From Candidatus Omnitrophota bacterium (GTDB taxonomy: Bacteria > Omnitrophota > Gorgyraeia > Zapsychrales > JBDRMG01): a DNA stretch of 64,000 bases. The position numbers and the translations under genes were made by a program. Positions 1 to 64,000 of the stretch are shown here, one piece after another. The stretch lies in the NCBI GenBank assembly GCA_043812495.1, contig JBDRMG010000016.1, positions 66,137-130,136 on the forward strand, in the 5' to 3' direction. Each line of letters starts with the position of its first letter. Position 1 is the first letter of the stretch. The notes under the pieces were generated by a model. That model made no database searches. It was not told the origin of the DNA and was given only the letters and a program-made list of their open reading frames with translations.

Positions 1-558
1 ATGCTGACAGGCCAAAACAACGGCATCCACCCTTGTGGGTTTACCGTCGTGATATTCAACCGTAACTTGACTCTTGCAATCCGGACCCAGGTAATCTAAG
101 ATTTCTGATTTACGAACTTTTTCTACGCGTCGCACGAGACGGTGAGCCAGCATAATCGGTAACGGCATCAATTCCGGTGTTTCATCACACGCATAACCGA
201 TCATGATTCCTTGATCCCCGGCCCCTCCTCGGTCCACACCTTGAGCAATATCCGGAGACTGACGGTTGATCGCATTCAAAATAGAACACGTCTCAGCGCA
301 GAATCCGTATTTGTGATGCGTATAACCGATGTCGATCAACACACGACGCACCACCGATTGGATATCGATATAGGATGAGGTGGTGATCTCACCACCGACA
401 ATCACTAAACCAACGGTAATAAAGGTTTCGCAAGCCACGCGACCTTTGGAATCATGTCTTAAAACTTCATCCAATACGGCGTCGGAAATCTGATCACAGA
501 CCTTATCCGGATGACCGTTACCCACCGACTCTGATGTAATAAAATATTTACCCTTCAC
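1..558 (-). CDS. metK: S-adenosylmethionine synthetase, N-terminal part. The gene runs off the window start; the GTG start is at 556-558.
   Basis: The minus-strand translation reads [33 protein letters not shown]...[17 protein letters not shown], which matches the MetK N-terminal and central domains. A GGAG Shine-Dalgarno sits 7 nt upstream of the GTG. Confidence 0.88.
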
Positions 559-562
559 GTGC

Positions 563-687
563 GAACTCCTTTCAATGAGCCCGCCATTGATTCAGTGGCG
601 GGCGATTGACCCCGCACCTTTTATTCATTCAAACTTTTTTAAGTCGTGCGATTTACAAATATCTGAATAAGAAAAAGGTGCGGGGTA
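563..687. repeat. Composite palindromic intergenic repeat made of an A hairpin and a B palindrome. The A module is CCCGCCATTGATTCAGTGGCGGG (580-602). The B module is an ~80-bp imperfect palindrome, ACCCCGCACCTTTT...AAAAGGTGCGGGGT (608-686).
   Basis: Both inverted repeats can be read directly in the sequence. The same modules recur at 17382-17462, 36252-36284 and 59652-59695. Confidence 0.6.
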
Positions 688-729
688 CAACAAATTATAA
701 TTTTGCTATTTCCTTTCTAACGATAAAAA

Positions 730-1464
730 CTATAAATTATCTTGAGCCTCATGATACGCCTCGATACTTCCGATATCATACCACTTTCCGTCAAAAACAA
801 AACCGTATACATCCTCTTGAGTACGCAGCCATTGAATATATCCTCCGGCGGCATCGGACTTTTTTGATTCTTTTAGGTACCGCTCGATCAGGTCTAAAGA
901 CTCCTGAGGAAAATAATAAAGACACATGGCGATCAGGCTTGATTTCGGCCTTTTGGGTTTTTCCTCAAAAGAGATAACCTTTTTATCCTGATTGAGCTCA
1001 ACCACGCCGAACTTATGAGCCTCTTTAATATTTTGGATATCAAATAAACCGACTGTGACGCGAGGCACATTCATTTTTGCAAATTCAACATAGACGTCGA
1101 TGTTAAAATCAAAGATGTTGTCCCCGCCCACAACCATCAGATGATCGCGGATTTTCTTCTCTTTTAGAACATAACGAATATCTCCGATCGATCCAAGCCG
1201 ATCTTCGTTTGTCTTAGTCTGGTCATTGATAATGTCAATGCGACAAGGTAAATTTGTATGCTGCTTTGCCCAAACACAAAAATCTTGATAAAACTTATCA
1301 TTGGTGACGACGATCACCTCATCAAGCTCTGGTAAATCCGCAATCTTATCCAACAGATAATCGATGATGGGTTTATTTTTAACTTTTAAAAGAGCCTTGG
1401 CGGTATCCGTAATCAACGGATATAATCGTGTTCCGTAACCACCCGCTAAGATAAGAACCTTCAT
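730..1464 (-). CDS. Sugar-phosphate nucleotidyltransferase (NTP_transferase family, glucose-1-phosphate nucleotidyltransferase-like).
   Basis: The N-terminal MKVLILAGGYGTRLYPLT motif is typical of RmlA/GalU-type nucleotidyltransferases. Length is about 244 aa. The ORF opens with TTG at 1470; ATG at 1464 was chosen as the start. Confidence 0.7.
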   Translation of the reverse strand: MKVLILAGGYGTRLYPLITDTAKALLKVKNKPIIDYLLDKIADLPELDEVIVVTNDKFYQDFCVWAKQHTNLPCRIDIINDQTKTNEDRLGSIGDIRYVLKEKKIRDHLMVVGGDNIFDFNIDVYVEFAKMNVPRVTVGLFDIQNIKEAHKFGVVELNQDKKVISFEEKPKRPKSSLIAMCLYYFPQESLDLIERYLKESKKSDAAGGYIQWLRTQEDVYGFVFDGKWYDIGSIEAYHEAQDNL

Positions 1465-1475
1465 ACTCAATGGAC

Positions 1476-3251
1476 TTAACCAGGATCCTTCTTGTTGTCC
1501 GTCGCGTACACTTCAGGAGCTAATTCTTTTAACTTGCCTTGACAAAACTCCTCAACTTCTTTTCCTGAAGATAGTTTTAAGGCTTCCTCGGCCAATTGTT
1601 GGGCATCGGCCAAGCGAACGCTGCGAATTAATTTCTTAATTTGCAGGACATTCAGCGAAGGCATGCTCAATTCATCAATTCCTAAGCCCAGCAAAAGAAG
1701 CGCAAAAGCCGGTTCGCTTGACATTTCGCCGCAGACAGCCACTTTGATATTGTTGCGATGCCCGGCCTCAATGGCCTCTTTAATCAACCGCAAGATCGCC
1801 GGATGACCAGGTTCATACAGATACGCAGTCTGTTCATTCGTTCGATCGACCGCGAGGGCATATTGAACGAGATCGTTGGTTCCGATACTAAAGAAATTTG
1901 AGTTTTTCGCGATCAAATCAGCGGTTAGAGCGGCGGAGGGCACTTCAATCATGACCCCGACTTGTAAATTTTCCTCAAAGGGGATTTTCTCGTCTCTGAG
2001 ATTATTTTTGACCTCCTCTAAAACAAAATTCGCCTGACGTAATTCACCGGCTCCTGAAATCAACGGATACATCAATTTGACTTGACCATGAGTCGATGAC
2101 CGCAAGATGGCACGCAGTTGGGTCTTGAAAATATCCGGTCGCGCCAAACAAAAACGAATGGCCCGCCATCCGAGCGACGGATGCATATCCCGCGGAATCT
2201 GCAAAGCTGAAATAAATTTATCCCCACCCAAATCCAACGTCCTGATGGTTACAGGCAGGGGTTTCATTTCTTCGGCGACCATTTTGTAAGCCTCAAATTG
2301 CTCTTCTTCACTTGGAAGGTCGATGCGATTCATATAGAAAAATTCCGTTCGGTATAAACCAATGCCATCGGCACCCTGCTTCTTGATCAGAGTCACCTCT
2401 TCAGGCAACTCGATATTGGCCAGAATGGTTATTTTCTTTCCGTCGGTCGTTTCGGCGGGTAAATCTTTTAAGTCAACAAATCGATCGCGAAAAGTCTGAA
2501 TACGATCTTGTTCTTTTTGATAAATGTCCTTTGTCATGTCCGTCGGATTGACAATCACCAGACCCATGCGGCCATCCACGATGATAAAATCCTGGTTGCT
2601 GACTTTCATGGTCACATCCGTAAGACCAACCACCGCAGGGATCCCCAAAGATTTCGCCATAATCGCTGTATGGGAGGTCCGCCCTCCGATGTCTGTCGCA
2701 AAAGCAATAATGTTCTTATTGAACATGCTGGCTGTATCCGATGGAGAAATGTCATGCGCGATGATGATCAAGTCTTCATTGATGTTTTCTAATTCATGGA
2801 GTTTCGTTTCGCCGATTAAATTCTTTAAGACCCGGCGGCCTACATCCGTCACATCGGCAATTCTTTCTTTTAAATAGCTGTCCTGCATGCTGGCAAAAAC
2901 CTTCACGTATTTTTTTAAGACCTGGGAAAAGATGTATTCCACGGAAAGCTTATCGCTCTTGATCCGGCGGATGACCTCTTCAATCAGCGTACGGTCCTCC
3001 AGAACCAAAAGATGGGCGTCAAAAATCTGAGCATGTTTGGCATCCATTTCGCTCGCGATCTTTTTCTTGACTTCGAGGATCTCTTCCCGCGTCTTGATCA
3101 AGGCTTCTTCAAAACGTGCAATCTCCAGTGGAATTTCCTTCTCCATGATCGCTCGGGGAGGAATAATAAATTCCTGCTTATCGAGAATGAAGGCCGAGCC
3201 GCTCGCGATGCCGGGTGCGGCAGGTACGCCTTTTAAAACTGTTTCTCCCAT
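1476..3251 (-). CDS. ptsI: Phosphoenolpyruvate-protein phosphotransferase (PTS enzyme I).
   Basis: The 591-aa product carries GGRTSHTAIMAKSLGIPAVVG (PEP-utilising enzyme mobile domain) and the C-terminal TIM-barrel motifs NDLVQYALAVDR and GEMSSEP. Confidence 0.9.
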   Translation of the reverse strand: MGETVLKGVPAAPGIASGSAFILDKQEFIIPPRAIMEKEIPLEIARFEEALIKTREEILEVKKKIASEMDAKHAQIFDAHLLVLEDRTLIEEVIRRIKSDKLSVEYIFSQVLKKYVKVFASMQDSYLKERIADVTDVGRRVLKNLIGETKLHELENINEDLIIIAHDISPSDTASMFNKNIIAFATDIGGRTSHTAIMAKSLGIPAVVGLTDVTMKVSNQDFIIVDGRMGLVIVNPTDMTKDIYQKEQDRIQTFRDRFVDLKDLPAETTDGKKITILANIELPEEVTLIKKQGADGIGLYRTEFFYMNRIDLPSEEEQFEAYKMVAEEMKPLPVTIRTLDLGGDKFISALQIPRDMHPSLGWRAIRFCLARPDIFKTQLRAILRSSTHGQVKLMYPLISGAGELRQANFVLEEVKNNLRDEKIPFEENLQVGVMIEVPSAALTADLIAKNSNFFSIGTNDLVQYALAVDRTNEQTAYLYEPGHPAILRLIKEAIEAGHRNNIKVAVCGEMSSEPAFALLLLGLGIDELSMPSLNVLQIKKLIRSVRLADAQQLAEEALKLSSGKEVEEFCQGKLKELAPEVYATDNKKDPG

Positions 3252-3300
3252 TGTTCTTTTACCTCGTTTTAACTTACAATCACTTGCGCTGGACTTGCCG

Positions 3301-3564
3301 TTATTCCTCTTTCAAAAGAAAGTTCTCTAATTCCTTAACAGCCTCTTGGGCATCTTCTCCGTCGGCCTCTAGAAGAATTTTGCTTTTGCATTCCGCGGCC
3401 AACATCAAAATACCCATGATGGATTTTCCGTTAACCTTCTCGCTATCCTTAATGAGCGTAATATTCGAATCAAACTGGGCTGCCAGCTGCACGAATAAGG
3501 CAGCTGGGCGCGCATGCAAGCCTTGCTTGTTCAGAATTGTAACTTCTTTTTCGACCCGTGGCAT
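3301..3564 (-). CDS. ptsH: Phosphocarrier protein HPr.
   Basis: The 87-aa product has the GLHARPAA active-site histidine region. Confidence 0.85.
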   Translation of the reverse strand: MPRVEKEVTILNKQGLHARPAALFVQLAAQFDSNITLIKDSEKVNGKSIMGILMLAAECKSKILLEADGEDAQEAVKELENFLLKEE

Positions 3565-3585
3565 AAGAAAATGACCCTTAAAGAG

Positions 3586-4827
3586 TTACCGTTTTAGAAC
3601 TCTGTGCTTTTCAATAATCCGTATCAATGCCTTCGTTAGTTTAAACACATCGTGACGGACGTAATCTTTGACGCCCAATAAATCTTCTTCCAAGACTCGA
3701 CAGCTCATGCTCTTAATCTTCTCTGCATCAGGACGGACAGGATAGGAATTCTCATCTTTATAACGCTCGAGCATATCTTCAGGGGCAACAGCATTGTTGA
3801 TCAGGCAAGCCTGAACAATGTTCGGATTTGTATGCTCGATGATAGCCTTGAGGTGATCACTGGCGCTATATTGATCTGTTTCTCCTTCCTGGGTCATCAC
3901 GTTGCAAACATATATCTTAAAGGCGCTCGATCGGGCCATCGCATCCGCCATGCCCTGAATAATCAAATTAGGAATGATGCTTGTATAGAGGCTGCCGGGG
4001 CCCAGGATAATCACATCGGCATGGGCGATGGAGTCTAATGCGTCTTGCGTCGGCTGAGCATCGACGGGCTTAAGAGTCAGCCTTTTTATTTGTAATCCGG
4101 ATTTTGGAATTTTCGCCTCTCCTTCGGCTCTTGTTCCGTCGGTGTATTCTGCGACCAGATGGACATTGCTGACGGTCGATGGAATAACTTTTCCGCGAAT
4201 CGCCAAAACCTTACTCGACTCCTTAACGGCTTTCTCAAAGTCCCCGTTCGTCAATTGCACCATGGCCGTCAAAAAAAGATTGCCGAAGTTATGTCCCTGC
4301 AGTTGCGAGTCCTTGGAAAAACGAAACTGAAAAAGGTCCCCCATGAGAGCCGGCGCATCCGCCAAAGCCACCAAGCAATTTCGGATATCGCCGGGAGCAA
4401 CGATATTAAATTCTTCGCGCAGACGACCCGAAGAACCTCCGCTATCAGCAACAGTCACAATCGCCGTGATGTTTGCGGAGTATTCCTTTAGGCCCATGAG
4501 CAAATTGGAAAGCCCATGCCCCCCGCCGATCGTCACAATCTTAGGGCCGCGCTCCAAATACCTTCGTTGATAAAGAATATTGACGAGTTCTCGTTCTCCT
4601 TCGGGCAAAAACAAAGTGATCAGAGAGATGATCATTTTGCCGATGCCCAAAACGCATAAAATAATACCGCAAATAATAAAAACGATCCCGAAAGATTGAA
4701 CAATGGAATAAGGCTTCGCTGTGAAAACAGCGCCAAGACCAACCGTAAAGATCCCTAAAAGCGTGGTCAAAAACCACCTTTTGATCCTCATGCCAGGGTA
4801 AAACCATTTCAAAAGATTCTTAGGCAT
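3586..4827 (-). CDS. YvcK/CofD-like gluconeogenesis-factor family protein with an N-terminal transmembrane extension.
   Basis: The TIGGGHGLSNLLMGLKEY motif matches the YvcK (UPF0052) P-loop-like signature. Two hydrophobic helices lie in the first ~70 aa. Confidence 0.65.
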   Translation of the reverse strand: MPKNLLKWFYPGMRIKRWFLTTLLGIFTVGLGAVFTAKPYSIVQSFGIVFIICGIILCVLGIGKMIISLITLFLPEGERELVNILYQRRYLERGPKIVTIGGGHGLSNLLMGLKEYSANITAIVTVADSGGSSGRLREEFNIVAPGDIRNCLVALADAPALMGDLFQFRFSKDSQLQGHNFGNLFLTAMVQLTNGDFEKAVKESSKVLAIRGKVIPSTVSNVHLVAEYTDGTRAEGEAKIPKSGLQIKRLTLKPVDAQPTQDALDSIAHADVIILGPGSLYTSIIPNLIIQGMADAMARSSAFKIYVCNVMTQEGETDQYSASDHLKAIIEHTNPNIVQACLINNAVAPEDMLERYKDENSYPVRPDAEKIKSMSCRVLEEDLLGVKDYVRHDVFKLTKALIRIIEKHRVLKR

Positions 4828-4831
4828 TGTT

Positions 4832-5302
4832 TTAGGTTGCTCGGGAGTCTTCTTGTTCTAGTAACTTGAGGACAGTCTTATCGTCCTTCGCCTGTTTCAA
4901 ACTATCTCTGAAATATTTGTCTTTTAAAAGATGGGATATTCTGGCTAAAGCCTTAAGATGCGGTCCGGCTGAGTCAATGGGCGCGATGAGAAGAAAAAAG
5001 ATAAAGGCTGGCTCACCATCCAGTGAATCAAAATCAACACCGTCTTTGCTTATCCCTATCCCTGCGACCAATTTGTTGACATATTCACATTTGCCATGGG
5101 GAATGGCTACGCCTTGGCCGATCGCGGTCGATCCTAACGCTTCCCGAGCCAAAAGGATCTCGATCAATTTGGCTTTATGCCGCTTATCGACGACGTTCGC
5201 TTTCACCAAGGAATTAACAAGCTCTTCAATAATTTCATCTTTCTTCGTGCCTTTGAGATCTGTCACAATAGCTTTAGGGCAAAGAAACTCGCTGATCTTC
5301 AT
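4832..5302 (-). CDS. ptsN: PTS EIIA type-2 nitrogen-regulatory protein (EIIA-Ntr).
   Basis: The product has the EIIA fructose/mannitol-type motif GVAIPHGK with the phospho-histidine. Start was set at the ATG at 5300-5302, which has an AGGAGG Shine-Dalgarno 6 nt upstream. Confidence 0.75.
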   Translation of the reverse strand: MKISEFLCPKAIVTDLKGTKKDEIIEELVNSLVKANVVDKRHKAKLIEILLAREALGSTAIGQGVAIPHGKCEYVNKLVAGIGISKDGVDFDSLDGEPAFIFFLLIAPIDSAGPHLKALARISHLLKDKYFRDSLKQAKDDKTVLKLLEQEDSRAT

Positions 5303-5430
5303 GGAAATCCTCCTATGCGGTGAACTCTTTTTCTTTTTCTGAATCAATTTATTGGTCTTTCCCTCATGAACGGAACAGATAAATACGTCCTTTGTTCCAT
5401 TTTTCAGAAAGAGTCAATAATGAAATGTTT

Positions 5431-5503
5431 AAGCGGCGGATGGGACTTGAACCCACGTCATCCTGCTTGGCAAGCAGGCATTCTACCACTGAATTACCGC
5501 CGC
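5431..5503 (-). tRNA. tRNA-Gly (anticodon GCC); CCA is not encoded.
   Basis: The reverse complement reads GCGGCGGTAATTCAGTGGTAGAATGCCTGCTTGCCAAGCAGGATGACGTGGGTTCAAGTCCCATCCGCCGC. It folds as a cloverleaf with anticodon loop TTGCCAA. Confidence 0.8.
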
Positions 5504-5567
5504 AATGACTATCTTCATCAACGAATCCTGTTTTTCCTGTCTAAATGCGGGCGGCCTATAAATATGA

Positions 5568-5649
5568 TGGGCGAGAGAGGACTTGAACCTCCATGAGTTT
5601 CCCCACATGCTCCTAAGGCATGCGCGTCTGCCAATTCCGCCACTCGCCC
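5568..5649 (-). tRNA. tRNA-Leu (anticodon TAG) with a long variable arm; CCA is not encoded.
   Basis: The reverse complement reads GGGCGAGTGGCGGAATTGGCAGACGCGCATGCCTTAGGAGCATGTGGGGAAACTCATGGAGGTTCAAGTCCTCTCTCGCCCA. Anticodon stem is CATGC/GCATG with loop CTTAGGA. Confidence 0.75.
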
Positions 5650-5674
5650 GCATCGGACGTCTTTTCATAAAATC

Positions 5675-5750
5675 TGGTGACCCACCCGCGACTCGAACGC
5701 GGCACACCTGCCTTAAAAGGGCAGTGCTCTACCGGATGAGCTAGTGGGTC
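5675..5750 (-). tRNA. tRNA-Lys (anticodon TTT); CCA is encoded.
   Basis: The reverse complement reads GACCCACTAGCTCATCCGGTAGAGCACTGCCCTTTTAAGGCAGGTGTGCCGCGTTCGAGTCGCGGGTGGGTCACCA. Anticodon loop is CTTTTAA. Confidence 0.8.
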
Positions 5751-5797
5751 AATGTGTCAAAAAGCTATTGAAGAAATAAATGAAAGCCTCAAAGAAA

Positions 5798-6367
5798 TTA
5801 CTTATCGCCGAATTCCACTAGCTCTTTTTGCTTATCTTCAAGAATGCGATCAACCTCTTGGATGTATTTGTCGGTGAGTTTTTGGATCTCTTCTTGGGCG
5901 CGGAAATGATCATCCTCTGAAATGACGCTATCATTTTTCATTTTCTTGAGGTGATCATTGGCGTCTCGTCGAATCGATCGCAGCGAGACGCGGCCGTTCT
6001 CCGTCATCTCCTTAACGACCTTGGTTAATTCCTGACGTCTTTCCTTGGAAAGTGGGGGAATCGTCAAACGAATAATTTTCCCGTCGTTCGAGGGCATGAC
6101 GCCCAGCTTCGAAGATTGTATGGCTTTCTCAATTTCTGGAATCGCCGAAATATCCCATGGCTGAATAATGATCGATGAGGCATCAGGAATCGTGATGGAG
6201 GCAATCTGCTTAATCATCGTCGGCGTCCCGTAATAATCGGCATGCATCCCTTCAATCAATCCCGGATGAGCCCGCCCCGTTCGGACTTCGGCGAATTCTC
6301 GCGAAACGGAATCAACGGTCTTCTTCATCTTCGCATCTGTTTCTCGGATAATTTCTCTAATGGCCAT
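5798..6367 (-). CDS. frr: Ribosome recycling factor.
   Basis: The 189-aa product shows full-length similarity to RRF (RTGRAHPGLIEGMHADYYGTPTMIKQIASI). Confidence 0.9.
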   Translation of the reverse strand: MAIREIIRETDAKMKKTVDSVSREFAEVRTGRAHPGLIEGMHADYYGTPTMIKQIASITIPDASSIIIQPWDISAIPEIEKAIQSSKLGVMPSNDGKIIRLTIPPLSKERRQELTKVVKEMTENGRVSLRSIRRDANDHLKKMKNDSVISEDDHFRAQEEIQKLTDKYIQEVDRILEDKQKELVEFGDK

Positions 6368-6381
6368 AGCGCACCCCCGTT

Positions 6382-7107
6382 TTATTGGACAACTGTCCCT
6401 ATGGTTTCTCCCAAAACAACTCTTTTGATATTTCCTTTTTTCAAAAGATCAAAAACCACGATGGGTAATTGATTATCCATGCACAAACTAATGGCAGTCG
6501 CATCCATGACTTTCAAATTTTTCTTGAGGGCATCCATGAATCTCAATTCCTTAAATTTCTTTGCCTGCGGATTGCGCAGAGGATCCGAAGAATACACGCC
6601 ATCCACCTTGGTCGCTTTGAGGATGACATCAGCGCCAATTTCTTTAGCGCGCAAAGCCGCCGCGGTATCGGTCGTAAAGTACGGGTTGCCGGTCCCGGCA
6701 ACAAAAATCACGACGCGATTTCTTTCCAGATGGCGCATGGCCCGCCGGCGGATATACGGTTCAGCCACCGACTGAATTTCCATAGCGGATAAAACCCGCG
6801 TCGGGACATCGATTTTTTCCAAAGCATTCTGAAGAGCCAGGCCGTTGAGGACCGTCGCCAACATGCCCATATAATCCGCGACCGATCGATCCAATCCGAA
6901 TTTCTTTGATTCCACCTGGCCTCGAAAGATATTGCCACCGCCCACGACCAAAGCCACTTTAACGCCAAGACTGCGAACCTCTTTGATCTGAGTGGCCAAG
7001 GAGGCACACATCTCGGCATCAATGCCGTGGGCCTTAGCCCCCTGCATGGCTTCTCCGCTGAGTTTCAGAAGAATCCGCTTATAAACGGCTTTCTTATTCG
7101 ACTTCAC
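6382..7107 (-). CDS. pyrH: Uridylate (UMP) kinase.
   Basis: The product has ILLKLSGEA and [10 protein letters not shown] amino-acid kinase motifs. The frr-pyrH-tsf-rpsB gene order is the canonical one. Confidence 0.9.
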
Positions 7108-7624
7108 CGACTTTGTACCTCACAAATTTGTTGATCAAAATATTCTCACCGATTTTGGCGATCAGCGAATTGAGATAATCTTGGACGGTGATTTTCGGAT
7201 CCTTGACAAACATTTGCTCCATCAGGCAATTGTCTTTGATAAAAGTTTTCTGGTCTTCTTGTTTTTCTAAGATATCCGCGGGAATATTTTCTTTTCTCAA
7301 ATACCGCGGGTTTAAAGCCGCGATATGCATGGCGACATCCTTGGTGAAACGACAGAAATCTTCGTTGCGTGCCACAAAATCCGTTTCGCAGTTCACTTCG
7401 AGAAGAACTCCGATCTTAGACCCTAGGTGAACATAGGCTTCAATGCGCCCTTGATTGGCGGCCCGGGAACCTTTTTTTGCGGCCAACTCCAGGCCTCTTT
7501 CTCTCAAGATTTCCTTAGCCTTATTCATATTTCCCTTGGCATTTTCCAATGCCTTCTTGCACTCAATCACACCGCAAGACGTCATTTCTCGCAACTCCCT
7601 AATGTTTTCAACCGAAATAGTCAT
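7094..7624 (-). CDS. tsf: Elongation factor Ts, short form.
   Basis: The product reads [27 protein letters not shown] (UBA-like N-terminus) followed by [17 protein letters not shown]. Start was set at the ATG at 7624, which has an AAGGA Shine-Dalgarno; the ORF itself opens with TTG at 7639. Confidence 0.85.
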
Positions 7625-7652
7625 TTTGCGTCCTTTCAATGATTCTCTCCTG

Positions 7653-8501
7653 TTATTTCTCTTTTTCTTTGCTTAAACGAACCTTGGTGGGGCCTCTTTT
7701 TTCCTCTTCGGTTAATTCCTTGGACTCTTCCAATAACTCTATGTCTTCCGTAAGTTCGATCTCGTTATTCGATTTTCCCTCTGAATCAATGTCTTTTTTT
7801 GCTCCCTCGCTGGTTAAATATTCCTTGCGCCCCTCTATAATGCTGTCTGTCAGCAGAGACGTAACCAATCGAATGGATTTCAGCGCGTCGTCATTGCCGG
7901 GAATCACATAATCAATCAGATCGGGATCTGAATTTGTATCGATGAGGGCCACAATGGGAATTTTGAGCTTGCGGGCTTCGCGCACAGCAATTTCTTCTCT
8001 TTTTGTATCAACGATAAAGATGGCCTGAGGTAATTTTCCCATATCGCGAATACCGCTTAAGTTCCTGGATAGCTTATCTTTTTCCTTGGTGAGGAGGGCA
8101 ATCTCTTTTTTTGTGAGTCTTCCGAATATCCCTTTTTCATTCATCTCTTCGATGGTCTTCAGGCGCTCAATGGATTTCTTGACGGTCTGGTAATTCGTCA
8201 GAAGTCCGCCCAGCCAACGATAATTGACATAGGACATTTGAGCCCTTTGGGCCTCCTGCAGGATGACATCCTGGGCTTGCTTTTTGGTCCCGACAAATAA
8301 AATATGTCCGCCCTTCATAGCGACCCCGTAAAGGAAATCCCTGGCTTGGTTAATACGCTCAACGGACTTCTCTAAGTCAATGATATAGATGCCGCTGCGC
8401 TCCCCAAAGATAAATCTGGCCATTTTGGGATTCCAGCGTTTTGTTTGATGGCCAAAATGGACACCTGCTTCAAGTAGTTTTTTGATTAATTCGTCTGTCA
8501 T
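7653..8501 (-). CDS. rpsB: 30S ribosomal protein S2, with a lysine/glutamate-rich C-terminal tail.
   Basis: The product reads [38 protein letters not shown] Shine-Dalgarno sits 4 nt upstream of the ATG. Confidence 0.9.
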
Positions 8502-8636
8502 TTTACCTCCGTAAATGTTTTTCTAAAATTGAATTGATGTAGTATACAAAATAATCGATTTTCTTGCAACCATTTATTTTTAAGTAAAAAGTAAATGTTT
8601 ACATTTAATATTAATAGTATTAATATGCGGACCGAT

Positions 8637-10430
8637 TTACATTTGGAACTGTGTTTCGTAGAGTCTCTTATAAAGAGTGCACATTTTTAATAATTCATCG
8701 TGCGTCCCCAGCCCATCAATTTCACCGCTGCGAAGCACGACAATTTTGTCAGCCTTCTTGATCGTGGATAATCGATGGGCAATGCAAATAACTGTGCGGC
8801 CCTTCATCAATTTATCTAAGGCCTCCTGAACAAAACGTTCCGATTCAGAGTCCAGCTGGGATGTCGCTTCATCCAAAATCAGCAGGGGAGGATTCTTAAG
8901 AATAGCGCGAGCAATGGCAATGCGCTGCTTTTCCCCTCCGGATAAGCGAAAACCGCGGTCGCCAATAAACGTATCATAGCCTTGCGGCATATCGACAATG
9001 AATCGATGGGCAAATGCCTTTCGGGCCGCCTCCTCCACATCTTCTTGGGAAGCCTCTAGATGACCATAGGCAATATTGGCCTTGACCGTATCGTTGAAAA
9101 GAATCGTTTCTTGAGTCACAATACCAGTTTGACCGCGCAATGACTTAAAAGAAACCTCCCGTAGATCAATACCATCAATTGTCATTCTTCCTTTTGTGGG
9201 ATCATAAAAGCGCGGGATCAAATTCACCAGAGTGGTTTTTCCGGCACCCGTCGGACCGACAACGGCCACCAGCTCTCCGCATTTGATATCCAGATTGATG
9301 TTCTTTAAGACTTCCGCGGACTCTTGGTCATAGGAAAAGAAAATATTTTCCATTCTGATTTCATCATGAAGCGTATTCACTCTAATCGCGTTCGCTTTCT
9401 CGACAACGGTCGGTTCTGTTTCCAAAATATCGTAAATGCGCTCACTAGCCGCCAAAGCCCTTTGTGTAATGGCGTGCACATTGCTCAATTTCTTCAAAGG
9501 ACTGATAATTGACATCAAAGCGGCAAAAAAGAGAGCAAAGACGCCGAAAGAAATCGCGCCCTGAACCACCTGCTTTCCCATCCACCAAAAAACCAGAAGC
9601 CCGACGAAAACCCCGATAAACTCGGTAATCGGCGAAATAAGTAAAAGACGCATAATAGATTTCATTTTGACTTTAAAAAATTGTTGATTCTGGCTTTTGA
9701 AGCGATGCGATTCATAGTCTTCCATGCCAAAGGCCTTGACCACTCTCACGCCGGAAATGGTTTCGATCAGCAAGGAATTAATATCTGCGATTTTCTCCTG
9801 CTCGCTTTTAGATAATTTACGTAGCTTCTTGCCGATTTTGGACATGGGCCAGGCCACAAGCGGAAACAGAACAAAAACAATGAGAGCCAATTTGAGATGA
9901 ATCGAGAAAATAATAACGATAAAGATCAGGATGCGAAACGTCTGATAAAAAAGATCCGTAATGCCGTAGGATACCGCGTTTTCCACCAGAAGCACATCAT
10001 TGGTGATGCGAGCGATCAATTCTCCGGTTCGCTTCTTGCTAAAATAATCGATGGAGAGATTTTGGATTGTTTCATAAAGACGCGAGCGCATATCGCGCAT
10101 CACGCACTGGGAAACCAAGTTCATCAAATACCCGTGCCAGAAAGTAAAAAAGCCCTTCAGAAGAAAGATGGCCACAACAACCCAAACCATGATTTTAAGG
10201 AGAATAAGGGGATCAAGGGTATTGATTTGCCCTACAATCCCCGACAAAAACGCAGGCGCCTGGTCAGGTAAAATAATCTTGGTTTTGGAGAGAATTTTGT
10301 CGGTAATGGGAACAATAAGCGAAAGCTGAAAACCGTCAAAAACAGCCGACAACATCATGCAAATGACGGCCAAAACAAGGATTTTGACATGCCCTCGGAT
10401 AAATTGTATTAGCTTAAGATAACTTTTCAT
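8637..10430 (-). CDS. msbA: ABC transporter permease/ATPase, MsbA-like lipid exporter.
   Basis: The product has a six-helix transmembrane domain followed by a nucleotide-binding domain with Walker A GPTGAGKTT, the signature LSGGEKQRIAIARA and Walker B LLILDEATS. It lies next to lpxB. Confidence 0.8.
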   Translation of the reverse strand: MKSYLKLIQFIRGHVKILVLAVICMMLSAVFDGFQLSLIVPITDKILSKTKIILPDQAPAFLSGIVGQINTLDPLILLKIMVWVVVAIFLLKGFFTFWHGYLMNLVSQCVMRDMRSRLYETIQNLSIDYFSKKRTGELIARITNDVLLVENAVSYGITDLFYQTFRILIFIVIIFSIHLKLALIVFVLFPLVAWPMSKIGKKLRKLSKSEQEKIADINSLLIETISGVRVVKAFGMEDYESHRFKSQNQQFFKVKMKSIMRLLLISPITEFIGVFVGLLVFWWMGKQVVQGAISFGVFALFFAALMSIISPLKKLSNVHAITQRALAASERIYDILETEPTVVEKANAIRVNTLHDEIRMENIFFSYDQESAEVLKNINLDIKCGELVAVVGPTGAGKTTLVNLIPRFYDPTKGRMTIDGIDLREVSFKSLRGQTGIVTQETILFNDTVKANIAYGHLEASQEDVEEAARKAFAHRFIVDMPQGYDTFIGDRGFRLSGGEKQRIAIARAILKNPPLLILDEATSQLDSESERFVQEALDKLMKGRTVICIAHRLSTIKKADKIVVLRSGEIDGLGTHDELLKMCTLYKRLYETQFQM

Positions 10431-10648
10431 AAGGATTTCTCGCAACGGACATTCAGGTCATCATCTTGCCAAAATCAATTTCGGTCATTGTGAGGAACCT
10501 GCGCTTAAAGCGGATATCGCGAGGTATTAGCGGTGAATAATAGCATATACATTGACTTTTGTCGAGCGATTTGTTATAGTGCAGAAAACGTAATTAACTG
10601 GCTCTCATTAAGATCGGAGATAATCGTGCGCTTTAAGGAAGGTCACAT

Positions 10649-11581
10649 ATGGCTAAGGTAAAGATTGCCGTTATCGGTATCGGCCACTTAGGCTCAAGGC
10701 ACCTTAAGGTCTACAGCGAGCTTAAGCATAAAGTGCAAATTGTCGGAATTTACGATATTAAGCAAGACCGGGCTAAAAAATTTGCCGAGCATTACGGTGT
10801 CCAATTATACGCCAACCATAAGGACCTTTGCGCAAAGGTCGATGCCGTCAGTATTTGCGTACCGACGATTAATCATTTCTCCGTGGCCAAGGATTTTCTT
10901 GAAAGCGGCCATCATGTCCTGGTCGAAAAACCCATCACCCATACCGTTCAAGAAGCCGCTCAACTTATTGATCTTGCCGAACAAAAGAAATGCAAGCTTC
11001 AGGTCGGCCATATCGAACGTTTTAATTCGGCTTTTCAGGGCATTGTCAAATTTACAAAAAATCCTCTTTTTATCGAATGTCATCGCCTGAACCGTTTTCC
11101 CAATCGCTCATTGGATATCGGTGTCATTATGGATCTTATGATCCACGATATTGATATCATCTTGGGTCTTGTGCGCTCTGAGGTCAAAGAAATTCGGGCC
11201 GTCGGCGTTCCTGTTTTGACGCCTTTAGAGGATATCGCCAATTGCCGCTTAACCTTTGCCAACGGCTGCGTCTGTAATCTCACGGCCAGCCGCATCTCGG
11301 ATGATGTTACGCGTAAAATCCGCATCTTTCTTAAAGACACCTATATTTCATTGGATTATGTCGAGCAGCAGGCCTATATTTACCGAAAGTACGGCCGGCT
11401 TATTTCTAAACATGCCCTTCCGATCGAAAAAGAAGAACCTCTCAAAAAAGAGCTCGAATCTTTCATCGATTGTATTTTGAAAAATAAACGTCCTCTCATT
11501 TCCGGACTCGAGGGTAAAGAAGCCCTGGAGCTGGCCCTCAAAATTACCAAAGCCGTATGGAAAAATCCACTACCCATTTAA
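10649..11581 (+). CDS. Gfo/Idh/MocA-family NAD(P)-dependent oxidoreductase.
   Basis: The N-terminus reads MAKVKIAVIGIGHLGSRH (Rossmann fold), followed by ...EKP... The stop overlaps the lpxB start in a TAATG arrangement. Confidence 0.75.
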   Translation: MAKVKIAVIGIGHLGSRHLKVYSELKHKVQIVGIYDIKQDRAKKFAEHYGVQLYANHKDLCAKVDAVSICVPTINHFSVAKDFLESGHHVLVEKPITHTVQEAAQLIDLAEQKKCKLQVGHIERFNSAFQGIVKFTKNPLFIECHRLNRFPNRSLDIGVIMDLMIHDIDIILGLVRSEVKEIRAVGVPVLTPLEDIANCRLTFANGCVCNLTASRISDDVTRKIRIFLKDTYISLDYVEQQAYIYRKYGRLISKHALPIEKEEPLKKELESFIDCILKNKRPLISGLEGKEALELALKITKAVWKNPLPI

Positions 11582-12696
11582 TGATTGTTGCCGGCGAGGC
11601 CTCCGGCGATATGCATGCCGCGCACCTTGTGGATCAAATCAAGGCTCTTGATCCATCGATCACGTTCTCGGGTGTAGGCGGTCGAGCCATGGAAAAAAAC
11701 GGGGTTGAACTTTATAGTCACCTCGCCGACTTGGCGGTCGTAGGTTTTACGGAAGTTTTCAGGCACTTAGGAGAAATTCGAGCGGTCTTTCGTCTGATTT
11801 TGGATAAAGTCGATGAAACAAAGGCTCAGGCTGTGATTCTGGTTGATTTTCCGGGTTTCAATTTACGATTGGCCAAAGAATTAAAGAAGCGAGGGGTCAA
11901 GGTTTTTTATTACATCAGCCCTCAGGTCTGGGCGTGGAAAGAAAATCGCGTCAAGCTGATCAAAGAATACGTCGATGAAATGTTTGTTCTTTTTCCTTTC
12001 GAGGAAGAATTCTATCGAAAACATGATTACCCGGTGCATTTTGTGGGTCATCCGCTTTTGGATATGATTAAGCCCAAGATGTCTCGTGAACATTTGCTTT
12101 CTTCTCTTGGGCTTTCGTGCGATAAATTAACCATAGGAATTTTCCCGGGCTCGCGTAAAATCGAAATCGAGCGTCTTTTGCCTATCATGCTAGATACGGC
12201 TCGCATTCTTTCCCAGGAAAACAAAAATGTTCAATTTCTCCTTTCCCGCGCACCCACGATCACAAAAGAATTCATGGAAAAGCATATTCGGTTGACTGAC
12301 TTGCCGCTCAAAATCTTTGATCAGCCCGGTTACGACGGCCTTAATGCCTGCGATGTGTGCATGGTCACGTCCGGAACGGCAACTCTGGAAACAGCCATTC
12401 TAGAAAAACCTATGGTCGTGGTATATAAAACCTCGTTTCTTACGTATCTTTTAGCCAGGTTGTTTATTAAGATTCCCTACATCGGCCTTGTGAATGTTGT
12501 GGCCGGCAAGAAAATCGTGCCCGAGTGCATTCAATTCGAGGCAACGCCCAAAAATATTTCAACTCACCTTAAAGAAATTTTCACTAACGAAATCAAATCA
12601 GCTGAAACCCACTCGGAACTACAGAAGCTAAAAAACCTCCTGGGCGAACCCGGCGCCAGCCATCGGGCCGCCCGCAAAATCCTCGAGCTTATCTAA
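11581..12696 (+). CDS. lpxB: Lipid-A-disaccharide synthase. Translation could start at ATG 11581 (MIVAGEASGD), coupled to the upstream stop, or at ATG 11557.
   Basis: The N-terminus reads MIVAGEASGDMHAAHLV, and FPGSRKIEIERLLP matches the LpxB family. Confidence 0.85.
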   Translation: MIVAGEASGDMHAAHLVDQIKALDPSITFSGVGGRAMEKNGVELYSHLADLAVVGFTEVFRHLGEIRAVFRLILDKVDETKAQAVILVDFPGFNLRLAKELKKRGVKVFYYISPQVWAWKENRVKLIKEYVDEMFVLFPFEEEFYRKHDYPVHFVGHPLLDMIKPKMSREHLLSSLGLSCDKLTIGIFPGSRKIEIERLLPIMLDTARILSQENKNVQFLLSRAPTITKEFMEKHIRLTDLPLKIFDQPGYDGLNACDVCMVTSGTATLETAILEKPMVVVYKTSFLTYLLARLFIKIPYIGLVNVVAGKKIVPECIQFEATPKNISTHLKEIFTNEIKSAETHSELQKLKNLLGEPGASHRAARKILELI

Positions 12697-12708
12697 TTAA
12701 TTCCTAAA

Positions 12709-15700
12709 TTATTTCAAATAGACATCAATACGGTCGGCCTTATTGTCGCGTATATCATTGGCAAAAGGCGAGGGGATAAAACCGGAAGATATTGTGACGG
12801 GGTCGCGGTGATCGGCGTACGCAATAACAATACGCTCAATCGACGCTTTGTTGTCGCCGAACGTATCCCGACGCTTGGGATTATGATAAACCACCAAGGT
12901 CGAGCCGAGAAAATTAAAAGCATAGGTATTTTTGGGAAGGACGATTTCCCGCTGAAGGCGATTTTTATCAAAATAAATTGTCTTTGTTTCTTGTTTTGTG
13001 AATAGCCACTTGGGCAATACCGGTTTAAACGCTAGTTCAAGATTTCCTTTCGGATCCAAGAAAAATGGAGCATCTCCCACATTCATCAAAAGCCAAATAT
13101 GCAGCCATTCGGCGGTGGTTCCGCTCAATCGTGCTACAAATCCACGGCCATGAAGACTTGCGTCTTCGTGGGCGCTGCTGACGATAAAGGAGGAACTCTC
13201 CAAAATACTGCGGCCGTATTTCTTCGGATCCATAAAAGGCACAAGAGTATATTTAAAATTCTTATAAAACTCGTCATACAATCCGAATTTGAGCAATTCA
13301 AGAAGGAATTTGTTCTCCATATGCATCCAGATCGATTGGTTCTCAAGCCAGCCCGCCGGAAAAACACTGGCCCGCCCGATCTCGGCTGATTCGCGGGATA
13401 AATCGTCATTGACGCGGTACATCTTGAGTTTTTTATCAAACAGAGGGCTGTGGCGGACGTTTTGATAAAGAGTGCGCGCCTTGATCTGGTCGTTCTGCAC
13501 TCTCAGGGCATGGACAAATCCTTCCAAGAAAAGAGGCAAAGCTTTTTTCTGGAAATTCAACGGGACAATATATGCGAGGCCGTCGGGATTAACCTTGTCC
13601 AATGTTTCATAATCTGTGATTTCATGGATAAAATAGGTCACGCACAAGCCATGCTTATTTTGGGCCAAGGCAATGGCTTTATCCGTTTTTTGGATCACCA
13701 GCTGCAAGAACCGGTCAATGACCGAAACAGGCATGGACCGTTCGACCCCGTCAATGCCTTGTTCCGTGCGGCGTCGATAATGTTCCTTGATTTCGTTGGA
13801 GTGACGCCAATAGACCAGCGGATCTTTTTGCGTAGTCAACAAATCATTGAGCCCGGAAATAAAACTCAAAAGTTCGTCATACATCCGCACTTCGGTGTGT
13901 CCATCCAGTTTCATGTCTTTGAATGAATGGCGGATGAACTGACAAAGCCTTTTCAGCTCAAATGTCTCGGAAATGGATGACCCCATCAGGCCCGGTAAAC
14001 CGTTGAGGGCGTCATACCAATTGGGCTTGTCCGCTTCCATTTCGATACCGACTCCGCTGGGATCAAGGGTGGCGGCTTTATTCGCCACAAGACACAAGAG
14101 CTTAACGAGGAGGCACGTAAAATAAACCGGGCCCTGCCCGCCATTGGTCCTGAGCTTATGGTCAAAAGCCTCCGTTACGACTTCATGACCTTTATCCACG
14201 ACAGAATGATATTGCCGGGGACCGTGATTCGTCAAAACATACCTTTGGTCCCGGGGCAGCACATGATGGGTATTGTGATAAAAGCTGAAGGCTTTTTTGT
14301 TAAGAAGCAGATTTCGTCTTTCTTCCGGATAAAGAGCGAGAAAGCGCTCGATCAAATCGAGATTATAAGTCCAGTGATCGGTCCAAAATCCTTCGCCGTG
14401 TTCAGCCAGTTCATGTTTATGGCAATAGCTCAAGAGTTCCTTCAAGAACTTCTGAGGTGACGTTTTGAGTTTTATATCATAATCATCGATTGACTTCAAA
14501 AGCGCCCCAGGGCAAAAACCTACTTTCAGAAGTTCTTTGACAAAATTTTTTCCTCGGCCAAGGATAAATTGATTAACGATGGCCTCGATCCTTGCCGGAC
14601 TGTCCAAAGAGAAAACATTCCCCTTGATGACTAATGGATTATACCCGTCGGCTTGAATCAGGCTCAGGAAATTCACGATATGGTTGTCTTTGACATCACG
14701 GTTAAACCACACGTCGTTGCGTCTGTTTTGGTTGACATCACGGTAATTTCCGTTGCCTTGAGAAAGATAGGTGGGATTCAGAATAAAATTATTGTAGTCG
14801 CGCTCAAGATCTCCGTGCTTACGGCTGTAGACATTAAAAACAATTTTTCCCTCTTGGGTCTCAAGCGCAAGAGGCAAGCCTCCGCGCATAACGTTATCCA
14901 AAAAGGTCTGTTGGCAATATTGATTGAAGGCCGCTGAGGAGCTTGACGTAAAGCAGTTATTTTTGATCTCTTGGATAAGGCGTTGATTTTCTTTGGCTTT
15001 ATGATCAATAAAATTTTTATTTCTTGCGCGCGCCAGTATTTTCTGAACCATAGCCACGGAATGCGTATGGCCAAACAGCGAAGTGATTCTTTCTTTCTTT
15101 TTTCCAGGCAAAGCAAAAGAGGCAAATGTCATGGCGCACAAAGAACGATTGCTGCTTTTTTGTTTCAAGGGAACTTTGAAAAGATTCCGGCCCATAAAAG
15201 CTTCGGGCACAAGAAAGTCGGTTGAATTGCCAAACACACTCAGAGGATCAATGATCGGATTCAACGGTTTTGGTTTCCGGCCTTCGTGCAAAAGACTAAA
15301 ATAAAAATGGCCTTCGCTGATGGATTTGACCTGCGGCCGGTCCGAAATAACCACTTTGAGATTATAATAGGGGGCTTTGTTTTCGAGATTCAAAACCTGT
15401 TTCCATGCTTCAACGGTGTGCGAAATATCTTTTTGCAGGCGGTCGATTAAACCGAACGGAATAATCTCCGGCATCCCGTCAATGACCTCAAGCGTTACTC
15501 TTTTTGTTCCAACATTTTCGATGGTGACATCCCGCACCAAAGCGGCATAGGGCTCTTCAGGTAAGGTAAAATAATTGACACGAACCACCAGCCCCAAGGT
15601 CACATTGGTCTCTTCAATCGTTAAATCATGGGAGGTGATCATCATCCGCTGCTTACGCTTAAATGCCCCGTTGGAAAGATTGTTCTGAAATGGTTCGTAA

Positions 15701-15996
15701 AGAATGGGTTTTCGCCCCTTTTTGATTTTAATGAATGTCCGGAAACCCTGTAAAGACGTTAACCGGTAAGCCTTGTTGGCCGGTTGGAATTCCATAATCG
15801 CCTTGTCTTTTCCTTCAACGCCGAAGCTAGCGATGCACTGGCCGCGGTTGACCGTGAACACCCACATGGGGATGCCCCAAAGACCGGCGATGCCCGGGAA
15901 GAAATTGCTGAAGGGCTCGGCATCATTATAATTCTCAATGATAAACCGGCCTTGCTCATCAAGATAATAGGATACGTTTTTTGCTTTATTCTTCAT
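12709..15996 (-). CDS. Large (1095 aa) GH94-like glycoside phosphorylase / six-hairpin glycosidase family protein (COG3459-like).
   Basis: The motifs GNGNYRDVNQNRR and FWTDHWTYNLD resemble the GFRDSNQD and DWND catalytic motifs of cellobiose/chitobiose phosphorylases. The assignment is tentative. Confidence 0.4.
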   Translation of the reverse strand: MKNKAKNVSYYLDEQGRFIIENYNDAEPFSNFFPGIAGLWGIPMWVFTVNRGQCIASFGVEGKDKAIMEFQPANKAYRLTSLQGFRTFIKIKKGRKPILYEPFQNNLSNGAFKRKQRMMITSHDLTIEETNVTLGLVVRVNYFTLPEEPYAALVRDVTIENVGTKRVTLEVIDGMPEIIPFGLIDRLQKDISHTVEAWKQVLNLENKAPYYNLKVVISDRPQVKSISEGHFYFSLLHEGRKPKPLNPIIDPLSVFGNSTDFLVPEAFMGRNLFKVPLKQKSSNRSLCAMTFASFALPGKKKERITSLFGHTHSVAMVQKILARARNKNFIDHKAKENQRLIQEIKNNCFTSSSSAAFNQYCQQTFLDNVMRGGLPLALETQEGKIVFNVYSRKHGDLERDYNNFILNPTYLSQGNGNYRDVNQNRRNDVWFNRDVKDNHIVNFLSLIQADGYNPLVIKGNVFSLDSPARIEAIVNQFILGRGKNFVKELLKVGFCPGALLKSIDDYDIKLKTSPQKFLKELLSYCHKHELAEHGEGFWTDHWTYNLDLIERFLALYPEERRNLLLNKKAFSFYHNTHHVLPRDQRYVLTNHGPRQYHSVVDKGHEVVTEAFDHKLRTNGGQGPVYFTCLLVKLLCLVANKAATLDPSGVGIEMEADKPNWYDALNGLPGLMGSSISETFELKRLCQFIRHSFKDMKLDGHTEVRMYDELLSFISGLNDLLTTQKDPLVYWRHSNEIKEHYRRRTEQGIDGVERSMPVSVIDRFLQLVIQKTDKAIALAQNKHGLCVTYFIHEITDYETLDKVNPDGLAYIVPLNFQKKALPLFLEGFVHALRVQNDQIKARTLYQNVRHSPLFDKKLKMYRVNDDLSRESAEIGRASVFPAGWLENQSIWMHMENKFLLELLKFGLYDEFYKNFKYTLVPFMDPKKYGRSILESSSFIVSSAHEDASLHGRGFVARLSGTTAEWLHIWLLMNVGDAPFFLDPKGNLELAFKPVLPKWLFTKQETKTIYFDKNRLQREIVLPKNTYAFNFLGSTLVVYHNPKRRDTFGDNKASIERIVIAYADHRDPVTISSGFIPSPFANDIRDNKADRIDVYLK

Positions 15997-16059
15997 TAGA
16001 CTACTTTTTGTTATGGGTTAATAGATATAAAATCATGTTACCTAAAAAACTGACCCTGG

Positions 16060-16845
16060 TCAATAGGGAGACCGGAATTGTCGAAACAGGTTATAGTAAC
16101 CTGAAAATTTCATAAAAAGATAATCGATTCTATTGTCCTTATCACTTAGGCGTACGCGGTTGAGTTCATACACATCTTTATTGAGGTGGTCATAGCCTCG
16201 GTTGGTCGCGCACGCGCCCCTATAGCCGCTTTTTTGCACAATCTTCTTGATGGTCTCGGTAAAGCCGCCCGATGGATAGGCAAAACAACAGACCAGATGA
16301 CCCAACTTCTTCTCCAAAATCTCCTTACTGAGCTTGATCTGTCTCTCTTGTTCCGCAAGGGAAACAGAGGGCAAATACGTCTGATCGAGCGTGTGGCTGC
16401 CGATATCGATTCCGTTTTTTTCCATTTCAAGAATCTGCTCCCATGTTAATTTATCGTCGTCTCCGATCTGATCGACCGCCACAAAAATGGTCGCCGGAAA
16501 GTTGTACTTTTTAAGAACTTTAAACGCGTGAGTATAATTATCACGATAACCGTCATCAAAGGTAATCACAACGGATTTTCGCGACAAAGGATTCTTCGTT
16601 TCTATGGCATCGATCAGCTCTTGAAGGCTAATCACCCGATATCCGTGCGTCTTTAAAAATTCCATGTGCCAGGCAAAGCGTTCGGGACTGGTAATGTTGG
16701 GAACGGGTGTATCGACATAATTGATGCTGTGATACATGATAATCGGGACCGTGTATTTGTCGGAGAGCCAGAAAAAAGCACCGGCCACCGCAAGAATCAA
16801 TGCGAGACATAAAATAAGGAGGGTTTTTTTGAGTTTTCGTATCAT
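16060..16845 (-). CDS. Polysaccharide deacetylase (NodB homology domain) with an N-terminal membrane anchor.
   Basis: VITFDDGYRDNYTHAFKVLKKYNFPATIFV is the NodB motif. The start was set at the ATG at 16845, which follows an N-terminal transmembrane helix. Confidence 0.75.
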   Translation of the reverse strand: MIRKLKKTLLILCLALILAVAGAFFWLSDKYTVPIIMYHSINYVDTPVPNITSPERFAWHMEFLKTHGYRVISLQELIDAIETKNPLSRKSVVITFDDGYRDNYTHAFKVLKKYNFPATIFVAVDQIGDDDKLTWEQILEMEKNGIDIGSHTLDQTYLPSVSLAEQERQIKLSKEILEKKLGHLVCCFAYPSGGFTETIKKIVQKSGYRGACATNRGYDHLNKDVYELNRVRLSDKDNRIDYLFMKFSGYYNLFRQFRSPY

Positions 16846-16858
16846 AAGGTTTTGTCGA

Positions 16859-17308
16859 TTACATCTGGGTGAGGATCTGTTTGACAAGATCGCTGACTGT
16901 TTTGCCATCGGCCCGACCAGCGGTCTTGGATGTCACGATTTTCATGACTTTGCCCATATCTTTGATGGATGTGGCGCCGGCTTCCTGGATCGCTTCTTCA
17001 ACAATTTTTTTCAATTCTTCTTTGGGCATTTCCGGAGGCAAATAACTCTTAAGAATCGCCATTTCATTTTTTTCTTTTTCGACCAAATCCTGCCGTCCCC
17101 CTTTTTCAAACTGTTCAATACCTTCTTGTCTTTGCTTCACAAGCTTTTTGAGGACGGGCAAGCACTCGGAGTCATCCAGTTTGTCCTTCTTTTTCTCAAT
17201 CAGGACGTTCTTGAGCTGGGCTCTCAAAAAACTCAAGGTTGAACTCCTTAAAGTATCTTTGTCTTTCATCGCCTGTTTGTAATCCGCTGTGATTTTTTCC
17301 TCGAGCAT
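16859..17308 (-). CDS. GatB/YqeY domain protein.
   Basis: Roughly 149 aa (MLEEKITADYKQAMKDKD...GKTVSDLVKQIL) typical of the YqeY family. An AAGGAG Shine-Dalgarno lies upstream of the ATG at 17308. Confidence 0.8.
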   Translation of the reverse strand: MLEEKITADYKQAMKDKDTLRSSTLSFLRAQLKNVLIEKKKDKLDDSECLPVLKKLVKQRQEGIEQFEKGGRQDLVEKEKNEMAILKSYLPPEMPKEELKKIVEEAIQEAGATSIKDMGKVMKIVTSKTAGRADGKTVSDLVKQILTQM

Positions 17309-17316
17309 GATTTTCT

Positions 17317-17462
17317 CCTTCAATGAATGCCGAACTTATGGAGCGAGTGAAACGAGCGAACATAAGTTCGTGCATGAATTGAACCCCGCACCTTTTATTT
17401 ATTCAAACATTTTAAAGACGCACGTCTTCAAGGTATTTGAATGAGAAAAAAGGTGCGGGGTC
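17317..17462. repeat. Intergenic repeat made of a C-type hairpin (17317-17370; stem CGAACTTATG / CATAAGTTCG) plus a B-type ~80-bp palindrome (17382-17462).
   Basis: The inverted repeats were read directly. The B arm ACCCCGCACCTTTT / AAAAGGTGCGGGGT is shared with 608-686 and 59681-59695. Confidence 0.6.
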
Positions 17463-17533
17463 TAAGTCGGCCGCAGACTTACGTCGCTATCGCTCCGTAA
17501 GTTTTGGCCTCCTAAGACCTCCTTATGCGAATA

Positions 17534-17755
17534 TTAAATTTCAATTATCTTAATTGTTTTACGTCTTGATTTCAATCCTTTTATCATTTCTATGCGGCTT
17601 TTGGGTACATGAAATTCCTGCGCGAGAAGCTCGCACACGAGCTTATTGGCCTTTCCATCCTGAGCCGGCGCCGTGCAATATACTTTAAACCCATCGTGTT
17701 CTTTTTTGATAAGATTTTTCTTAGCACCGGCAATAACTTTAATATCTATCTGCAC
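17534..17755 (-). CDS. DUF167/YggU-family small protein, probably with a GTG start.
   Basis: The product reads VQIDIKVIAGAKKN...DGKANKLVCELLA. The GTG start lies 2 nt after the upstream gene's stop. Confidence 0.55.
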   Translation of the reverse strand: MQIDIKVIAGAKKNLIKKEHDGFKVYCTAPAQDGKANKLVCELLAQEFHVPKSRIEMIKGLKSRRKTIKIIEI

Positions 17756-17757
17756 GT

Positions 17758-18429
17758 TTAAAACCCCTCGAAGCGATTCAACTCTCTGGCATGACCTTTC
17801 AGCCACCGTTGGCATTTCTGATAATCCGGAAGTATTTGCTTCACTTCAAACCAGAACTGTCTGGAATGATTAGCGACTTTGGCATGGCAGAGCTCATGCA
17901 CAATCAAATAATCCATAACGTCCAAAGGCGCCATGATAATTTTCCAATTGATATTAAGGACACCCGTCTTCTGGCTAAAACTCCCCCAAATCGTCTTGTG
18001 CTTTTTAATGATCACTTTCTTGAACTTGATGCCTAGCGCATGGGCATGATACAACGTCCGTTCTTCTATCCGTGTCTTGGCCTCATGCCTATACCATCTC
18101 ATTAATTGGTCTTTGAGGGCAATGGACCAATCCTGCCCTTGATCATGATTGCTGAAAAACAAAATCTTCCGATCGTGATCGGCGATCATGCAGGAAGGCC
18201 TTTCGTCCCCCTTTTGTGCCATTAACGTATATTCTTGACCGAGAAAAAAAACCTGATCGCCTTCTTGTAAATGTCTTTGCGGATGTGAAAAAACTTCTTT
18301 TTGCATTTGTTCAATCTTGCGAAAAACCCATTGCGCTTTCTGGCCGACAAATTTATCGATTTCATTGAGGGCAACAAAGCGCGGCGACATGACCCTCACT
18401 TCCCCTTTCGGATTGATCCTGATTTCCAT
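17758..18429 (-). CDS. M48-like/YgjP-family metal-dependent hydrolase (DUF45).
   Basis: WGSFSQKTGVLNINWKI and HELCHAKVANHS (HExxH) motifs. Start was set at MEIRINPKG. Confidence 0.7.
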   Translation of the reverse strand: MEIRINPKGEVRVMSPRFVALNEIDKFVGQKAQWVFRKIEQMQKEVFSHPQRHLQEGDQVFFLGQEYTLMAQKGDERPSCMIADHDRKILFFSNHDQGQDWSIALKDQLMRWYRHEAKTRIEERTLYHAHALGIKFKKVIIKKHKTIWGSFSQKTGVLNINWKIIMAPLDVMDYLIVHELCHAKVANHSRQFWFEVKQILPDYQKCQRWLKGHARELNRFEGF

Positions 18430-18518
18430 AGTCTTTCTTCTTTTTGTCCGGACAAGCAAATACTGGAGTGAGCCCTTAGAAGAGGATATGCATCTATGAC
18501 TTTCTTGACTTATCTTTT

Positions 18519-19058
18519 TCATGGGACCGGTTGTGGCGGTTGAATTCTGTATTCATTGGGATTGTAGGGTGAGTCTTTTTTGATCTTGAATGTCAGAATA
18601 TCGATAACATTTTTAGGATCAATGGTATGGACATACCATTCTTTGGTTCTTAAATCATAAATCAAATCCCACTTGAGGATGGACGTGATGATTCTTGTGA
18701 TTCCGCCGATGTCATCGACAAAAATGGTATACTCTTGCGCGGGACGAACGCGTAATTGATCTCCCCGCGGATCATAGATGAGTCCATTGATGATTTTTCG
18801 GCTCCATAGGGCCGAATCCAATCCAATATCGCTGAATCGTGCCGTGCCTTCTGAAGCCGCATACACTCCCTTATTTTTAAAATAATCTTCAAGATAACCG
18901 ATGAGCATCTTGACCCTGGCTTGAAATAAGACGGCAAACTGTTCGCAATCAATCTCTTGATTTTGGCCGTACACAGAAGGCACCAGACAATTTGCGCTCA
19001 ATAGGACAAAGAGTATAATTAAAATATATTTCATAGGAACATTGTACAGGCTGTTCAT
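18519..19058 (-). CDS. Hypothetical secreted protein.
   Basis: A signal-peptide-like N-terminus (MKYILIILFVLLSANCL). No recognisable domain. Confidence 0.4.
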   Translation of the reverse strand: MNSLYNVPMKYILIILFVLLSANCLVPSVYGQNQEIDCEQFAVLFQARVKMLIGYLEDYFKNKGVYAASEGTARFSDIGLDSALWSRKIINGLIYDPRGDQLRVRPAQEYTIFVDDIGGITRIITSILKWDLIYDLRTKEWYVHTIDPKNVIDILTFKIKKDSPYNPNEYRIQPPQPVP

Positions 19059-19122
19059 GGACGAAACAAGAAAAATTGTCCGTATGATCGCCTAAAAAGG
19101 AAAGGAATGCGGATAGGCTGAC

Positions 19123-20148
19123 TTATTCGACGAGTTGAATGTCGATTTTGACTTTACCCTGAACAGCCCTGACAGACGGTGAGTAAAAAGGCTTGGCATC
19201 TTTAATCATATAGCCTTGATTCCCGTTTAATAGGGCAATGCGGTCGCGTTCTTCTTGCGCGGCGATATGGGCCAAATGGGCCTCGCGCCGAAGATCTCTG
19301 ATTCTCAAGCGGATATGCCGATTCTTATTTTTATTGACGGAAATGGCGTATTGACCTTCATCTAAGCTCCTGATATCGCCGTTTAATATTCTCATTTCTT
19401 CCGCAAGGACAGCTATCTGTCTGCCGAGTTCATCATTTTTCCTTCTCATGTCGCTAATTTTTTCGTTTAAACCCTGAACCACGGAAGCGTTCTGCGCTTG
19501 AGCCTTCGCGAGCATATCCTCCGTCTGAACCAATAAAGCTTTGGCGGCATTCAAATCTTTGGACATATACATAATCGCGTCTTCTTGAATACGATTCTGA
19601 TCAAGGGCACTCGCATAAAGACTCGCTTGACCTCGCGCGTTGGCCAACATCAGATGATTGGATCTTTCGATTTCTCGATGAATAATCGCCTGCTGAATAA
19701 AGTAAACAGCCAAGAGCGCAACCATAATCGCAAAAAGAACAACGCCGATTCTCGTTTTGATGCGCTCGGCACCCTCAATCCGCGCTATTCTGTTTTGAAT
19801 CTTCTCTTTCAGGCGAAGGGCGATATCCTGAGCCGGATTCACAAATTCGATTCCGCACAGACTTCGGGATCCCAAGCGTTGCGGCCGCGCCCAAACCATT
19901 CGCCCAACAGGCGGCAAGAAGTCGACGGGTCCCTGTTTTGGCATTTCAAAAGCAAGAATGCTGTTTTGCGCAAAAGACACCTTGACATCGGTCTCAAGCA
20001 TCATGCCTGTTTCGCTTAAGTTTCTCACGCGCGCCGTCCCATCAATAGCCTGATCCTTAAAATGCCACGTCACGGGAAAACGCTCATTGATCCGGAAGCT
20101 TCTTCGAGCCTCCACGCGATACATCGGTGATTTGCTTAATAATCCCAT
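19123..20148 (-). CDS. PilZ-domain c-di-GMP-binding protein with a central transmembrane helix and a coiled-coil region.
   Basis: RRSFR...NLSETG are the PilZ RxxxR and D/NxSxxG motifs. A hydrophobic segment (IGVVLFAIMVALLAVYFI) follows, then a heptad-rich segment. Start was set at the ATG at 20148, which has a GGGGG Shine-Dalgarno. Confidence 0.65.
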   Translation of the reverse strand: MGLLSKSPMYRVEARRSFRINERFPVTWHFKDQAIDGTARVRNLSETGMMLETDVKVSFAQNSILAFEMPKQGPVDFLPPVGRMVWARPQRLGSRSLCGIEFVNPAQDIALRLKEKIQNRIARIEGAERIKTRIGVVLFAIMVALLAVYFIQQAIIHREIERSNHLMLANARGQASLYASALDQNRIQEDAIMYMSKDLNAAKALLVQTEDMLAKAQAQNASVVQGLNEKISDMRRKNDELGRQIAVLAEEMRILNGDIRSLDEGQYAISVNKNKNRHIRLRIRDLRREAHLAHIAAQEERDRIALLNGNQGYMIKDAKPFYSPSVRAVQGKVKIDIQLVE

Positions 20149-20156
20149 TTTATTTA

Positions 20157-20306
20157 CCCCCTTCAATGACGACACAGCTTATGGAGTCCGCCATTGTTTC
20201 TGTGTCTGTGGCGGACGACATAAGTTGTTTGTCGGAATTGAATCCTTGACAATTTTTGAAATATGGGTGGATATCGCAAGCAACCGAATATCAAAAATTG
20301 TCAAGG
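20157..20306. repeat. C-type hairpin repeat (20157-20235) followed by a perfect 16-bp inverted repeat, CCTTGACAATTTTTGA ... TCAAAAATTGTCAAGG (20244-20306, 31-bp spacer).
   Basis: Read directly from the sequence. The repeat lies in the PilZ gene 5' region and contains TTGACA on both strands. Confidence 0.6.
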
Positions 20307-20568
20307 GTTGCCTGCCTTCAAACTTTCAAGAACTAAAAAATAATTACTATATCGTTAGGGACAAGAAAACAGCTCTGTCTTTAGAGCTGTTTAATTGCTA
20401 AAGAATCATTTGTGCCACAAAATTAAATCTTAATATATTCACCCACGGGCCCCTATTCTTAAGGTAAGTGTACTATGAAAAAGGCAAGAAAACAAGGGTT
20501 TTGCTTTAATCACTAATATTAGTATATGTAACAATTTTTTGAGGAATTTTACAATAAAAAGAAGAAAT

Positions 20569-21363
20569 CTAGAGAAAAAGTTCGCCCTGAACTTCCTGAT
20601 GCGAAAATTTTTCCCCTTCAACCTTTTTCACGGCTTGGCGGTACTGGCAGAATTCGCAATTTTTGGAATATTCTGGAAGATTTTCTGACATCAGGCATGC
20701 GTGGGCCTTTTCTATGGCTGATTCCACCCAAGATGAATCACCTTGGTAAGCAATAATTTGCATATCAAACTCTAAACGGCCCTCAAAGGCTTCAGGGCTT
20801 CGATCGGCATTACAATAAACAAAGTAACCTGTGCCGGAAACATCAAATTGATTATGGCGCAGCAACCACTGATAGATTTCCATTTGGCGCTTATAGGCCT
20901 CTTTATAGATCCCGTTGAGCGTAATGGTCCCTGATGTGCTTGTTGATTTGAAATCAACGATATAAAGAACACCTTTGTCGTCAGTCCAGATATCGTCTAT
21001 AGCGCCAAACATAAGTAAGTTCGTGGGTTGATGATGATAACGAATGCCTTTAAAAACCTCCTGCCATTCTTGTAATTGCGGATGCTGAAAAGGCACGGCC
21101 TTAACACCATAACGCTCCATCAGTGGATGTGTTTGACCTTTCTGGCGATAAAGATCAAACTCTTTTTTCAGTAGGGCATCCACAGCTGAATTCAGAGTAA
21201 ATGCCGGCATGCCAGGCTGGTCAACTCCTAGGCGCCTGTCAAGATAAAAACATCGCGGACATCTGAGAAAGTTTTCCAGACGGGACCGGCTTAAGAAATA
21301 GGGAGCTTTCGATTGAGGATTGAATAGATTTCTTGTTCTTTTGTAATTATTTACAGAGGGCAT
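20569..21363 (-). CDS. PD-(D/E)XK nuclease family protein (Cas4/RecB-nuclease-like, 4-Cys).
   Basis: GAIDDIW...LYIVDFKSTS gives the D..D/E-x-K motifs. There is an N-terminal CPRC and a C-terminal C...CEFC cysteine cluster, as in Cas4 Fe-S nucleases. Confidence 0.6.
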   Translation of the reverse strand: MPSVNNYKRTRNLFNPQSKAPYFLSRSRLENFLRCPRCFYLDRRLGVDQPGMPAFTLNSAVDALLKKEFDLYRQKGQTHPLMERYGVKAVPFQHPQLQEWQEVFKGIRYHHQPTNLLMFGAIDDIWTDDKGVLYIVDFKSTSTSGTITLNGIYKEAYKRQMEIYQWLLRHNQFDVSGTGYFVYCNADRSPEAFEGRLEFDMQIIAYQGDSSWVESAIEKAHACLMSENLPEYSKNCEFCQYRQAVKKVEGEKFSHQEVQGELFL

Positions 21364-21383
21364 GATTTTGCAAATGGGTTATC

Positions 21384-23261
21384 CTACTTAAAAATTGCAT
21401 CCAAGACGCTATCAATCAGTTTTTCTTCCGAACTTTTCTCTTCCTGCGGCTGCGGCTCTTGGTCTTGGGGTGTTGTTTCTTGAGTTGATTGACCTTCTTG
21501 CGCCGGCTGCTCTTTTTCGTCTTTTCCGAGAACCTTTTGAAGGACTTTCTGCAACTCTTCTTTACCGTGCTGAACAATAATCTTTTTTCCCAGATATTCC
21601 AAGTCCGGCATATAGGAAAAATCCGGGATTTGTCCTTTGATTTTTGCGGGGATATAAATTTCTCCATTGTCATCAAGCAAATATTCCAATTCGGGTGTCG
21701 CCTGGACCATGCTGTCGGATAAATCCTGAGGAATCGATAGGCCAACGCTTAACGACAGCTGACGATCCAAGTTAAGGGTTCCTTGGCCCGTAATCATAAA
21801 AACATTTGTCTCGACTTGGGCACTATCAATATTAAGATTACGGCCGGACAATGTTATTTTAAGAGTGACCTTTTTAAGTGGCGTATCTTTTTCTTTGAGC
21901 TTGTCCTTGTATTTTTGCGGAAGATTCTCTTCTAATTTTTCTACAAGGCGCGGCAGCATGGAAATTTTGCTTAAAAACACCTTCAGGACATTGATATTCA
22001 CGAGCTTTCCATCCTGAACGTTAAGCTCGCCCTGCCCTGTCAGCGAATTCAGCGCGGCATCGGCATTCAGACCGTATCCTCCCATATCCATCTGACCCGA
22101 AAGTTTGCCTTGCAGTTCAACCGGTTGATTACCCTTGGGAATAAGTTGAGATAAATCGAGCTGATCGATTTCCATCATTACATCAAAGGCCTGTTTCTGC
22201 ATATAATCGACAATCGCTCCGTTCATTTTGATTTGACCGGAGGCCAAAGGTAAATTGGCTTCTTTAATGACCATATCTTTTTCGTTGATTTTGAATTTCA
22301 CGAGAATTTTCTCCAAAGGAAACGGGGCGCTCTTGATGCTCAGGCGGCCCTCTTGGAGCGCGCCGTCAGCAAATAATTTTGTCAGCCCCGATCGATTGAG
22401 CGTGATTTCATCGATAGCCATACTCAATTGGCCTTCAAAGCCTTCCTGAAAACCAACACCCTTGACCATGGGGATAGATGCTTCGAGTTGCTCAAGGGAT
22501 ATTTTAGATAAATCCGAATCGATTTTGATATTTCGGAAATGAACGGCGAGATTTCTCACGTCGACTTCCAGCGTGCCCTTGGCTGTGATGTTCTTCCATG
22601 AGCTAAAAACGGAACCCTCTAGGTTAAAGTCAATCGGTTCATTGAGCGAGAAATTGTCCACGGATAAGTTCAAGTTCTTGGCCTCGATAGCGATGGGCTC
22701 TTCAAGGGATTGATCGATAAAGGTGACCATGCCATCACGCAAGCGAAAGGATTTAACAAGAAGGGTGGACAGCGCCTTACTGGCTGTTGACATTTGCGAA
22801 TTGAATTTTGACGCAATCCCTGAAGAGGGTTCTTCGGAAGTTGTCTTCTCATCCTTTTGGGAAAGACCTTGAGTGTTGATCTGGCCCTTAGCATCACGGA
22901 TAATATTAATTTTTGGAGACACAAATTCAATACTTAAGATACTGATTTGTCTTGTTTTGATAAGGGTTTGAAGATCCAGGCCTAGCTGAACATCTTCTAT
23001 CGTTAAGAAATTTTCCTTTGAGAAGGCGGCATCATCAGCCAAAGCTAATTGATGAATATTGAGGGTAATGCCCTGCAAAAAAGAAATGTCTAATTGAATC
23101 TTACCGATGGCAACATCGCGACCGACAGACCGGCTGATTTCTTTGGTAATCTGGGTCCGGTATTTGTCGGCGTCAAAAGTACGCACAAACACAACAAGGC
23201 CGATGAAGGCAACGACTAGGATCATGCATAATACGAGAAAGAAAACCTTGAGAAATTTCAT
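21384..23261 (-). CDS. AsmA-family outer-membrane biogenesis protein with an acidic low-complexity C-terminus.
   Basis: An N-terminal transmembrane helix followed by AsmA-like repeats (DVAIGKIQLDISFLQGITLNIHQLALADD). A GGAGG Shine-Dalgarno precedes the ATG at 23261. Confidence 0.7.
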   Translation of the reverse strand: MKFLKVFFLVLCMILVVAFIGLVVFVRTFDADKYRTQITKEISRSVGRDVAIGKIQLDISFLQGITLNIHQLALADDAAFSKENFLTIEDVQLGLDLQTLIKTRQISILSIEFVSPKINIIRDAKGQINTQGLSQKDEKTTSEEPSSGIASKFNSQMSTASKALSTLLVKSFRLRDGMVTFIDQSLEEPIAIEAKNLNLSVDNFSLNEPIDFNLEGSVFSSWKNITAKGTLEVDVRNLAVHFRNIKIDSDLSKISLEQLEASIPMVKGVGFQEGFEGQLSMAIDEITLNRSGLTKLFADGALQEGRLSIKSAPFPLEKILVKFKINEKDMVIKEANLPLASGQIKMNGAIVDYMQKQAFDVMMEIDQLDLSQLIPKGNQPVELQGKLSGQMDMGGYGLNADAALNSLTGQGELNVQDGKLVNINVLKVFLSKISMLPRLVEKLEENLPQKYKDKLKEKDTPLKKVTLKITLSGRNLNIDSAQVETNVFMITGQGTLNLDRQLSLSVGLSIPQDLSDSMVQATPELEYLLDDNGEIYIPAKIKGQIPDFSYMPDLEYLGKKIIVQHGKEELQKVLQKVLGKDEKEQPAQEGQSTQETTPQDQEPQPQEEKSSEEKLIDSVLDAIFK

Positions 23262-23580
23262 TAATATCCTCCACATTTATTTAAGCTTAAAACCGGTGAA
23301 CCATACGGGAGCTATTGTACTTCTTGAACCCTTAAGAGTCCACATCTTTTTCATGGAAAACTGCCAGAAAATTTGTTTTAAAAAGATTAACGCAAAAGTT
23401 TATTGCTGCTTTTTAGGGCGCTCTCCTAACATTATATTTTATCGTAGGTTATGCATTTTAAGAAAACGCTTGTACAAAATACTATTTTTTTCAAAATAAA
23501 TTTGGCAACCTTGACAATCATGGTATATCCTTTCAGTAGATGCAACCACTTGCTCTTTGTAGAAAATAATCGTTCCATAT

Positions 23581-23905
23581 GACGATAAAGGCAAACCCGT
23601 TGTGAAACGGGGGCCCCGGCTTCGCCAAATATTTAACATGTTTGGCTTCGCCGGGCCCGGCATAGCTGAATGCGAAAGCAATTCAGCGAAGCCGGGGCAA
23701 AGCCAAGGGTCCTAATCAAATTTAAACAGGACAGCCTGGCTACCGAATCAAGAACGTTTTGACGATAAACCCTATATAAGGGTCCGGCGTAGCTAAACGC
23801 GAAAGCTTTTTAGCGAAGCCGGAGGCTAACTCGCTGTAAAGCGAGGGCGCAAAGTCAAGGGTCCTATGATGAGGGACGGCCTGGCTGCCGAATCAAAACA
23901 AACGG
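23581..23905 (+). ncRNA. Candidate structured RNA or cis-regulatory leader. Two tandem ~180/145-nt units each begin with GACGATAAA and contain a conserved hairpin, CCGGC-RTAGCT..GCGAAAGC..AGC-GAAGCCGG.
   Basis: The direct repeat runs 23581-23760 and 23761-23905. The inner stem differs between the two copies by compensatory changes (GCTGAAT/ATTCAGC versus GCTAAA/TTTAGC). A plus-strand intrinsic terminator follows. Confidence 0.35.
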
Positions 23906-23917
23906 GTCAGTAAATTT

Positions 23918-23953
23918 AGCCTGTTTCCCTGCAATAGGAAACAGGTTTTTTTA
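23918..23953 (+). terminator. Rho-independent terminator (CCTGTTTCC-CTGCAAT-AGGAAACAGG followed by T7).
   Basis: A perfect 9-bp stem plus a U-run sits 25 nt upstream of the RBS of the next gene. Confidence 0.6.
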
Positions 23954-23993
23954 TTGGGCAGCCCCAAGAAACACAAAAAGGAGGTTGGTTAAA

Positions 23994-24920
23994 ATGAGAA
24001 AACACGCAGTCATAACTTTTTTATTTATCGCTTTATTTGTGATGGGAACAACAGTCGCAGCTTTGGCAGGAACAGGCGGCTATACAAAGAATTCGAGCAG
24101 CGGTGGTGCCAGTGGTAATGCCGACATTGTTCCTACTGGTGTTTGTGGTGACGCGGATAACAATGGCGGAATAGACATCGATGACATGATCCTTGTCTAC
24201 GCGTATATTTTTGCCGGTGGCGAAGCGCCTTCATTCTATCTTCAAGCTGACGCGACGGGCGATGATGCGGTAGACATTGATGACTTTCTAAGATTACAAA
24301 ATTACATATTTGGTCAAGGGGAAGCGCCTGCATGTCACAAGTATGTCAGCTGCCTCGATTACAACGGAAATGGAAGAGTCAATACAAAAGACTTGGAAGT
24401 CCTGATAGCCTATATTTTTCAGGGCGGCGATCTGCCGGCTGGCGGCGATGCCACCGGAGACGGCGTGATTGACGTCGATGACTATGCGCAGGTCTTGATC
24501 CCTTACCTTTCCGGCACAAAACTTTTACCACCTTTGTGCGGAAGCAGGGCATTTTACCCTTGCTTGGATGCTACCAATGACGGTCAATCAAGAGAAGATG
24601 ATGTGGAAGCGATCATCAATGCAATTTTCAATGGTCAACCGCTTCCACCAAAAGAGCGCGCAGATTGTACCGGTGATGGCATTGTAGATATTGATGATGT
24701 GAGCTTTGCTATTGACTTTCACTACAATAATGGTCCAGAGCCAGTATGCTCATCGACAGGATTCCTAACACCATCTTCTGTTGAATCCTATTGCGGTGAT
24801 GGCATTTGTAATGGTGCCGAAACATGCGCAACTTGCTCAATGGACTGCGGCACATGTCCTGCTCCAGAGCCAACACCATCTGCCTCGCCTTCTACAACAA
24901 CCAGTACTATGCTTAGATAA
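23994..24920 (+). CDS. Secreted protein with six dockerin-type-I-like calcium-binding repeats and a Cys-rich Pro/Thr/Ser C-terminus.
   Basis: A signal peptide (MRKHAVITFLFIALFVMGTTVAALA) is followed by DADNNGGIDIDD, DATGDDAVDIDD, DYNGNGRVNTKD, DATGDGVIDVDD, DATNDGQSREDD and DCTGDGIVDIDD loops, each followed by an aliphatic helix. An AGGAGG Shine-Dalgarno lies upstream. Confidence 0.7.
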   Translation: MRKHAVITFLFIALFVMGTTVAALAGTGGYTKNSSSGGASGNADIVPTGVCGDADNNGGIDIDDMILVYAYIFAGGEAPSFYLQADATGDDAVDIDDFLRLQNYIFGQGEAPACHKYVSCLDYNGNGRVNTKDLEVLIAYIFQGGDLPAGGDATGDGVIDVDDYAQVLIPYLSGTKLLPPLCGSRAFYPCLDATNDGQSREDDVEAIINAIFNGQPLPPKERADCTGDGIVDIDDVSFAIDFHYNNGPEPVCSSTGFLTPSSVESYCGDGICNGAETCATCSMDCGTCPAPEPTPSASPSTTTSTMLR

Positions 24921-24947
24921 GATCGCAACCATGACACCTAAGCTTAA

Positions 24948-24990
24948 GGGCCCCCGCCATTGAATCAATGGCGGGGGCCCTTTCCTTTTA
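24948..24990 (+). terminator. Intrinsic terminator hairpin (GGGCCCCCGCCATTGAATCAATGGCGGGGGCCC followed by a T-rich run); this is an A-module variant.
   Basis: A perfect palindrome lies 28 nt after the stop and is followed by TTTCCTTTT. Confidence 0.65.
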
Positions 24991-25013
24991 TAATAGAATA
25001 AAAACCAGGGGAC

Positions 25014-25370
25014 CTAAATCGACAAAAACAGCGCACCGATCACTATTTCTATGCCAGCCCAAAGACGAAAGAACTTCATGGGCTGCTTCAAGAACCAATC
25101 ATAGATATGAACGGCTGCCTTCGCTTTTAAGAAAAAGAATCCTTTGAAGACGGCAATAAGACCCAAAATGAAGATGAACTTGGCTAGGACGCCATGAAGA
25201 TTCCCGGCGGCATTCATCAAAAGCACGCCCACAGCAAGGGCCAAGACAAAAATCCATCCGCGGACCTGTTTATAGCTCTTTTTCTTCAACCGATTGCGCA
25301 AATACTCCGGTTTAATTAACCACAGAATTCCCGACAAAATCCAAATCCACCCGAGAATTTTGAGAATCAT
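25014..25370 (-). CDS. Small integral membrane protein (hypothetical).
   Basis: Four predicted transmembrane helices. Overlaps the upstream gene by 4 nt. Confidence 0.4.
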   Translation of the reverse strand: MILKILGWIWILSGILWLIKPEYLRNRLKKKSYKQVRGWIFVLALAVGVLLMNAAGNLHGVLAKFIFILGLIAVFKGFFFLKAKAAVHIYDWFLKQPMKFFRLWAGIEIVIGALFLSI

Positions 25371-27328
25371 GGCTCTTCTCCTCTCCCTTCCATAAACTTC
25401 TGTATAGATTCTAAATTCTTGCGAAAATCCTGATTGTCTGGGTCTAGTCTGACCGCCCTTGTGAAACTCAAGCGAGCCTCCTTGATATTTCCGTTTTGCG
25501 CAAGGATAACGCCTAGTGTATTGTTCGCTTGAGCCGATAAGGAATTGACCTGGGCGGCCTTGTTGGCATATTTTAATGCCTCTTGAGGCTGACCTTTTTT
25601 CATAAACGTTAAAGCTAAATTATTATACGCCGCAAAGTTTTTTGGTTCGAGCTCAACAACTCTCAAGTAAGCATGAATAGCTTTATTAAGATTACCCTTT
25701 TTCTCATAAATATTTGCCAGGTTGGTAAAAATTTCTACCTCACCGGAGGGGTCAGCCTCAAGAGCGCGATAATAATAATAAATCGCTTGATCCAAATTCC
25801 TCTTGCTTGCATAGGCCAAAGCCAAATTACGATAACCTTGAGTCAAGAATGGATCTAGATGAATCGCCCGCTCGCAGTACACGATGGCCTTATCATATTC
25901 ATGAAGGTAACCCCATTGGCCGCAGAGATTAACATAAGCCTCTTCATACGTCGGATCGACTGAGATAGACTTTTGAAGATTTCTAATGGCTTGATCAAAT
26001 TGACCGATGCGGGCATAAGCGAATCCTAAATTACTATAAGGTCTTGGTTTATTGGGAGATTTCTTGGTTACATCACTCCATAGGGTAATAGGATCTGCCC
26101 AAACTTTGTTCCTTTCATAGGCGGCCCAGGACAAAATGAGAACAAGGCCACCGAGAATCAAAACAATATATTTCGTATTTCTTAAGATCTTCGTCAGACC
26201 AAAGGAAATAAGAAGGGAAAATCCAACCATAGGCAAATACAAATGATGCTCAAACATAATATCCCGCGCAAAATAAGCCATAGCCATAAATTCAACCGGC
26301 GTTGTCAGAAAAAACCACAGAATACAAAAGCTGATGATCCGCTGGCGCCGAAAAAGATAAACCGCGCAAATAAGCAAAGCCACCAAAAGGCAGAAGGCGC
26401 TGAATGTCGACGGGCTAAAAAAACCCGTAGAGAGCGGATAATCATAATCCAGATTCTGATTCACGGGCCACACCAGAAGTCTTAAAAAAGTTCGCTGGAC
26501 GTCTATTTTTGTTAAGAAAGTGGAGAGGTTCAGCGATGAGGTTATAAATTGCTTTCGAAACGTTAAAACGGACGTCGGGTGATAATCAATCATGATACAA
26601 AGGGGAATAATCAAAAGGGTCAGAAAAAAAGGAACAAAGAGTTTGAGGGATTTCTTCCAAGCTTCAAAAGCCAGATTAAAGAAGTAGAATTCGTAGGCCA
26701 AGAGCACAAAAGGAAATGTCAGCATCAGTTCTTTGGTAAACATGCCCAGAAGAACAACCAGAAACGCTGCCAAATGAAAAACAGGACGTGAAGTCAGACG
26801 AAATTTGATGTAGAGGTTAAGCGCTAATAAATAAAATAATACGGCCATGGATTGCGCTCTTTGGGTAATATACGTCACAGCTTGTGTTTGAATGGGATGA
26901 ACCGCAAACAAAAGGGCTGCGAAAAGAGAGATCAGATAAGATTTTTCTTTTAAAGAAGAATCTCGCAGGGCGGGAGTTTGAAATGTTAGAAGAACAAAGA
27001 TATAAACGCAGACACTTGAACAAATATGAATAAGTACATTGATCAAATGATAACCAGAAACATGTAGTCCTCCGACGGCATAATTGAGCGCAAAAGTGAA
27101 ACCCGTAAAGAAACGCGTATTAAAGGATGCCCAGAGTTGGCGAACATTCGGCATGCCGCGAATCGCTGGATTGCCAACAATGGTGCTCAGGTCATCAAAT
27201 TGAAAATCAGACTGAAATGTGTTTGAATAGACGCAAAGGCTCAATAAAGCAATCAAGACAAAGGCCCAACCATGAAGCCCTTTCTTGGTCCTCAGGATTT
27301 GGATGGCGCGGTCAAGATATTGTTTCAT
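25367..27328 (-). CDS. Membrane protein with a polytopic N-terminal domain (DUF1736/PMT-like) and a C-terminal TPR repeat array.
   Basis: Roughly 12 hydrophobic helices are followed by TPR motifs (AYNNLALTFMKKGQPQEALKYANKA..). Confidence 0.7.
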   Translation of the reverse strand: MKQYLDRAIQILRTKKGLHGWAFVLIALLSLCVYSNTFQSDFQFDDLSTIVGNPAIRGMPNVRQLWASFNTRFFTGFTFALNYAVGGLHVSGYHLINVLIHICSSVCVYIFVLLTFQTPALRDSSLKEKSYLISLFAALLFAVHPIQTQAVTYITQRAQSMAVLFYLLALNLYIKFRLTSRPVFHLAAFLVVLLGMFTKELMLTFPFVLLAYEFYFFNLAFEAWKKSLKLFVPFFLTLLIIPLCIMIDYHPTSVLTFRKQFITSSLNLSTFLTKIDVQRTFLRLLVWPVNQNLDYDYPLSTGFFSPSTFSAFCLLVALLICAVYLFRRQRIISFCILWFFLTTPVEFMAMAYFARDIMFEHHLYLPMVGFSLLISFGLTKILRNTKYIVLILGGLVLILSWAAYERNKVWADPITLWSDVTKKSPNKPRPYSNLGFAYARIGQFDQAIRNLQKSISVDPTYEEAYVNLCGQWGYLHEYDKAIVYCERAIHLDPFLTQGYRNLALAYASKRNLDQAIYYYYRALEADPSGEVEIFTNLANIYEKKGNLNKAIHAYLRVVELEPKNFAAYNNLALTFMKKGQPQEALKYANKAAQVNSLSAQANNTLGVILAQNGNIKEARLSFTRAVRLDPDNQDFRKNLESIQKFMEGRGEEP

Positions 27329-27341
27329 TCAATCAGGTCAA

Positions 27342-27713
27342 CTAAGGAGATTTGTCTTTTTGCGTTTCTTCTTGAGGGATGATGAGGGATTCTTGTTTGT
27401 AACCCGCCTCGGAGCAGATGGCTTTCACGCTAATGATATCGCCCGGCTTGGCCTGAACAGCTATATCGTTGACGAGTTCTGAGGCAGACATTTGCTTAAC
27501 ATAATTTTTATTTAATACTTCCTGATCGTTAAGATAAACAATAACTTTTCTAATGCGATGTTTCGTCAAGTTGTGCGTATTGTGCGATACAACAATATGG
27601 AGTATTTGGTTCTCTTGATTGTAATTAAGCTGAATTTCTGAAGGAGGGTGGGCGCTTGCGCTTTGAGCCATAAAGAATAATACGGCCAAAGCAAAAAGAA
27701 ATCTTTGCCTCAT
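27342..27713 (-). CDS. Hypothetical secreted protein.
   Basis: Signal peptide MRQRFLFALAVLFFMAQSASA. No known domain recognised. Confidence 0.4.
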   Translation of the reverse strand: MRQRFLFALAVLFFMAQSASAHPPSEIQLNYNQENQILHIVVSHNTHNLTKHRIRKVIVYLNDQEVLNKNYVKQMSASELVNDIAVQAKPGDIISVKAICSEAGYKQESLIIPQEETQKDKSP

Positions 27714-28120
27714 GACATGCGTTCAATCAACGTATTGATTCTCTTAATAACCTCTTGAGCGAGCTGGTCTCCTTTACGGACAACAATATGTTTTTTGTTA
27801 CCCGTGCTGAGGACTTCATCCATTTCGCGAATCACGCGCTCAAAAGGTCCGATAATCTTATTCGACAAATTGCAGGCCCAAATGATACCCAAGAGCAAAA
27901 CCAGCGGTAAGATAATGAGGGAAAGAATAATGGTAGCCTTCAGTGCCGCTGTTGTCCGCTCAGGATTAGCCACGACATTGGTAATATCATAGGACAAAAA
28001 AGCGATATTGGTCGTCATCATGATCAGTGTGATCAAGGCCAAACCAATAATCAAATTCAGAATCGGTGCTTGAAATTTGCTGACCTTGAACAATTGCCTG
28101 CGATGGGTTTTTTCTTTCAT
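27710..28120 (-). CDS. Hypothetical membrane protein with a HAMP-like C-terminal helix.
   Basis: Two transmembrane helices followed by an amphipathic segment, PFERVIREMDEVLSTGNKK. There is a 4-nt overlap with the downstream gene. Confidence 0.35.
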   Translation of the reverse strand: MKEKTHRRQLFKVSKFQAPILNLIIGLALITLIMMTTNIAFLSYDITNVVANPERTTAALKATIILSLIILPLVLLLGIIWACNLSNKIIGPFERVIREMDEVLSTGNKKHIVVRKGDQLAQEVIKRINTLIERMS

Positions 28121-28217
28121 GTCCTGCTCCTTTGATAAAATGATTAAATATCAATTATCAACACGATAAAAGTATTGTAGATGAAGACCCCCGGAAAGTC
28201 AAAGGTTCTCGCAATAT

Positions 28218-28631
28218 TTATGCCTCGCTTAAGTATTCACCCAACAGCCTTTGATTGATTTTCACAAGAACAAGGATGAATAAAATCCAGTATAAGATGG
28301 CAATATCCCAGAAATTACTCATCGTCGAGAAAACTTTTGTCAAGAAAATGGCCGCGCCCAAACAGGCCCCTACGGCCACCAGAATAATATCATTTAGATT
28401 CTGTCTGATTTGCGTCTTCTGATCCTTTGTCAAAAAAATATCTTTAGCACGAAAAGCTAAGAAAATAGAAAAAATAAGAAAAATCATTGCGCTTAAAAGC
28501 CAGACAACGGCCAAAAGCTCTGCTTCCTTTAAAATGGCGGTCAAATAATATTTTTTGGCTATGAGCAGAATCAAAGGGATGGCCGTCATGACCGCAAAAT
28601 CGCACCAAAAGAAAAACGTTTTCTGTTTCAT
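28218..28631 (-). CDS. Hypothetical membrane protein.
   Basis: Four predicted transmembrane helices and no recognisable motif. Confidence 0.35.
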   Translation of the reverse strand: MKQKTFFFWCDFAVMTAIPLILLIAKKYYLTAILKEAELLAVVWLLSAMIFLIFSIFLAFRAKDIFLTKDQKTQIRQNLNDIILVAVGACLGAAIFLTKVFSTMSNFWDIAILYWILFILVLVKINQRLLGEYLSEA

Positions 28632-28639
28632 GGGTCTGA

Positions 28640-30151
28640 TTATTTCAGATCCTTTTCTGAGAAAACATCGGCGGTAAAAATCTCTACCGTGGTACGCGGA
28701 TCTTTCCAGGCATCGGCCGGAAGGCCGGCTTTATGGGTGCAGAGATTCGATAAAAACTCTTCCTTGCCCCATCCGGTTTCGGTAGCCACCTGCGGTAAAA
28801 ATACGCCCTGATGAAATCCTCTTCGCACAATGGCCCCGTGGACACCGGCCTGAAATTCATTGATACTCGCCATGCGCCATGGTTTGGACAAAACAGAAAT
28901 TTCAAGGTCAATGTCCTTAAGCTCGCTTTCCTGCAAGCGAGGAAATCGAGGATCTTGGGTTGCAGCGGCTATCGCCATATCCCGAACCGTAAGGGTCAGA
29001 GGGCCGTTACCGATGATATGCCCAATACATCCGCGCAATTGTCCTTTTTTATGGATGGTGACAAAAGCTCCTTCCTCTAAGAGGAGCCGGGAATCCGCCT
29101 CTTTGATCTCAGGAATTTCTCCGCTGCGAACATATTGATCAATTGTTGTTTGGGCAATCTCAAGTAATCTCTTCTTTTGTGGTGCTGTTAAGGGTGCCAC
29201 GGCGACTGCCTTATGGTTTTCATTTTGTTTCATTTTTTCGGATGTTCCTTTCTCTTTGTCTTGATTCTTTTGAAAGAAGACAACGGATGAGTATCCGACA
29301 ACATTGGATAAGTCGCCGGTCACATTTCCGGAATTGGCGGTATGAAGTATTTTGACCCCGTCCAAACCAACTTTCTTGGCATACAAAAGGGCTGTAGCTA
29401 CGGACGTAAAACCGCACATTTCCATTTTACGGCTCAAGCACTGGCTCCAAAGTCCCTGGACATCAAGTTTCTCGACGGCATTGAGTGCATTTTGGTCCAT
29501 GGTTCTTGCGGTTGCGTCATTTTTATAATGCGACATATCCGTACTGACCACAATCAAAACATCATCTCGATGACCAATAATCTCGACTAAGGCATCGGCT
29601 AAGATTTCAGCCGTCTGATAATTCGGTTGTCCCATAATAATAGGGACAATCTTAAAATCGGTAAAAACGGTTTGTAAGAAAGGCAGCTGCACCTCAAGGG
29701 AATGCTCCCGATCAAAGACATAAGAATAAAAGTTGAATTGATCGCTGAAGGCTAAAAGCCGTTTCGTAAAATCTTGGTCCACTTCGATCTGTCCCAGCGG
29801 TGTTTCGAAAAACCCTTCTTTCCAAACGGAGATCCCTTTAAAGTTATAAAAATGGCTGGATGCCAAGATTATAACCGTTTTAACTTTTTGCTGACTGACC
29901 GCCTTGTAGCTATACGCCGCCACGGGTCCTGAATAGATATAACCGGCGTGAGGTGCCATAATGACGCTAATTTTCTCATTGGACGGTTGTGTCTTTGCGG
30001 AATCAAGGTAACGTTGAATGGTTGCGGATAATTCTTTGGGGTTAGCACTATAAAATTGTCCGCTCACATTGGGTTTTTTAACAAGCGATTCACCCGACGA
30101 GCAGGACGCCAGAAAATTTAAAACAATAAGCGAAATGATAATTTTCTTCAT
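28640..30151 (-). CDS. Fusion protein: AmmeMemoRadiSam system protein B (MEMO1-like) plus an AMMECR1 domain, carrying a lipoprotein signal.
   Basis: The MEMO part has APHAGYIYSGPVAAYSY...VVSTDMSHY. The C-terminal part has AFVTIHKKGQLRGCIGHI, the AMMECR1 signature. The N-terminus reads MKKIIISLIVLNFLASCSS. Confidence 0.75.
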   Translation of the reverse strand: MKKIIISLIVLNFLASCSSGESLVKKPNVSGQFYSANPKELSATIQRYLDSAKTQPSNEKISVIMAPHAGYIYSGPVAAYSYKAVSQQKVKTVIILASSHFYNFKGISVWKEGFFETPLGQIEVDQDFTKRLLAFSDQFNFYSYVFDREHSLEVQLPFLQTVFTDFKIVPIIMGQPNYQTAEILADALVEIIGHRDDVLIVVSTDMSHYKNDATARTMDQNALNAVEKLDVQGLWSQCLSRKMEMCGFTSVATALLYAKKVGLDGVKILHTANSGNVTGDLSNVVGYSSVVFFQKNQDKEKGTSEKMKQNENHKAVAVAPLTAPQKKRLLEIAQTTIDQYVRSGEIPEIKEADSRLLLEEGAFVTIHKKGQLRGCIGHIIGNGPLTLTVRDMAIAAATQDPRFPRLQESELKDIDLEISVLSKPWRMASINEFQAGVHGAIVRRGFHQGVFLPQVATETGWGKEEFLSNLCTHKAGLPADAWKDPRTTVEIFTADVFSEKDLK

Positions 30152-30250
30152 TGGAGAGTCTCTTGAATCGAGAGAAAATAATTCACTAAGAAAAACGGCT
30201 TTCAAAAAGAAACGCCTGCATAATCAGAGTCAACCTCTCCTGTTGATCAA

Positions 30251-30661
30251 TTATGAATTCTGGTTATCGGAAGATAAGGAATTTTCTGAATCAGTGCAGG
30301 GTTCTCCAAAATAGTTTCTAACTTTTGCGAGCAATTCCTGCGTATTGATGGGCTTGACGAGATAGTCCTTAACACCTTCCTGCTTAAAAAGATCCTGCAA
30401 TTGTTCCTTAATGGTAATAATGATAACGGGAATCGTTCGCAGCTCTTCGTCCTTTTTAAGTTCTTTGACTAATGTATAGCCATCAATATCGGGCATGAGA
30501 ACATCGAGGAGAATGAGGTCCGGCTTATGGGTTTTTGCTTGATGCAGTCCTTCGCGGCCATCTTTGGCGACTATCGCGCCATAACCATTGGCTTCCAGGC
30601 GTGTCTTTATTAATTTGACAACGGTGGGATCATCATCGATAATGAGTATTTTTTTATTCAT
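30251..30661 (-). CDS. Single-domain response regulator (CheY-like receiver).
   Basis: ILIIDDDP...DLILLDVLMPDIDG...KPI motifs. Confidence 0.8.
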   Translation of the reverse strand: MNKKILIIDDDPTVVKLIKTRLEANGYGAIVAKDGREGLHQAKTHKPDLILLDVLMPDIDGYTLVKELKKDEELRTIPVIIITIKEQLQDLFKQEGVKDYLVKPINTQELLAKVRNYFGEPCTDSENSLSSDNQNS

Positions 30662-30765
30662 CGTCTGCCATTCGTTTTATGAATTTAGCGTAAGTCATTC
30701 TACCACAAAACTGAAAACTTGTCGAAAGCATATCTTTTAAATATGATCTGACCATTGATCGGTGC

Positions 30766-32484
30766 TTATTTTTTCGCCATATGAACGACGCTCAAAGTCT
30801 TTTGCAATTGCTCCCAAACTTCAGAGGACTCTTTGGCTAAGAGGACGGCTTGTCGCGACCGGGGATCGCTCATCGCCTTGGCAATGAGTCCAAGGATCTG
30901 GACTTGAGACTGGTTGTCGTGCATGGGAGTTAAAATCAGAAAGATATAATGGGCGTTTTCTCCGTCCGGAGAGTTCCAATCAATACCGGCCTTGGACCGC
31001 CCAAAAACAACAACGGGTCTTTGCAAGAAAGAAAATCGTGCATGCGGAAAAGCGATACCCTCTTCGATCGCCGTTCCCATAATATTTTCTCTCTCTAAGA
31101 CAGCATGCACAATGGTTTCTTTGGCCGGCATGTTATCTTGCGCGCACGCCAGCTCACAGAGTTCCTCAATCGCCATATCGCGTTTGTGGGCCTTGAGCTC
31201 GGCGATCACGGCCCGACGGGAGAAAAACTCAAAGGCGCCGACTTCTTTTCTTCTTTTCAACGAATATTTCAGCCAAGGCCCCACCAGGCTCGAGGAGACA
31301 ACCGCCCCGAAGACAATCGCTTCAAACACAGGCTCAGAAATCAGCCGGTACTCCAAGGTGATCATGCCGACGACAATTTCCATGGTGCCGCCCGGTGTAT
31401 GGGCAATAGCCACAAATCGACGATCATCCTCAGAAAGGTTTGTCCAGCGGGCTCCCAGCCAGGCGCCGATGTATTTTCCGAAAATACCCAGCAAAGTAAT
31501 AAAGATGATGATTTTCAAATCGAAATTAGCAATGAAATCTATCCTTAGGCCAATGCTTGCAAAAAATATCGGGACAAAAATGGCAAAGACCATTTGAGAA
31601 ATAATCTGACGTGTGCGCTCCGAGAGCGCCTTGGCTTCTCCGGCCATCACGCCAGCGATCAAAAATCCAAACAAGGCATGAATGCCCATTTTCTGCGTAA
31701 TCGCTCCGCACAGAAGACCCAGAAGGCAGATAAACGTCAGCGACGTTCCCGGATCCGGCATTTGCTTTTCTTTAATTTTTGAAATAACGGCGTTAGTGAA
31801 ATGCCGTCCGTAGGTTAGGCACAGAACAAGAAATCCGCATGCAAACAAGAAGATCAACATCATCTTCGGGATATCCACAACCCCTTGAGTGATGAGGCTG
31901 AGAATCAAACTGAAGATCATCCATCCGACAATATCATTGACCGAAAACGCGGACATGATGAGAAAGCCTAAGTCTGTTTTTGAAAGATTCAAATCATGCA
32001 AAACCCGTGTAGCAATCGTAATGGCAGAAATAGCCATGACCGTAGCCATAAAAAAGGAGAAAATTATTCTTTGATCCGGCTGAAGCAAATATCGATCCGG
32101 CAGGAACAAACATAAAACGAATCCGATTAAGATGGGAACAAAAACCCCCACCAAGGCAATCTTGAGAGCATCACCCCTTTGGCGCCAGGCGACCGAGAAA
32201 TCAATACCCAAGCCTGATTCCAACAAAAGAAAGAAAACGCCCAGCCAAGCGATTGTTTCCAGCATGCTTTTCTGAACCATGTCGGCAGGAAAAATGGTTT
32301 GCCATAGATGCGGAAAGAAACGACCAAGAATCGTCGGACCTAAAAGCACACCGACGAGAATTTCAGCTGTCAAAGGAGGCTGTTTGCGTCTCTCAAAGAG
32401 CACTCCGAGCCCTTTGGCCAGACCTAATAACAAAAAGATTTGGATGAGAAAAATGAAGATGTGGTGTTCATTGAGATAATTCAT
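30766..32484 (-). CDS. Cation:proton antiporter (CPA2/KefB-like) fused to a C-terminal PTS EIIA type-2 (EIIA-Ntr-like) domain.
   Basis: About 12 transmembrane helices are followed by a C-terminal domain with GIAFPHARF (phospho-His motif), homologous to the ptsN product at 4832-5302. Confidence 0.75.
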   Translation of the reverse strand: MNYLNEHHIFIFLIQIFLLLGLAKGLGVLFERRKQPPLTAEILVGVLLGPTILGRFFPHLWQTIFPADMVQKSMLETIAWLGVFFLLLESGLGIDFSVAWRQRGDALKIALVGVFVPILIGFVLCLFLPDRYLLQPDQRIIFSFFMATVMAISAITIATRVLHDLNLSKTDLGFLIMSAFSVNDIVGWMIFSLILSLITQGVVDIPKMMLIFLFACGFLVLCLTYGRHFTNAVISKIKEKQMPDPGTSLTFICLLGLLCGAITQKMGIHALFGFLIAGVMAGEAKALSERTRQIISQMVFAIFVPIFFASIGLRIDFIANFDLKIIIFITLLGIFGKYIGAWLGARWTNLSEDDRRFVAIAHTPGGTMEIVVGMITLEYRLISEPVFEAIVFGAVVSSSLVGPWLKYSLKRRKEVGAFEFFSRRAVIAELKAHKRDMAIEELCELACAQDNMPAKETIVHAVLERENIMGTAIEEGIAFPHARFSFLQRPVVVFGRSKAGIDWNSPDGENAHYIFLILTPMHDNQSQVQILGLIAKAMSDPRSRQAVLLAKESSEVWEQLQKTLSVVHMAKK

Positions 32485-32615
32485 AGAAGGCTGGATAGAA
32501 TAATTGATCGAGAGTTTTCAGTTAAATTATAGTCGATGGCAAAATAAAAGTCTACGATTTTTCTAACTCATTGAATTATTAAAGCTGCGGATCAACGGGC
32601 AGGTTCATCTTCTTG

Positions 32616-35486
32616 TCAGTGGACACTAAGCATCTTGCAATACTTATTAAAATTTACATCCGTATTCTTCAATAATGCCCAACCTGTTATGCTCACGCCT
32701 GGCAAATCGGCAGGAGGCAAGCTGCCGGTCAAATAGTCCGATTCCCATTTAAATTCCGATGGAATAGAGCCAATATCGAAAGGGAACTTCCCTACCGCCC
32801 CTCCACCGCACCAGTCATTGACTTCATTGCAATATTCTGAACATCCTCGGCAGGATTTCCAATAGAAATCTAAAAAATAGTAAGTATCATAATGTTGATA
32901 AAATCCCTGCGTATCGGGGCCATTCAAACATTCCTCTTGCGTGCAACTTCGGTTATAGTCACTCAAGAGCCATCCATAATCATAAAATTCCATAGGGTCA
33001 GTCGGATCGCTGGGATCATCCTGAAAGAGAGAATTCGGTAATTTAAATAATGTGCCGGTAAATGTCTTGCCATAATGTTTATAATCTTCATTTTTGTCTT
33101 CCCAATCATTCTTCCAGTTCCAAAGCTCAAGAGTGGTGTTATAAAAAAAGTTTCCTAAATCAGCCGCGTTATCTCCAATAATAGAAATCCTGTATACTTC
33201 ATCCTGCATAACCCTATTGGGCATAGGATCAGCCGTTCCTTCTTTGTGGGCGTTTCGCCATGCCGAATGGACCGGTTCTTCTTCATTTTCCTCAGTATCT
33301 GGGTCGTCTATGTAAAAAATATCCGGGTGATTTCCGAGCTCCGGTATTTCTTTGGGAAAATCAAAATCGCGCGAAAGAGGAAAAAATTTTTCCCTCGCTA
33401 TAACAGAGGCGGGGACATAATTCTCCGTATTTATGCTCCCTATGGCATAGGCGTTTCCCTCTGTAACAACAGTTAATCCGCCATCCATTAATTCTTGCGC
33501 ATGAGAAAGACCTACATCCCAATCCGAGTAAGCCACATTCTCTTTGGGTGCCGGTATTACTCCTTGGCCAATGGCTTTATTTAAATTCTCAATATCAACA
33601 AGAACAAGCGAATGCCACAGCGAACTCATTGTATTATAGAAACCTTCCTTTTTAAAAATGACCACGTCTGCAGGTGAACCGTCAACATCAATGGTGACCT
33701 TGATTTCTCCGTATTCATCCGGCACACGTTCAAAAATTTCTGTCTCACCGGTAATTTTCACCTTATAATTTCCAACGGTCCCTCCCGTACTATCTAAAAG
33801 ATTTTCTTTCAGATAATAAAGTTTTTGAAAATGGCGTCCTTCAAAATTTCCGGAACTGTTAAAGCTAGCGCGATCTACCGTGTTTTCAATAAGAATTCCT
33901 TCGTCTTTAGCCATGTTTCTGAGTCTTTTGGCGCTCACGATAGGGCTTGCGATGCTTGTCGCGCCTGTAGAGCTATCGAGTAAAACGCCTTGGAGAACAC
34001 CGCCTTCAGTGGTCTCTAGAAACTCGGCCCAATCATCGGCTTGATATTCTGTATTTAAGAATTTGACTTCTGGGCAAAAACGTTCATCGGTGCATGTTGT
34101 TTGAATATCATCCGGATTATAATCATTGGGCGGGAAAAAAGAGTAAGCTTTAGTGTAATTATCCGTGTAGGTCTTGCGTCCCATGATACCGTCTTGTGCG
34201 TATCTTGGCCACCGCCATTCTGTGTCCAATCGATTCGGTATTTTGACTGTTGTCGGAGTATCTGGATCATACGGTGTTATGAGAGCAGGATCATAAAGAT
34301 TACTTCCCGTCGGCGTATTATACATATACTTTTCGGGATAGAGGATGGGATCAAGGGGGCGCCACGTATAACCATCTTCCACCACCCCAATTTTATCCCG
34401 ACAGCCAGCGAATGTGCCGGTCGTTCCTTTTTCGCACAATAGACCACCTCGATCTCCGGATAAATAGCCATTATATTCATTGATCCATTTATTAGGATCA
34501 TAATATTTTAGACGAGGATCTGAGGCGTTGACATCAAACATGCAATCATCCGGGTCTAGCCAAGAAGCCGAACAAGCACCGGTTCTCCAATTTGTTGTTC
34601 CGTCAGAACGATCAATGCCATATAATTCAGCCCAGGTTTTATAGCTGACGTGTGGTTCTCGCGTAAAGTAATTATCCGCGACTGTTTTGTTATTCTCATC
34701 CACGCACATACCTGTCCAGCCATCGCGCGCGCAGGAGATAGATCCTGCCGCCGCAGGAACTGCATCAAGATCAACCATCGGAGTGAAATAAAAATTATCC
34801 ATTTTTTGCTTAAAATATTTTGCCGTGCTCAATTGTGAGATATTTTTAATTTGAGTACCTCCAACAAACGTTATATTCTCATTCGAATGAATCCTTCCTC
34901 CTGCAGCATCATAGACTGTTACGCCATCAAAATTTATGCCAGCTTCCGGATAGAACATAAAATAATCATAGAGAGAACCCGTTGAGACCCTTGCCGCTAA
35001 AAGTCTTTCTTTGTTTCCGCTTATTCCTTTGATTAAAACAATCTTGTTTTTGGTATCAACGCAATCGTATGTTGCGCAAGGGATCGCGTCGTTATAGATT
35101 TTCGCCACGAATTGTATTGGTTGGTCTTCTTGAGACGCGTAGCCCTCCTCTGTTAACTCATTGAGGTCTTCCAGCACGATAACCGGAGCTTGGGCGCCGG
35201 TAACTTCAGAATAATGGATGAGTTGCTCTGTATTAATATCAACAAAGTGTGTAACCCAGTTATCGGAATCGGGAGAGGAATTTTTCAATTCCTCAATGAC
35301 ATACTCCAGGCCGCGTTCAGCCGCATAAAGAGCCTTCATGGAATTATCATCGTGGCCAACCGATATTTTCTCGCCAATGGATTTTAAAAATTGCGCTCCG
35401 GATAAACCAAGAAAAATGACTGTCGCCGCAATTACGGTGAGAATAAGCCCTTGGCCTTTCTGATTTCTTAATGTGTTAAGTGTCAT
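32616..35486 (-). CDS. Large secreted PilX-like / putative pilus tip-associated protein (956 aa).
   Basis: The N-terminus (NQKGQGLILTVIAATVIFLGLSGAQF) resembles the PilX N-terminal pseudopilin-like helix. The rest is Asp/Gly/Tyr/Trp-rich with no known catalytic motif. A GGAG Shine-Dalgarno precedes the ATG at 35486. Confidence 0.45.
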   Translation of the reverse strand: MTLNTLRNQKGQGLILTVIAATVIFLGLSGAQFLKSIGEKISVGHDDNSMKALYAAERGLEYVIEELKNSSPDSDNWVTHFVDINTEQLIHYSEVTGAQAPVIVLEDLNELTEEGYASQEDQPIQFVAKIYNDAIPCATYDCVDTKNKIVLIKGISGNKERLLAARVSTGSLYDYFMFYPEAGINFDGVTVYDAAGGRIHSNENITFVGGTQIKNISQLSTAKYFKQKMDNFYFTPMVDLDAVPAAAGSISCARDGWTGMCVDENNKTVADNYFTREPHVSYKTWAELYGIDRSDGTTNWRTGACSASWLDPDDCMFDVNASDPRLKYYDPNKWINEYNGYLSGDRGGLLCEKGTTGTFAGCRDKIGVVEDGYTWRPLDPILYPEKYMYNTPTGSNLYDPALITPYDPDTPTTVKIPNRLDTEWRWPRYAQDGIMGRKTYTDNYTKAYSFFPPNDYNPDDIQTTCTDERFCPEVKFLNTEYQADDWAEFLETTEGGVLQGVLLDSSTGATSIASPIVSAKRLRNMAKDEGILIENTVDRASFNSSGNFEGRHFQKLYYLKENLLDSTGGTVGNYKVKITGETEIFERVPDEYGEIKVTIDVDGSPADVVIFKKEGFYNTMSSLWHSLVLVDIENLNKAIGQGVIPAPKENVAYSDWDVGLSHAQELMDGGLTVVTEGNAYAIGSINTENYVPASVIAREKFFPLSRDFDFPKEIPELGNHPDIFYIDDPDTEENEEEPVHSAWRNAHKEGTADPMPNRVMQDEVYRISIIGDNAADLGNFFYNTTLELWNWKNDWEDKNEDYKHYGKTFTGTLFKLPNSLFQDDPSDPTDPMEFYDYGWLLSDYNRSCTQEECLNGPDTQGFYQHYDTYYFLDFYWKSCRGCSEYCNEVNDWCGGGAVGKFPFDIGSIPSEFKWESDYLTGSLPPADLPGVSITGWALLKNTDVNFNKYCKMLSVH

Positions 35487-35522
35487 GCTCTTCTCCAAAT
35501 CTTGTTTTAGGTAATATCATAC

Positions 35523-35737
35523 GTGTCCAAATTAGCGCAATCTAAGCTTCTCAATTCTATTGATAATTAAGGGGTTACGACAATTTTCAGCTTTTTGAGA
35601 TATGAAATCGCAATTTGGACAGCATGAGCATATTTTGAACAATAAGATTGCCATATGGATTCACATCCGACGGTAATTCTAGGCTCAAATTACGACGGCT
35701 GAACGTATTTACCTGTGTCCAAGCTAATTTGGACAGC
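35523..35737. promoter_or_regulatory. Cluster of TGTCCAA/TTGGACA palindromic sites in the 5' region of the PilX-like gene. The sites are GTGTCCAAATTAGCGCAAT (35523-35541), ATCGCAATTTGGACAGC (35606-35622, inverted) and GTGTCCAAGCTAATTTGGACAGC (35715-35737).
   Basis: Read directly. Sites 2 and 3 also share a 22-nt direct repeat, AATTTGGACAGCxTGAG. A 13-bp perfect inverted repeat, AATTAACCTATCC..GGATAGGTTAATT, is at 35784-35821. Confidence 0.35.
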
Positions 35738-36130
35738 TATGAGGTAATATAAAATATTGTACACTACTTTTCTTAATTAATAAATAATTAACCTATCCCT
35801 TTTTGAAGGATAGGTTAATTGGAAGTGTATCAAAATCCCAGCCGAGATCACATGCCTCACGACTGGCTTTTGGTTGGCAACTGGTTACCCTATCCTAGAA
35901 GGGTCCTTTTAGCTTTGCCGCTCCGCAAGACTACGGAACAACCTTTATCAACCAAAAAAAGTATAGCACTTATTCTAACTTATTCAATAAGCGTAAGTTA
36001 AAAAAGATGCTTTTTAAGAAAACGTTTTCTTATTCACAATCAATGAATGCTAACTCTTAGCATAGCAATAGATTGTAATTTATAGCAAAATAGACAAATT
36101 TCCGGAAAGATTTAATTCTTAATTTATGAC

Positions 36131-36284
36131 TCATTTCAATGAGACCATGACTTATGGAGCAAAGCGCCCGCCTTTTTATTAATATTTTAGCGAGGTCTCG
36201 TCAATTCGATTTTATCGAATTGACGGAACATAAGTCATAAGGTCGAATTGACCCAGCCCGCCATTGATTCAGTGGCGGGCTGGG
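36131..36284. repeat. Intergenic repeat: a C-type hairpin (36131-36247; stem GACCATGACTTATGG / CATAAGTCATAAGGTC) plus an A-type hairpin (36252-36284; CCCAGCCCGCCATTGATTCAGTGGCGGGCTGGG).
   Basis: Read directly. An internal TTGACGAGACCTCGC segment is shared with the copy at 57446-57550. Confidence 0.55.
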
Positions 36285-36332
36285 ATAAAACAAATACAAA
36301 TATAATATTTCATCTATAATTCTGGCGGGAAA

Positions 36333-37226
36333 TTAATTGCTTAAATTGCGAAGGCGCACAACTGAGGAAAGGCTAAAAAGAGTTTGATTGCCGAAAAGAT
36401 TGGGCCTGGATAATTCCAAAAACACTTGGACGGTCTCAGGAGGCGTCGTGGCGCTGCCCCCTGTCCCCGGGCCAGGAGTTCCAAGAAAATAAATGGCGCT
36501 GATATCCGTAGCGATAACACGGACCGAATACCTCGAAGGATTGGCCAAAAAAGGAAAGGGATTATACTGGGAGATATCAGGAGCTGTTTGCGCAAAGGCG
36601 AGGCCGGGACGAAAGAGCTCTTCCAGCCAATTATTAAAAAATGCGCAATCGCCGCCCGGCGGAGGAGCCGGGCAATTAGCTGGAGTTTCTCTGGGAGGTT
36701 CGCAAATACCATCTCCGCACACAATTTGATTTCTTGTCAACCGAATTAATCGATTGGCATTGCTTCCAAATGGACCCAGGGTATGGGGAACCATATAAAT
36801 AATTCTTTCATCATCATACATGACTTCGCGTCCGTCATAGCCCCATTTGATAGGATACGCTGATCCTACTAAAGGCTTAAATATGCTTCCCTGGATATCG
36901 CAAGCAGTCGTCCCGCAGCTTGTCGCGACCGGAACGCGGAACTCCACCGCTCCGCCGACACAATACTGGTCAGGACACTTGTAGATTTTAACTTGCGCCG
37001 ATGCTGACTGGGCAAGCTCAGCAGTGACGCGCTCCATGGCCAGTCGCGCATGCTGCTGCAAATCGATTTGGGTGGAGCTGCGAAAATAGGTATTGCGGAT
37101 GACGACAATCGTTCCAATCAGGCCGATACCGATAAAAATAGATATGGCCAAGACCGTCATGATCTCGACAAGCGTAAATCCCCGTCGATTGAATTTTATA
37201 AATCCTTTATTGAAAAATAAACGCAT
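36333..37226 (-). CDS. Type IV pilin-like / pseudopilin protein (prepilin-type N-terminal cleavage/methylation domain).
   Basis: NRRGFTLVEIMTVLAISIFIGIGL is a class III signal peptide with the G|FTLVE motif. The C-terminal part is Cys-rich. Confidence 0.65.
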   Translation of the reverse strand: MRLFFNKGFIKFNRRGFTLVEIMTVLAISIFIGIGLIGTIVVIRNTYFRSSTQIDLQQHARLAMERVTAELAQSASAQVKIYKCPDQYCVGGAVEFRVPVATSCGTTACDIQGSIFKPLVGSAYPIKWGYDGREVMYDDERIIYMVPHTLGPFGSNANRLIRLTRNQIVCGDGICEPPRETPANCPAPPPGGDCAFFNNWLEELFRPGLAFAQTAPDISQYNPFPFLANPSRYSVRVIATDISAIYFLGTPGPGTGGSATTPPETVQVFLELSRPNLFGNQTLFSLSSVVRLRNLSN

Positions 37227-37488
37227 CGTTCGGTTCTTTTTTAAAAGAATCCTTTCTGCTTATAAGTATACCACGCTGCGATTAAAGATAAATGACGGAT
37301 TTAAGAATTTAAGAATTTAGCGACATTTCAGAAAATGAGAAATTTTTTTGGCATAAAATTATTTTATCCGCCTTCGCCTGAATACTACGGCTGTTAGGCC
37401 GTAAACAAAAGACGGCGGATAATCCTGCGAAGCTCGAACACGAAATTATTGGAGCGAAGCAGGATTGGCTTCGGCGGATTTCGCCGAA

Positions 37489-37524
37489 GAATTAAAAGAG
37501 GCTATGGGCATAAGCCCATAGAGT
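37489..37524 (-). terminator. Intrinsic terminator downstream of the DUF368 gene (CTATGGGC-TTAT-GCCCATAG followed by CCTCTTTTAATTCTT on the minus strand).
   Basis: A perfect 8-bp stem plus a T-rich tail lies 3 nt after the stop. Confidence 0.5.
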
Positions 37525-37525
37525 T

Positions 37526-38428
37526 TCATTTATTTAACCGTTTCGACCAAACCTCCAGACCAAAAGCAAGTAAATATCCAAAAACGGCAAAAATTAACGC
37601 GAAAACAAATTCTTTGTTGCCCGGATTTGGCCAACTATTTTTCTGAACTAACGGAATGATATCTCCATGACGGTCAATATAGGCTTGCAAGGTTTCTTTC
37701 CACGGCCAGATTCGCCGCAGAGACCCGATCATCAAGCCCACCAGGATAACGAGGACAAGATGATGAAATCTTGCCAAAAGCCAATACAGGACGCGCGTAA
37801 AAATGATCAGCCCGGCGCACGCTCCTAAGGCAAAAATCGATAAAACGAAAAAATCTCTTTGATTAACGGCTTCCAGAATATACTGATACTTCCCGAAGAC
37901 CAATAAAAGAAATGAGCCTGAAATTCCGGGAAGAATCATCGCGCAGATGGCTATGATACCGCAAACAAAGACAAACCAAAGTGTCTCCGGAGTTTGCACA
38001 GGAACAAGGCCGACCAATAAAAAAGAGCAAAAAGTACTGACCAGAGCCCCGAGAATCATTCCGGGAGACCATCGCCTGATGCTTCGTCCGACTAAGACCG
38101 CGGACGCAATAATCAGGCCAAAAAAGAATGAATAGATCAAAACCGGCTGATGGACTAATAACCAGTCTAAGATATGGGATAAAGAAAAAACAGCAAGCAG
38201 GGCTCCAAAAACAACAGCGCCAAGAAATTTCCACGAGGCATAGCGGAAAGCCTCTTTTATTTTTAATGACAGTAAGAGTCTTAAAAATTTGAGGTCAAAG
38301 GATTTGATCGCCAAAATCAAATCTTCATAAATCCCCAAAATAAACGCCATAGTCCCTCCCGAAACACCGGGAATGATGTTGGCAATACCGATGCAAAACC
38401 CTTTGAGGGCAAGAATAAAGGTGGCCAT
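37526..38428 (-). CDS. DUF368-family polytopic membrane protein (putative undecaprenyl-phosphate translocase, PopT-like).
   Basis: IIPGVSGGTMAFILGIYEDL and a second IPGISGSFLLLVFGKYQYIL repeat, typical of DUF368. An AAGGA Shine-Dalgarno is present. Confidence 0.7.
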   Translation of the reverse strand: MATFILALKGFCIGIANIIPGVSGGTMAFILGIYEDLILAIKSFDLKFLRLLLSLKIKEAFRYASWKFLGAVVFGALLAVFSLSHILDWLLVHQPVLIYSFFFGLIIASAVLVGRSIRRWSPGMILGALVSTFCSFLLVGLVPVQTPETLWFVFVCGIIAICAMILPGISGSFLLLVFGKYQYILEAVNQRDFFVLSIFALGACAGLIIFTRVLYWLLARFHHLVLVILVGLMIGSLRRIWPWKETLQAYIDRHGDIIPLVQKNSWPNPGNKEFVFALIFAVFGYLLAFGLEVWSKRLNK

Positions 38429-38513
38429 GGTTCCTTTCAAAATTTACTGCTTTCGCTAACGACAAAAATATTCTAATGCGTCGTCGCGATGGATACAATA
38501 ACAATTCTGTATT

Positions 38514-39494
38514 TTAATTCTTCAAAGACGGCGATTTGTTTTCTTTCGAAGCGGCTTGATAGACCAAATCGATAGCGCGCGCCACCCCCGCGGTCGGAAG
38601 GGCCAGGGTTCCCCGCGCCAAATGGATATGCCATTTCTTTTCTTTCTTAGTGATGGCAATCCAGAATTCCTGGGTCAAATCTTCCTCAACAACAACGACA
38701 TGCACCATGCCTTTCAAACGTCCGGAGTCATAGAGAAAGTCCTTGAAAATAATCGTGACATCGCCGTGCTGGTTTTGCGGCAAAAAGTGTTCAGAATCAA
38801 AGACATCCATAGAATAATTTTTCAAAATGTCCTCCTTGATTAGAGAGCAGGGAATATGACGAATTTTCGTGCACGTAATCTTATAAAATTTTTGCTGACC
38901 CCTAGCTGACCATTTGAGCTCATATTTTGTGCCGAATTGGGGATCAATGTCTTCTTGGCGGATTTGAAAACCCGTTGTACGGCTTTGCTGAAGGATCCAT
39001 GTAACGTAGTTTTTATCATCAGTGATAATTTCAAGGGTCTTCTTGTTTTTTAATCGGTTATTGGCCAGGCGAAGGAACACCCGAGAGAATAATCGATGCC
39101 GCTCGTGATGTTCTTTAAACCAGGGGTCCGGGAAAAGGGCATAAACAAAGGAAAGCGAATTTGGTTTAAACAAATAACGAAACGCAATTCTCGCATCAGC
39201 CAGAACCAATCGGACATTGCGAATATTGCGCGTATGGATTTTGCGCAGTCCTTTCCGGATTCCCGTCCAGCGGTATTCGATCCCGATGAAATTTCTTCTT
39301 GGATTTTCTTCGGCCCTTCGAATCAGATAATCTCCGTTACCGAATCCAATTTCAACTTCAAGGGGACCTTGACGAGAAAAATCTTCAATCCAATCGATTG
39401 TGTAATTCTTTATGGATGGTACGACAAGCGGTTTCAGGGATTGGTATTTTGTTGGTCGAGGGCGAGTGTGCGTGAACGTGTTTTGCATAATCAC
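38514..39494 (-). CDS. trmB: tRNA (guanine-N7)-methyltransferase with a C-terminal extension.
   Basis: The SAM-MTase motifs VEIGFGNGDYL, FIGIEY and LFPDPWFKEHHERHRL match TrmB. About 120 aa of additional C-terminal sequence are present. Confidence 0.7.
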   Translation of the reverse strand: MIMQNTFTHTRPRPTKYQSLKPLVVPSIKNYTIDWIEDFSRQGPLEVEIGFGNGDYLIRRAEENPRRNFIGIEYRWTGIRKGLRKIHTRNIRNVRLVLADARIAFRYLFKPNSLSFVYALFPDPWFKEHHERHRLFSRVFLRLANNRLKNKKTLEIITDDKNYVTWILQQSRTTGFQIRQEDIDPQFGTKYELKWSARGQQKFYKITCTKIRHIPCSLIKEDILKNYSMDVFDSEHFLPQNQHGDVTIIFKDFLYDSGRLKGMVHVVVVEEDLTQEFWIAITKKEKKWHIHLARGTLALPTAGVARAIDLVYQAASKENKSPSLKN

Positions 39495-39575
39495 TCAGCG
39501 AATAAGAGAAATCAGCTCGGTGAGAAAATAGGGTGAAAACGTCACGTGGATAAGAATGGGGGCTGCTTGGTCCAA

Positions 39576-40763
39576 TTAACAATATTTTCTGTATAGCGAA
39601 AGCGTCGATTCGGCCACCATCTTTCGCGTAAAACCTTTTTCGACCATCATGCGGCCTGTTGAGCCCAAGCGCTCGCAAAGGGCGTCATCCGCAAATAGCT
39701 GCATGATCCTAGAGGAGAGTTCGCCGAAGTCTTTAACCGGTATGACAAAGCCGTTAATGCTATCGCGAATAATTTCGGGCATTCCGCCTGTGTTGGTCAC
39801 GATCATCGGCCGGGCCGAAGCCATGGATTCAAGCATGGTCAAACCAAACGGCTCAAAGCTGGACGACGGATAAACACAAACGCGGCACGCCGCATACAGC
39901 TGCGGCATTTCATCTAAGGCATAGATATCGATCAAGACATTTTTCTTTAGCTTAAAGATGTCGATCAGATGGACCATGTAGGCAATATCCTTCTGCTGCG
40001 TTTGCCCCCAATCGATAATATTCTTTGTTCCGGCCAAGACCAGCATGGTCTCCGGGAATTTTTGCCGAATCACATTCAAGGCCTTAATGCTCACATCGCA
40101 TCCTTTGGCTAGCCCCATACGCGCGGGATGAAAAATAACTTTTTTCCCGATTAGCTGGGGATATTTTCTGAAAACGGACTTCGGTCGCACGCTGGGATGG
40201 AATTTCCTTTCGTCAATACCATGATGCACGGTTGTGACTTTTCGGTGAGAATAGCCGACTCCCAGAATCTCTCGCTCGATAAAATGACTGACGGCAATAA
40301 TGTGGGTCCACTTGATATTCATCGTGCAATCTAAAAACAGGTCATCGTCCCAGACATTATGGGCTGTCAAGAAAAGCGGAATGCCCTTTTTTGTGGCCAC
40401 TTCTTCCAACAGGCTCGCATGCACTTTGCTAAAATAATGCATATTGTGCGCATGCAAAATGTCGGGCTTATTTTTATCCACAAATTTCACAAATAGTTCT
40501 CGAACTTCTTTTTCCAGGCCGTCTAATCCCCGGCGATACAGCCAGTTTAAATCCATCAGAGGCGTCCGCTGGATTTTAACGCCCATGTACGTGTCATCGA
40601 CCGGAGATCCTTCGAAGCTACCGGTCAGCAGGCTCACCTTGTGCCCCATTTTGACAAAGGCCGGCAGCAGGATGGTTAAATGCGTTTCCACCCCGCCGAT
40701 GATCGGGGGAAAACCCCAGTGCAAGTGGGCAATTTTTAGTTTGTTTTTTGTGGACTTGGACAT
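39576..40763 (-). CDS. Glycosyltransferase family 4 (GT-B fold).
   Basis: EPFGLTMLESMASARPMIVTNTGGMPEII (E-x7-E region) and an N-terminal GT4 domain. Confidence 0.8.
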   Translation of the reverse strand: MSKSTKNKLKIAHLHWGFPPIIGGVETHLTILLPAFVKMGHKVSLLTGSFEGSPVDDTYMGVKIQRTPLMDLNWLYRRGLDGLEKEVRELFVKFVDKNKPDILHAHNMHYFSKVHASLLEEVATKKGIPLFLTAHNVWDDDLFLDCTMNIKWTHIIAVSHFIEREILGVGYSHRKVTTVHHGIDERKFHPSVRPKSVFRKYPQLIGKKVIFHPARMGLAKGCDVSIKALNVIRQKFPETMLVLAGTKNIIDWGQTQQKDIAYMVHLIDIFKLKKNVLIDIYALDEMPQLYAACRVCVYPSSSFEPFGLTMLESMASARPMIVTNTGGMPEIIRDSINGFVIPVKDFGELSSRIMQLFADDALCERLGSTGRMMVEKGFTRKMVAESTLSLYRKYC

Positions 40764-40770
40764 AGGTCTT

Positions 40771-43101
40771 TTATAGATAATAATCTTGTCGTGTCTTCAG
40801 AGGCTTTTCGCGCGTGAAAGTGAATTCCTTGTTTGCCTTTAAGATTCGGTTTTTGCCGAAAATATCAATTTTCTCTTTCCTCTTGCCCTTCGATACCATC
40901 TTGATGCGCACCTTATTATTTCTGGCATCAACGTGAAACAGGCTATTGCGCCAGACAAACGAACAGGTGATTCGGCGCCAGGCATGCGGCATGCGCGGAT
41001 CAACCGACAACATATTGTGACGTACCCGTACGCCTGCAAAACCATTCACAACGACCTGCCAGGTTCCTCCTAAGGAAGCCGCATGAATCCCTTCGTGAGT
41101 ATTGCCGTGCAAATTGCTGATATCGGCCCTTAAAGCCACATTGAAAAACTGATAGGCGCGGCTCAAGGCCCCGGCCTCAATGGCCATCAAGGCATGAATG
41201 GCGGGGCTCAGCGAAGATTTATGCAGAGTCCGGTTGGCATAATAAAAGAAATTGCTCTCTTTTGTTTTGTCGTTAAATTCGTCCCCAAAAAGATAAAGAA
41301 GCATGAGGACATCCGCCTGTTTGACAAATTGCGTCTTATTGTAATCTTTGACCTTAATGCCGTCGGGCAGAAGCGGAATGAAGTTTTCGTCAAAATTCAC
41401 GATTTCGATGTATCGCTTCTTGAAGAATCCGTCAAACTGCTCGATCACCTTGTCTTCCCTGATATTGAGATGAATCTTCTGAGCCATCGTTTTGAAGCGA
41501 TTGATTTCGGCGGGAACCAAATTGATGTCTTTGGTAAGACGCACAAATTCCTTGGGATTGAATTTCTTGAATTCAAAATACAATTTGTTGGCGATCAGCA
41601 AATTCCATCTGGCCATCCAATTCGTAAAGGCATTATTGCTGACATGCTCGTGGAATTCATCCGGACCGATGACATCTTTGATTTCGTATTGATTCTTTTT
41701 GTTGCGCTCTAAGCGGCTCGCCCAGAATCGCGCGGTTTCAAAAATTATTTCGCAACCGTATCGGCTCATAAAATCGATATCGGAGGTGATGGTAAAATAC
41801 TGATTGCAGGCAAAGGCAATATCAGCAGTGATATGCTGCTCTTGCTTGTTGGTCTTAATTTGAATAATGGTACCGTCTAAGTTTCTGGCCCACGTGGGTG
41901 TTTCTTCTTCGCCCGTACCGGCCGACTCCCAGGGAAACATCGCACCTTTATACCCTCTCTTTTTAGCGATGGCCCGTGCCTGCTCAAGCCGTTGGTATCT
42001 ATACAAAAGCATATTCTTGGCCACTTGCGGGCAAACATACGCATAAAAAGGAACCATAAAAATTTCCGCATCCCAGAAAATATGGCCCCGGTAACCCTCG
42101 CCGCTTAAGGTCCTCGCGCCAATACTTGAGAACCCTTCATCCACGCGAGCGCAGATCAGCATATGGTAGATATTGAATCGAAGGTTCTTCTGGATGCTGG
42201 CCGTTCCTTCAATCACAACGTCGGCCACATCCCATAAGGCATGCCAGGCCTCACTATGCTTCTTAAGTAGGCTTTGGAACCCGGATTTAAAGACTTTTTG
42301 AAAATGCTTCTTGGATAAATTTTTGTTCTTTTTTAGTTCCGCGGGATCATTATCAAGAACCGAAATATAAAAAACTTTCGTAAATGTAATCGACTGACGT
42401 TTTTTAAGCTTTAGCTCAAGGATATTATCCGGCGCATAAACCTTTTGCCCGCCTCTTCTGTAGGTAAATCCGCTGCGAAAGAGAATCAGGTGTTTTTTCT
42501 CAAATGTCTGCGCGACCAGAAATCCGGAATTATCTTCCTGCCCGATTTCTTTAACGCGAAAATGCTTCTTTTGTCCTTCCGTGACCGTCCCGGCATTGAC
42601 AACGGATGTGTCAATTCCTGTATGAAGCTCGATCTCAGCCGCATCATCCAAGGGGGTTAAAACAATTTGCATCACACCGATATTCTTATCCGCCATCGAA
42701 ACAAATCGTATGGACTGATAATCATAGCGTCTTTTCTTGCTATCCACATAAACGGTGTGTCTTGTCAAAAGCCCATCGCGCATATTCAGGATGCGCTTAT
42801 GCTCCAGAACATTCATGGCTAAAATGTCCAGCTTTTCGCCATTGACGGTGAATTTGAAATTAAAAAGATTGGGCAGGTTGACCAACTCGGCCACTTGAGA
42901 TGTTATGCGGTCGTAGATACCGGCTAAGTACGTACCCGGAACTGCGCCGGGTGGGATTTCTTCCAGGACGGCGCGTACGCCCATATAGCCATTACCCAAG
43001 GAAAGTTGGCTTTCCCTGATGGCCTGCAGAGATTTATGGAAACCTTCTTCCCTGATACACCAAAGGTCTTCGTTCGTGTATTTCGCGTAAAAATCCTTCA
43101 T
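40771..43101 (-). CDS. GH65-family glycoside phosphorylase (kojibiose/trehalose/maltose phosphorylase-like).
   Basis: SLGNGYMGVRA (N-terminal beta-sandwich) and EGYRGHIFWDAEIFMVPFY (catalytic (alpha/alpha)6 region) match GH65. Confidence 0.8.
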   Translation of the reverse strand: MKDFYAKYTNEDLWCIREEGFHKSLQAIRESQLSLGNGYMGVRAVLEEIPPGAVPGTYLAGIYDRITSQVAELVNLPNLFNFKFTVNGEKLDILAMNVLEHKRILNMRDGLLTRHTVYVDSKKRRYDYQSIRFVSMADKNIGVMQIVLTPLDDAAEIELHTGIDTSVVNAGTVTEGQKKHFRVKEIGQEDNSGFLVAQTFEKKHLILFRSGFTYRRGGQKVYAPDNILELKLKKRQSITFTKVFYISVLDNDPAELKKNKNLSKKHFQKVFKSGFQSLLKKHSEAWHALWDVADVVIEGTASIQKNLRFNIYHMLICARVDEGFSSIGARTLSGEGYRGHIFWDAEIFMVPFYAYVCPQVAKNMLLYRYQRLEQARAIAKKRGYKGAMFPWESAGTGEEETPTWARNLDGTIIQIKTNKQEQHITADIAFACNQYFTITSDIDFMSRYGCEIIFETARFWASRLERNKKNQYEIKDVIGPDEFHEHVSNNAFTNWMARWNLLIANKLYFEFKKFNPKEFVRLTKDINLVPAEINRFKTMAQKIHLNIREDKVIEQFDGFFKKRYIEIVNFDENFIPLLPDGIKVKDYNKTQFVKQADVLMLLYLFGDEFNDKTKESNFFYYANRTLHKSSLSPAIHALMAIEAGALSRAYQFFNVALRADISNLHGNTHEGIHAASLGGTWQVVVNGFAGVRVRHNMLSVDPRMPHAWRRITCSFVWRNSLFHVDARNNKVRIKMVSKGKRKEKIDIFGKNRILKANKEFTFTREKPLKTRQDYYL

Positions 43102-43168
43102 GGCGGGAACATTATAGCAGAAATTCTTGGGTTTACCAAGTCAGCATATGGAAAGATGAGGAAAACCG

Positions 43169-43849
43169 TTATATGGCCACAAATAAGCTTAAGGCCTTAA
43201 AAAAGAAATACCCGGATACCGCAAGGAGAATCGCGCCGCAAAACTGTTTAATACGAATAAGCCCTGGGCCGGGCTTGGGCAGATGGACAACAATACCGCT
43301 AAAGGTGCCCACGAGAATCAGGGAGGCGCCCATCCCATAAGAAAACACAAAAAGCAGACTCACGGCGTAAATAGGGTTTTGTTTGGATGCGATATGTAAA
43401 AGCAGCGTTCCGAGAACCGGCGTCGCGCAAGGGCTAACCGCAAGCCCTGAGGCCATACCAAATAAAAGGACTGTCCACAAATTGGTCGGCTTTATTTTCT
43501 GCCGGATGTTGGCGCCGAAAGAAGACAGCGGGATAATATCAAGCAAGACCAAGCCAAAAAACACAAGAATGCAGCCGACAATGAGAGAAACGATTGGGCT
43601 GTTTTGAATCCGGCCAAAGACCTGCCCCGTCAGTGCGGCAAGAATGCCAAGGATACAATAGGTCATCGCAATTCCGAAAACATAAATCACGGAAAGCAAA
43701 AAGCCCATAAGCTTCGAGCCTTTGGTATCTATCCCACCAATATAACTCGCCGTAATAGGAATTAACGGATAAACACACGGCGTAAAGCTCACCAAGACAC
43801 CGCCCCAAAAGGCAATTATATAATCAATGAATCGACCGGTTATTTCCAT
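43169..43849 (-). CDS. ccdA: Cytochrome c biogenesis protein CcdA / DsbD-like thiol-disulfide transporter.
   Basis: Six transmembrane helices with the conserved Cys in FTPCVYPLIP and AVSPCATPVLG. Confidence 0.75.
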   Translation of the reverse strand: MEITGRFIDYIIAFWGGVLVSFTPCVYPLIPITASYIGGIDTKGSKLMGFLLSVIYVFGIAMTYCILGILAALTGQVFGRIQNSPIVSLIVGCILVFFGLVLLDIIPLSSFGANIRQKIKPTNLWTVLLFGMASGLAVSPCATPVLGTLLLHIASKQNPIYAVSLLFVFSYGMGASLILVGTFSGIVVHLPKPGPGLIRIKQFCGAILLAVSGYFFFKALSLFVAI

Positions 43850-43859
43850 TTAAATAGAT

Positions 43860-44820
43860 TTAGGATTTCTGTTGTTGGGCCAGCGCCTGGATTCTCTTGA
43901 GCATATTCGGATGTGTGCTCATCGCCTCCATCATGCGGTCACCAAGATTCAAAACCACTTTTTTATTTCGCAAATTAGCCAGTTCATAAGAATCGATGGT
44001 TCCGCTGCGATCCAAATCAATCTGGGCTAAGTCGCGTATTTCATTCATGGCCTGCGAGGGGTCATTTAAGAAAAATGCCTTAAAACCTTCGGCTTCTTTA
44101 ATAACACCTTTACCCATACGTGCTGAACCGTAAACGAGCTTATAGAGCGCTGTGGCTAAACTGGAAGGTTTATTGCCCAAGGCAATGGAGCCCCGATCAG
44201 CAAAGTATTCTCGAATGCGAGAAGCATAAAGAACCAATAAGTTGGTAATAAAATAGAAAACGAGAGCCACAAGCCCGATCAAGGCCGCTTGCCCGCGGTC
44301 TCTCCGGCCTCCGCCAAAAAAGAGTAAATGCCACGCCAGACGATACATAATAATCGGAATCACGGATAAAAGCGTGATGGTCAATACATCACGGTTTTTT
44401 ATATGGCTGAGCTCGTGGCCGATCACCGCCTTCAATTCATCTTCATCCAGAAGCTGCATAATGCCCTGGGTCACACAAACACGACCATCAGATATCGAAC
44501 GGCCAAAAGCAAAGGCATTGGGAATCGGCATTTGCGCGATGCAGACTCTGGGCATGGGAATGCGCGCTTTTGCGGCCTGGTCTTCGACAATTTTATAAAG
44601 AGATGGGTTCTCTTCTCTTTTGATATAGCGAACGCGCATCGACCATTCGATCAATTTCGGTCCCACCATATATTGAATGAACATAAACCCAAAAGCAATA
44701 AGCAGATAAATGTAAAAATTCCCAATGCCCATATAGGTCCCGACCGCAACCATCGCGGCATAGACAATGGCAAACAAAAGTGTCACTAAAAGCATCATTC
44801 TTAAATGTAGGAAAAACATT
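43860..44820 (-). CDS. htpX: M48-family zinc metalloprotease, HtpX homologue, with a C-terminal EF-hand-like loop.
   Basis: HELSHIKNRD is the HExxH motif. Four transmembrane helices. DLDRSGTIDSYE fits the 12-residue EF-hand loop consensus. The true start is the ATG at 44820 (Shine-Dalgarno GAGAGGAG); the longer ORF reads into a repeat. Confidence 0.8.
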
Positions 44821-44825
44821 TTTTG

Positions 44826-44910
44826 TCTCCTCTCAATGAGGCCCGCACTTATGGACCCCGCTGCCCCGCATTTTGCGGGGCAAGAAGCGGGGAAACATAA
44901 CTGTGCGGCC
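44826..44910. repeat. C-type hairpin repeat immediately upstream of the htpX start. The outer stem is GCCCGCACTTATGG / CATAACTGTGCGGCC and the inner stem is CCCCGC..GCGGGG.
   Basis: Read directly. The GCGGGCCTCATTGAGAGGAG tail resembles the tail of the A module. Confidence 0.5.
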
Positions 44911-44973
44911 GAATTAAACAAATTCAACTATAATTCTTTTCCTTTATCAAGTGAACTCAATAGTTCTAACAAA

Positions 44974-46527
44974 TTACTTGAACAATTTCAACTGTTGTTT
45001 TTCTCTTTGTTTTTTCGAAGGTCCTTTTTGACTTTGTCCTTTTTCATAAGCCTTCAGTTTTTCCTCAATATCCGAAAGAAATGCGGAAGCCTGATTTTCA
45101 TAGTGCTGGCCAAAAATAAAGCGCCTTTTAGCCCGCGCAAGGTAAAGCCGTTTTTTCGCGCGCGTCATCCCGACATAAAAAAGACGTCTCTCTTCCTCTT
45201 CGCTTGAGGAAAATCCTTCGATGGCCAAAGGCAAAAGATTCTTCTCGCAGCCCACCATAAACACAACGGGAAATTCGCACCCTTTCGCCGCATGAAGAGT
45301 TAAAAGCGAAATGCTTTCGCTTTTTTCTTTATACTGATCTTCGAATTCCTGCGGATCATCAAAATACTCATAATGCTCAGAAAAAGGAATTCCGCTTCGC
45401 GCAAAAGCTTCTTGTAGGTATTTCTTTTGCGCATGAAGGCGATACAAGACGGCAATGTCGCCAAAAGAATAGCGAGCTTCATGTTCATACGAAACGCGCT
45501 TGGAATCCTGCGAAAACATGGCTGTCCCGCCGACCAATCGCTCAACTTGATGGACCACGTATTCCGCCTCGGCTTTATCAGTAGGCGCTTCGTAAATTGT
45601 CAGATGACCTTCTGTATATATTTTTGCTGTCAAATCCGGAATAAAGGAATTCCTCGCCTTGGACATCACCTGGCCTGAGGCCTCAAGGAGATTAGGCGCT
45701 GAGCGATAGTTTTGTGTAAGAGATAGGATGCTTGCTCCGGGAAAATCTTCTTTAAAGCTTTCAAAATAACGTACGTCCGAGCCTCGGAAGCTATAAATCG
45801 CCTGATTGGGATCTCCAATGGCGGTTAAGAAATTTTCACCTGAAACAAGCAAAGCCAAAAGCCTGTGTTGCAAAGCATTGATGTCTTGGTATTCATCGAC
45901 GAAGATATGCCGGTATTGTTGTCGAATTTTCTCACAAACGACTTTGTTGTCCTTCAAAAGCCTTAAACTTTCTAAGAGCAGATCATCAAAATCTAATAAA
46001 TTCTTACTTCTCAACAGGCGATTGAACTTGAGCGCATATTCGGACACATCCGTGAACAGAAGTTTAGTCTTTAGAGAAGAGATTTCATTCAACAGATCTT
46101 TTCTGCTGCGCTTCTTTTCATCAGGCCATAATTGTTGTCCGATTTTGTCGATGTCCTCTTTTGAGGCCATACAAAATTCTCTTGGCAAATCCGTTTGCTC
46201 AATGTGATCGCGAAGAAGTTTTAAGCAAAATGAATGAAATGTACCGACGAATATTTGTTTCAATTCTTGACCCATTGCTTGCTTAAGGCGCTCCTTCATC
46301 TCATGGGCCGCTCGATTGGTAAAAGTAATGGCTAAAATATTCTCAAATGGGGTTAATTCTCTGGCGATACGAGCGATGCGATGCGTTAAGGTATGCGTTT
46401 TTCCCGTGCCCGGACCTGCGACAATAAGAAGATGGCCCCCACGAAACTCAACCGCCTGCCATTGGGCTTCATTTATATTTTCTGGCTTTATTTTGCTTTG
46501 AGGGCTTAATTCTTTCATTTTATTCAA
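44974..46527 (-). CDS. UvrD/Rep/PcrA-family superfamily-1 DNA helicase, short form (517 aa).
   Basis: LIVAGPGTGKTHTLTHRIA (Walker A), DEYQDIN, and C-terminal UvrD_C motifs (TLHAAKGCEFPVVF, YVGMTRAKKRLYL). Confidence 0.8.
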   Translation of the reverse strand: MNKMKELSPQSKIKPENINEAQWQAVEFRGGHLLIVAGPGTGKTHTLTHRIARIARELTPFENILAITFTNRAAHEMKERLKQAMGQELKQIFVGTFHSFCLKLLRDHIEQTDLPREFCMASKEDIDKIGQQLWPDEKKRSRKDLLNEISSLKTKLLFTDVSEYALKFNRLLRSKNLLDFDDLLLESLRLLKDNKVVCEKIRQQYRHIFVDEYQDINALQHRLLALLVSGENFLTAIGDPNQAIYSFRGSDVRYFESFKEDFPGASILSLTQNYRSAPNLLEASGQVMSKARNSFIPDLTAKIYTEGHLTIYEAPTDKAEAEYVVHQVERLVGGTAMFSQDSKRVSYEHEARYSFGDIAVLYRLHAQKKYLQEAFARSGIPFSEHYEYFDDPQEFEDQYKEKSESISLLTLHAAKGCEFPVVFMVGCEKNLLPLAIEGFSSSEEEERRLFYVGMTRAKKRLYLARAKRRFIFGQHYENQASAFLSDIEEKLKAYEKGQSQKGPSKKQREKQQLKLFK

Positions 46528-47809
46528 AAAGCGTTAACTGACCTTCCGAAACATTGCGCTCTTCATTAGAGAAGATGTTAATCTTTCCGTATTCTCCGTC
46601 ATAACCGGCCGCAATATTGACTTTTCCTTCGCGCATACGCTTGATGCCTTCGGCCACAAGCGAACCGCCGGCTTTTTTGATTTCATTGATGGACGCATCC
46701 TGCAGAATAAACATTTCGTTGCCGAGCTTGGCGAGCATTTCGCCAAATGTTAATTGCACCGCTTTTGAGTTTGCTCCCATGCCTTTGGCTTCCGCAATGA
46801 TTTCCGGCAAAGGAATTAAGCTGCAAAAGACGCGGCCATTGGGTGATTTTCGACCCATGGGGTAATCCGCCAATTCTTCAACTCTGGACATAACGCCGAC
46901 CGTGACAGACTTTCCGCACTTCGGGCACAATCCTTTGCTTTGAATTGTTTCTTCGGGGTTCATGCGCATCTGGCAATCACGATGCCCGTCATAATGATAT
47001 TTACCTTCTTCCGGAAAGAATTCGACCGTTCCTTCCAGTCCTTTATGATCGGCATCTTTGAGGGCATGATAAATTCCTGCATAGGAAAAATCCGTATCAT
47101 ACAGTGTGGATTCGCGCCCAAGCTTCTCGGCGGAATGCGCATCGGAATTGGAGACAAGGACATATCTGTCTAATTGGCTTAAGCGCCAATTCATAGCAGG
47201 ATCGGATGAAAGACCGGTTTCGAGAGCAAAAATATGTTCGCAAAGATCTTCGAAGCATTCTTCAATCGAATTAAATCCACTTTTGGATCCCAACACGGAG
47301 AACCACGGCGTCCAGATATGAGCCGGAATAAGATAGCTTAGGGGATCGGATTCCAAAACAATTTCCAATAAATGCTTCGCATCCAAACCCAGAATAGGCC
47401 GGCCGTCTGAATAGATATTCCCGATCCCCTGAAGTTTTTTCTGAATTTTTTCCGCAGCTTCAAAGCTAGGCGCGAAGATCACATTATGGACTTTGCGGAC
47501 CTTATCATTCTTTTTATAAATATTGGATATTTCGGCCGAAAGAATAAAACGCACTTCCTTTTGGCAGGCCAACGGGCATTCCCTTTGGCTTAAGGAATCA
47601 TATTCGTTTTTTAGCTTAAAAAATCCTTCTTGGGCACACTCAAGCTGTGTCTTCAGTTCTTCTAACCAGCCGGGGTGCGTAAAGTCGGCAGTCCCTACGA
47701 CCTGCATTCCTTTGAGTTGCGCCCAAAGATTTAAGCGGGCTAAATTTAAATTTTTACTTGTCGCGCGGGAAAAACGGGAATGGAGATGAGTGTCGGCGTA
47801 GAATTTCAT
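46520..47809 (-). CDS. PHP-domain nuclease of the TIGR00375 / endonuclease Q-like family, with a C4 zinc finger and a C-terminal helix-hairpin-helix.
   Basis: The N-terminus ADTHLHSRFSRATS is a PHP metal-binding motif. CPKCGK is a zinc finger. There are further His/Asp ligands. The 3' end overlaps the helicase start by 8 nt. Confidence 0.55.
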   Translation of the reverse strand: MKFYADTHLHSRFSRATSKNLNLARLNLWAQLKGMQVVGTADFTHPGWLEELKTQLECAQEGFFKLKNEYDSLSQRECPLACQKEVRFILSAEISNIYKKNDKVRKVHNVIFAPSFEAAEKIQKKLQGIGNIYSDGRPILGLDAKHLLEIVLESDPLSYLIPAHIWTPWFSVLGSKSGFNSIEECFEDLCEHIFALETGLSSDPAMNWRLSQLDRYVLVSNSDAHSAEKLGRESTLYDTDFSYAGIYHALKDADHKGLEGTVEFFPEEGKYHYDGHRDCQMRMNPEETIQSKGLCPKCGKSVTVGVMSRVEELADYPMGRKSPNGRVFCSLIPLPEIIAEAKGMGANSKAVQLTFGEMLAKLGNEMFILQDASINEIKKAGGSLVAEGIKRMREGKVNIAAGYDGEYGKINIFSNEERNVSEGQLTLFE

Positions 47810-47838
47810 ACAATTTTCTGATTCACAAGAAAGCCGCT

Positions 47839-49617
47839 TTAGTCAAAACAGCAAATCCTATTTTTGCCTTCTCGCTTGGCCTGGTAAAGCGACTGGTCTG
47901 CCTTCATGACAAAATCATGCCGATCCATTTGGCCGGCGTAGCGGGCCGCACCGATACTGATAGTAATTTTTCGTCTTAAGTTAAGACCCTCAATAGATTT
48001 CTTTACTTTTTCTGCAACTAGTTTTGCTTGCGGAATATCTGTTTCAGGTAAAATAGCCGCAAACTCATCACCCGCATAACGGCAAAGGATATCAACATTA
48101 CGCATACTTCGCTTCATCATCTGACTTGCGCGAGAAAGCAGAATATCACCTTCCGGATGGCCATACTGATCGTTATACTCTTTAAAACCATCGATATCGA
48201 TCATCAACAGACACAAAGGCCTCGGGTAACGTCTTGAGCGCTCAATCTCCTGCTGAAGCGTCTTAATAAACTGACGATGATTAAAAAGACTTGTCAGGGA
48301 ATCCGTTGTTGAGAGGAATTCCAATTCGCGATAATAATAGGCATTTTCAATCGCAATGGCGGCCTGACGGACAATGCTGCAGAGTATTTTTAAATCCACT
48401 TCTGTAAAAATAGGATCCTCTTTGCTGTCCTTATCCGACACATTGACAACACCCACAAGCTTCGCATGCAGTTTAATGGGAACGCACAAGAACGATTTGC
48501 CCTTATAACTGGATCGATTCTTCCGCGCGATCAGCAGTTCTGATTCAATATCATTGACTAATAGGGGCTCTCCTTTCTGGGCCACAATGCCAGCAATAGG
48601 ATCCCCGACTTTTATTCTTGTTTCTTTGATGATCTTTTTTTTCAAACCCTTTGCGCCCTTAATCAAAAGCTCCTGGGAATCATCATCGACAAGCATCAAA
48701 GAACACTTTTGCGCTTCCAATATTTGAGTTGCCTTTTCAATGACAAAGTCTACCAGCTGATTAAGTTCAAGAATCGAGCTGATCTTCTGGTCAATGTTTA
48801 AAACTTGTTCCATTTTCTTTCTTTCAAATTCTAAATCTTCCTGCAACACCTTGAGTCTACTTTCTATTTCTTTTCGTTCTGTAATATCCTGAAATATTTC
48901 AAGAACGGCATTTTTGCCCTCATAAAGCATGCCGGTGTGTGTAACGAGAAATGTCCGTCCTCCCAGGACGTCCTCCGTTTCAATGGACGCCACTTCGCCG
49001 ATTTTGATATTTTTTCTAAGCGGGCACAAGAGGCATTGGGCTTTATCGTCTTTGTAAAGATCCCAGCATCTTTTTCCAATGGCCTTTTTTCCGTAAATCT
49101 TCTTTAATTTCTCACACAAGAAAAGAATTTTACCCTCTTGGTCAACAATTTCCATGCCGAAAGGAATCGTATTGATCAGGGTCTGGTTAAACTCGCTAAT
49201 GCGCCGAATGGCTTCTTCGGCTTGTTTTTGTTGGGTGATGTCGCGGATAACTCCTTCTGTTCCGATGATGCGGCCGGTTATATTTTTAACAAGATTACTG
49301 GTGACGGAGAGAATGATTTCGCGGCCATCTTTTCTTTTGTTGACAACTTCATAATCTTTAACAAATCCTTTCTTCATAATTTCCCCTAAGAATAACTCGC
49401 GGTCATTGGGATTGCTATAGAGTTCTTGAGCAAGATTCAAGCCAAGAACCTCTTTCTTGCTTTTATAACCCATAATTTCCACGTAGGCCTGATTGATAAA
49501 AATAAGATTGCCCAAGACATCGGCCATATAAACGCCGCTTTTTAAGGATTCAAGAAGGTTCTGAAAGGGTCTTTCTGCTTCTCTTTGAATTTTCTGAGGT
49601 TTTCTGGATTCGATCAT
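47839..49617 (-). CDS. PAS-PAS-GAF-GGDEF diguanylate cyclase with an AGDEF active-site variant and an RxxD I-site.
   Basis: RNVDILCRYAGDEFAAIL is the GGDEF-domain core. Upstream GAF and two PAS-like segments. Confidence 0.8.
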   Translation of the reverse strand: MIESRKPQKIQREAERPFQNLLESLKSGVYMADVLGNLIFINQAYVEIMGYKSKKEVLGLNLAQELYSNPNDRELFLGEIMKKGFVKDYEVVNKRKDGREIILSVTSNLVKNITGRIIGTEGVIRDITQQKQAEEAIRRISEFNQTLINTIPFGMEIVDQEGKILFLCEKLKKIYGKKAIGKRCWDLYKDDKAQCLLCPLRKNIKIGEVASIETEDVLGGRTFLVTHTGMLYEGKNAVLEIFQDITERKEIESRLKVLQEDLEFERKKMEQVLNIDQKISSILELNQLVDFVIEKATQILEAQKCSLMLVDDDSQELLIKGAKGLKKKIIKETRIKVGDPIAGIVAQKGEPLLVNDIESELLIARKNRSSYKGKSFLCVPIKLHAKLVGVVNVSDKDSKEDPIFTEVDLKILCSIVRQAAIAIENAYYYRELEFLSTTDSLTSLFNHRQFIKTLQQEIERSRRYPRPLCLLMIDIDGFKEYNDQYGHPEGDILLSRASQMMKRSMRNVDILCRYAGDEFAAILPETDIPQAKLVAEKVKKSIEGLNLRRKITISIGAARYAGQMDRHDFVMKADQSLYQAKREGKNRICCFD

Positions 49618-49815
49618 TTTCTGACCTTAGTAAAAGGTGAATTTTCAACCCTCCCGTAGGGTAAAATTTATTCTACTCCTAAAAAGATTTTAAGACAAGG
49701 CTCGAATTGGAGGGTGTTCTTAGAGAAAATGGGAGAAAACGCCGGAGAAATTCCAAGGATGGTACGCTTGGGCGAAATGCTCAATGAATCGCTTCAAATG
49801 ATCAAAAGAATGGCT

Positions 49816-52800
49816 CTATGATGACTTCGGCTGATCCTTTGCTTGAGCGTTGGGATCAATCGATCCGGCAGCCATAGCCTCATAGATCTTCCATTTCTCA
49901 TTGACATCTTTCTGAGCCAGCTCAAGAAGGCGTTTGGCTTCTTCGGGTTTGCTCTGGGTGAGCATCTTGAAGCGCGTTTCTTTATACGCGTATTCCTCAA
50001 AAGAAATCTTCGGCTTCTGTGAATCCAGAATAAACGGATTTTTACCCTGCTTGGCCAAATCAGGATTATAACGAAACAGGGGCCAGTAACCGCTCGCTAC
50101 AGCTGCTTTCTGTTCGTCGGTCGCTGTGCGCATATTAATCCCGTGGGCAATACAATGGCTGTAGGCAATGATCAGGGAAGGTCCGTTATAGCTTTCCGCT
50201 TCAAGAATGGTCTTGAGGGCATGGCTATCATTGGCGCCCAAGGCAATTTGCCCCACATAAACGGCTCCGTAAGTCATGATCATGCGAGCCAAATCTTTTT
50301 TGGCTAAAGGTTTTCCGCTGGCCGCGAACTTTGCAACGGCCCCACGCGGTGTAGCTTTTGACGCCTGTCCGCCCGTATTGGAATAAACTTCCGTATCCAA
50401 AACCAAAACATTGACGTTTCGGCCGGAGGCCAGAACGTGGTCAAGCCCTCCGTAACCGATATCGTAGGCCCAGCCGTCCCCACCGATAATCCAAACACTT
50501 TTCTTCACCAGCATATCGGCGAGGCTCAAAAGCTGCTTGGCTTCAGGCGATCTATCCTTTTCCAATTTCTTTTTGAGTTCTTCAACGCATTTTCTTTGTT
50601 CGAAAATAGCGGGTTCGTCTTTTTGATCTGCGCTCACAAGAGCCTTGGCAAGATCTTTGCCGATTTTTGAAGACAGCTTCTTGACGAGTTCGCAGGCGTA
50701 TTCGGCTTGTTTATCAATCGTTAAGCGGAAACCAAAGCCAAATTCCGCGTTATCCTCAAAAAGTGAGTTGGACCAGGCCGGTCCCCGGCCTTCACTGTTC
50801 ACGGCATAGGGAGTGGTCGGCAAGTTACCACCATAAATGGAAGAACAACCTGTGGCATTAGCAATTACCATACGGTCGCCGAATAACTGAGTCACCATTT
50901 TAATATACGGAGTTTCCCCGCATCCGGCGCAAGCGCCTGAGAATTCAAAAAGCGGCCTTAGCGCCTCAGCTTCTCTTAAAACGTCGGGTTTAATTAATGT
51001 TCGATCCAAATCAGGAATCGACAGGAAAAATTCCCAATTTTTGGATTCTTGTTCGCGCAAAGAAATCTGCGGATGCATATTGATCGCTTTTTTTGACGCA
51101 TCCGTCTTACTTTTCGCAGGACAAATATGAACACAAGCCCCGCATCCCGTGCAATCCTCAGGAGCGACCTGAATCGTCGCTTTCTTACCCTGCCAGGCTT
51201 TATTCTTAGGATCCGCTGACTTAAATGTCTTGGGTGCTTTGTCCAAAAACTTCGGATCATAAATTTTCATGCGGATAACCGCATGAGGGCAGACCGCATT
51301 GCATTTTCCGCACTGAATACAAATGTCCGGTTCCCAGACGGGAATCTCAAGGGCAACATTTCTTTTTTCCCATTGTGTTGTGGCGGTAGGATAGGTTCCG
51401 TCTTCGGGCATGGCGCTCACGGGAAGCTCATCGCCTTTATTGGCAATGATTTTGGCTGTCACCTGCTGAACAAAATCAGATGCTTCTTTGGAAACGACAG
51501 GCGGTCTTTGAATGCAACTTGTGACTTTTTCGGGAACCTGGACCTCATGTAAATTGGCTAATGTCTGATCAACGGCATTATAGTTCTTCTGGACAATTTC
51601 ATCACCCTTGCTGCCATACGTTTTCTTGATAGAATTCTTGATCGCCTGGATGGCTTCGTCCTTAGGCAAAACTCCCGAAATCACAAAGAAACAGGTCTGC
51701 ATGATCGTATTAATCCGCACCCCCATCCCTGTATCTTGGGCTACCTTGTACGCATCGATAACATAAAATCTTAATTTCTTCTTAATAATCGCCTCTTGGA
51801 TATCGCAAGGGACCTTGTCCCAAACTTCGTCTTTAGAAAAAGGACTGTTGAGAAGAAAAACGCCCTTTTCTTTAATCTTTTCTAAAACATTATATTTTTC
51901 AAGGAAGACAAACTGATGACAACCGACAAAATTGGCCTCGGTCACCAGATACGTCGAATGAATGGGATGAGGTCCAAAACGCAAGTGAGACACCGTGACA
52001 GAACCGGCCTTCTTGGAATCATAGACAAAATACCCTTGCGCAAAGTTTCCTGTCCCCTCACCAATAATCTTAATAGAGTTTTTATTGGCACCGACCGTCC
52101 CATCAGAACCTAATCCAAAAAAGATGGCTTGCACGCCCTGAGGATCTTCTGTCGTAAAGCTGGGATCATAGGCAAGACTTGTCTGGGTCACATCGTCATT
52201 GATGCCGACCGTAAAATGGTTTTTGGGTTTTTCTTTCTTGAGCTCATCAAAAACGCCTTTGATCATGGCCGGCGTAAATTCTTTGGAGGATAGACCATAG
52301 CGCCCTCCGACAACAACGGGAACTTTTTTAAATCGTTGACTGGCTTCTCCTTCATAAAGAGCATCCACGACATCAAGATAAAGGGGTTCACCTGAGCTGC
52401 CTGGTTCTTTCGTGCGATCCAAAACACCGATCATCTTAACGGTCGACGGTAAAGCATCCATAAAATGCGTGATAGAAAACGGACGATAAAGCCGGACTTT
52501 CAGGACGCCAACTTTCTCGCCTTTTTTGATGAGGTGATCGACGGTTTCCTGACAAGCTTCGGCACCGGATGCCATAATCACGATAACGCACTCAGCGTCT
52601 TTTGATCCATAATACTCAAACAATTTATATTGGCGTCCGACCTGTTTCGCAAACTGATCCATGACCTTCTGGACGATGGCAGGGCAGGCTTCATAATATT
52701 TATTGACTGTTTCGCGCGCTTGAAAGAAAACATCAGGATTTTGCGCTGTTCCGCGTAAAACCGGATGATCCGAAGACAAGGCCCGCTTGCGATGAGCAAA

Positions 52801-53400
52801 AACAAGATTGTCATCAATCATGATCCGGATATCTTCATCGGATAATTGCTCTATCTTTTGTACTTCATGGGAAGAGCGGAAACCATCAAAGAAATGCAAA
52901 AAAGGAATGCGCGACTCTAAGGTCACGGCATGAGCGATGAGCGCGAAATCCATCACTTCTTGAATCGAGGCTGAGGCCAAAAACCCAAAACCTGTCTGGC
53001 GCGCGGCCATCACATCCGTATGGTCACCAAAGATGGACAAAGCCTGACAAGCCACAGATCGGGCGGACACATGAAAAACAGTGGATGTCAATTCACCGGC
53101 GATTTTATACATATTGGGGATCATCAGAAGAAGACCCTGGGAAGCAGTGAAGGTTGTCGTAAGCGCCCCTGTTTGGGCAGCCCCGTGGATTGCTCCCGAA
53201 GCACCCCCTTCGCTTTGCATCTCTTGGACAAAAGGTACTGTGCCCCAAAGATTGGTTCGACCTTGCGCTGACCATGCATCGGCCCACTCCCCCATGGAAG
53301 AAGAAGGAGTGATAGGGTAAATCGCGATGACTTCGCTGACCTTATGCGCTACATAGGCCGCTGCTTCATTGCCATCGATGGTAACTTTTTTTCTTTCCAT
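49816..53400 (-). CDS. nifJ: Pyruvate:ferredoxin (flavodoxin) oxidoreductase, single-chain PFOR.
   Basis: About 1194 aa. GNEAAAYVAHKVSEVIAIYPITPSS, two 4Fe-4S ferredoxin motifs (CIQCGKCNAVCPH and CTGCGACVHICP), and a C-terminal TPP domain with GGDGWAYDIG. Confidence 0.9.
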   Translation of the reverse strand: MERKKVTIDGNEAAAYVAHKVSEVIAIYPITPSSSMGEWADAWSAQGRTNLWGTVPFVQEMQSEGGASGAIHGAAQTGALTTTFTASQGLLLMIPNMYKIAGELTSTVFHVSARSVACQALSIFGDHTDVMAARQTGFGFLASASIQEVMDFALIAHAVTLESRIPFLHFFDGFRSSHEVQKIEQLSDEDIRIMIDDNLVFAHRKRALSSDHPVLRGTAQNPDVFFQARETVNKYYEACPAIVQKVMDQFAKQVGRQYKLFEYYGSKDAECVIVIMASGAEACQETVDHLIKKGEKVGVLKVRLYRPFSITHFMDALPSTVKMIGVLDRTKEPGSSGEPLYLDVVDALYEGEASQRFKKVPVVVGGRYGLSSKEFTPAMIKGVFDELKKEKPKNHFTVGINDDVTQTSLAYDPSFTTEDPQGVQAIFFGLGSDGTVGANKNSIKIIGEGTGNFAQGYFVYDSKKAGSVTVSHLRFGPHPIHSTYLVTEANFVGCHQFVFLEKYNVLEKIKEKGVFLLNSPFSKDEVWDKVPCDIQEAIIKKKLRFYVIDAYKVAQDTGMGVRINTIMQTCFFVISGVLPKDEAIQAIKNSIKKTYGSKGDEIVQKNYNAVDQTLANLHEVQVPEKVTSCIQRPPVVSKEASDFVQQVTAKIIANKGDELPVSAMPEDGTYPTATTQWEKRNVALEIPVWEPDICIQCGKCNAVCPHAVIRMKIYDPKFLDKAPKTFKSADPKNKAWQGKKATIQVAPEDCTGCGACVHICPAKSKTDASKKAINMHPQISLREQESKNWEFFLSIPDLDRTLIKPDVLREAEALRPLFEFSGACAGCGETPYIKMVTQLFGDRMVIANATGCSSIYGGNLPTTPYAVNSEGRGPAWSNSLFEDNAEFGFGFRLTIDKQAEYACELVKKLSSKIGKDLAKALVSADQKDEPAIFEQRKCVEELKKKLEKDRSPEAKQLLSLADMLVKKSVWIIGGDGWAYDIGYGGLDHVLASGRNVNVLVLDTEVYSNTGGQASKATPRGAVAKFAASGKPLAKKDLARMIMTYGAVYVGQIALGANDSHALKTILEAESYNGPSLIIAYSHCIAHGINMRTATDEQKAAVASGYWPLFRYNPDLAKQGKNPFILDSQKPKISFEEYAYKETRFKMLTQSKPEEAKRLLELAQKDVNEKWKIYEAMAAGSIDPNAQAKDQPKSS

Positions 53401-53516
53401 TTCAGACCTTTCTTTGGTTATTGAATCCTGGTCATTTTGAGTCAAAGAGTTTTTTCTATAAACGAACGAAGGAACAATTCAATGATGAATTTTGAATCGA
53501 TGGGGCGGGAGAAATT

Positions 53517-53717
53517 CTATTTAATCCGGGACACAATGTAATCTTCTTCTTCCTTAACCTGAACATAACCTTCACGGGCAAGCCAGCCGATACTCATGAG
53601 AATCATTTCTGGAGGATGATTGACAAACTCACTGAACTCCTTGAGGCGTATCGATCTGTTCTGCTTCTCAAGGACCATCAGGATTTCACCGGAAACGATG
53701 CCTATCCTGGTTATCAT
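53517..53717 (-). CDS. Small hypothetical protein, possibly a winged-helix protein.
   Basis: A 66-aa ORF with a GAGGAGG Shine-Dalgarno; no firm domain. Inferred from pattern only. Confidence 0.3.
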   Translation of the reverse strand: MITRIGIVSGEILMVLEKQNRSIRLKEFSEFVNHPPEMILMSIGWLAREGYVQVKEEEDYIVSRIK

Positions 53718-53958
53718 ATGAACCTCCTCTTCGGACTACCGCCTTTAATATAAAATAAAAAAATAATGATAGCGCTTCAATGCGTGAGGAAATCAATTAA
53801 TTATATCACTCTTTATCTTCTTGATAAAGTATTAAAACCAACTTCATTCTTACTTCATTCTTACTTAAGGAATTCTATCAATGAGCAAAACAATATCCCT
53901 GCCGAATCTTTGACAGATGTGCCTGCCGGACAGGGATATTTGTTTATTCAGGTTGAAC

Positions 53959-56247
53959 TTAGCACTTTGAATACCCGCAACCGTAGCATTTCAGACACCC
54001 TTCCTCATGATGCAAGGGGCTACGGCAATCAGGGCAGACACCGACCATATTCCCGCGCGGCCTAAAGGATGCTTCTTCTTTGCCTTCGGCAACACCGGCT
54101 GCAACCGTTACGGCGACCGGCGCATGCTGGATAATAGGTCTTTCTTTGACTCTTTTTTCCAAAACCCGCGAAATCGCATCGGCGCAGGAAAATATCCTTG
54201 CTCCTTTATCCCAGGATGGAATGGGGCAACGGATTCCGCGCAATTGCTTTAAGATCACGCTGGGATCAACGCCAGAGCGCAACGCCAAAGAAACCAATCG
54301 ACCAATGGCCTCCAACTGGCTTGAGGCGCAACCGCCGGTCTTTCCGATCTGCGTAAAAACCTCAAAAGGATTTCCGTCCTCATCGTTATTGATAATAATG
54401 TAGAGATTGCCGCATCCGGTTAAAATCTTTGATGTGGTTCCTGTCATCACCTCGGGTCTTGGGCGAGGCGCACGAACCGCGTCAGCCGTATCGATCGCGT
54501 TCTCTTCATTTTTCTTTTCCTTCTTAGAAATGTTGAGAACTTGTTCTTCGCGGCTTCCGTCACGATAAACCGTAATGCCTTTGCAGCCAAGCTCATACGC
54601 GAGCTTATAGGCCTTGCGCACATCTTCTTCTGTCGCCGCATGAGGAAAATTAATGGTCTTGGAAACGGCATTGTCGGTGAATTTTTGGAAAGCGGCCTGC
54701 ATGCGGATATGCCATTCGGGTTCGATATCATGGGACGTCACAAAGGCTTTTTTTACATCTTCCGGAATTTCGGCGATATTTTGAATCGAACCTTCCTCGG
54801 CAATCCGCTGCATAAGCTGAGGTGAATAAAAACCCTTTTCCTTAGCCACGTCTTCAAAAACTTTGTCGATTTCCACCAGCTTGGTCTTATCCATCACATT
54901 GCGATAATAGCAAATGGCAAAAATCGGTTCAATGCCCGATGAACATGGACCGGCGATGATGCTGATCGTGCCCGTCGGGGCGATGGTGGTTAACGTGGCA
55001 TTACGAAAACGTGTTTTCTTTCCGCCCTGCCCATAGATACTTTTCTTGAAAGCCGGAAACACTTCTTTTTCTTTGCCCAGCTCAAGTGATTTGATCCGTG
55101 CCTCCGTTAGAATAAAGGACATCACGCGTTCGGCTAATTCGATGGCCTGTTCTGAATTATAAGGAATACCCAAGCGTGCTAACAAGGAAGCCCATCCCAT
55201 AACTCCGAGACCAATTTTACGGGTCATTTTTGTATTTTGCTCAATTTCTTTAATAGGATGTTTATTGGCATCGATCACATTATCCAAGAAATGAACGGAT
55301 TTGCCGACAACATCCTGCAGTCTATCCCAGTCAATATCCAGGCCTGTTTCCGTCTTCTTGATCATGTGGAGAAGATTAATGGAACCCAGATTACAGCTTT
55401 CGTACGGCAGAAGGACCTGCTCGCCGCAAGGGTTGGTGGCCTCATAGGCTCCGAGTTCAGGCGTTGGATTAAATTCATTCATTTTATCGATAAAGATCAG
55501 GCCGGGCTCTCCGTTTTTGTGAGCGCTTTTGATGATAAGATCGAAAACCTCCCGGCTATTTAATGTTCTGATCACTTTTTTGGTGTGCGGGGACACCAAC
55601 TCATAGTCCTCGTTGTTTTCTAAGGCCCTCCAAAATTCATCCGTAATAGCGACCGAAATATTAAAATTGCTGATCTCTTTATCTTTTTGTTTGCAGGTAA
55701 TAAATTCCTTAATGTCGGGATGATCGATGCTCAAGATTCCCATATTGGCCCCTCGGCGCGTGCCCCCTTGCTTAACCGCCTGGGTTGCCCCGTCGAATAC
55801 CTTCATAAATGAAATGGGGCCTGAGGCAACACCGCCGGTCGCCTGGACAATACTATTTTTCTCGCGTAGGCGAGAAAAAGAAAATCCCGTGCCTCCGCCT
55901 GTTTTGTGGATAATGGCGGTGGCTTTGAGAGTTTCAAAAATGGAAGTCATGGAATCCTCGATGGGAAGAACAAAACAAGCGCTTAATTGACCCAAGGGGC
56001 GGCCGGCATTCATGAGGGTTGGGGAGTTGGGGATGAAATCCAGACGGCTCATGATTTGGTAAAAGTCTTTTTCTGTCTGTCGCACGGCCTTTTCATCTAG
56101 CCCATAGGCTTTATCAACTTGCGCAATTGCGTGCGCGACACGCTGAAGCATCTCTTCCGGGGACTCGACCACTTTGCCTTCGCTGTCTTTTTTAAGATAT
56201 CGCTTTTCCAAAACTTTGAATGCATTCTCAGAAATCTTAAGACCCAT
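53959..56247 (-). CDS. nrdJ: Adenosylcobalamin-dependent (class II) ribonucleotide reductase with a C-terminal Cys-rich zinc ribbon.
   Basis: PNSPTLMNAG...TGGGTGFSFSRLR and catalytic region motifs of class II RNR. The C-terminus reads CPDCRSPLHHEEGCLKCYGCGYSKC. Confidence 0.85.
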   Translation of the reverse strand: MGLKISENAFKVLEKRYLKKDSEGKVVESPEEMLQRVAHAIAQVDKAYGLDEKAVRQTEKDFYQIMSRLDFIPNSPTLMNAGRPLGQLSACFVLPIEDSMTSIFETLKATAIIHKTGGGTGFSFSRLREKNSIVQATGGVASGPISFMKVFDGATQAVKQGGTRRGANMGILSIDHPDIKEFITCKQKDKEISNFNISVAITDEFWRALENNEDYELVSPHTKKVIRTLNSREVFDLIIKSAHKNGEPGLIFIDKMNEFNPTPELGAYEATNPCGEQVLLPYESCNLGSINLLHMIKKTETGLDIDWDRLQDVVGKSVHFLDNVIDANKHPIKEIEQNTKMTRKIGLGVMGWASLLARLGIPYNSEQAIELAERVMSFILTEARIKSLELGKEKEVFPAFKKSIYGQGGKKTRFRNATLTTIAPTGTISIIAGPCSSGIEPIFAICYYRNVMDKTKLVEIDKVFEDVAKEKGFYSPQLMQRIAEEGSIQNIAEIPEDVKKAFVTSHDIEPEWHIRMQAAFQKFTDNAVSKTINFPHAATEEDVRKAYKLAYELGCKGITVYRDGSREEQVLNISKKEKKNEENAIDTADAVRAPRPRPEVMTGTTSKILTGCGNLYIIINNDEDGNPFEVFTQIGKTGGCASSQLEAIGRLVSLALRSGVDPSVILKQLRGIRCPIPSWDKGARIFSCADAISRVLEKRVKERPIIQHAPVAVTVAAGVAEGKEEASFRPRGNMVGVCPDCRSPLHHEEGCLKCYGCGYSKC

Positions 56248-56294
56248 AAACTTATCCTCCCTTTGTTAATATCAATTAAGCAAGGCCAATTCTA

Positions 56295-56341
56295 GTACTA
56301 TATATAGGTCGTGTCAAGCGAAATTATACTATATATGGTGT
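56295..56341 (-). promoter_or_regulatory. Two tandem NrdR-box-like palindromes (GTACTATATATAGGTC at 56295-56310 and ATACTATATATGGTGT at 56326-56341), centres 31 bp apart, upstream of nrdJ.
   Basis: They match the NrdR operator consensus acaCwAtATaTwGtgt (13-14 of 16 positions). Tandem boxes about 3 helical turns apart are typical of NrdR operators. Confidence 0.55.
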
Positions 56342-56453
56342 AATTTTGTAATTTTTTTGTTTTCTCGACGATGTTTTTATGAAAAATTTTTAAGGAAACA
56401 CGGAAAAAAATATACCGAAGACCTCAAAAAAACTTTATCCAAAAAAAGAAATT

Positions 56454-57239
56454 TTATTCCTTCTGATAAGAACCATGACGCTTGATGGCATCCTCGACAT
56501 TTAAGGGTTCAACGTGTTTTTTGGTCTTATCATAGACCGACACAAACGGCAAATCATGAAAATATTTCTTGAGTTTATCCAATTCGTCCTTGGATAAAGG
56601 GGTCACGGCGCAGGTTCTTAAGGGGGTGTTGAGCTCAACCTCGTCGGAATTGACCTCTTTAGCCAAATCGGCCAATAATTGAGCGAACTTTTTGTTTTCT
56701 CGGACAAACATGATCTGCAAGGAAAGTTTTCCTTGAAAATTTGACTTCAATTTTTTTATTCCGTCCACAATTTTTTGAAACGACATAGAAGCAACGGGGC
56801 GATTGATGGCTTCGAGTGTTTCTTGCGAACAGCTATCCAGCTTAATGAGCACATGGTCTGCCAAAAGCAAATCCCGTCGGACGTCCTCCTGATGCATCAA
56901 AGAAGCATTGGTGATCACGGCAATTTTCTCTTTTCGGACGGTACGAAGCGCCTGAATAATTTCACCCAGGTTTTTGGCAAGCGTGGGCTCCCCGGAGCTT
57001 GTCAGTGTCAGATAATCAATTTGGAGATCTGGCAGCTGTTTGATTTCTTCGATAATCTTCTTTGTGGGGACAAATACTCTTCGCTCGTTCTGGGGATTCG
57101 TGGTCTTGCCCAGCTGACAATAGAGGCAATCAAAGTTGCAGGTCTTTCCTTTCTGGGAGATCGGGTCAATCCCCAAGGAAACGCCCAGTCGCCAGGAATA
57201 CACGGGCCCAAAGATATACTGGTAGTGCTTTTGTGTCAT
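56454..57239 (-). CDS. Radical SAM domain protein (small, about 261 aa).
   Basis: CNFDCLYCQ is the CxxxCxxC motif, and GEPTL is a glycine-rich SAM-binding motif. A GGAAG Shine-Dalgarno is present. Specific subfamily undetermined. Confidence 0.7.
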   Translation of the reverse strand: MTQKHYQYIFGPVYSWRLGVSLGIDPISQKGKTCNFDCLYCQLGKTTNPQNERRVFVPTKKIIEEIKQLPDLQIDYLTLTSSGEPTLAKNLGEIIQALRTVRKEKIAVITNASLMHQEDVRRDLLLADHVLIKLDSCSQETLEAINRPVASMSFQKIVDGIKKLKSNFQGKLSLQIMFVRENKKFAQLLADLAKEVNSDEVELNTPLRTCAVTPLSKDELDKLKKYFHDLPFVSVYDKTKKHVEPLNVEDAIKRHGSYQKE

Positions 57240-57252
57240 ATTGCTTCCATCG

Positions 57253-57438
57253 CTATTGCTTAATTCCAAATTTTCTTAAGATATTCATCATCAAGCACCA
57301 ATTGGTAAAGGCTGATTGAAAAAGATTGAAACCCACAAAGGCCGTAAACCATAACCATCGGATATCTATAAAATACGCCAAGGCCACGCTGATTAAAATA
57401 AATGTCCCTGCGATACCCCGCAATGATCTCTCAAGCAT
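57253..57438 (-). CDS. DUF2892/YgaP-like small inner-membrane protein.
   Basis: MLERSLRGIAGTFILISVALAYF... two-helix architecture. Start at ATG 57438, with a GGAGG Shine-Dalgarno. Confidence 0.55.
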   Translation of the reverse strand: MLERSLRGIAGTFILISVALAYFIDIRWLWFTAFVGFNLFQSAFTNWCLMMNILRKFGIKQ

Positions 57439-57445
57439 TTTATTG

Positions 57446-57550
57446 CCTCCTTCAATGAACACATGATTTATGGAACGAAGTGTCCGCCAATTGCATTAAA
57501 GCAATTGGCGAGATCTCGTCAAAACCTTTGATTTTGACGGAACATAAATT
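57446..57550. repeat. C-type hairpin repeat immediately upstream of the DUF2892 start, with internal hairpins GTCAAAATCAAAGGTTTTGAC and CGCCAATTGC-TTTAATGCAATTGGCG.
   Basis: Read directly. The TTATGTTCCGTCAA and TTGACGAGAYCTCGC segments are shared with 36131-36247. Confidence 0.5.
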
Positions 57551-57559
57551 TCTATGTGA

Positions 57560-58837
57560 TTAGAAATTATACCGTACACGCATATAAACGTTTTTATTTT
57601 TTCGAAATCCGCCGAATTCCGTGAAATAATCCTCGCCCCACGGAAGATTGGCTCCGCATGCCACATTCCATTGGTCCGTGACTTTATAGTCAACCGATGG
57701 GCGGACATACCCGTCATGGTCACTTGGTGAATAAAACGTAAACAAGGACGCCGTCACCGTTTGATTCTTAAATAATTTGGTGATCCGATTGGTCAATAAA
57801 TGACGGAATTCGTCAAAACGATAATCGGCGGCCAAAAGATTGTTTTCATAATCATCATAATTCATTTTTTGCTCAAACAGATATTGAAATCCGATTTTCC
57901 AGTCATTTCCCAAATCTTTGGTGTAGCCTGCGAGAACTTTCAACATTGAATTTTCAACAAGACGATTTGTCCCGTCGGTATCTTCCCGAGAATATTGATA
58001 GCCGGTCTCGATATTTCCAATCCCGCCGGCAAACTGCCCGCGGACACTCGCTCCGTAAATATCCAGGCGTTCATAGAAAAGTTCGCGTTTGGCCTCATCG
58101 TGATAACTGCGGGGATTTTTATCAAAACCCCTGAAGTAATAAAAGGCCAACTCATTACCCGCAAGATTCCGGTAAATGCGCAAGGCATATTCATTATTCG
58201 ACAGTCGAAAAGAAGGTGAAATAATGCGCCGTTCGGATTCTCGTCCGGCAATGCCCTGCTCGAAACTGTCAAAGAAAGATACGCGGTCCCCTTCGGCAAT
58301 GGTGTTGGGCGTAAAGTATGGAATGACGACAAAATCGATGTTCGCGAATTTCGGATACAAAGACATTTTAACCGCATCAGAGGGTTTTTTCAAATACTCA
58401 TCTTCGCGTCCGATGTAAAAGGAAACATAATCTTTCGGAAACATATCATTAATAAAAAGATAATCTCCCGTTCCCCATGTCAGGACTTGGCGACCGAGTT
58501 TTACATCCATAAAATCAAAGGGTGTCCATGAGAGGTTGGCTTCGCGGAGTTCAAAATCCGTGCTGGCATTGTTGTATTCATCGACGATGGAATCCCCTTT
58601 AACATTGAAGATTCCGCCTTTTTGGGCAAAATAATTCTCCCCTTCAAAGAAATATTGGTACTTCAGCTGCAGCCTTTGTTCCAGATAATTAAAGTTATCT
58701 CTCTTGGTGGTATCATCACTAACTTTCACGCCATAACCCAATTCCGCAAAACCGTGGATATCCGGAAATTCAGCCAAAGCACAAGTCGGCAAAGCCAAGA
58801 AGATGAAAATGCTCGCAAGAGCAGCAGTTCGATTCAT
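57560..58837 (-). CDS. Outer-membrane beta-barrel protein (hypothetical, porin-like).
   Basis: A signal peptide, alternating amphipathic beta-strand pattern, and a C-terminal aromatic residue (..RVRYNF). Confidence 0.5.
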   Translation of the reverse strand: MNRTAALASIFIFLALPTCALAEFPDIHGFAELGYGVKVSDDTTKRDNFNYLEQRLQLKYQYFFEGENYFAQKGGIFNVKGDSIVDEYNNASTDFELREANLSWTPFDFMDVKLGRQVLTWGTGDYLFINDMFPKDYVSFYIGREDEYLKKPSDAVKMSLYPKFANIDFVVIPYFTPNTIAEGDRVSFFDSFEQGIAGRESERRIISPSFRLSNNEYALRIYRNLAGNELAFYYFRGFDKNPRSYHDEAKRELFYERLDIYGASVRGQFAGGIGNIETGYQYSREDTDGTNRLVENSMLKVLAGYTKDLGNDWKIGFQYLFEQKMNYDDYENNLLAADYRFDEFRHLLTNRITKLFKNQTVTASLFTFYSPSDHDGYVRPSVDYKVTDQWNVACGANLPWGEDYFTEFGGFRKNKNVYMRVRYNF

Positions 58838-59629
58838 TTATTTAATCCATTTGACCGGAGGTTGCCGCAAATATCGTTCCTGAAAAATATCATCCGTTAA
58901 TCCAGCATCATACTGAATGTTCGAAAATTCCATTAACGTTTCTCCGCCGCGTTCAAAATCCGTGGCTTTGGACTGGACAACGGTCGGATAACCGGAAATA
59001 TTTTCCACCTTCAAGGCCTCAATGGTGCGAATCAGCTGATTCTGATCATTATAATATTCCGCCTTTACGGGAAGAAAATTGTTTTGATCAATCCAAATAA
59101 GATAATAAGCAAATTCGACTCCTTGTGTTTCCTTGGGCACGTTCTTGATCTTATAATACTTCTCATTAGTCTCAACCAGTGTATGGGTATCGGCCTGTGT
59201 TCCGCGGCCGGAGACGTCTTCATAGACAAAATGGGATCCTACAAAACTGGAACGTTTGTCACTTGACGCAATGCGACGCACCAAATCGAGCGCCGGCAGA
59301 TACAGCCAACGGTCATCATCCTTGCCGATATGATTCCAGACCATATAAACCATTTTGGCCACATCCGTAGGTTTTAAGAAATAAACATAGAATTTCTGTT
59401 CTTTGCCTTCCTCTATATTAAGGCGCAAGATGCGAAATTCCCGTATGCGCTTGCGTCCTTGCGCATCCGCAATGGTCATCTTAACATTTGATAGGCCGTC
59501 TGTCCCTTGATAATACGCAGCGAGATTCGCCCTGCGGACAATGCCATCAACGGTCAAATTTTGAGCATATCCGTTGCAAGCGGGCAAAATAAACAATCCA
59601 AATAAAATCGCAGAAATTATTCTTTTCAT
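58838..59629 (-). CDS. LolA-like outer-membrane lipoprotein-sorting family protein.
   Basis: A signal peptide plus the pattern YYKIKNVPKE...TVVQSKATDFERGGETLMEFSNIQYDAGLTDDIF typical of this family. It is adjacent to, and co-oriented with, the beta-barrel gene. Confidence 0.5.
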   Translation of the reverse strand: MKRIISAILFGLFILPACNGYAQNLTVDGIVRRANLAAYYQGTDGLSNVKMTIADAQGRKRIREFRILRLNIEEGKEQKFYVYFLKPTDVAKMVYMVWNHIGKDDDRWLYLPALDLVRRIASSDKRSSFVGSHFVYEDVSGRGTQADTHTLVETNEKYYKIKNVPKETQGVEFAYYLIWIDQNNFLPVKAEYYNDQNQLIRTIEALKVENISGYPTVVQSKATDFERGGETLMEFSNIQYDAGLTDDIFQERYLRQPPVKWIK

Positions 59630-59640
59630 TGTTGTCTCTC

Positions 59641-59695
59641 CTTTCAATGAGCCCGCCATTGATTCAGTGGCGGGCGAATTGACCCCGCACCTTTT
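59641..59695. repeat. Truncated A plus B repeat copy: the A hairpin (59652-59674) and the B left arm GACCCCGCACCTTTT (59681-59695), with no right arm.
   Basis: Near-identical to 563-620, including the CTCATTGAAAGGAG tail that supplies the Shine-Dalgarno for the LolA-like gene. Confidence 0.55.
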
Positions 59696-60020
59696 ATCTA
59701 TTCAAACATATTATTGACTTTTTTTTTATTAAAGGAACGGTGGAAGTCAATATAAGGTCTTCTTTCTCGTATAGAGAAAATATTATTGACTGTTCCATTA
59801 ATAAGGAAAAGACCAATAGGGTGAAAGATTTGTCCTAACTTATTGGAAAAGAAGAAAATAGTTAAATTGAAAGAATGGCCCTGAGGTTCTTTCATGCACC
59901 CTAAATAAGAAAGAACCTTTAAATTATATCTCTTTTTAAGAGAAAAATCAATGAACTCTCGCAAGCAGAATGACACAAATATGGATTGGAATGTCTCAAT
60001 CACCGTCGAAGCTAGAAAAA

Positions 60021-61085
60021 CTATTTGGAAGGAGTTGCAGATTTCTGGCGGATGCTGTTGATGGCTACCGAGGTTAGCTGAGAAAGGGTTTTAACGGTTT
60101 CGATGTTCAATTCATTGAGATCGTTGTTTTCGTCTTTTGTGGAAAGATTCAACACGCCCAATACTTTATCTTTAGAAATGATAGGTGAAATAAGAGAATG
60201 CTTGATGTCCGATCGCTTAAGATAGGGCTGCAAGCGGTTGTTTTCGCTTTTTGTTCCATGAACGATAAACGAGGACCGCTCACGGGCGGCTAAGCCGGCA
60301 ATGCCTTCGCCGATTTTAATGCATGATTGCTGGGCAATCGTCCGGTCAATGCCTCTTGAAACGCGAATGGTCAAGTCGCCTTTTTCATCATCGACGATCA
60401 TCACGGATCCGCACTCCGTCTTGGTCAGTTTTAAAGCCGCTTCTAAAAACGTTATCAAAAGTTCATCCACATAAATCGAAGAATAAATGTCTTTGACTGT
60501 TTCCCGAAAATCGCTCGGTAAAACATCTTTCTTAAAGCGCTTTTTGTCCAAATCCTTTTGATGGATCTTTAAATGAACGATGTAACGGCCCACTTCATCG
60601 AGAAGATCCAGAATCGATTTTATTCCGACAAAGGAAAGAACACGAATCTCATTCATGACATCATGAAGGTTCTTGATTTCAATAGCGAGATTCGCGGCGA
60701 TTTTCTTATATTCGCTTTTATCCAAACGTTTATTAAGGACAACGGGGCCGACAATCATATAAGCGATTGGATTTTCGTCTTGCGCGCAAATGGGAATGGC
60801 AAAGCTATGAAGATCAAATTGATAATTATACTCCAGGTAAAATCCGTGTTTCTTGAATTTTTCCAAAAACTTTGAATGTTCGCTAAGTAAATCAAAGCCA
60901 ATCGGCGAAGAGGCAAGAATCTCCCAGCCGTAACGTCCTTTCTGCGGAGGAAGGATTGTTTTTCCTTTTTCGTCGACAATAAAGATATTAATGCGCAAAA
61001 CATCAATGAAACGACTCAAAATCTCAGCCCATTGATCTTTGTCGATGAGTTCTTGCGCTATATGCTTGGGTTGATTTTGTTCCAT
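60021..61085 (-). CDS. GAF domain protein with an N-terminal PocR-like putative sensory domain.
   Basis: C-terminal GAF (GSVMIVDDEKGDLTIRVSRGID...IGEGIAGLAARE). Its ATG overlaps the stop of the upstream regulator (TAATG). Confidence 0.65.
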   Translation of the reverse strand: MEQNQPKHIAQELIDKDQWAEILSRFIDVLRINIFIVDEKGKTILPPQKGRYGWEILASSPIGFDLLSEHSKFLEKFKKHGFYLEYNYQFDLHSFAIPICAQDENPIAYMIVGPVVLNKRLDKSEYKKIAANLAIEIKNLHDVMNEIRVLSFVGIKSILDLLDEVGRYIVHLKIHQKDLDKKRFKKDVLPSDFRETVKDIYSSIYVDELLITFLEAALKLTKTECGSVMIVDDEKGDLTIRVSRGIDRTIAQQSCIKIGEGIAGLAARERSSFIVHGTKSENNRLQPYLKRSDIKHSLISPIISKDKVLGVLNLSTKDENNDLNELNIETVKTLSQLTSVAINSIRQKSATPSK

Positions 61086-62476
61086 TATTGACCTTTTTTA
61101 AATGGAATACTATACTTTTTCATCTTATTGTATAACGTCGTGCGATTAATGCCCAAATGAGCTGCCGCTTTATTGCGATTCCAGTTTGTCTCATTCAAAG
61201 CAGATAGGATGACCTCGCGTTCCGGCTTTTCAAGAATATCTTTAAGAGACTTGCCATTGGTCGCCATAGTCTTACCGGAATCAAACTTGGATGCGTTAGG
61301 GAAATCCCATTTATTCAGAATGTGTGTTTTGGTCATAATCACAGCGCCCTCGATAGCATTTTCTAGCTCGCGCACATTTCCGGGCCAGCTGTATTCCATA
61401 AACAATTTTCTCACCTCATCGGATATGTTTTCAACTGTTTTGTTATTTTTCTTACTGTACTTCTCGATGAAGTACTTACTTAAAGCGTCAATATCGTCCT
61501 TTCGTTCGCGTAACGGCGGCATTTCGATGGCGATCACGTTAATGCGGTAAAAAAGGTCTTCACGAAATGTATTCTCCATAACAAGATCAGCAAGATTTTG
61601 ATTCGTCGCAACGATAATCCGCGCGGAAGTTTTTCGTGTCTCATTTTCGCCCACGCGCTCAAAGACATTGTCCTGAAGAACACGTAAAAGCTTGACCTGA
61701 AGATTCGGAGAAAACGCATCAATTTCATCCAAGAAGATTGTTCCGTCTTTGGCGTATTCAAAGCGGCCAATTTTATCCTTAATGGCTCCCGTAAAAGCAC
61801 CTCTCACATGACCGAAAAGTTCACTTTCTAAAAGCGTCTCCGACAGGGCTCCGCAGCTGACTTCGACAAAGGGTTTATCCGACCGGTTGTGATCCATTTG
61901 ATGGACGGCGGTCGCCACAAGCCCTTTTCCGGTTCCGCTTTCTCCGCTAATCATGACGGTCGCATGCGAGCTTGCGACCGATTCGATGATATGATAAACT
62001 TTTTGCATTTTATCGCTACCGCCGATCATGTCACAAAAAGATGTGCGGTTTGTCTTTGCAATGAGCTGTCGTAAATTGCGATTTTCTTCCAGGATCTCTT
62101 TTTTCTCGATGATCTTTTTGATAATCAGCTTGATCTCATTGTCATTGATGGGCTTCGTGATATAGTCGTACGCGCCTTTTTTCATGGCTTCGACAGCCGT
62201 CTCAATGGTTCCAAAACCCGTGACCAGAATGACATCGACATTGTTATTCTTTTCCTTGATATGAATCAAAAGATCGATACCGCTCATTTTAGGAAGCTTC
62301 AAATCAGTGATGACGATGTCAAAGCTGTCTTCATGGATGATTTTTATTGCTTCTTCCGCGCTTGTCGACATAAACGCCTGGTATCCTTCAATGCGTAAGA
62401 TTTCATAAAGTGAATTACGAATCAAAGGTTCGTCGTCAACGATGAGAATTCTATATTTATTTATTTCTGGCGACAT
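61085..62476 (-). CDS. Sigma-54-dependent response regulator (NtrC family: receiver, AAA+, Fis-type HTH).
   Basis: LIVDDEP..DLKLPKMSG, GESGTGKG, ESELFGH, GAFTGA, and a C-terminal HTH. Confidence 0.85.
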   Translation of the reverse strand: MSPEINKYRILIVDDEPLIRNSLYEILRIEGYQAFMSTSAEEAIKIIHEDSFDIVITDLKLPKMSGIDLLIHIKEKNNNVDVILVTGFGTIETAVEAMKKGAYDYITKPINDNEIKLIIKKIIEKKEILEENRNLRQLIAKTNRTSFCDMIGGSDKMQKVYHIIESVASSHATVMISGESGTGKGLVATAVHQMDHNRSDKPFVEVSCGALSETLLESELFGHVRGAFTGAIKDKIGRFEYAKDGTIFLDEIDAFSPNLQVKLLRVLQDNVFERVGENETRKTSARIIVATNQNLADLVMENTFREDLFYRINVIAIEMPPLRERKDDIDALSKYFIEKYSKKNNKTVENISDEVRKLFMEYSWPGNVRELENAIEGAVIMTKTHILNKWDFPNASKFDSGKTMATNGKSLKDILEKPEREVILSALNETNWNRNKAAAHLGINRTTLYNKMKKYSIPFKKGQ

Positions 62477-63770
62477 GTTCCGGCTTTAAAGGCAATTGAA
62501 TTAAAAATGTTGTTCCTTTGTTCTCTTCGCTATGAATATTGATCTTCCCATTATAGTTTTTGACGATTTCACTCACGATCGTTAAACCCAATCCGCATCC
62601 CTTATCAATATCCTTGGTTGTAAAAAATGGCTCAAAAATCTTATCACTCAGTTCCGATGGAATTCCGCAGCCCGAATCTTTAACCCGTAGGCATAAATCC
62701 CCGTCATTCACATTGGCTGAAATTGTGATCTCGCCGTCTTGCTTAATGGCATCAATGGCGTTTCTCATAAGATTAGAAATAATGCGTTCGATGCCGTAAT
62801 CCATAATTTCAGGAAGATCTTCGTCTAATTTCTTTTCAACAATAATATTCTTATGATAAAGTTCGATCTTGATGTATTCGATCACTTCTTCTATCGCATG
62901 AGCAATATGGGTTTTCTGCAGTGTTGGCGGTGCTTGACGAGAACAGGCCAAAAGACTTTTGACGATATCCACCATACGGTTTAAGCCTTGCTTGGCCTCT
63001 AAAAGATAGCTATAAACAACATCATCATCCTTGATATGATCTAAGGATAAATTAACATAGCGCAAGACCCCATCTAAAGGATTATTCAGTTCATGGGCAA
63101 TGCCTCCCGTTAATTTTCCTATGGAGGCTAACTTTTCCTGCAAGATGACCTGCTTCATCAGCCGGTCGGTGACTTCACCGCTTTTTCCTAATTCAACCTT
63201 AAGTGATTTTGATTCTTTTTCAAGAGTATCGAATTTCTCATAGAGTTGAATACGCCGATAATTGAGAGCCATTTGGCTTGCCAGAAAATCCAATAACTGT
63301 AATTCGTGCTTGCTGAAACGCTCACCGGTCTCTTTATCGGCGATATTGATCACGCCGATCAGCTGGTCTTTAATCATCAGGGGCATACAGATAAAAGACG
63401 GTGTGGTGTATTTCTGCTTTGGTTTATAGTTCTTAAATCGGCTATCGGTTGAAATGTCTTCAACAAAAAGGGCTTCCTTTGCAGCCGCGACTTTTCCAAC
63501 GACATCTTCACCCAATCTTTTAACCAGCTTTTCTTGTTCCGCAATTTCCATGCCTTGCGCAATCTTTAGAATCAGTTCTGTTCCGTCATCATTCAGAATA
63601 AAGATAGAACCTCTCTTGGCCCCAAAAAGATCCATAGTCTTTTTTAAAGAAATTTCTAGTAAATCCCGGGCATTAAGGACTACCGCGACAGCGTTACAAA
63701 TATCCTGTATGCGCTTAAAGAGATCCTCTCGCGTTAATTCTTTTAAATGCGGGTCTCCGGATAGAGTCAT
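62457..63770 (-). CDS. GAF-domain sensor histidine kinase.
   Basis: An N-terminal GAF, then HisKA (IAHELNNPL) and HATPase_c (DSGCGIP..GCGLGL). There is a 20-nt overlap with the regulator start. Confidence 0.8.
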   Translation of the reverse strand: MTLSGDPHLKELTREDLFKRIQDICNAVAVVLNARDLLEISLKKTMDLFGAKRGSIFILNDDGTELILKIAQGMEIAEQEKLVKRLGEDVVGKVAAAKEALFVEDISTDSRFKNYKPKQKYTTPSFICMPLMIKDQLIGVINIADKETGERFSKHELQLLDFLASQMALNYRRIQLYEKFDTLEKESKSLKVELGKSGEVTDRLMKQVILQEKLASIGKLTGGIAHELNNPLDGVLRYVNLSLDHIKDDDVVYSYLLEAKQGLNRMVDIVKSLLACSRQAPPTLQKTHIAHAIEEVIEYIKIELYHKNIIVEKKLDEDLPEIMDYGIERIISNLMRNAIDAIKQDGEITISANVNDGDLCLRVKDSGCGIPSELSDKIFEPFFTTKDIDKGCGLGLTIVSEIVKNYNGKINIHSEENKGTTFLIQLPLKPEHVARNK

Positions 63771-63771
63771 A

Positions 63772-63990
63772 TTATTCCTTTATGCGGACGTCCAAATCAG
63801 CGGCTTTGAGCGTCTGGACGCTTTTAATCATTTCTTTAATCAAGGAGGCAAGCGGATGATCCGGCCTTTGATTCAGAATATCCCGATAGACTTTAATAGC
63901 TAAATCCTTATCCTGCAACTTAGCCAATGCAATCAAATTGATTGATTTAAATATGGATTCGGCCGTATTGGGATGAGGGTATTTTAACAA
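63772..63990 (-). CDS. Small hypothetical protein. Possibly incomplete: the window ends at 64000 and the true start may lie beyond.
   Basis: An ORF 1 nt upstream of the histidine kinase, co-oriented with it. No known domain. Confidence 0.25.
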   Translation of the reverse strand: MLKYPHPNTAESIFKSINLIALAKLQDKDLAIKVYRDILNQRPDHPLASLIKEMIKSVQTLKAADLDVRIKE

Positions 63991-64000
63991 AGACGCGCTC

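Follow-up and report, generated by a model that had tools for sequence, protein, structure and literature searches.

A so far undescribed family of small, insertion-prone hairpin DNA repeats at gene junctions of a Candidatus Omnitrophota genome

Similar palindromic sequences are located 5' of metK, yqeY and a LolA-like gene in a Candidatus Omnitrophota MAG, raising the question of whether these are regulatory RNAs, terminators or dispersed repeats. The window (i.e. the whole stretch of 64,000 nucleotides that was analysed) has all of the genes concerned on the minus strand. A preliminary description had recognised two recurring modules, A and B, and both were recovered at all five of the loci that it gave, far above chance. 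Module A (CCCGCCATTGATTCAGTGGCGGG) is a 23-nt hairpin with a GC stem and occurs as exact copies at 580-602, 36257-36279 and 59652-59674 and as a variant with 1-2 mismatches at 24953-24975, against a chance expectation of 0.00 matches with up to three mismatches. The arm of module B (ACCCCGCACCTTTT) occurs five times (609/673, 17383/17448 and 59682) against an expectation of 0.53, and none of 100 shuffles produced five copies. The copies of these two modules, other than the A hairpins that form part of the units described below, are as follows.

609-686, no strand assigned: first B copy, a palindrome of 78 nt whose arms are ACCCCGCACCTTTT and AAAAGGTGCGGGGT (-36.7 kcal/mol, z = -8.0).
17383-17461, no strand assigned: second B copy, forming the middle of a tripartite composite (-41.0 kcal/mol, z = -10.0).
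59682-59740, no strand assigned: a decayed B, with an intact right arm (59682-59709) and a degenerate partner arm and interior (weak fold, z = -2.0).
24946-24982, plus strand: variant of the A hairpin whose GC stem is extended and leads into a T-run, between convergent genes and terminator-like.
36252-36284, no strand assigned: A hairpin with an extended stem (CCCAGCCCGCCA…TGGCGGGCTGGG), directly upstream of the element at 36136-36251 (see below).

The sequence at 59682-59709 had been described as a half-B; a B arm is indeed present but belongs to a decayed B whose partner arm is degenerate (CCACCGTTCCTTT). All window copies of the clamp composites described below lie between same-strand genes and are extragenic in the sense used for REP sequences.

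Copies elsewhere were abundant. Exact module A was detected at 19 loci outside the window, in ~14 species-representative MAGs that are mostly Omnitrophota, and module B at no fewer than 120 metagenome loci or contigs, with 0 matches to either module in the viral contigs searched. Comparison of the window with 139 loci containing A or B indicated that DNA similarity is confined to the repeats. Copies of B are 60-110 nt long, lack an ORF and consist essentially of one hairpin. Conserved arms and variable interiors had been proposed from the window and were borne out among the listed copies in many genomes: the arms (ACCCCGCACCTTTT and AAAAGGTGCGGGGT) are perfect over 13-14 nt in all copies, for a search pattern that itself demanded 13 nt of each arm, and the interiors vary.

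A strictly intergenic location had also been proposed and holds within the window but not for the family, as copies occupy rRNA, RNase P RNA and protein genes. B is present in frame within LeuRS, Fpg, a ComM-type Mg-chelatase, CofD, a Pyr_redox_2 protein, a PMT/TPR glycosyltransferase, a serine recombinase and an adhesin. Open frames run through these copies, with Pfam domains on both sides of or around the insert (e.g. LeuRS, the Fpg N-terminal domain, Mg_chelatase/Mg_chelatase_C), and the encoded peptides are of the form PAPF…KRCG or PHLL…KGAG; in LeuRS, Fpg and ComM the insert amounts to 22 residues. In RNA genes, B makes up helices h6, h9/10 and the h44 tip of 16S rRNA and takes the P3 and P18 positions of RNase P RNA, and module A is also present as RNase P RNA P3. 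These RNA-gene copies have no flanking duplication and exhibit compensatory changes, like integral helices.

The origin of the window copies was examined at orthologous junctions in relatives that share gene order with the window. The features of the metK junction are as follows.

567-573, minus strand: GAAAGGA, the functional Shine-Dalgarno (SD) sequence of metK (GTG at 558-556) and the right-hand one of the two 7-bp direct repeats on either side of the insert.
574-608, minus strand: clamp + A unit, UCAAU-C-G(A hairpin 602-580)C-UC-AUUGA, a closing helix with internal loop that ends directly at the SD.
687-710, minus strand: left end of the 137-nt metK insert of 574-710 (AATAGCAAAATTATAATTTGTTGT), with TATAAT at 699-694 and no acceptable -35.
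711-717, minus strand: upstream copy of GAAAGGA, a relic SD at the position of the relatives' metK SD (alignment with L140 and L141).

The unit at 574-608 was defined from MFE folds, a covariance-model match (572-609, 20 bits) and the exact A. The metK junction is 171 nt long in the window and 39 nt long in relatives L140 and L141 (82-83% MetK identity), both of which contain a single GAAAGGA, 9 nt before the metK GTG. Similarly, the yqeY junction measures 225 nt in the window versus 22 nt in L144 and the DUF2892 junction 123 nt versus 10 nt in L148 and L150; at the LolA-like junction, upstream synteny in the relatives differs from that of the window. The B-containing composites are absent from the relatives' metK and yqeY junctions, and a search of 54 kb of these relatives' loci identified no element at all. 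As the orthologous metK, yqeY and DUF2892 junctions are short and empty, the window copies are probably insertions, and the lengths of 10-39 nt in the relatives indicate operons. The A+B copies had been thought to supply the SD of the downstream genes. An SD does adjoin the element end, at 0-3 nt and followed by the start codon, in 21 of 70 clamp elements (30%), but SD-like copies survive upstream of the metK and yqeY inserts, at the place of the relatives' SD, so that the functional SD of these two genes looks like a retained or duplicated target and not like cargo of the element.

Target-site duplications had been suggested as a sign of mobility, and identical 4-nt direct repeats were found exactly at the ends of 53 of the 117 non-redundant B copies among those listed. 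Other registers gave at most 8 matches and permutations a mean of 9.0 (sd 2.7, maximum 17), and the maximal direct-repeat length at B ends peaks sharply at 4 (52 copies), the duplicated target being 4 bp of TNAA type. The two full B copies of the window do not have this duplication. One B copy is nested in another with a duplication of CAGA, and indel polymorphisms were observed between near-identical contigs, including a B-variant indel between L070 and L031. When near-identical contigs were searched for empty sites of B, only indels blurred by AT-rich divergence or arm recombination were obtained; for B alone, a fully clean site that is empty and retains one TNAA was not found. For whole composites, duplication of a target including the SD was rejected as a general rule, since direct repeats of >=6 nt surrounded only 2 of 22 pairs, as compared to 4% in controls; individual SD-type duplications remain at metK (7 nt), yqeY (6 nt) and L053 (11 nt). 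A search of 940 kb of short contigs for B-arm pairs >300 nt apart (i.e. an autonomous partner) found none, a weak negative given the short contigs, and tblastn of the same 940 kb with RayT and IS200 TnpA queries gave no match to a Y1 transposase (RAYT/IS200).

The preliminary description had stated that the modules are joined by a conserved linker, TCAAT(T)CG. This sequence is present but is not a mere joiner: the linker and the SD-adjacent TCATTGA are the two strands of one closing helix. The resulting clamp is built from a closing helix of 5 bp (UNAAU/AUUN'A), a 2x2 internal loop that is conserved (UC/UC when read in gene sense, also described as tandem G-A/U-C) and a variable stem. Either A or a hairpin of the form CUUAUG…CAUAAG provides this stem, and the clamp termini are TNAATTCG…CTCATTN'A. 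A role for TCATTGA as an extended anti-SD complement was discarded because its spacing to GGAG varies and because it covaries with the 5' linker. The clamps and associated features of the other window loci are as follows.

17320-17382, minus strand: clamp with a CUUAUG…CAUAAG stem, reaching up to the SD of yqeY (AAGGAG, 17320-17315; covariance model 69.3 bits, E = 1.6e-16).
17462-17516, plus strand: degenerate, outward-facing partner clamp (covariance model 33.8 bits, E = 8.9e-6), after which a second AAGGAG(G) is located at 17519-17524.
20163-20241, minus strand: clamp in the leader of a PilZ-domain gene, with an interior hairpin CCGCCA…TGGCGG (covariance model 48.2 bits).
20244-20306, no strand assigned: a different palindrome (CCCTTGACAATTTTTGA…TCAAAAATTGTCAAGG) that takes the position of B upstream of the clamp at 20163-20241.
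36136-36251, minus strand: clamp with two internal hairpins and no gene start after it (covariance model 52.8 bits).
44833-44917, minus strand: clamp in the htpX leader, with a closing helix UUUAAU/AUUGAG that contains G-U pairs (covariance model 37.8 bits).
57442-57545, minus strand: element of the CUUAUG…CAUAAG kind that encloses two hairpins, followed by UCAUUGA and an SD, upstream of the DUF2892 gene; the 5' clamp strand is absent.
59638-59682, minus strand: clamp + A unit whose A lies at 59652-59674, together with the LolA-like gene's SD, 100% identical to 566-605 (covariance model 29.6 bits).

The initial list of loci was thus correct but incomplete, with elements at 17462-17516, 20163-20241, 36136-36251, 44833-44917 and 57442-57545 to be added. 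A covariance model retrieved ~65 clamp elements whose strand could be assigned, mostly as divergent pairs around A or B, and ~20 divergent pairs flank a central hairpin. Within the clamps, 98.3% of cells were paired, as compared to ~30% in slid controls. Ten of 19 pairs had changed on both sides (48 cells), a level equalled in 0 of 500 shuffles, and all four Watson-Crick pairs occur at the variable clamp position. The asymmetric 2x2 loop and a purine bulge are conserved across species. A covariance model with a test for compensatory changes had been put forward, and strong covariation was indeed detected; the stems are almost purely Watson-Crick (3 G-U in 303 cells), and the covariation fits a DNA hairpin equally well and so does not discriminate between RNA and DNA. 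The conserved loop and bulge, together with SD adjacency, argue for some selection on a folded single strand.

The sequences singled out in the window are genuine members of a so far undescribed family of small, insertion-prone hairpin DNA repeats. They are likely to represent lineage-wide, non-coding hairpin repeats of MITE/RPE/BIME-REPIN-like type that spread at the DNA level. The REP/MITE-like interpretation offered initially is upheld by the copies in additional genomes, the 4-bp target-site-like duplication and the empty orthologous sites. Several observations run against it: neither a transposase nor an autonomous partner in 940 kb, no clean single-TNAA empty site for B, the lack of general composite-wide direct repeats, the behaviour of the rRNA and RNase P RNA copies, the signs of selection on a folded clamp strand, and 13-nt B arms that are identical across clearly different lineages, one of which has a 16S rRNA without the CCUCC anti-SD. 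The other interpretation offered, a structured small-RNA family, was not sustained, as the elements gave no Rfam match, occur in both orientations, contain almost no G-U pairs and precede unrelated genes. The Rfam search returned no family at threshold and only noise at E up to 10, and a riboswitch or leader RNA controlling metK was rejected on the same grounds of no match and unrelated downstream genes.

A wholly different origin, in which ordinary intrinsic terminators or chance palindromes arose independently, has next to no probability. The A variant at 24946-24982 does resemble a canonical terminator, as had been proposed, with a GC-rich hairpin and T-run on the plus strand, but it is the only element of this kind; T-runs were sought at the B and clamp units and none was found. 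Exact 23-nt and 14-nt matches recur against expectations of 0.00-0.5, and the same sequences are present in >130 loci of other genomes, copy statistics by which this reading is refuted. A cis-acting mRNA leader module is unlikely but deserves more weight. The clamp 5' of the SD would then be selected for translation or stability, as a standby or SD-presenting stem, a 5' stabiliser or an RNase III processing site of first or highly expressed cistrons, and the repeats would be kept for this role and not through mobility. The 21 clamps with an adjoining SD fit such a module, as do several further clamps followed directly by ATG, an SD that is unpaired in MFE folds, the conserved 2x2 loop and purine bulge in covarying stems, and the genes served, which include dnaK, infC, rpmI, acpP (in three species), purH, metK and htpX. 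Against this, 46 of the 70 clamps are away from gene starts, one member of each divergent pair must be antisense to any transcript, G-U pairs are almost absent, the close relatives' orthologous genes lack the element, and the genes downstream (metK, yqeY, PilZ, htpX, lolA-like, dnaK, infC, acpP and purH) share no common function. The strand antisense to the gene also folds better in 32 of 34 cases; with this and no gene-sense bias in G-U counts, strand-specific RNA selection was dismissed.

It is improbable that the stems of A and B serve to be recognised by an RNA- or DNA-binding protein or RNase specific to the lineage, an arrangement analogous to that of L7Ae, which binds K-turns in the rRNA, RNase P RNA and sRNAs of archaea. 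Such recognition would account for one helix being present in RNase P RNA, 16S rRNA and mRNA leaders alike. The identical stems in RNase P RNA P3 and P18 and three 16S helices are as this reading predicts, as are arms that do not change between lineages around interiors that do, with the outer 8 bp retained even where the inner arm has covaried. In-frame copies in unrelated proteins and 4-bp duplications are, however, unexpected for a recognition helix, compensated arm variants exist (CCCCTCACC/GGTGAGGGG and CCCCACACC/GGTGTGGGG), and no candidate protein was identified. A broader version, itself quite doubtful, sees more than selfish DNA in the hairpins and treats the A and B stems and the clamp as interchangeable standard parts for a lineage-specific factor, assembled into cassettes whose installation would be specific to ribosome-binding sites and would duplicate the SD. 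Such a factor might be a protein that resembles RNase III or is associated with the ribosome, or else a recombinase specific to hairpins. If true, this would link mRNA leaders, RNase P RNA (P3 and P18) and 16S helices, and the units would be mobile 5'-UTR or intercistronic cassettes.

Under the favoured reading of repeats spreading as DNA, module B is a foldback element with invariant 13-14 bp terminal inverted repeats and a free interior, which inserts with 4-bp duplication of a TNAA-type target and would be mobilised in trans by a putative enzyme. The usual unit is a pair of clamps facing outward with one A-type or B-type hairpin between them; in this genome, such units went into operon junctions of very small length, immediately 5' of the ribosome-binding site. 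They would be transcribed within polycistronic mRNAs, where stable stem-loops may keep the SD at the base of the clamp unpaired. By analogy with REP and Correia elements, they may then act as an intercistronic mRNA stabiliser, processing site or attenuator and not as a dedicated regulator.

MITEs such as the Neisseria Correia/NEMIS elements resemble B in being short, non-coding and bounded by terminal inverted repeats, with a fixed-length duplication, many copies, nesting, and sites just upstream of genes and -35 boxes. Like these, B would be transcribed as a long hairpin. MITEs differ in size (100-200 bp versus 60-110 bp) and in a TA rather than a 4-bp TNAA-type duplication; B is essentially one hairpin with no known parent IS or transposase, and its arms are common to several uncultivated lineages and occur inside rRNA and RNase P RNA genes. 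An RPE has reportedly been described by Ogata et al. in an RNA gene (tmRNA). RPEs, like B, are palindromes in frame in unrelated housekeeping proteins as well as in intergenic DNA, but are ~100-150 bp long and restricted to Rickettsia, whereas B reaches half their length, shows a clear duplication of 4 bp and belongs to a modular mosaic with other hairpin modules. In-frame insertion of RPEs, as well as RNase III cleavage of Correia elements at the terminal inverted repeats and possible promoters within them, have been described (PMC10969869). The BIMEs of E. coli and the REPINs of Pseudomonas are mosaics of imperfect palindromes in alternating orientation, linked by short conserved motifs and mostly between co-transcribed genes, each unit having two copies in inverted orientation with a spacer between them (PMC3116915, PMC3337134). 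The divergent clamps on either side of A or B follow the same layout. The GTAG/CTAC head of REP is, however, absent from the clamp termini, no RAYT was found in the 940 kb of short contigs, the clamp adjoins an SD, and the central spacer is here an exchangeable hairpin with its own duplication. REPINs, which are REP doublets mobilised by RAYT, are also species-specific, whereas this hairpin family is common to many species. Repeat hairpins in variable rRNA or RNase P RNA helices and in intergenic DNA are familiar from the mobile GC-rich hairpins of mitochondria (yeast GC clusters, Allomyces double-hairpin elements) and from the STRR repeats of cyanobacterial RNase P RNA. These differ in host and sequence, and in the present family entire helices (P3, P18 and the h44 tip) are replaced by the hairpin, which mRNA leaders also contain.

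Omnitrophota and neighbouring candidate phyla are represented by metagenomes only, and their non-coding DNA is essentially unannotated. The repeat family explains recurrent 'conserved' intergenic sequence, odd extensions of 16S rRNA and RNase P RNA, and the short foreign peptides (PAPF…KRCG and PHLL…KGAG) in housekeeping proteins, and is probably behind some assembly breaks. With it, the Rickettsia-type occurrence of palindromes within genes for proteins and RNAs is extended to uncultivated bacteria that are free-living or episymbiotic. Hundreds of copies with a duplication fixed at 4 bp provide a tractable data set for the mobilising enzyme and for the effect of hairpins at ribosome-binding sites on operon expression.

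A promoter hidden in B (TTGAAT-N16/17-TCAAT) was also considered and was rejected, as a promoter scan of the units detected none. Canonical TTGACA-N17-TATAAT promoters are used elsewhere by the organism.

The A hairpin (23 nt, GC stem) and the palindrome B (arms of 13-14 nt) were found at all five window loci with the contents that the preliminary description had given. No copy of A is expected by chance, even with up to 3 mismatches allowed, and the B arm ACCCCGCACCTTTT occurs 5 times as against 0.53 expected. As nearly all window genes lie on the minus strand, the elements are 5' of metK, the GatB/YqeY gene and the LolA-like gene in the direction of transcription. Together with a further module, the clamp (i.e. 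a closing helix and 2x2 internal loop around a variable stem), at least seven elements occur in the 64-kb window.

Repeat elements and adjoining genes in the window
580-602, 36257-36279 and 59652-59674: exact A (CCCGCCATTGATTCAGTGGCGGG)
24953-24975: A copy with 1-2 changes
24946-24982: A variant, hairpin and T-run, convergent genes on either side
609-686: B1, long hairpin, -36.7 kcal/mol, z = -8
17383-17461: B2, long hairpin, -41.0 kcal/mol, z = -10
17320-17516: divergent-clamp unit
558-556, minus strand: GTG start of metK, element located 5'
GatB/YqeY gene: element located 5'
Outer-membrane lipoprotein-sorting (LolA-like) gene: element located 5'

Other features of the window were also noted. 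Two c-di-GMP-I riboswitch aptamers stand in tandem on the plus strand (23667-23747, 35.8 bits; 23814-23892, 54 bits), 5' of a gene for a dockerin-repeat protein (23985-24920), whose terminator is the A-variant hairpin. The 835 nt at 35498-36333, upstream of a pilus-associated-looking gene (960 aa), are without genes. They contain TGTCCAAATT(AGC)/GCTAATTTGGACA three times, the copies being inverted relative to each other (arms 35505-35536 and 35723-35754); these could represent operators or an unannotated RNA. In the leader region of the LolA-like gene, a short direct repeat AA(C/A)ATATTATTGACT… is present upstream of a decayed B at 59705-59737 and 59777-59809, 72 nt apart.

The modules are three, not two plus a linker. 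The sequence TCAAT(T)CG, initially regarded as joining A and B, is one strand of a closing helix with TCATTGA beside the Shine-Dalgarno (SD) sequence, and a conserved 2x2 internal loop separates the two. In gene sense the unit has the form (U)UNAAU-UC-G[stem]C-UC-AUUN'A, followed by 0-3 purines and GGAG. The clamp encloses A at metK and the LolA-like gene, a CUUAUG…CAUAAG hairpin with a variable apical part at yqeY, PilZ, htpX and the 36136-36251 copy, and other GC stems in other genomes. Compensatory change was assessed in an alignment of sixteen CUUAUG-type clamps from different genomes. Clamp cells were 98.3% paired, with ~30% pairing in a slid-register control, and two-sided changes were present at 10 of 19 clamp pairs (48 cells), a level reached by 0 of 500 shuffles. 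One variable position is C-G, U-A or A-U in the alignment and G-C elsewhere (i.e. in loci L027 and L001 from other genomes); only 3 of 303 cells were G-U, pairing being almost exclusively Watson-Crick. A covariance model built on this alignment (R1) detected about 65 elements in 940 kb and told the strands apart, with 50-72 bits on one versus 17-27 on the other. The strand antisense to the gene folds better in 32 of 34 clamp elements owing to its tandem GA/GA loop, which is UC/UC on the sense strand (e.g. 574-608 and 17320-17382). The clamp's asymmetric loop and bulge are likewise conserved. Usually two outward-facing (divergent) clamps flank a central GC-rich hairpin, which is A-like (23-36 nt) or B-like (60-110 nt); at one type of site (…GAACTTA-[A/B]-TTAATTCG…) either A or B can stand. 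A lone TCATTGAAAGGA before tsf (EF-Ts; 7632-7642, minus strand), with no hairpin upstream, may be a clamp relic or due to chance.

Comparison with relatives identifies the window copies as insertions. The nearest MetK relatives, at 82-83% identity, are encoded at L140 and at L141, the latter from Omnitrophica WOR_2 GWA2_53_43; both loci have the gene order CofD, HPr, PtsI, NTP-transferase, metK in common with the window. Their NTP-transferase-metK junction is 39 nt long (TAA TTTTTT…(A)GAAAGGA-N9-GTG) versus 171 nt in the window, which reads TAG TTTTTATCGTTA-GAAAGGA (717-711), a 137-nt insert (710-574) and GAAAGGA (573-567)-GTTCGCAC-GTG. This insert is built from a 24-nt left end followed by B, CAATCG, A and CTCATT. 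Similarly, the DUF167-yqeY junction measures 22 nt in L144 (YqeY 72% identical, synteny shared) versus 225 nt in the window, where an AAGGAGG 9 nt past the stop codon is retained besides the functional AAGGAG, and the junction before the DUF2892 gene measures 10 nt in relatives versus 123 nt. No clamp, A or B was present in the 54 kb of relatives' loci used for these comparisons. At L053, a composite in a stop-SD-start junction is flanked by an 11-nt direct repeat (AGGAGGTTAAA). Direct repeats of at least 6 nt surround whole composites in 2 of 22 divergent pairs versus 4% of mismatched controls, and SD-adjacent clamps show no excess; flanking repeats are thus not general for composites, and SD duplication is indicated by individual cases only. 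All 120 MetK homologues listed are fragments (168-325 residues); the ones checked stop at a contig end or a frameshift, and the L140 gene calls are fragmented downstream, which hints at poor assemblies or repeat-induced breaks near metK.

Further copies were found outside the window. A search of one genome per species located A at 19 loci in about 14 MAGs, labelled Candidatus Omnitrophota nearly throughout, with a few Planctomycetales or Elusimicrobiota. Metagenomes searched for two B arms 35-65 nt apart yielded at least 120 loci, with 117 non-redundant copies of very diverse interior among the matches listed. Apart from the repeats themselves, no DNA similarity was detectable between the window and 139 A/B loci, and neither A nor B was found in the viral contigs searched. 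At L015 (3883), L016 (4548) and L017 (1661), from MAGs labelled Elusimicrobiota or Planctomycetales, A is nested within a repeat of another kind, delimited by GTCATTGCGA…TCGCAATGAC.

B behaves as a mobile palindrome. Exact 4-nt direct repeats abut the ends of 53 of the 117 copies listed (TAAA in 30, TCAA in 15, TGAA in 3, TTAA in 3 and others in 2), as compared to at most 8 copies in other registers and a mean of 9.0 (sd 2.7, maximum 17) for permuted flanks. In 52 copies the abutting repeat extends to 4 nt and no further, a pattern characteristic of target duplication with a fixed length of 4 bp. One B lies nested inside a second B, accompanied by a CAGA duplication, and arm variants are compensated (CCCCTCACC/GGTGAGGGG, CCCCACACC/GGTGTGGGG, TCCCGCACC/GGTGCGGGA). 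Near-identical contigs are distinguished by hairpin-element indels. A 51-nt double hairpin (TCCCGATG…TTCGGGA TCCCGAT…ATCGGGA) separates L083 (2713-2765) from L071, and a 145-nt element with arms TCCCTCACCC/GGGTGAGGGA separates L070 (7124-7269) from L031; insertion polymorphism thus extends to other hairpin families of these organisms. A search of 940 kb, in short contigs, revealed no mobilising enzyme.

The copies had been described as strictly intergenic, which holds in the window but not for B elsewhere. Directly 5' of AGGAA(A/C)GUCCGG, B forms the P3 helix of RNase P RNA in L044, L063/L085 and L126, with an additional helix at the P18 position in L063; in L007 and L018, P3 is A. Two related bacterial 16S rRNA genes (L049 6757-8646 and L079 1654-3231), which end in …GGAUGGAACAUUUCCUUA without the CCUCC anti-Shine-Dalgarno, carry B-type helices at h6, h9/10 and the h44 tip. 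The h9/10 helix is 75 nt long in one gene and 300 nt in the other with identical arms, this 300-nt insert accounting for the 1890-nt length of one gene, and the h44 tip has compensated arm changes in one of the two. In-frame B copies occur within protein genes in at least eight cases, including LeuRS, Fpg (where B falls within the N-terminal domain), a ComM-type Mg-chelatase (where it separates the two domains), CofD, a Pyr_redox_2 protein, a PMT/TPR glycosyltransferase, a serine recombinase and an adhesin, with arms translated as PAPF…KRCG or PHLL…KGAG. The 13-nt arms are identical across clearly different lineages, including one whose 16S rRNA ends in …GGAUGGAACAUUUCCUUA.

A promoter scan of the units was negative and the junctions in relatives resemble those of operons, on which grounds the units are most likely transcribed within polycistronic mRNAs. 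The metK insert is predicted to fold into a small stem-loop, the B hairpin and the clamp with A, each independent of the other two, with the SD unpaired at the 3' foot, and most other leaders are similar. An SD lies 0-3 nt downstream of 21 of 70 clamps (30%) and a TTGAC -35 box of 3; several clamps are directly 5' of ATG, and the remainder have a gene end or nothing next to them. If they act as REP, ERIC and Correia elements do, the units may influence the stability or processing of mRNA, or bring about partial termination between cistrons. The structured small-RNA family proposed initially as an alternative is not supported, and the divergent pairs, the near-exclusive Watson-Crick pairing, the better antisense folding and the empty orthologous sites argue against a dedicated RNA regulator. 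Recognition of the hairpins by a lineage-specific factor is a minority reading, made possible by the conserved loop and bulge, the 30% of clamps stopping exactly at an SD, the identity of B arms between lineages, the negative search for a mobilising enzyme and the fact that the same stems make up entire helices in RNase P RNA and in 16S rRNA.

The initial comparison to REP/MITE-like elements was right in kind. No Rfam family matches the elements and their sequences are absent from the papers searched; the family appears to be undescribed. It brings together features each known from one of four kinds of element. Clamp composites share the mosaic divergent-pair layout of BIME/REPINs. Like certain organellar or cyanobacterial repeats, the family resides in helices of rRNA and RNase P RNA. 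B shares terminal inverted repeats and target-site duplications with MITEs, and in-frame copies in protein genes with Rickettsia palindromic elements, for which such behaviour within genes has been described (review PMC10969869).

Follow-up and report, generated by a model that had tools for sequence, protein, structure and literature searches.

ERIC sequences, or IRUs, are imperfect palindromes, up to about 127 bp long, that are transcribed within intergenic regions; their sequence is conserved across fairly distant species, their copy number varies greatly between lineages, and the hairpin repeat described here, which is presumably transcribed as well, shares these traits. They nevertheless exceed the latter in length, target TA for insertion and show no flush placement at translation starts; their sequence is unrelated and they come from another phylum. 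In the processing hairpins of phage T7 and of cellular RNase III, as in the tRNA punctuation of mitochondria, cleavage of a structured element located between functional RNAs sets mature ends and leaves mRNAs whose leaders are minimal; T7 RNase III sites typically consist of a helix of about 20 bp interrupted by an internal loop. By analogy, the Omnitrophota element may work in a similar way, even though it is a multi-copy mobile or homogenised repeat, unlike such hairpins, which are unique sites.

REP sequences are palindromes of 20–40 bp with an unpaired GTAG/CGTC tag, located mostly downstream of genes, and GTAG REPs are tied to RAYT transposases (PMC3733652). As in the present case, REP, BIME and REPIN are extragenic imperfect palindromes with compensated stems, often found as inverted pairs within mosaics, between co-directional genes, plausibly transcribed, and homogenised within genomes (PMC3733652). 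The Omnitrophota units differ from REPs in length (55–117 nt, with a short variant of 39 nt), in the lack of a GTAG/CGTC tag from their alignment and, for class I, in a placement upstream of genes and flush with the Shine-Dalgarno sequence (SD); class II units abut gene 3' ends. Finally, the CREE of Neisseria lie mostly 5' of genes and, when co-transcribed with them, form a long leader hairpin that is bound or cleaved by RNase III, which alters expression (PMC2649163). They offer the best functional analogy for class I: in both cases, the palindromic repeats are short and non-coding, number about a hundred copies or more, most of them 5' of genes, and vary in presence by lineage. CREE are made of 26-bp terminal inverted repeats around a core (about 105 or 155 bp in all), with a target duplication and an IHF site, give rise to terminal sigma-70 promoters and occur in a single genus (PMC2649163). 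In contrast, the Omnitrophota element has no sequence in common with CREE and no consistent target duplication, its stems covary and carry conserved internal boxes and a free apex, and its two orientation classes, whose outer helices differ, are spread over 42 species or more within a phylum and lie flush to SDs, ATGs, tRNA +1 positions or stop codons.

A hairpin repeat family of Omnitrophota

Five hairpins of the window (the whole stretch of 64,000 nucleotides analysed here, from a contig of a Candidatus Omnitrophota MAG) are genuine copies of one repeated DNA element of Omnitrophota. The pattern CCATAAR-N8-TCATTGA has five exact matches in the window for an expectation of 0.02 (100 shuffles), which bears out the five copies noticed in a sequence-only reading of this DNA; all are on the minus strand, i.e., the sense strand of the downstream genes. 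A covariance model drawn mainly from genomes other than that of the window also recovered the five copies, with the scores given below for each of them. The sequence-only reading took YTTATGT/CCATAAG for a terminal inverted repeat, but this pair is an internal box and the hairpin runs 16–18 nt further 5', and the coordinates first proposed lacked the 5' outer box TCAATTC; corrected plus-strand spans are used throughout.

On the gene strand, a class I hairpin reads TCAATTC, 4 bp, a bulged A, 5 bp, YTTATGT, a variable apex, CCATAAR, a 9-nt return arm and TCATTGA, immediately followed by the SD or the ATG. Structurally, it is composed of a TCAAT/ATTGA outer helix, a TC/TC internal loop and a covarying 9-bp lower stem with a bulge of 1–3 nt, while the TTATG/CATAA box sits inside the stem and is topped by the free apex, for a near-perfect helix of about 20 bp. 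Given the outer helix, the TCATTGA “tail” is the 3' strand of the hairpin base. Class I units end in TCAATTC / TCATTGA and class II units in TAAGTTC / TCACTTA and similar sequences, and the distance between the conserved boxes varies with the apex (18–70 nt in the window copies, 15–44 nt in the scan matches). A conserved upstream ORF running from the ATG of TTATGT to the TGA of TCATTGA was rejected on the grounds that apex lengths modulo 3 are evenly distributed (22, 23 and 24 copies) and that in-frame stops are common, as was an upstream gene reading through to that same TGA, open stretches there amounting to only 10–45 codons. Looking for empty frames, in which TCAATTC would be joined straight to TCATTGA, yielded no convincing case. 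As an aside, ATTGAA(A)G may resemble the common 3' handle of CRISPR repeats (ATTGAAAG/C), a likeness that we do not count as evidence.

Copy 1, in front of yqeY (17320–17383, minus strand; 70.2 bits, E = 2.7e-16), has the sequence T-TCAATTC-ATGC-A-CGAAC-TTATGT-apex-CCATAAG-TTCG-GCAT-TCATTGA, then AGGAG at 17319–17315 and the ATG at 17308–17306; its RNA fold reaches −23.1 kcal/mol as modelled and leaves the SD unpaired. It belongs to a composite, in which a GC-clamped inverted repeat, the “A” hairpin (ACCCCGCACC...GGTGCGGGGT; 17384–17461), forms a 79-nt spacer between the forward copy and an inverted one. The latter is a diverged class II copy with a compensated TTACG/CGTAA box (17462–17516, plus strand; 27.4 bits, E = 1.3e-4), which lies 17 nt past the stop codon of a DUF167 gene. 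The spacer module recurs at 609–686 and, in part, at 59683–59700. Copy 2, in front of the PilZ gene (20163–20242, minus strand; 59.8 bits), combines a lower stem CGAC-AA-ACAAC / GCTGT-GTCG with an apex hairpin CGTCCGCC...GGCGGAC, and is followed by AGGGGG and an ATG at 20148 (fold of −31.2 kcal/mol, z = −3.8). Its “A” hairpin (CCCTTGACAATTTTTGA...TCAAAAATTGTCAAGG, an inverted repeat at 20243–20323) is of a subtype also seen in other species, where the 3' arm “aatgtcaaggg” precedes class I in L007, L011, L014, L049, L064 and L075.

Copy 3 (36136–36251, minus strand; 55.1 bits) is characterized by a long apex of 70 nt; nothing but a 25-codon ORF comes downstream of it, and its “A” hairpin (CCCAGCCCGCCATTGA T TCAGTGGCGGGCTGGG, 36252–36284, an inverted repeat that is 94% complementary) abuts TCAATTC. 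No “A” hairpin lies upstream of copy 4, in front of htpX (44833–44918, minus strand; 45.1 bits), which is followed by GAGGAG and an ATG at 44819 and folds at −53 kcal/mol (z = −6.4); a protein annotated as Candidatus Omnitrophota is 100% identical to the HtpX of the window. Copy 5, in front of the YgaP-like/DUF2892 gene (57452–57564, minus strand; 24.7 bits), is degenerate: its MFE fold does not recover the canonical outer stem, its long apex is shared with copy 3 and its 5' flank TCTAATC contains the stop TAA of the upstream gene (57562–57560). A 68%-identical ortholog of its downstream gene, in L031, also bears a class I copy. In four window copies, an SD and an ATG follow at 11–14 nt. The identities YqeY, PilZ, M48/HtpX and YgaP-like/DUF2892 were confirmed for the corresponding genes, and the ORFs at 43860–44927 and 57253–57462 do carry spurious N-terminal extensions, as the first reading had it.

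Through the model, three further relatives were found in the window: the inverted diverged copy of the yqeY composite and two short variants of the same frame on the minus strand. The first variant, TCAATTC-GCCCGCCAC-TGAATCA-ATGGCGGGC-TCATTGA (59644–59682; 32.6 bits, E = 5e-6), precedes a LolA-like gene (Pfam LolA_like), with AAGGAG and then the ATG coming next. The second (572–609; 23.0 bits) is located upstream of metK (GTG at 558; Pfam S-AdoMet synthetase) and preceded by the A-type inverted repeat at 609–686. Moreover, a solo TCATTGA tail (7636–7642, minus strand) stands without a hairpin right before the SD of tsf (Pfam EF_TS) and is possibly a deletion derivative; a similar hairpin-less remnant, TTC-TCATTAA, exists in L105.

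Beyond the window, a genome scan for the pattern returned about 70 structured matches in at least 42 species-level Omnitrophota genomes, while the remaining matches, in other phyla, are without hairpin structure; in this genome scan, the repeat family was found only in Candidatus Omnitrophota. The 5' box TCAATTC is present in 47 of the 69 scan matches, though it was outside the search pattern. The idea of a portable repeated cassette was right in that there is one family, but it missed its breadth, the family spanning many Omnitrophota species and the element being one module of a larger mosaic. Scanning the whole window against Rfam 15 at gathering thresholds retrieved three tRNAs and two c-di-GMP-I riboswitches, with no match for the element, and a permissive scan (E ≤ 10) of positions 17280–17560 gave only spurious miRNA-precursor matches far below threshold, hence our rejection of any identity with an Rfam RNA family. 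Viral carriage was likewise rejected, none of the 19 pattern matches in IMG/VR viral contigs being confirmed by the covariance model. The family was found neither in Rfam nor in the Omnitrophota and REP literature that we searched, and is apparently undescribed so far.

Placement at both ends of genes

Class I ends 0–2 nt before an SD, 0–2 nt before an SD-less ATG or 0–1 nt before the +1 position of a tRNA or tmRNA. More precisely, the SD begins 0–2 nt past TCATTGA in 38 of the 43 SD-bearing copies, 13 copies have an ATG at 0–2 nt and no SD, and the base right after TCATTGA is a purine in all copies (67/67). Regarding RNA genes, the distance to +1 is 0 nt for tRNA-Glu, 0 nt for tRNA-Leu (in three species) and 1 nt for tmRNA. 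One of the SD-less cases is trmD, which has a genuine N-terminus (MEIDVLTIFPEMF) and whose copy lies inside rpsP-trmD-rplS. Since 64 of the 68 downstream ORFs are singletons, the element does lie directly upstream of unrelated genes, as first proposed; it also occupies the position of a 5' leader, and the predicted RNA folds leave the SD single-stranded.

The TCATTGA tail is specific to the element and not the general SD context of the organism. Among 52 gene starts of the window, TCATTGA plus SD is limited to the element-bearing genes and tsf; in the pattern-match loci, this combination is always accompanied by the hairpin, and just two instances of it turned up in 362 kb of htpX loci. Two starts had been reported to feature the tail without the hairpin: that of tsf (ATG at 7624) indeed has TCATTGAAAGGA, whereas that of DUF368 has only TTTTGAAAGGAA. 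TCATTGA as an extended SD was rejected too, considering that the 3' end of the 16S rRNA in L044 (GGATCACCTCCTTTCTAAG) could pair with the last GA at most.

Class I is the gene-proximal module of an interspersed mosaic palindromic repeat family. On the gene strand, the full unit goes from the upstream stop codon to an inverted class II copy, a GC-clamped hairpin (CCC...GGG), one spacer base, class I and, flush with it, the downstream functional RNA. Class II adjoins or contains the stop codon of the upstream gene, often as the TAA or TGA within the flank TAARTGA; in half of the class II copies (10/20), the flank supplies the stop of the upstream ORF in this way. The outer helix of class II differs from that of class I and orientation is strict, with class I facing the gene start and class II facing the gene end. 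Furthermore, the two units of an I/II pair are not complementary to each other, and the asymmetry is unchanged in the inverted class II copies, with the bulge on their own 5' arm.

Stem constraint and candidate functions

Strong covariation is seen at nine pairs of the stem: paired cells make up 98.9%, vs. 87% in shuffles and 29–45% in slid controls, and double-change cells number 130, vs. 31.8 in shuffles. Covariation extends to the outer helix and the TTATG/CATAA box in diverged copies too, and two tandem copies in L055 differ by a single compensatory pair. Stems are about 97% Watson-Crick. As a strand test for RNA-level selection, the comparison of G·U with A·C pairs was uninformative or negative (10 vs. 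7 in class I; 4 vs. 4 in class II), and since an RNA-only constraint would normally tolerate G·U, the lack of a G·U excess fits a constraint on DNA or on both strands, or a conversion from arm to arm, at least as well.

Two kinds of candidate functions may account for these observations, namely an RNA punctuation, for processing or stabilisation, or none at all beyond the propagation of a selfish repeat. Tentatively, and with slightly less than even confidence, we favour the former as the best explanation, i.e., a gene-boundary mosaic repeat that would be transcribed and act as RNA punctuation. The element would be transcribed as a 5' leader or an intercistronic spacer. Its helix of about 20 bp would insulate and expose the SD and protect or define RNA ends, most plausibly as the putative substrate of an RNase III-type endonuclease that is specific for double strands, and cleavage would free a short unstructured leader. 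Such a cleavage would explain both the use of SD-less ATGs at 0–2 nt from the helix and the flush 5' ends of tRNAs and tmRNA. Regarding transcription, TATAGT, a −10-like hexamer, ends 9 nt before the htpX copy, where a promoter-like site is located at 44955–44927, and TGGTAAAAT lies 11 nt before the TCAATTC of the tmRNA copy; with a −10-like hexamer just upstream, the hairpin would be transcribed. A histogram of such upstream hexamers shows only a weak bump at 10–19 nt. The asymmetry that inverted class II copies retain on their own strand, although the sense RNA would read differently, also counts against RNA punctuation.

At face value, the same data might be accounted for by a purely selfish repeat of the REP/REPIN/MITE type, non-autonomous, copied by an enzyme or by gene conversion, devoid of host function and flush with genes because other positions are lethal or have been deleted. 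We regard this as a serious possibility, though one that we would not bet on. The distribution suggests that the family multiplies, homogenises within genomes and is lost at the DNA level: stem signatures are identical in 30% of within-genome pairs vs. 2.3% of between-genome pairs, density ranges from about one per 8 kb in the window to one per 72 kb, and about 70 of 75 orthologous htpX upstream regions are without the element, with only five elements in the 362 kb of 80 htpX loci. Such a patchy presence points to spread or loss at the DNA level, and the element is not required at htpX, given that most related lineages lack it there. The near-perfect Watson-Crick pairing without G·U excess and the own-strand asymmetry of inverted copies go in the same direction, as does the resemblance of I/II inverted pairs to REP dimers (PMC3733652). 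Moreover, native stop-to-SD spacers are only 2–10 nt long, so that the flush placement could stem from compact genomes where insertions are tolerated nowhere else. Possible insertion scars are seen in L055, where 10 nt of the tRNA-Glu 3' end are duplicated past a class I copy, and in L065, where tRNA fragments flank a block.

On the other hand, the boxes are conserved in at least 42 species of very different GC content, while a REP or MITE family does not usually extend beyond one species or genus. There is no consistent target-site duplication around 14 composites, the flanking repeats being isolated cases (AGGAG on both sides of the yqeY composite of the window, and the 10-nt repeat in L055), and Pfam and protein annotation of the window genes revealed no transposase or integrase. 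The strict orientation and the distinct outer helix of class II also argue against a purely selfish repeat. At one orthologous locus, three species have the same 46 nt of stem and boxes, whereas the apex has been swapped or inverted and nearby non-coding DNA has diverged, which indicates purifying selection or conversion. Finally, class I is tolerated 0–2 nt before SD-less starts, such as that of trmD, which, without processing of the RNA, would hardly be expected of a neutral passenger.

RNA punctuation could also be extended to the whole genome, with class I and class II as sites at which a dedicated or RNase III-type endonuclease cuts polycistronic transcripts at gene boundaries. In this strong form, the idea is unlikely. 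If true, mRNAs would be nearly devoid of UTRs, either SD-first or near-leaderless, with the ATG 0–2 nt off the cut, and the 5' ends of tRNAs and tmRNA would be set by cleavage, which would amount to a bacterial analogue of mitochondrial tRNA punctuation borne by a self-propagating repeat.

A site for a trans-acting factor controlling translation or attenuation, in which the TC/TC loop, the bulged A and UUAUGU/CCAUAAG would bind a regulator or ligand tuning the adjacent SD, seems very unlikely. It would make sense of the invariant unpaired features (the TC/TC loop, the bulge and the GU...CC borders of the apex) that stand beside covarying stems, of the fixed geometry relative to the SD and of the conservation of the element at a tRNA leader across species. 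Nevertheless, downstream genes are unrelated and include tRNA and tmRNA genes, inverted copies at gene 3' ends leave no place for translational control, the folds leave the SD accessible, most orthologs are without the element, and neither an Rfam family nor an alternative-fold signature was found.

The portable promoter envisioned in the sequence-only reading did not find support, and we consider it highly improbable, whether with or without the “A” hairpin and perhaps through an extruded hairpin, with transcription starting at the purine after TCATTGA. What speaks for it is this invariant purine, along with the fact that the element ends at tRNA +1, at tmRNA −1 and at SD-less ATGs, whose transcripts would then be near-leaderless, and that the 250 nt or so in front of element-flanked tRNA genes yielded no canonical sigma-70 promoter. 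Yet, the conserved columns contain no pair of sigma-70-type −35/−10 hexamers, the spacing of the boxes varies with the apex and positions −12 to −7 relative to the proposed start fall in the variable stem. The internal TTGACGAGAYCTCGC segment is indeed shared by copies 3 and 5, as an apical insert, but its TTGACG is private to these two copies and the segment is not a feature of the family (0/182 fetched loci). Promoter scans of element loci remain at noise or background level, and −10-like hexamers, where seen, are upstream of the hairpin. Furthermore, canonical TATAAT promoters do occur in Omnitrophota, and one copy is within the rpsP-trmD-rplS gene cluster, which is normally a single operon. 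Overall, the element looks like a gene-boundary marker and not like a promoter.

We give next to no credence to a recombination site folding as single-stranded DNA (of the integron attC type), or to another integrative element end, that would bound exchangeable gene cassettes. The class I architecture evokes that of attC sites, in which an unpaired central spacer separates a conserved outer helix from an inner one that has extrahelical bases and a terminal structure of variable form, and the precise junctions with flanking genes, the duplications of tRNA ends at a class I boundary and the apex swapped or inverted at an otherwise identical locus would be in line with such a site. But the TCAAT/ATTGA boxes do not fit the RYYYAAC/GTTRRRY consensus of the R''/R' boxes, copies are found as pairs in both orientations instead of one per promoterless cassette in one direction, and the flanking genes are housekeeping and syntenic (rpsP-trmD-rplS, tRNAs, metK), with no integrase in the window. 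A gene-specific cis-regulatory leader (riboswitch, ribosomal-protein leader or RNA thermometer) was rejected in view of the unrelated downstream ORFs, the tRNA and tmRNA genes that also follow the element, the unpaired SD and the lack of a conserved upstream ORF.

Significance for Omnitrophota

The hairpin adds an apparently new repeat family to Omnitrophota, a little-known phylum of ultra-small, uncultivated bacteria in which the signals of gene expression have hardly been characterised. On the practical side, the element, which in some genomes takes up about one site per 8 kb, creates false N-terminal extensions of ORFs, and it may also lead gene callers to doubt SD-less starts that look genuine, like that of trmD. 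Both ends of the mosaic coincide with landmarks, a stop codon on one side and an SD, a start codon or the +1 of a tRNA or tmRNA on the other side, with a precision that is, to our knowledge, tighter than for REP, ERIC or Correia elements. If RNA ends do coincide with the hairpin boundaries, this would be a new bacterial way to delimit transcripts. If they do not, the family would still be a clean case of a palindromic repeat that is selfish and has persisted in the streamlined genomes of a whole phylum.

Architecture and taxonomic range of the hairpin

The five minus-strand sites of the window share a single layout: (T)TCAATTC, a 4-nt stem, a bulge of 1–3 nt (usually A), a 5-nt stem, YTTATGT, a variable apex (18–70 nt), CCATAAR, a 9-nt return arm, TCATTGA, (A)GGAGG, 5–8 nt and ATG. 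Exact matches to CCATAAR-N8-TCATTGA number five in the window, all on the minus strand (5/5), versus 0.02 expected. The genes lying 3' of these copies encode YqeY, a PilZ protein, the M48/HtpX protease and a YgaP-like (DUF2892) protein, and copy 3 has nothing but a 25-codon ORF downstream. The HtpX sequence of the window is matched at 100% identity by a protein annotated from a Candidatus Omnitrophota MAG. What the sequence-only reading had called a terminal inverted repeat proved to be an internal box, outside of which lie a complementary lower stem (variable in sequence, with complementary arms), a TC/TC internal loop and an outer helix TCAAT/ATTGA. Because the hairpin extends outward to this outer helix, the TCATTGA “tail” is the 3' strand of its base.

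Scanning 185,579 species-representative genomes with the pattern TTATGT-N15-45-CCATAAR-N8-TCATTGA returned at least 102 loci. Among the matches listed, at least about 70 have complementary stems, all in Omnitrophota MAGs (some labelled Planctomycetia), the matches in other phyla are devoid of hairpin structure, and the 5' box TCAATTC, which was absent from the search pattern, is found in 47/69. Structured matches occur in at least 42 genomes. An alignment of 56 sequences contains 19 pairs, with compensatory changes in nine; both sides are changed at a single pair in up to 26/56 sequences, and broken pairs are nearly absent. Paired cells amount to 98.9%, versus 87.0% in shuffles (0/500 reach the observed value) and 29–45% when the partner is slid, while double-change cells number 130 versus 31.8 in shuffles. 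The covariance model derived from this alignment recovered all five window copies and, in combination with Pfam, located short variants of the same frame before metK (572-609) and before a LolA-like gene (59644-59682). Rfam holds no matching family, the Omnitrophota genomics literature searched does not mention the hairpin, and the model confirmed not one of the 19 matches that the pattern has in viral contigs.

The element is alike in kind to REP/BIME, ERIC and Correia elements, yet it lacks the defining features of each. The GTAG or CGTC tag and the 20–40 bp length of REP sequences (PMC3733652) are both absent, as is the Correia repeat. No consistent target duplication is seen around it; isolated flanking repeats do occur (AGGAG on both sides of the yqeY composite of the window, 10 nt at L055). 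New in comparison is that the sequence boxes are conserved in 42 or more species-level genomes of a single phylum, that there are two orientation classes, each with its own position, and that the element adjoins, to the exact nucleotide, stop codons, Shine-Dalgarno sequences (SDs), start codons and the 5' ends of stable RNAs.

A mosaic flush with gene boundaries

The covariance model matches at 98 distinct sites, distributed over 66 Omnitrophota loci. Class I (68 sites) ends in TCATTGA and is oriented toward a gene start. Class II (19 sites) lies on the opposite strand, 0–146 nt upstream of a class I copy, and its outer helices (TAAGT/ACTTA, TAAAT/ATTTA or CAAAT/ATTTG) covary with the TCAAT/ATTGA of class I; likewise, the TTATG/CATAA box covaries in diverged copies (TTACG/CGTAA, TTAGC/GCTAA). 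Between the two stands hairpin A, a GC-clamped module (CCC...GGG) whose subtypes are found again across species (CCCTTGACA…, CCCCGCACC…, CCCCCACACC…, CCCGAGCC…). The yqeY intergenic region of the window is a full mosaic, i.e., an inverted, diverged class II copy found by the model (17462-17516), hairpin A (17384-17461) and class I (17320-17383); an A hairpin is also present at copies 2 and 3 and absent at copies 4 and 5.

Further modules were noticed. At five loci outside the window (L019, L070, L017, L047, L085), an extra hairpin, e.g., GGCCTTTGGCC, is inserted at the 5'-arm bulge of class I, so that the element becomes a three-way junction and insertions are tolerated at the bulge as well as at the apex. 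In genome QZKA (L008, L045, L052), a repeated non-SD motif, GGTTAAGGTTTAGGCCAAGGCTTAGGC and GGTCGAGGCTAAGGCCGAG..., directly follows the TCATTGA of class I, which suggests additional genome-specific repeat modules. A perfect palindrome with 18-bp arms (AAGGGCCCCCGCCATTGA-T-TCAATGGCGGGGGCCCTT), located between convergent genes at 24946-24982 of the window, shares CCGCCATTGA / TCAATGGCGG with the short variants at 572-609 and 59644-59682, the A hairpin at 36252-36284 and the apex of copy 2, and may be a further module of the same system.

Elsewhere in the window, two c-di-GMP-I riboswitch aptamers in tandem (23667-23892, plus strand; 54 and 35.8 bits) precede the gene of a dockerin-domain protein (23985-24920, plus strand), and a GGDEF protein (47839-49617) is encoded besides the PilZ protein bearing copy 2. 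Downstream of copy 3 extends an AT-rich stretch of 630 bp without long ORF (35499-36130); this stretch and the gene of an N-terminal-methylation (pilin-like) protein (36333-37226) precede a 960-aa ORF (32616-35498, minus strand), which, like an ORF of 1095 aa (12709-15996, minus strand), has no Pfam match.

The SD starts 0–2 nt 3' of TCATTGA in 38/43 SD-bearing copies, the base right after TCATTGA is a purine in 67/67 copies, and in 13 copies an ATG without SD follows at 0 or 2 nt. At L083, where the composite is located between rpsP and trmD (within rpsP-trmD-rplS), the TrmD N-terminus MEIDVLTIFPEMF appears genuine; a variant ending in TCATTAA (2229-2285, minus strand) lies there between rplS and the RNase HII gene, so that at least two such hairpins occur in the ribosomal-protein gene cluster of that genome. 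Position +1 is at 0 nt from the element for tRNA-Glu (L055) and, in three species, for tRNA-Leu(UAA), a tmRNA (L085) begins 1 nt past it, and the 3' end of a tRNA-Leu (L096) is adjoined at 0 nt by an inverted copy. On the other side, the class II flank TAARTGA ends a long co-directional ORF in 10/20 copies (TAA in 5, TGA in 5), and at copy 5 the 5' flank of class I includes the TAA of the upstream gene. With both ends thus flush with functional landmarks, the mosaic wholly fills the intergenic space.

Probable spread, homogenisation and loss

The 9-nt stem signatures are identical in 30% of within-genome pairs versus 2.3% of between-genome pairs, and two tandem copies at L055 are one compensatory pair apart. 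Element density ranges from about 1 per 8 kb (window) down to 1 per 72 kb. Across 80 orthologous htpX loci from metagenomes (63–71% identity, 362 kb), the model found five elements, of which only that of L106 is directly upstream of htpX, and about 70/75 htpX upstream regions show a plain “short spacer – AAGGAGG – N6-8 – ATG”. Since most orthologous regions are devoid of the element, the htpX copy of the window is a lineage-specific gain. Conversely, a class I copy is retained at the DUF2892 gene in a 68%-identical ortholog, and in the tRNA-Leu leader 46 nt of stems and boxes are invariant in three species, with a diverged or inverted apex.

Loss may have occurred as well. A solo TCATTGA before tsf (TCATTGAAAGGA; 7636-7642, minus strand), in the 28-nt rpsB-tsf spacer and without hairpin or TCAATTC box, is possibly a remnant after hairpin deletion between TCA direct repeats; a second hairpin-less remnant, TTC-TCATTAA, follows an A hairpin at L105. 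At L055 (4880-5236, minus strand), the sequence following class I, GGGGCTACCA, repeats exactly the 10-nt 3' end of a tRNA-Glu located 128 nt upstream; at L065 (1284-1551) a tRNA-Gly(CCC)–hairpin A–class I block stands between the 5' fragment and the 3' fragment of another tRNA, whose acceptor strands (GCGGGTG / CACCCGC) are complementary. Both may be scars left by insertion or duplication at the 3' limit of class I.

Constraint, rival readings and a proposed processing model

The stems are ~97% Watson-Crick, G·U pairs show no excess over A·C (10 vs 7, 4 vs 4), and inverted copies keep their own-strand asymmetry, so that a DNA-level or both-strand constraint fits no less well than one acting on RNA alone. 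The predicted RNA folds of copies 1, 2 and 4 agree with the model and leave the SD unpaired. A purely selfish repeat is the main rival; its flush placement would then follow from the short spacers (2–10 nt) that separate genes in these compact genomes.

Readings of the element as a promoter, a recombination site or a regulator are less likely. The portable promoter initially proposed drew on an internal TTGACG segment that turned out to be private to window copies 3 and 5, and no sigma-70 promoter is detectable within the element or within 250 nt upstream of element-flanked tRNAs. The -10-like hexamers instead lie just upstream of the hairpin (TATAGT, 9 nt before it at htpX; TGGTAAAAT, 11 nt before the TCAATTC box at the tmRNA gene), which would make it a 5' leader. 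The element does not match the attC box consensus, and its apex carries no reading-frame signal.

Overall, many Omnitrophota have genes delimited by a mosaic element that is structured, repeated and specific in its orientation. Its distribution suggests DNA-level multiplication or homogenisation, and its position that it is transcribed, acting as a leader or intercistronic hairpin. As SD-less ATGs and the +1 of tRNAs and tmRNA abut a ~20-bp helix, it is difficult to see how the RNA could be used unprocessed, and processing of the RNase III type is favoured, for which the Correia elements of Neisseria are a documented precedent (PMC2649163). The hairpin would then be cleaved endonucleolytically, with stabilising or insulating side-effects.

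Follow-up and report, generated by a model that had tools for sequence, protein, structure and literature searches.

A predicted tandem c-di-GMP-I riboswitch in an Omnitrophota bacterium, with both aptamers split by a dispersed palindromic repeat

The window analysed here is a 64,000-nucleotide stretch of DNA from a Candidatus Omnitrophota bacterium. It contains a gene for a secreted dockerin-repeat protein, and the 5' leader of this gene consists of two c-di-GMP-I aptamers, a terminator, a ribosome-binding site (RBS) and the ATG, in that order. The product has 308 aa, a signal-peptide-like N-terminus and Dockerin_1 repeats (3.3e-11), and is identical to an NCBI protein from an Omnitrophota MAG. 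The terminator, with 11 bp, an 8-nt loop and U7, has a folding energy of -15.5 kcal/mol (RNAfold) and lies 40 nt from the dockerin start codon. The 386-nt region as a whole folds far better than shuffled sequences (z = -7.2). A promoter-like site upstream is found with identical TTGGCA-N18-TATCCT at an equal relative position in the syntenic locus L001; L134 and L135 have the hexamer TATCCT/TATTCT, followed by TGCAGTA. The genes and signals are as follows.

19123-20175: PilZ protein
23502..23531, plus strand: promoter-like site TTGGCA-N18-TATCCT (consensus scan; putative promoter)
23918..23952, plus strand: intrinsic terminator, stem 23918-23947 and then a T-run
23978..24920, plus strand: dockerin-repeat gene with its RBS (RBS AAGGAGG 23978-23984, ATG 23994, stop 24918-24920)
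47839-49617: PAS-GAF-GGDEF protein

A preliminary description of this DNA had proposed a tandem GEMM (c-di-GMP) riboswitch before an adhesin-like gene, ending in a terminator, and the Rfam matches and the conservation in syntenic loci bear this out. All of the features that it listed are also found in the sequence at the positions given. Two units start with GACGATAAA, at 23581 and 23761 (6 copies in the window against 0.72 expected), the repeat finder recovers the conserved GCAAAGYCAAGGGTCC and GGACRGCCTGGCTRCCGAATCAA segments, and the inner stems of the two hairpins indeed differ as GCTGAAT/ATTCAGC and GCTAAA/TTTAGC. The terminator scan and the Dockerin_1 match agree with the plus-strand terminator, RBS and secreted dockerin-repeat gene that it listed, and the PilZ and GGDEF proteins are both in the window. 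Its loose match to the GEMM consensus, GGCAAACC plus a GNRA hairpin, belongs to the real aptamer 1, in which these parts are joined across an 82-nt insert to a CAAAG...CCGAA block.

The Rfam family RF01051 (c-di-GMP-I / GEMM-I, clan CL00126) has a gathering score of 35 bits, and both units reach at least this score in the Rfam check that had been proposed for the c-di-GMP class. Unit 2 matches at 23814-23892 with 54.0 bits. The match of unit 1 (23667-23747, 35.8 bits) is a marginal pass, and its alignment takes one of the inserted hairpins, b1, for P2. With permissive filters, the related model RF03167 matches 23581-23748 of unit 1 at 38.6 bits with one 88-nt insertion, which corresponds to the true split aptamer, and it scores 56 bits in unit 2. 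In E-value mode RF03167 outscores RF01051 despite the A at position 47. We rejected this use of b1 as P2, because the layout GGCAAAC-P2-GGC-(insert)-GCAAAG is also found in the loci L125, L134 and L140-1, where the inserts are unrelated. The resulting anatomy is as follows.

23571..23614, plus strand: aptamer 1, 5' part (RF03167 alignment; layout common to L125, L134 aptamer 2 and L140-1), with distal P1 strand CGUUC 23571-75, P1 5' strand 23580-84, then J1/2; G20 = 23590, GC 23591-92, AAA; P2 hairpin 23596-23611 with a GUGA loop; GGC 23612-14, C44 equivalent = 23614
23615..23655, minus strand (inverted): element copy a, first half of the site-A insert (nhmmer 36-44 bits, minus strand)
23656..23696, plus strand: element copy b1, second half of the site-A insert (repeat finder, nhmmer)
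23697..23756, plus strand: aptamer 1, 3' part (RF01051 and RF03167 alignments, P3 pair counts), with GC 23697-98, A47 = 23699, P3 23701-23741, AG bulge 23733-34, C92 = 23743; P1 3' strand 23744-50; distal P1 strand GAACG 23752-56
23756..23769, plus strand: aptamer 2 P1 5' strand GUUUUGACG and J1/2 AUAAA (sequence)
23770..23822, plus strand: site-B insert, made up of hairpin x CCCUAUAUAAGGG 23770-82, U and copy b2
23784-23822, plus strand, direct: element copy b2 (nhmmer 48 bits)
23823..23899, plus strand: aptamer 2 core (RF01051 54 bits, RF03167 56 bits), with G20 = 23824; P2 23830-45 with a GUAA loop; GGC-GC; A47 = 23851; P3 23853-86; C92 = 23888; P1 3' strand 23889-99
37423..37464, plus strand: diverged fourth element copy (nhmmer E = 2.3e-9, 12-copy profile)

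G20, A47 and C92 (Vc2 numbering) are the nucleotides that we take to contact c-di-GMP in the crystal structures. All three are present in both aptamers, and thus both units have the canonical c-di-GMP pattern and not that of the GGC variant. G20 is the position of ligand selectivity (PMC9262584, PMC9481103). The P2 sequences are CCCGUU-GUGA-AACGGG in unit 1 and CUCGCU-GUAA-AGCGAG in unit 2, the P2 internal loops are AAA/GGC and UAA/GGC, and the P3 bulges are AG and GG, respectively. The P3 tetraloop receptor of type-1 GEMM aptamers (CCUAAG...UAUGG) is absent from both units, in which P3 is only GGGUCC-loop-GGAC. This receptor, which the L140-1 aptamer has, is not universal among the c-di-GMP-I family.

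Support for the fold was computed on 10 aptamers after removal of the inserts. Watson-Crick or G-U pairs occupy 146/150 helix cells. In P2 all six positions vary or covary, with pairing in 59/60 cells, and the P3a, P3b and P3c helices are paired in 9-10 of the 10 aptamers at every position. When each unit is folded alone by RNAfold, P1, P2 and P3 form and the inserts are closed sub-domains. The locus is a tandem riboswitch of the c-di-GMP-I class, a class already known, and both aptamers are predicted to bind c-di-GMP.

Loci with an AsmA gene on the minus strand, a leader and a dockerin gene on the plus strand are present in three other Omnitrophota assemblies (L001, L134 and L135, the latter two retrieved via the AsmA protein), each with the same pair of aptamers, spaced by 12-13 nt, and a single terminator. 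In L001, whose dockerin protein is the closest homologue of that in the window, both aptamers are uninterrupted and 13 nt apart, and aptamer 2 is continuous where the window has its site-B insert (GACGAUAAAGGC; full stretch GACGAUAAAGGCAAA). Thus, of the conservation that had been looked for at orthologous loci, the tandem riboswitch is kept in L001 but the hairpins are missing there. Aptamer 1 is canonical in both L134 and L135; aptamer 2 is interrupted at site A in L134, by two unrelated hairpins that make up 62 nt, and at site B in L135, by two small hairpins. L125 is a locus of a second kind, with a single c-di-GMP-I aptamer followed by a terminator and a pilin-like gene, and it has an inverted and direct doublet of the element at site A. 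Among its orthologous loci, retrieved via the pilin-like protein, L137 (protein identity 65%) shares the doublet insert at site A, and L138, L139 and L140 are canonical and without the doublet. The second aptamer of L140 (L140-1, 1065-1184) carries a 29-nt two-hairpin insert at site A. The insert sequences in L134, L135 and L140-1 are unrelated, and the window's own set of inserts is found in no orthologue. In all related loci a terminator lies 3' of the last aptamer.

In unit 1 of the window, 82 nt (23615-23696) part the P2 hairpin and GGC from GCAAAG, and in unit 2, 53 nt (23770-23822) part GACGAUAAA from A-GGC. The first position, site A, is between C44 and G45, and unit 1 has an inverted and a direct copy of a palindromic element of about 41 nt there. 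The second, site B, is in J1/2 just 5' of A-G20, where unit 2 has a small hairpin and a direct copy. Thus three copies (a, b1 and b2) are within the riboswitch. The fourth, 37423-37464, is intergenic and outside it, with the outer stem CCUGC/GCAGG. The element begins with an outer stem, followed by an internal loop in which GAA or RUA faces GAA, a GC-closed stem and a GNRA-like loop. All three copies in the riboswitch have the form CCGGC-RWA-GC-N19-GC-GAA-GCCGG with the centre GCGAAAGC, and b1 reads CCCGGC-AUA-GCUGAAU-GC-GAAA-GC-A-AUUCAGC-GAA-GCCGGG. The hairpins at 23653-23695 and 23780-23822 are 43 nt each and 84% identical, and the repeat finder reports 23616-23658 and b2 as a 43-nt inverted repeat. 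On the transcript, copy a is a UUC/UUC hairpin with a decayed loop. This third, inverted copy (23615-23655) had been overlooked in the preliminary description.

The element has no Rfam family, with spurious mir-72 matches only, and no target-site duplication compatible with the canonical junction flanks the inserts. A 12-bp cross-helix between a and b1, seen in the MFE fold, was discarded since compensatory changes in L137 back two separate hairpins. The 3x3 loop of the element was also considered as a K-turn, but it is symmetric and the geometry does not fit. The inserts would fold on themselves, leaving the aptamer core able to close around them.

The element is not confined to riboswitches. 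A scan of a genome collection with the pattern CCGGCRWAGCN{17,21}GCGAAGCCGG gave 120 matches, nearly all of them chance matches in GC-rich genomes; the only relevant one is L003 (Omnitrophica WOR_2), with a tRNA gene that is followed by an inverted and a direct copy, and with no aptamer. When metagenomes were scanned with a tighter pattern, L125/L129, L130, L132 and L133 were found. A profile built from 12 copies recovers 14 distinct ones from 155 kb of Omnitrophota DNA, and their contexts are of 6 kinds. The inverted copies of L003 and L133 begin exactly at the encoded CCA of the tRNA. Across the 12 aligned copies, 90% of the hairpin cells are paired and 8 pairs are changed on both sides; none of 500 shuffles matches this pairing, and slid controls are 16-39% paired. 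A C-G-closed GNRA loop (GAAA, GCAA, GUAA or GGAA) is present on the direct strand of 10 of these copies, and the 3' arm GCGAAG is invariant. Doublets always have the CTTCGC-type copy 5' of the GCGAAG-type copy (window a+b1, L125, L137, L003 and L133). The covarying hairpin was originally described as a component of each unit. It is instead this dispersed repeat, absent from the orthologous L001 and found beside tRNA genes and elsewhere between genes, and its covariation, being between repeat copies, is uninformative on the riboswitch fold.

REP sequences are repetitive extragenic palindromes, of which REPINs are inverted doublets, and RAYT transposases mobilise them. We read the element as a REPIN-like dispersed palindrome of Omnitrophota that may be mobile, although no Y1/RAYT transposase is found among the 38 larger ORFs scanned in the 64-kb window and the window has only 4 copies. 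In this reading, a REPIN-like element would have colonised two sites of the aptamer that are permissive. Overall, we consider it about 80% probable that the leader is a dual-aptamer switch with one terminator, predicted to bind c-di-GMP, whose aptamers are both split by the dispersed palindromic repeat.

Since site A is immediately 3' of C44, which presumably pairs with the P3 bulge G between the helices as in the Vc2 crystal structure, and since both sites are close to the ligand pocket, the function of the two aptamers in the window could be impaired or altered. The orthologous pair L125 and L137 was compared segment by segment. The aptamer core is identical at 82/82 positions, against 154/195 (79%) in the upstream intergenic sequence. 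The split aptamer of this pair is thus under purifying selection, and split aptamers probably still work. The inverted copy is identical at 31/41 positions (76%), with compensatory stem changes (CCAGGC/GCCUGG to CCAGGU/ACCUGG), and the direct copy at 40/41.

These data bear on the idea that one or both aptamers have lost their activity through the inserts, so that the riboswitch is decaying and the terminator is constitutive or under the remaining aptamer only. Both insertion sites adjoin ligand-pocket nucleotides (C44/G45 and A19/G20), unit 1 scores only 35.8-38.6 bits and no anti-terminator is supported, as described below. However, both units keep all of the conserved core nucleotides, and the cores are nearly unchanged in comparison with orthologues whose AsmA proteins are 40-45% identical. 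The identity of the split aptamer in L125 and L137 also speaks against decay, and the inserts are closed hairpins around which the core can re-form. We therefore regard inactivation as improbable.

The near-invariance of the direct copy fits a role at the RNA level better than junk DNA. The b hairpin, with its GNRA loop and GAA/GAA internal loop, might then be a functional, modular RNA domain and not selfish DNA, taken up by riboswitch junctions and tRNA trailers. Its possible roles there are stabilisation of the fold, protein binding, and protection or processing of the RNA, and the two-hairpin insert would be a true structural subclass of c-di-GMP-I aptamers. The conserved GNRA loop and invariant 3' arm agree with this, as does the contrast between the direct copy on one side and the neutral intergenic sequence and inverted copy on the other. 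Two-hairpin inserts occur in 6 of the 14 distinct related aptamers, always at site A or B, and none of the 14 has an insert in the P3 loop, where we would have expected most tolerance. This recurrence keeps an RNA-level role of the hairpins, and of b especially, alive. Moreover, the nucleotides 3' of P2 are GGC in all 6 insert-bearing aptamers, and GAC in all insert-free ones except one. The b hairpin also resembles the P2 arm (GGC-RUA-stem-GNRA-stem-GAA-GCC), which is why RF01051 aligned it as P2.

Several observations point the other way. The riboswitches of L001, L138, L139 and L140 are canonical without the element, the inserts of L134, L135 and L140-1 are unrelated in sequence, and the element lacks an Rfam family. 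The element is found in either orientation with respect to transcription, and its inverted copies keep GNRA on the non-transcribed strand, as is expected of a DNA-level element. A recruited RNA domain is a possibility to be taken seriously, but we think it the less probable account. A broader scenario, which we put forward as speculation and rate somewhat lower still, is that a REPIN-like palindrome repeatedly colonises structured RNAs and that its GNRA/GAA-loop hairpin is then domesticated as an accessory domain, giving an expanded c-di-GMP-I subclass and, with one terminator, a cooperative, glycine-like dual sensor. The points of colonisation in this scenario are after C44, before G20 and at the tRNA CCA end. 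We retain the reading of a dual-aptamer switch split by a dispersed repeat.

The two aptamers adjoin each other. The distal P1 of aptamer 1, CGUUC/GAACG, covaries with CGUUCUU/AAGAGCG in L001. The P1 of aptamer 2 is formed by GUUUUGA 23756-62 and UCAAAAC 23893-99, with the equivalents CGUUUUG/CAAAACG in L001 and CGUUUUGA/UCAAAAUG in L134. G23756 is shared, being the end of the distal P1 of aptamer 1 and the start of the P1 of aptamer 2, and the P1 helices abut. From CCGAA to GACGA, the linker measures 13 nt both in the window and in the loci L001 and L134; in L135 it measures 12 nt. In the plus-strand scan from 23200 to 24100, the terminator at 23918-23952 is the sole terminator-like site, and there is none between the aptamers that could serve as an expression platform. 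The pair therefore most likely acts as one dual-aptamer switch, with both aptamers jointly controlling this terminator.

How an aptamer would reach the terminator was considered through base pairing. By RNAduplex, aptamer 2 does not pair more strongly with the terminator 5' arm than 500 shuffles do (z = +0.2), and in L001, L134 and L135 the complementarity between aptamer and terminator arm is likewise no better than in shuffles. The anti-terminator candidates AAACGGG x CCUGUUU, AGGCUAA x UUAGCCU (7 bp) and GGGACGGCCU x AGCCUGUUUC are untrustworthy, as shuffles do equally well. A 16-nt complementarity between 23883-23898 and 23948-23963, with the possible anti-SD GGGCAGCCCC, was set aside because it is not conserved in L001; relatives have a self-contained small hairpin at this spot. 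In the pilin-type relatives, the terminator 5' arm pairs with the P3 3' strand (L125, L138 and L139) or the P2 3' strand (L140), with z = -1.05 to -3.05. By this pairing, the pilin-type relatives would be OFF switches.

Alternatively, the terminated leader of about 415 nt could be a small RNA in its own right or a sponge for c-di-GMP, and not a cis-regulator. As the strong terminator lies 40 nt ahead of the start codon, the leader would accumulate as a stable, structured RNA. Against this, aptamers, terminator, RBS and gene are in the standard cis layout, which is kept with the downstream gene in four loci, and we consider a free-standing RNA very improbable. The earlier suggestions of an independent sRNA or an attenuator are superfluous.

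Taken alone, the riboswitch is one more member of a well-known class, from a phylum that has been little studied. In Omnitrophota, secreted dockerin-repeat proteins and pilin-like proteins are thereby connected with c-di-GMP. What is new is that both aptamers are split by a dispersed palindrome at two recurrent sites and share a terminator. These are two natural sites where the c-di-GMP-I aptamer appears to tolerate structured inserts of 30-80 nt, and they are relevant to RNA engineering and to covariance models, which now mis-align such aptamers. A repeat element is, moreover, seen to reside within an aptamer that is probably functional and, in L125 and L137, under purifying selection. A c-di-GMP-I doublet with a glycine-like single platform is undescribed for the class in two surveys of tandem riboswitches (PMC9481103, PMC12452182).

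In comparison with known systems, the aptamers resemble RF01051 in the GGCAAAC start, the GNRA-capped P2, the G(A/G)C-GC-AAAG junction, the bulged P3 and the CCGAA tail, and the locus resembles those of this family in having a terminator as expression platform, a gene for a secreted or surface protein, and GGDEF and PilZ proteins in the region. They differ in being split by two-hairpin inserts of 53-82 nt at sites absent from the Rfam consensus, in a short P3 without the 11-nt tetraloop receptor, and in GGC instead of GAC 3' of P2.

The element shares with REP/REPIN sequences its short imperfect palindromes, several extragenic copies, compensatory stem changes and inverted doublets with one fixed relative orientation. 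Unlike in those systems, no RAYT is found among the scanned ORFs, with a copy number here that covers 64 kb of genome, copies lie inside functional RNAs (aptamer junctions and tRNA 3' ends), and, within a doublet, one copy is much the better conserved. The mini-hairpin DNA motifs GCGNNAGC / GCGNAGC (PMC13037366) recur exactly in the element, as its centre GCGAAAGC and its arms GCGAAGC; this likeness is a match of sequence only, the properties of those motifs being those of short synthetic or natural single-stranded DNA.

Among tandem riboswitches, 347 doublets and 12 triplets of c-di-GMP-I have been counted (Sherlock et al. 2022, PMC9481103). They were classed under 'multiple expression platforms / pseudo-cooperative', and the layout of dual aptamers with a single platform was reserved for glycine and guanidine-II (PMC9481103); a 2025 survey of tandem riboswitches has a similar emphasis (PMC12452182). 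Like the tandem glycine riboswitch, the leader described here joins two homologous aptamers by a linker that is short and conserved, and has one platform only, while ligand and fold differ and the only sign of contact is the abutting P1 helices. Like the surveyed c-di-GMP-I tandems, it has two aptamers of the same class in one 5' UTR, but here these are 12-13 nt apart, with abutting P1 helices and one terminator.

In four pilin-type c-di-GMP riboswitches of other Omnitrophota (L125, L138, L139 and L140), one aptamer strand is complementary to the 5' arm of the terminator. This is the 3' strand of P3 in L125, L138 and L139 and the 3' strand of P2 in L140; in L139, for example, CUAUCCUU pairs with AAGGAUAG. 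The complementarity has z-scores of -1.05 to -3.05 against shuffled sequences and suggests that these four riboswitches are OFF switches. In the window, a 16-nt complementarity (88%) joins 23883-23898, in the 3' strand of the second aptamer, to 23948-23963, just past the U-run of the terminator. It is not conserved in the syntenic dockerin locus L001. The RBS could be a further pairing partner of GGGCAGCCCC.

Signal synthesis and sensing are encoded side by side in three of the pilin-type loci (L137, L138 and L139, at about 70-2500), where a CHASE2-GGDEF diguanylate cyclase gene adjoins the riboswitch and a pilin-like gene in divergent orientation. In L001, another dockerin gene closely follows the first; it is preceded by a third c-di-GMP-I aptamer (5570-5647), which is single and has its own terminator.

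The dispersed ~41-nt element also occurs beside tRNA genes. Element doublets directly abut tRNA genes in two contigs from the pattern scans (L003, 1373-1500; L133, 165-269). In both, the encoded CCA of the tRNA is the start of the inverted copy, so that the tRNA 3' end would pair within the outer stem of the element. This arrangement may have a bearing on tRNA 3' processing. No element copies were detected beside the three-tRNA cluster of the window (5432-5750, minus strand). A second palindromic family, CCTGTCTGCCGACAGGCAGG, was observed at L130 1006-1030, L133 443-465 and L132 ~597-640, frequently flanked by GCTTCGC/GCGAAGC arms. The L130 example appears to sit inside a copy of the ~41-nt element in inverted orientation.

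Within the window, the intergenic region 37227-37525, flanked by two minus-strand genes, is dense in hairpins:
37423-37464, diverged element copy
upstream in the same region, palindrome TTATCCGCC-TTC-GCC...GGCGGATAA
in the same region, CTTCGGCG-GATTT-CGCCGAAG

Two very large window ORFs have no Pfam match:
12709-15996, minus strand, 1095 aa
32616-35498, minus strand, 960 aa

GGC replaces GAC 3' of P2 in all six aptamers that carry inserts, with sites in the window (23612-14, 23846-48), L125, L134, L135 and L140; among insert-free aptamers, only L139 has GGC. The direct-copy (b) hairpin of the element (23656-23696 and 23784-23822) shares its layout with the P2 arm of the aptamer, being GGC-RUA-stem-GNRA-stem-GAA-GCC versus GGC-AAA-stem-GNRA-stem-GAC-GC. 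Because of this likeness, the RF01051 alignment took the first b copy for P2 of unit 1.
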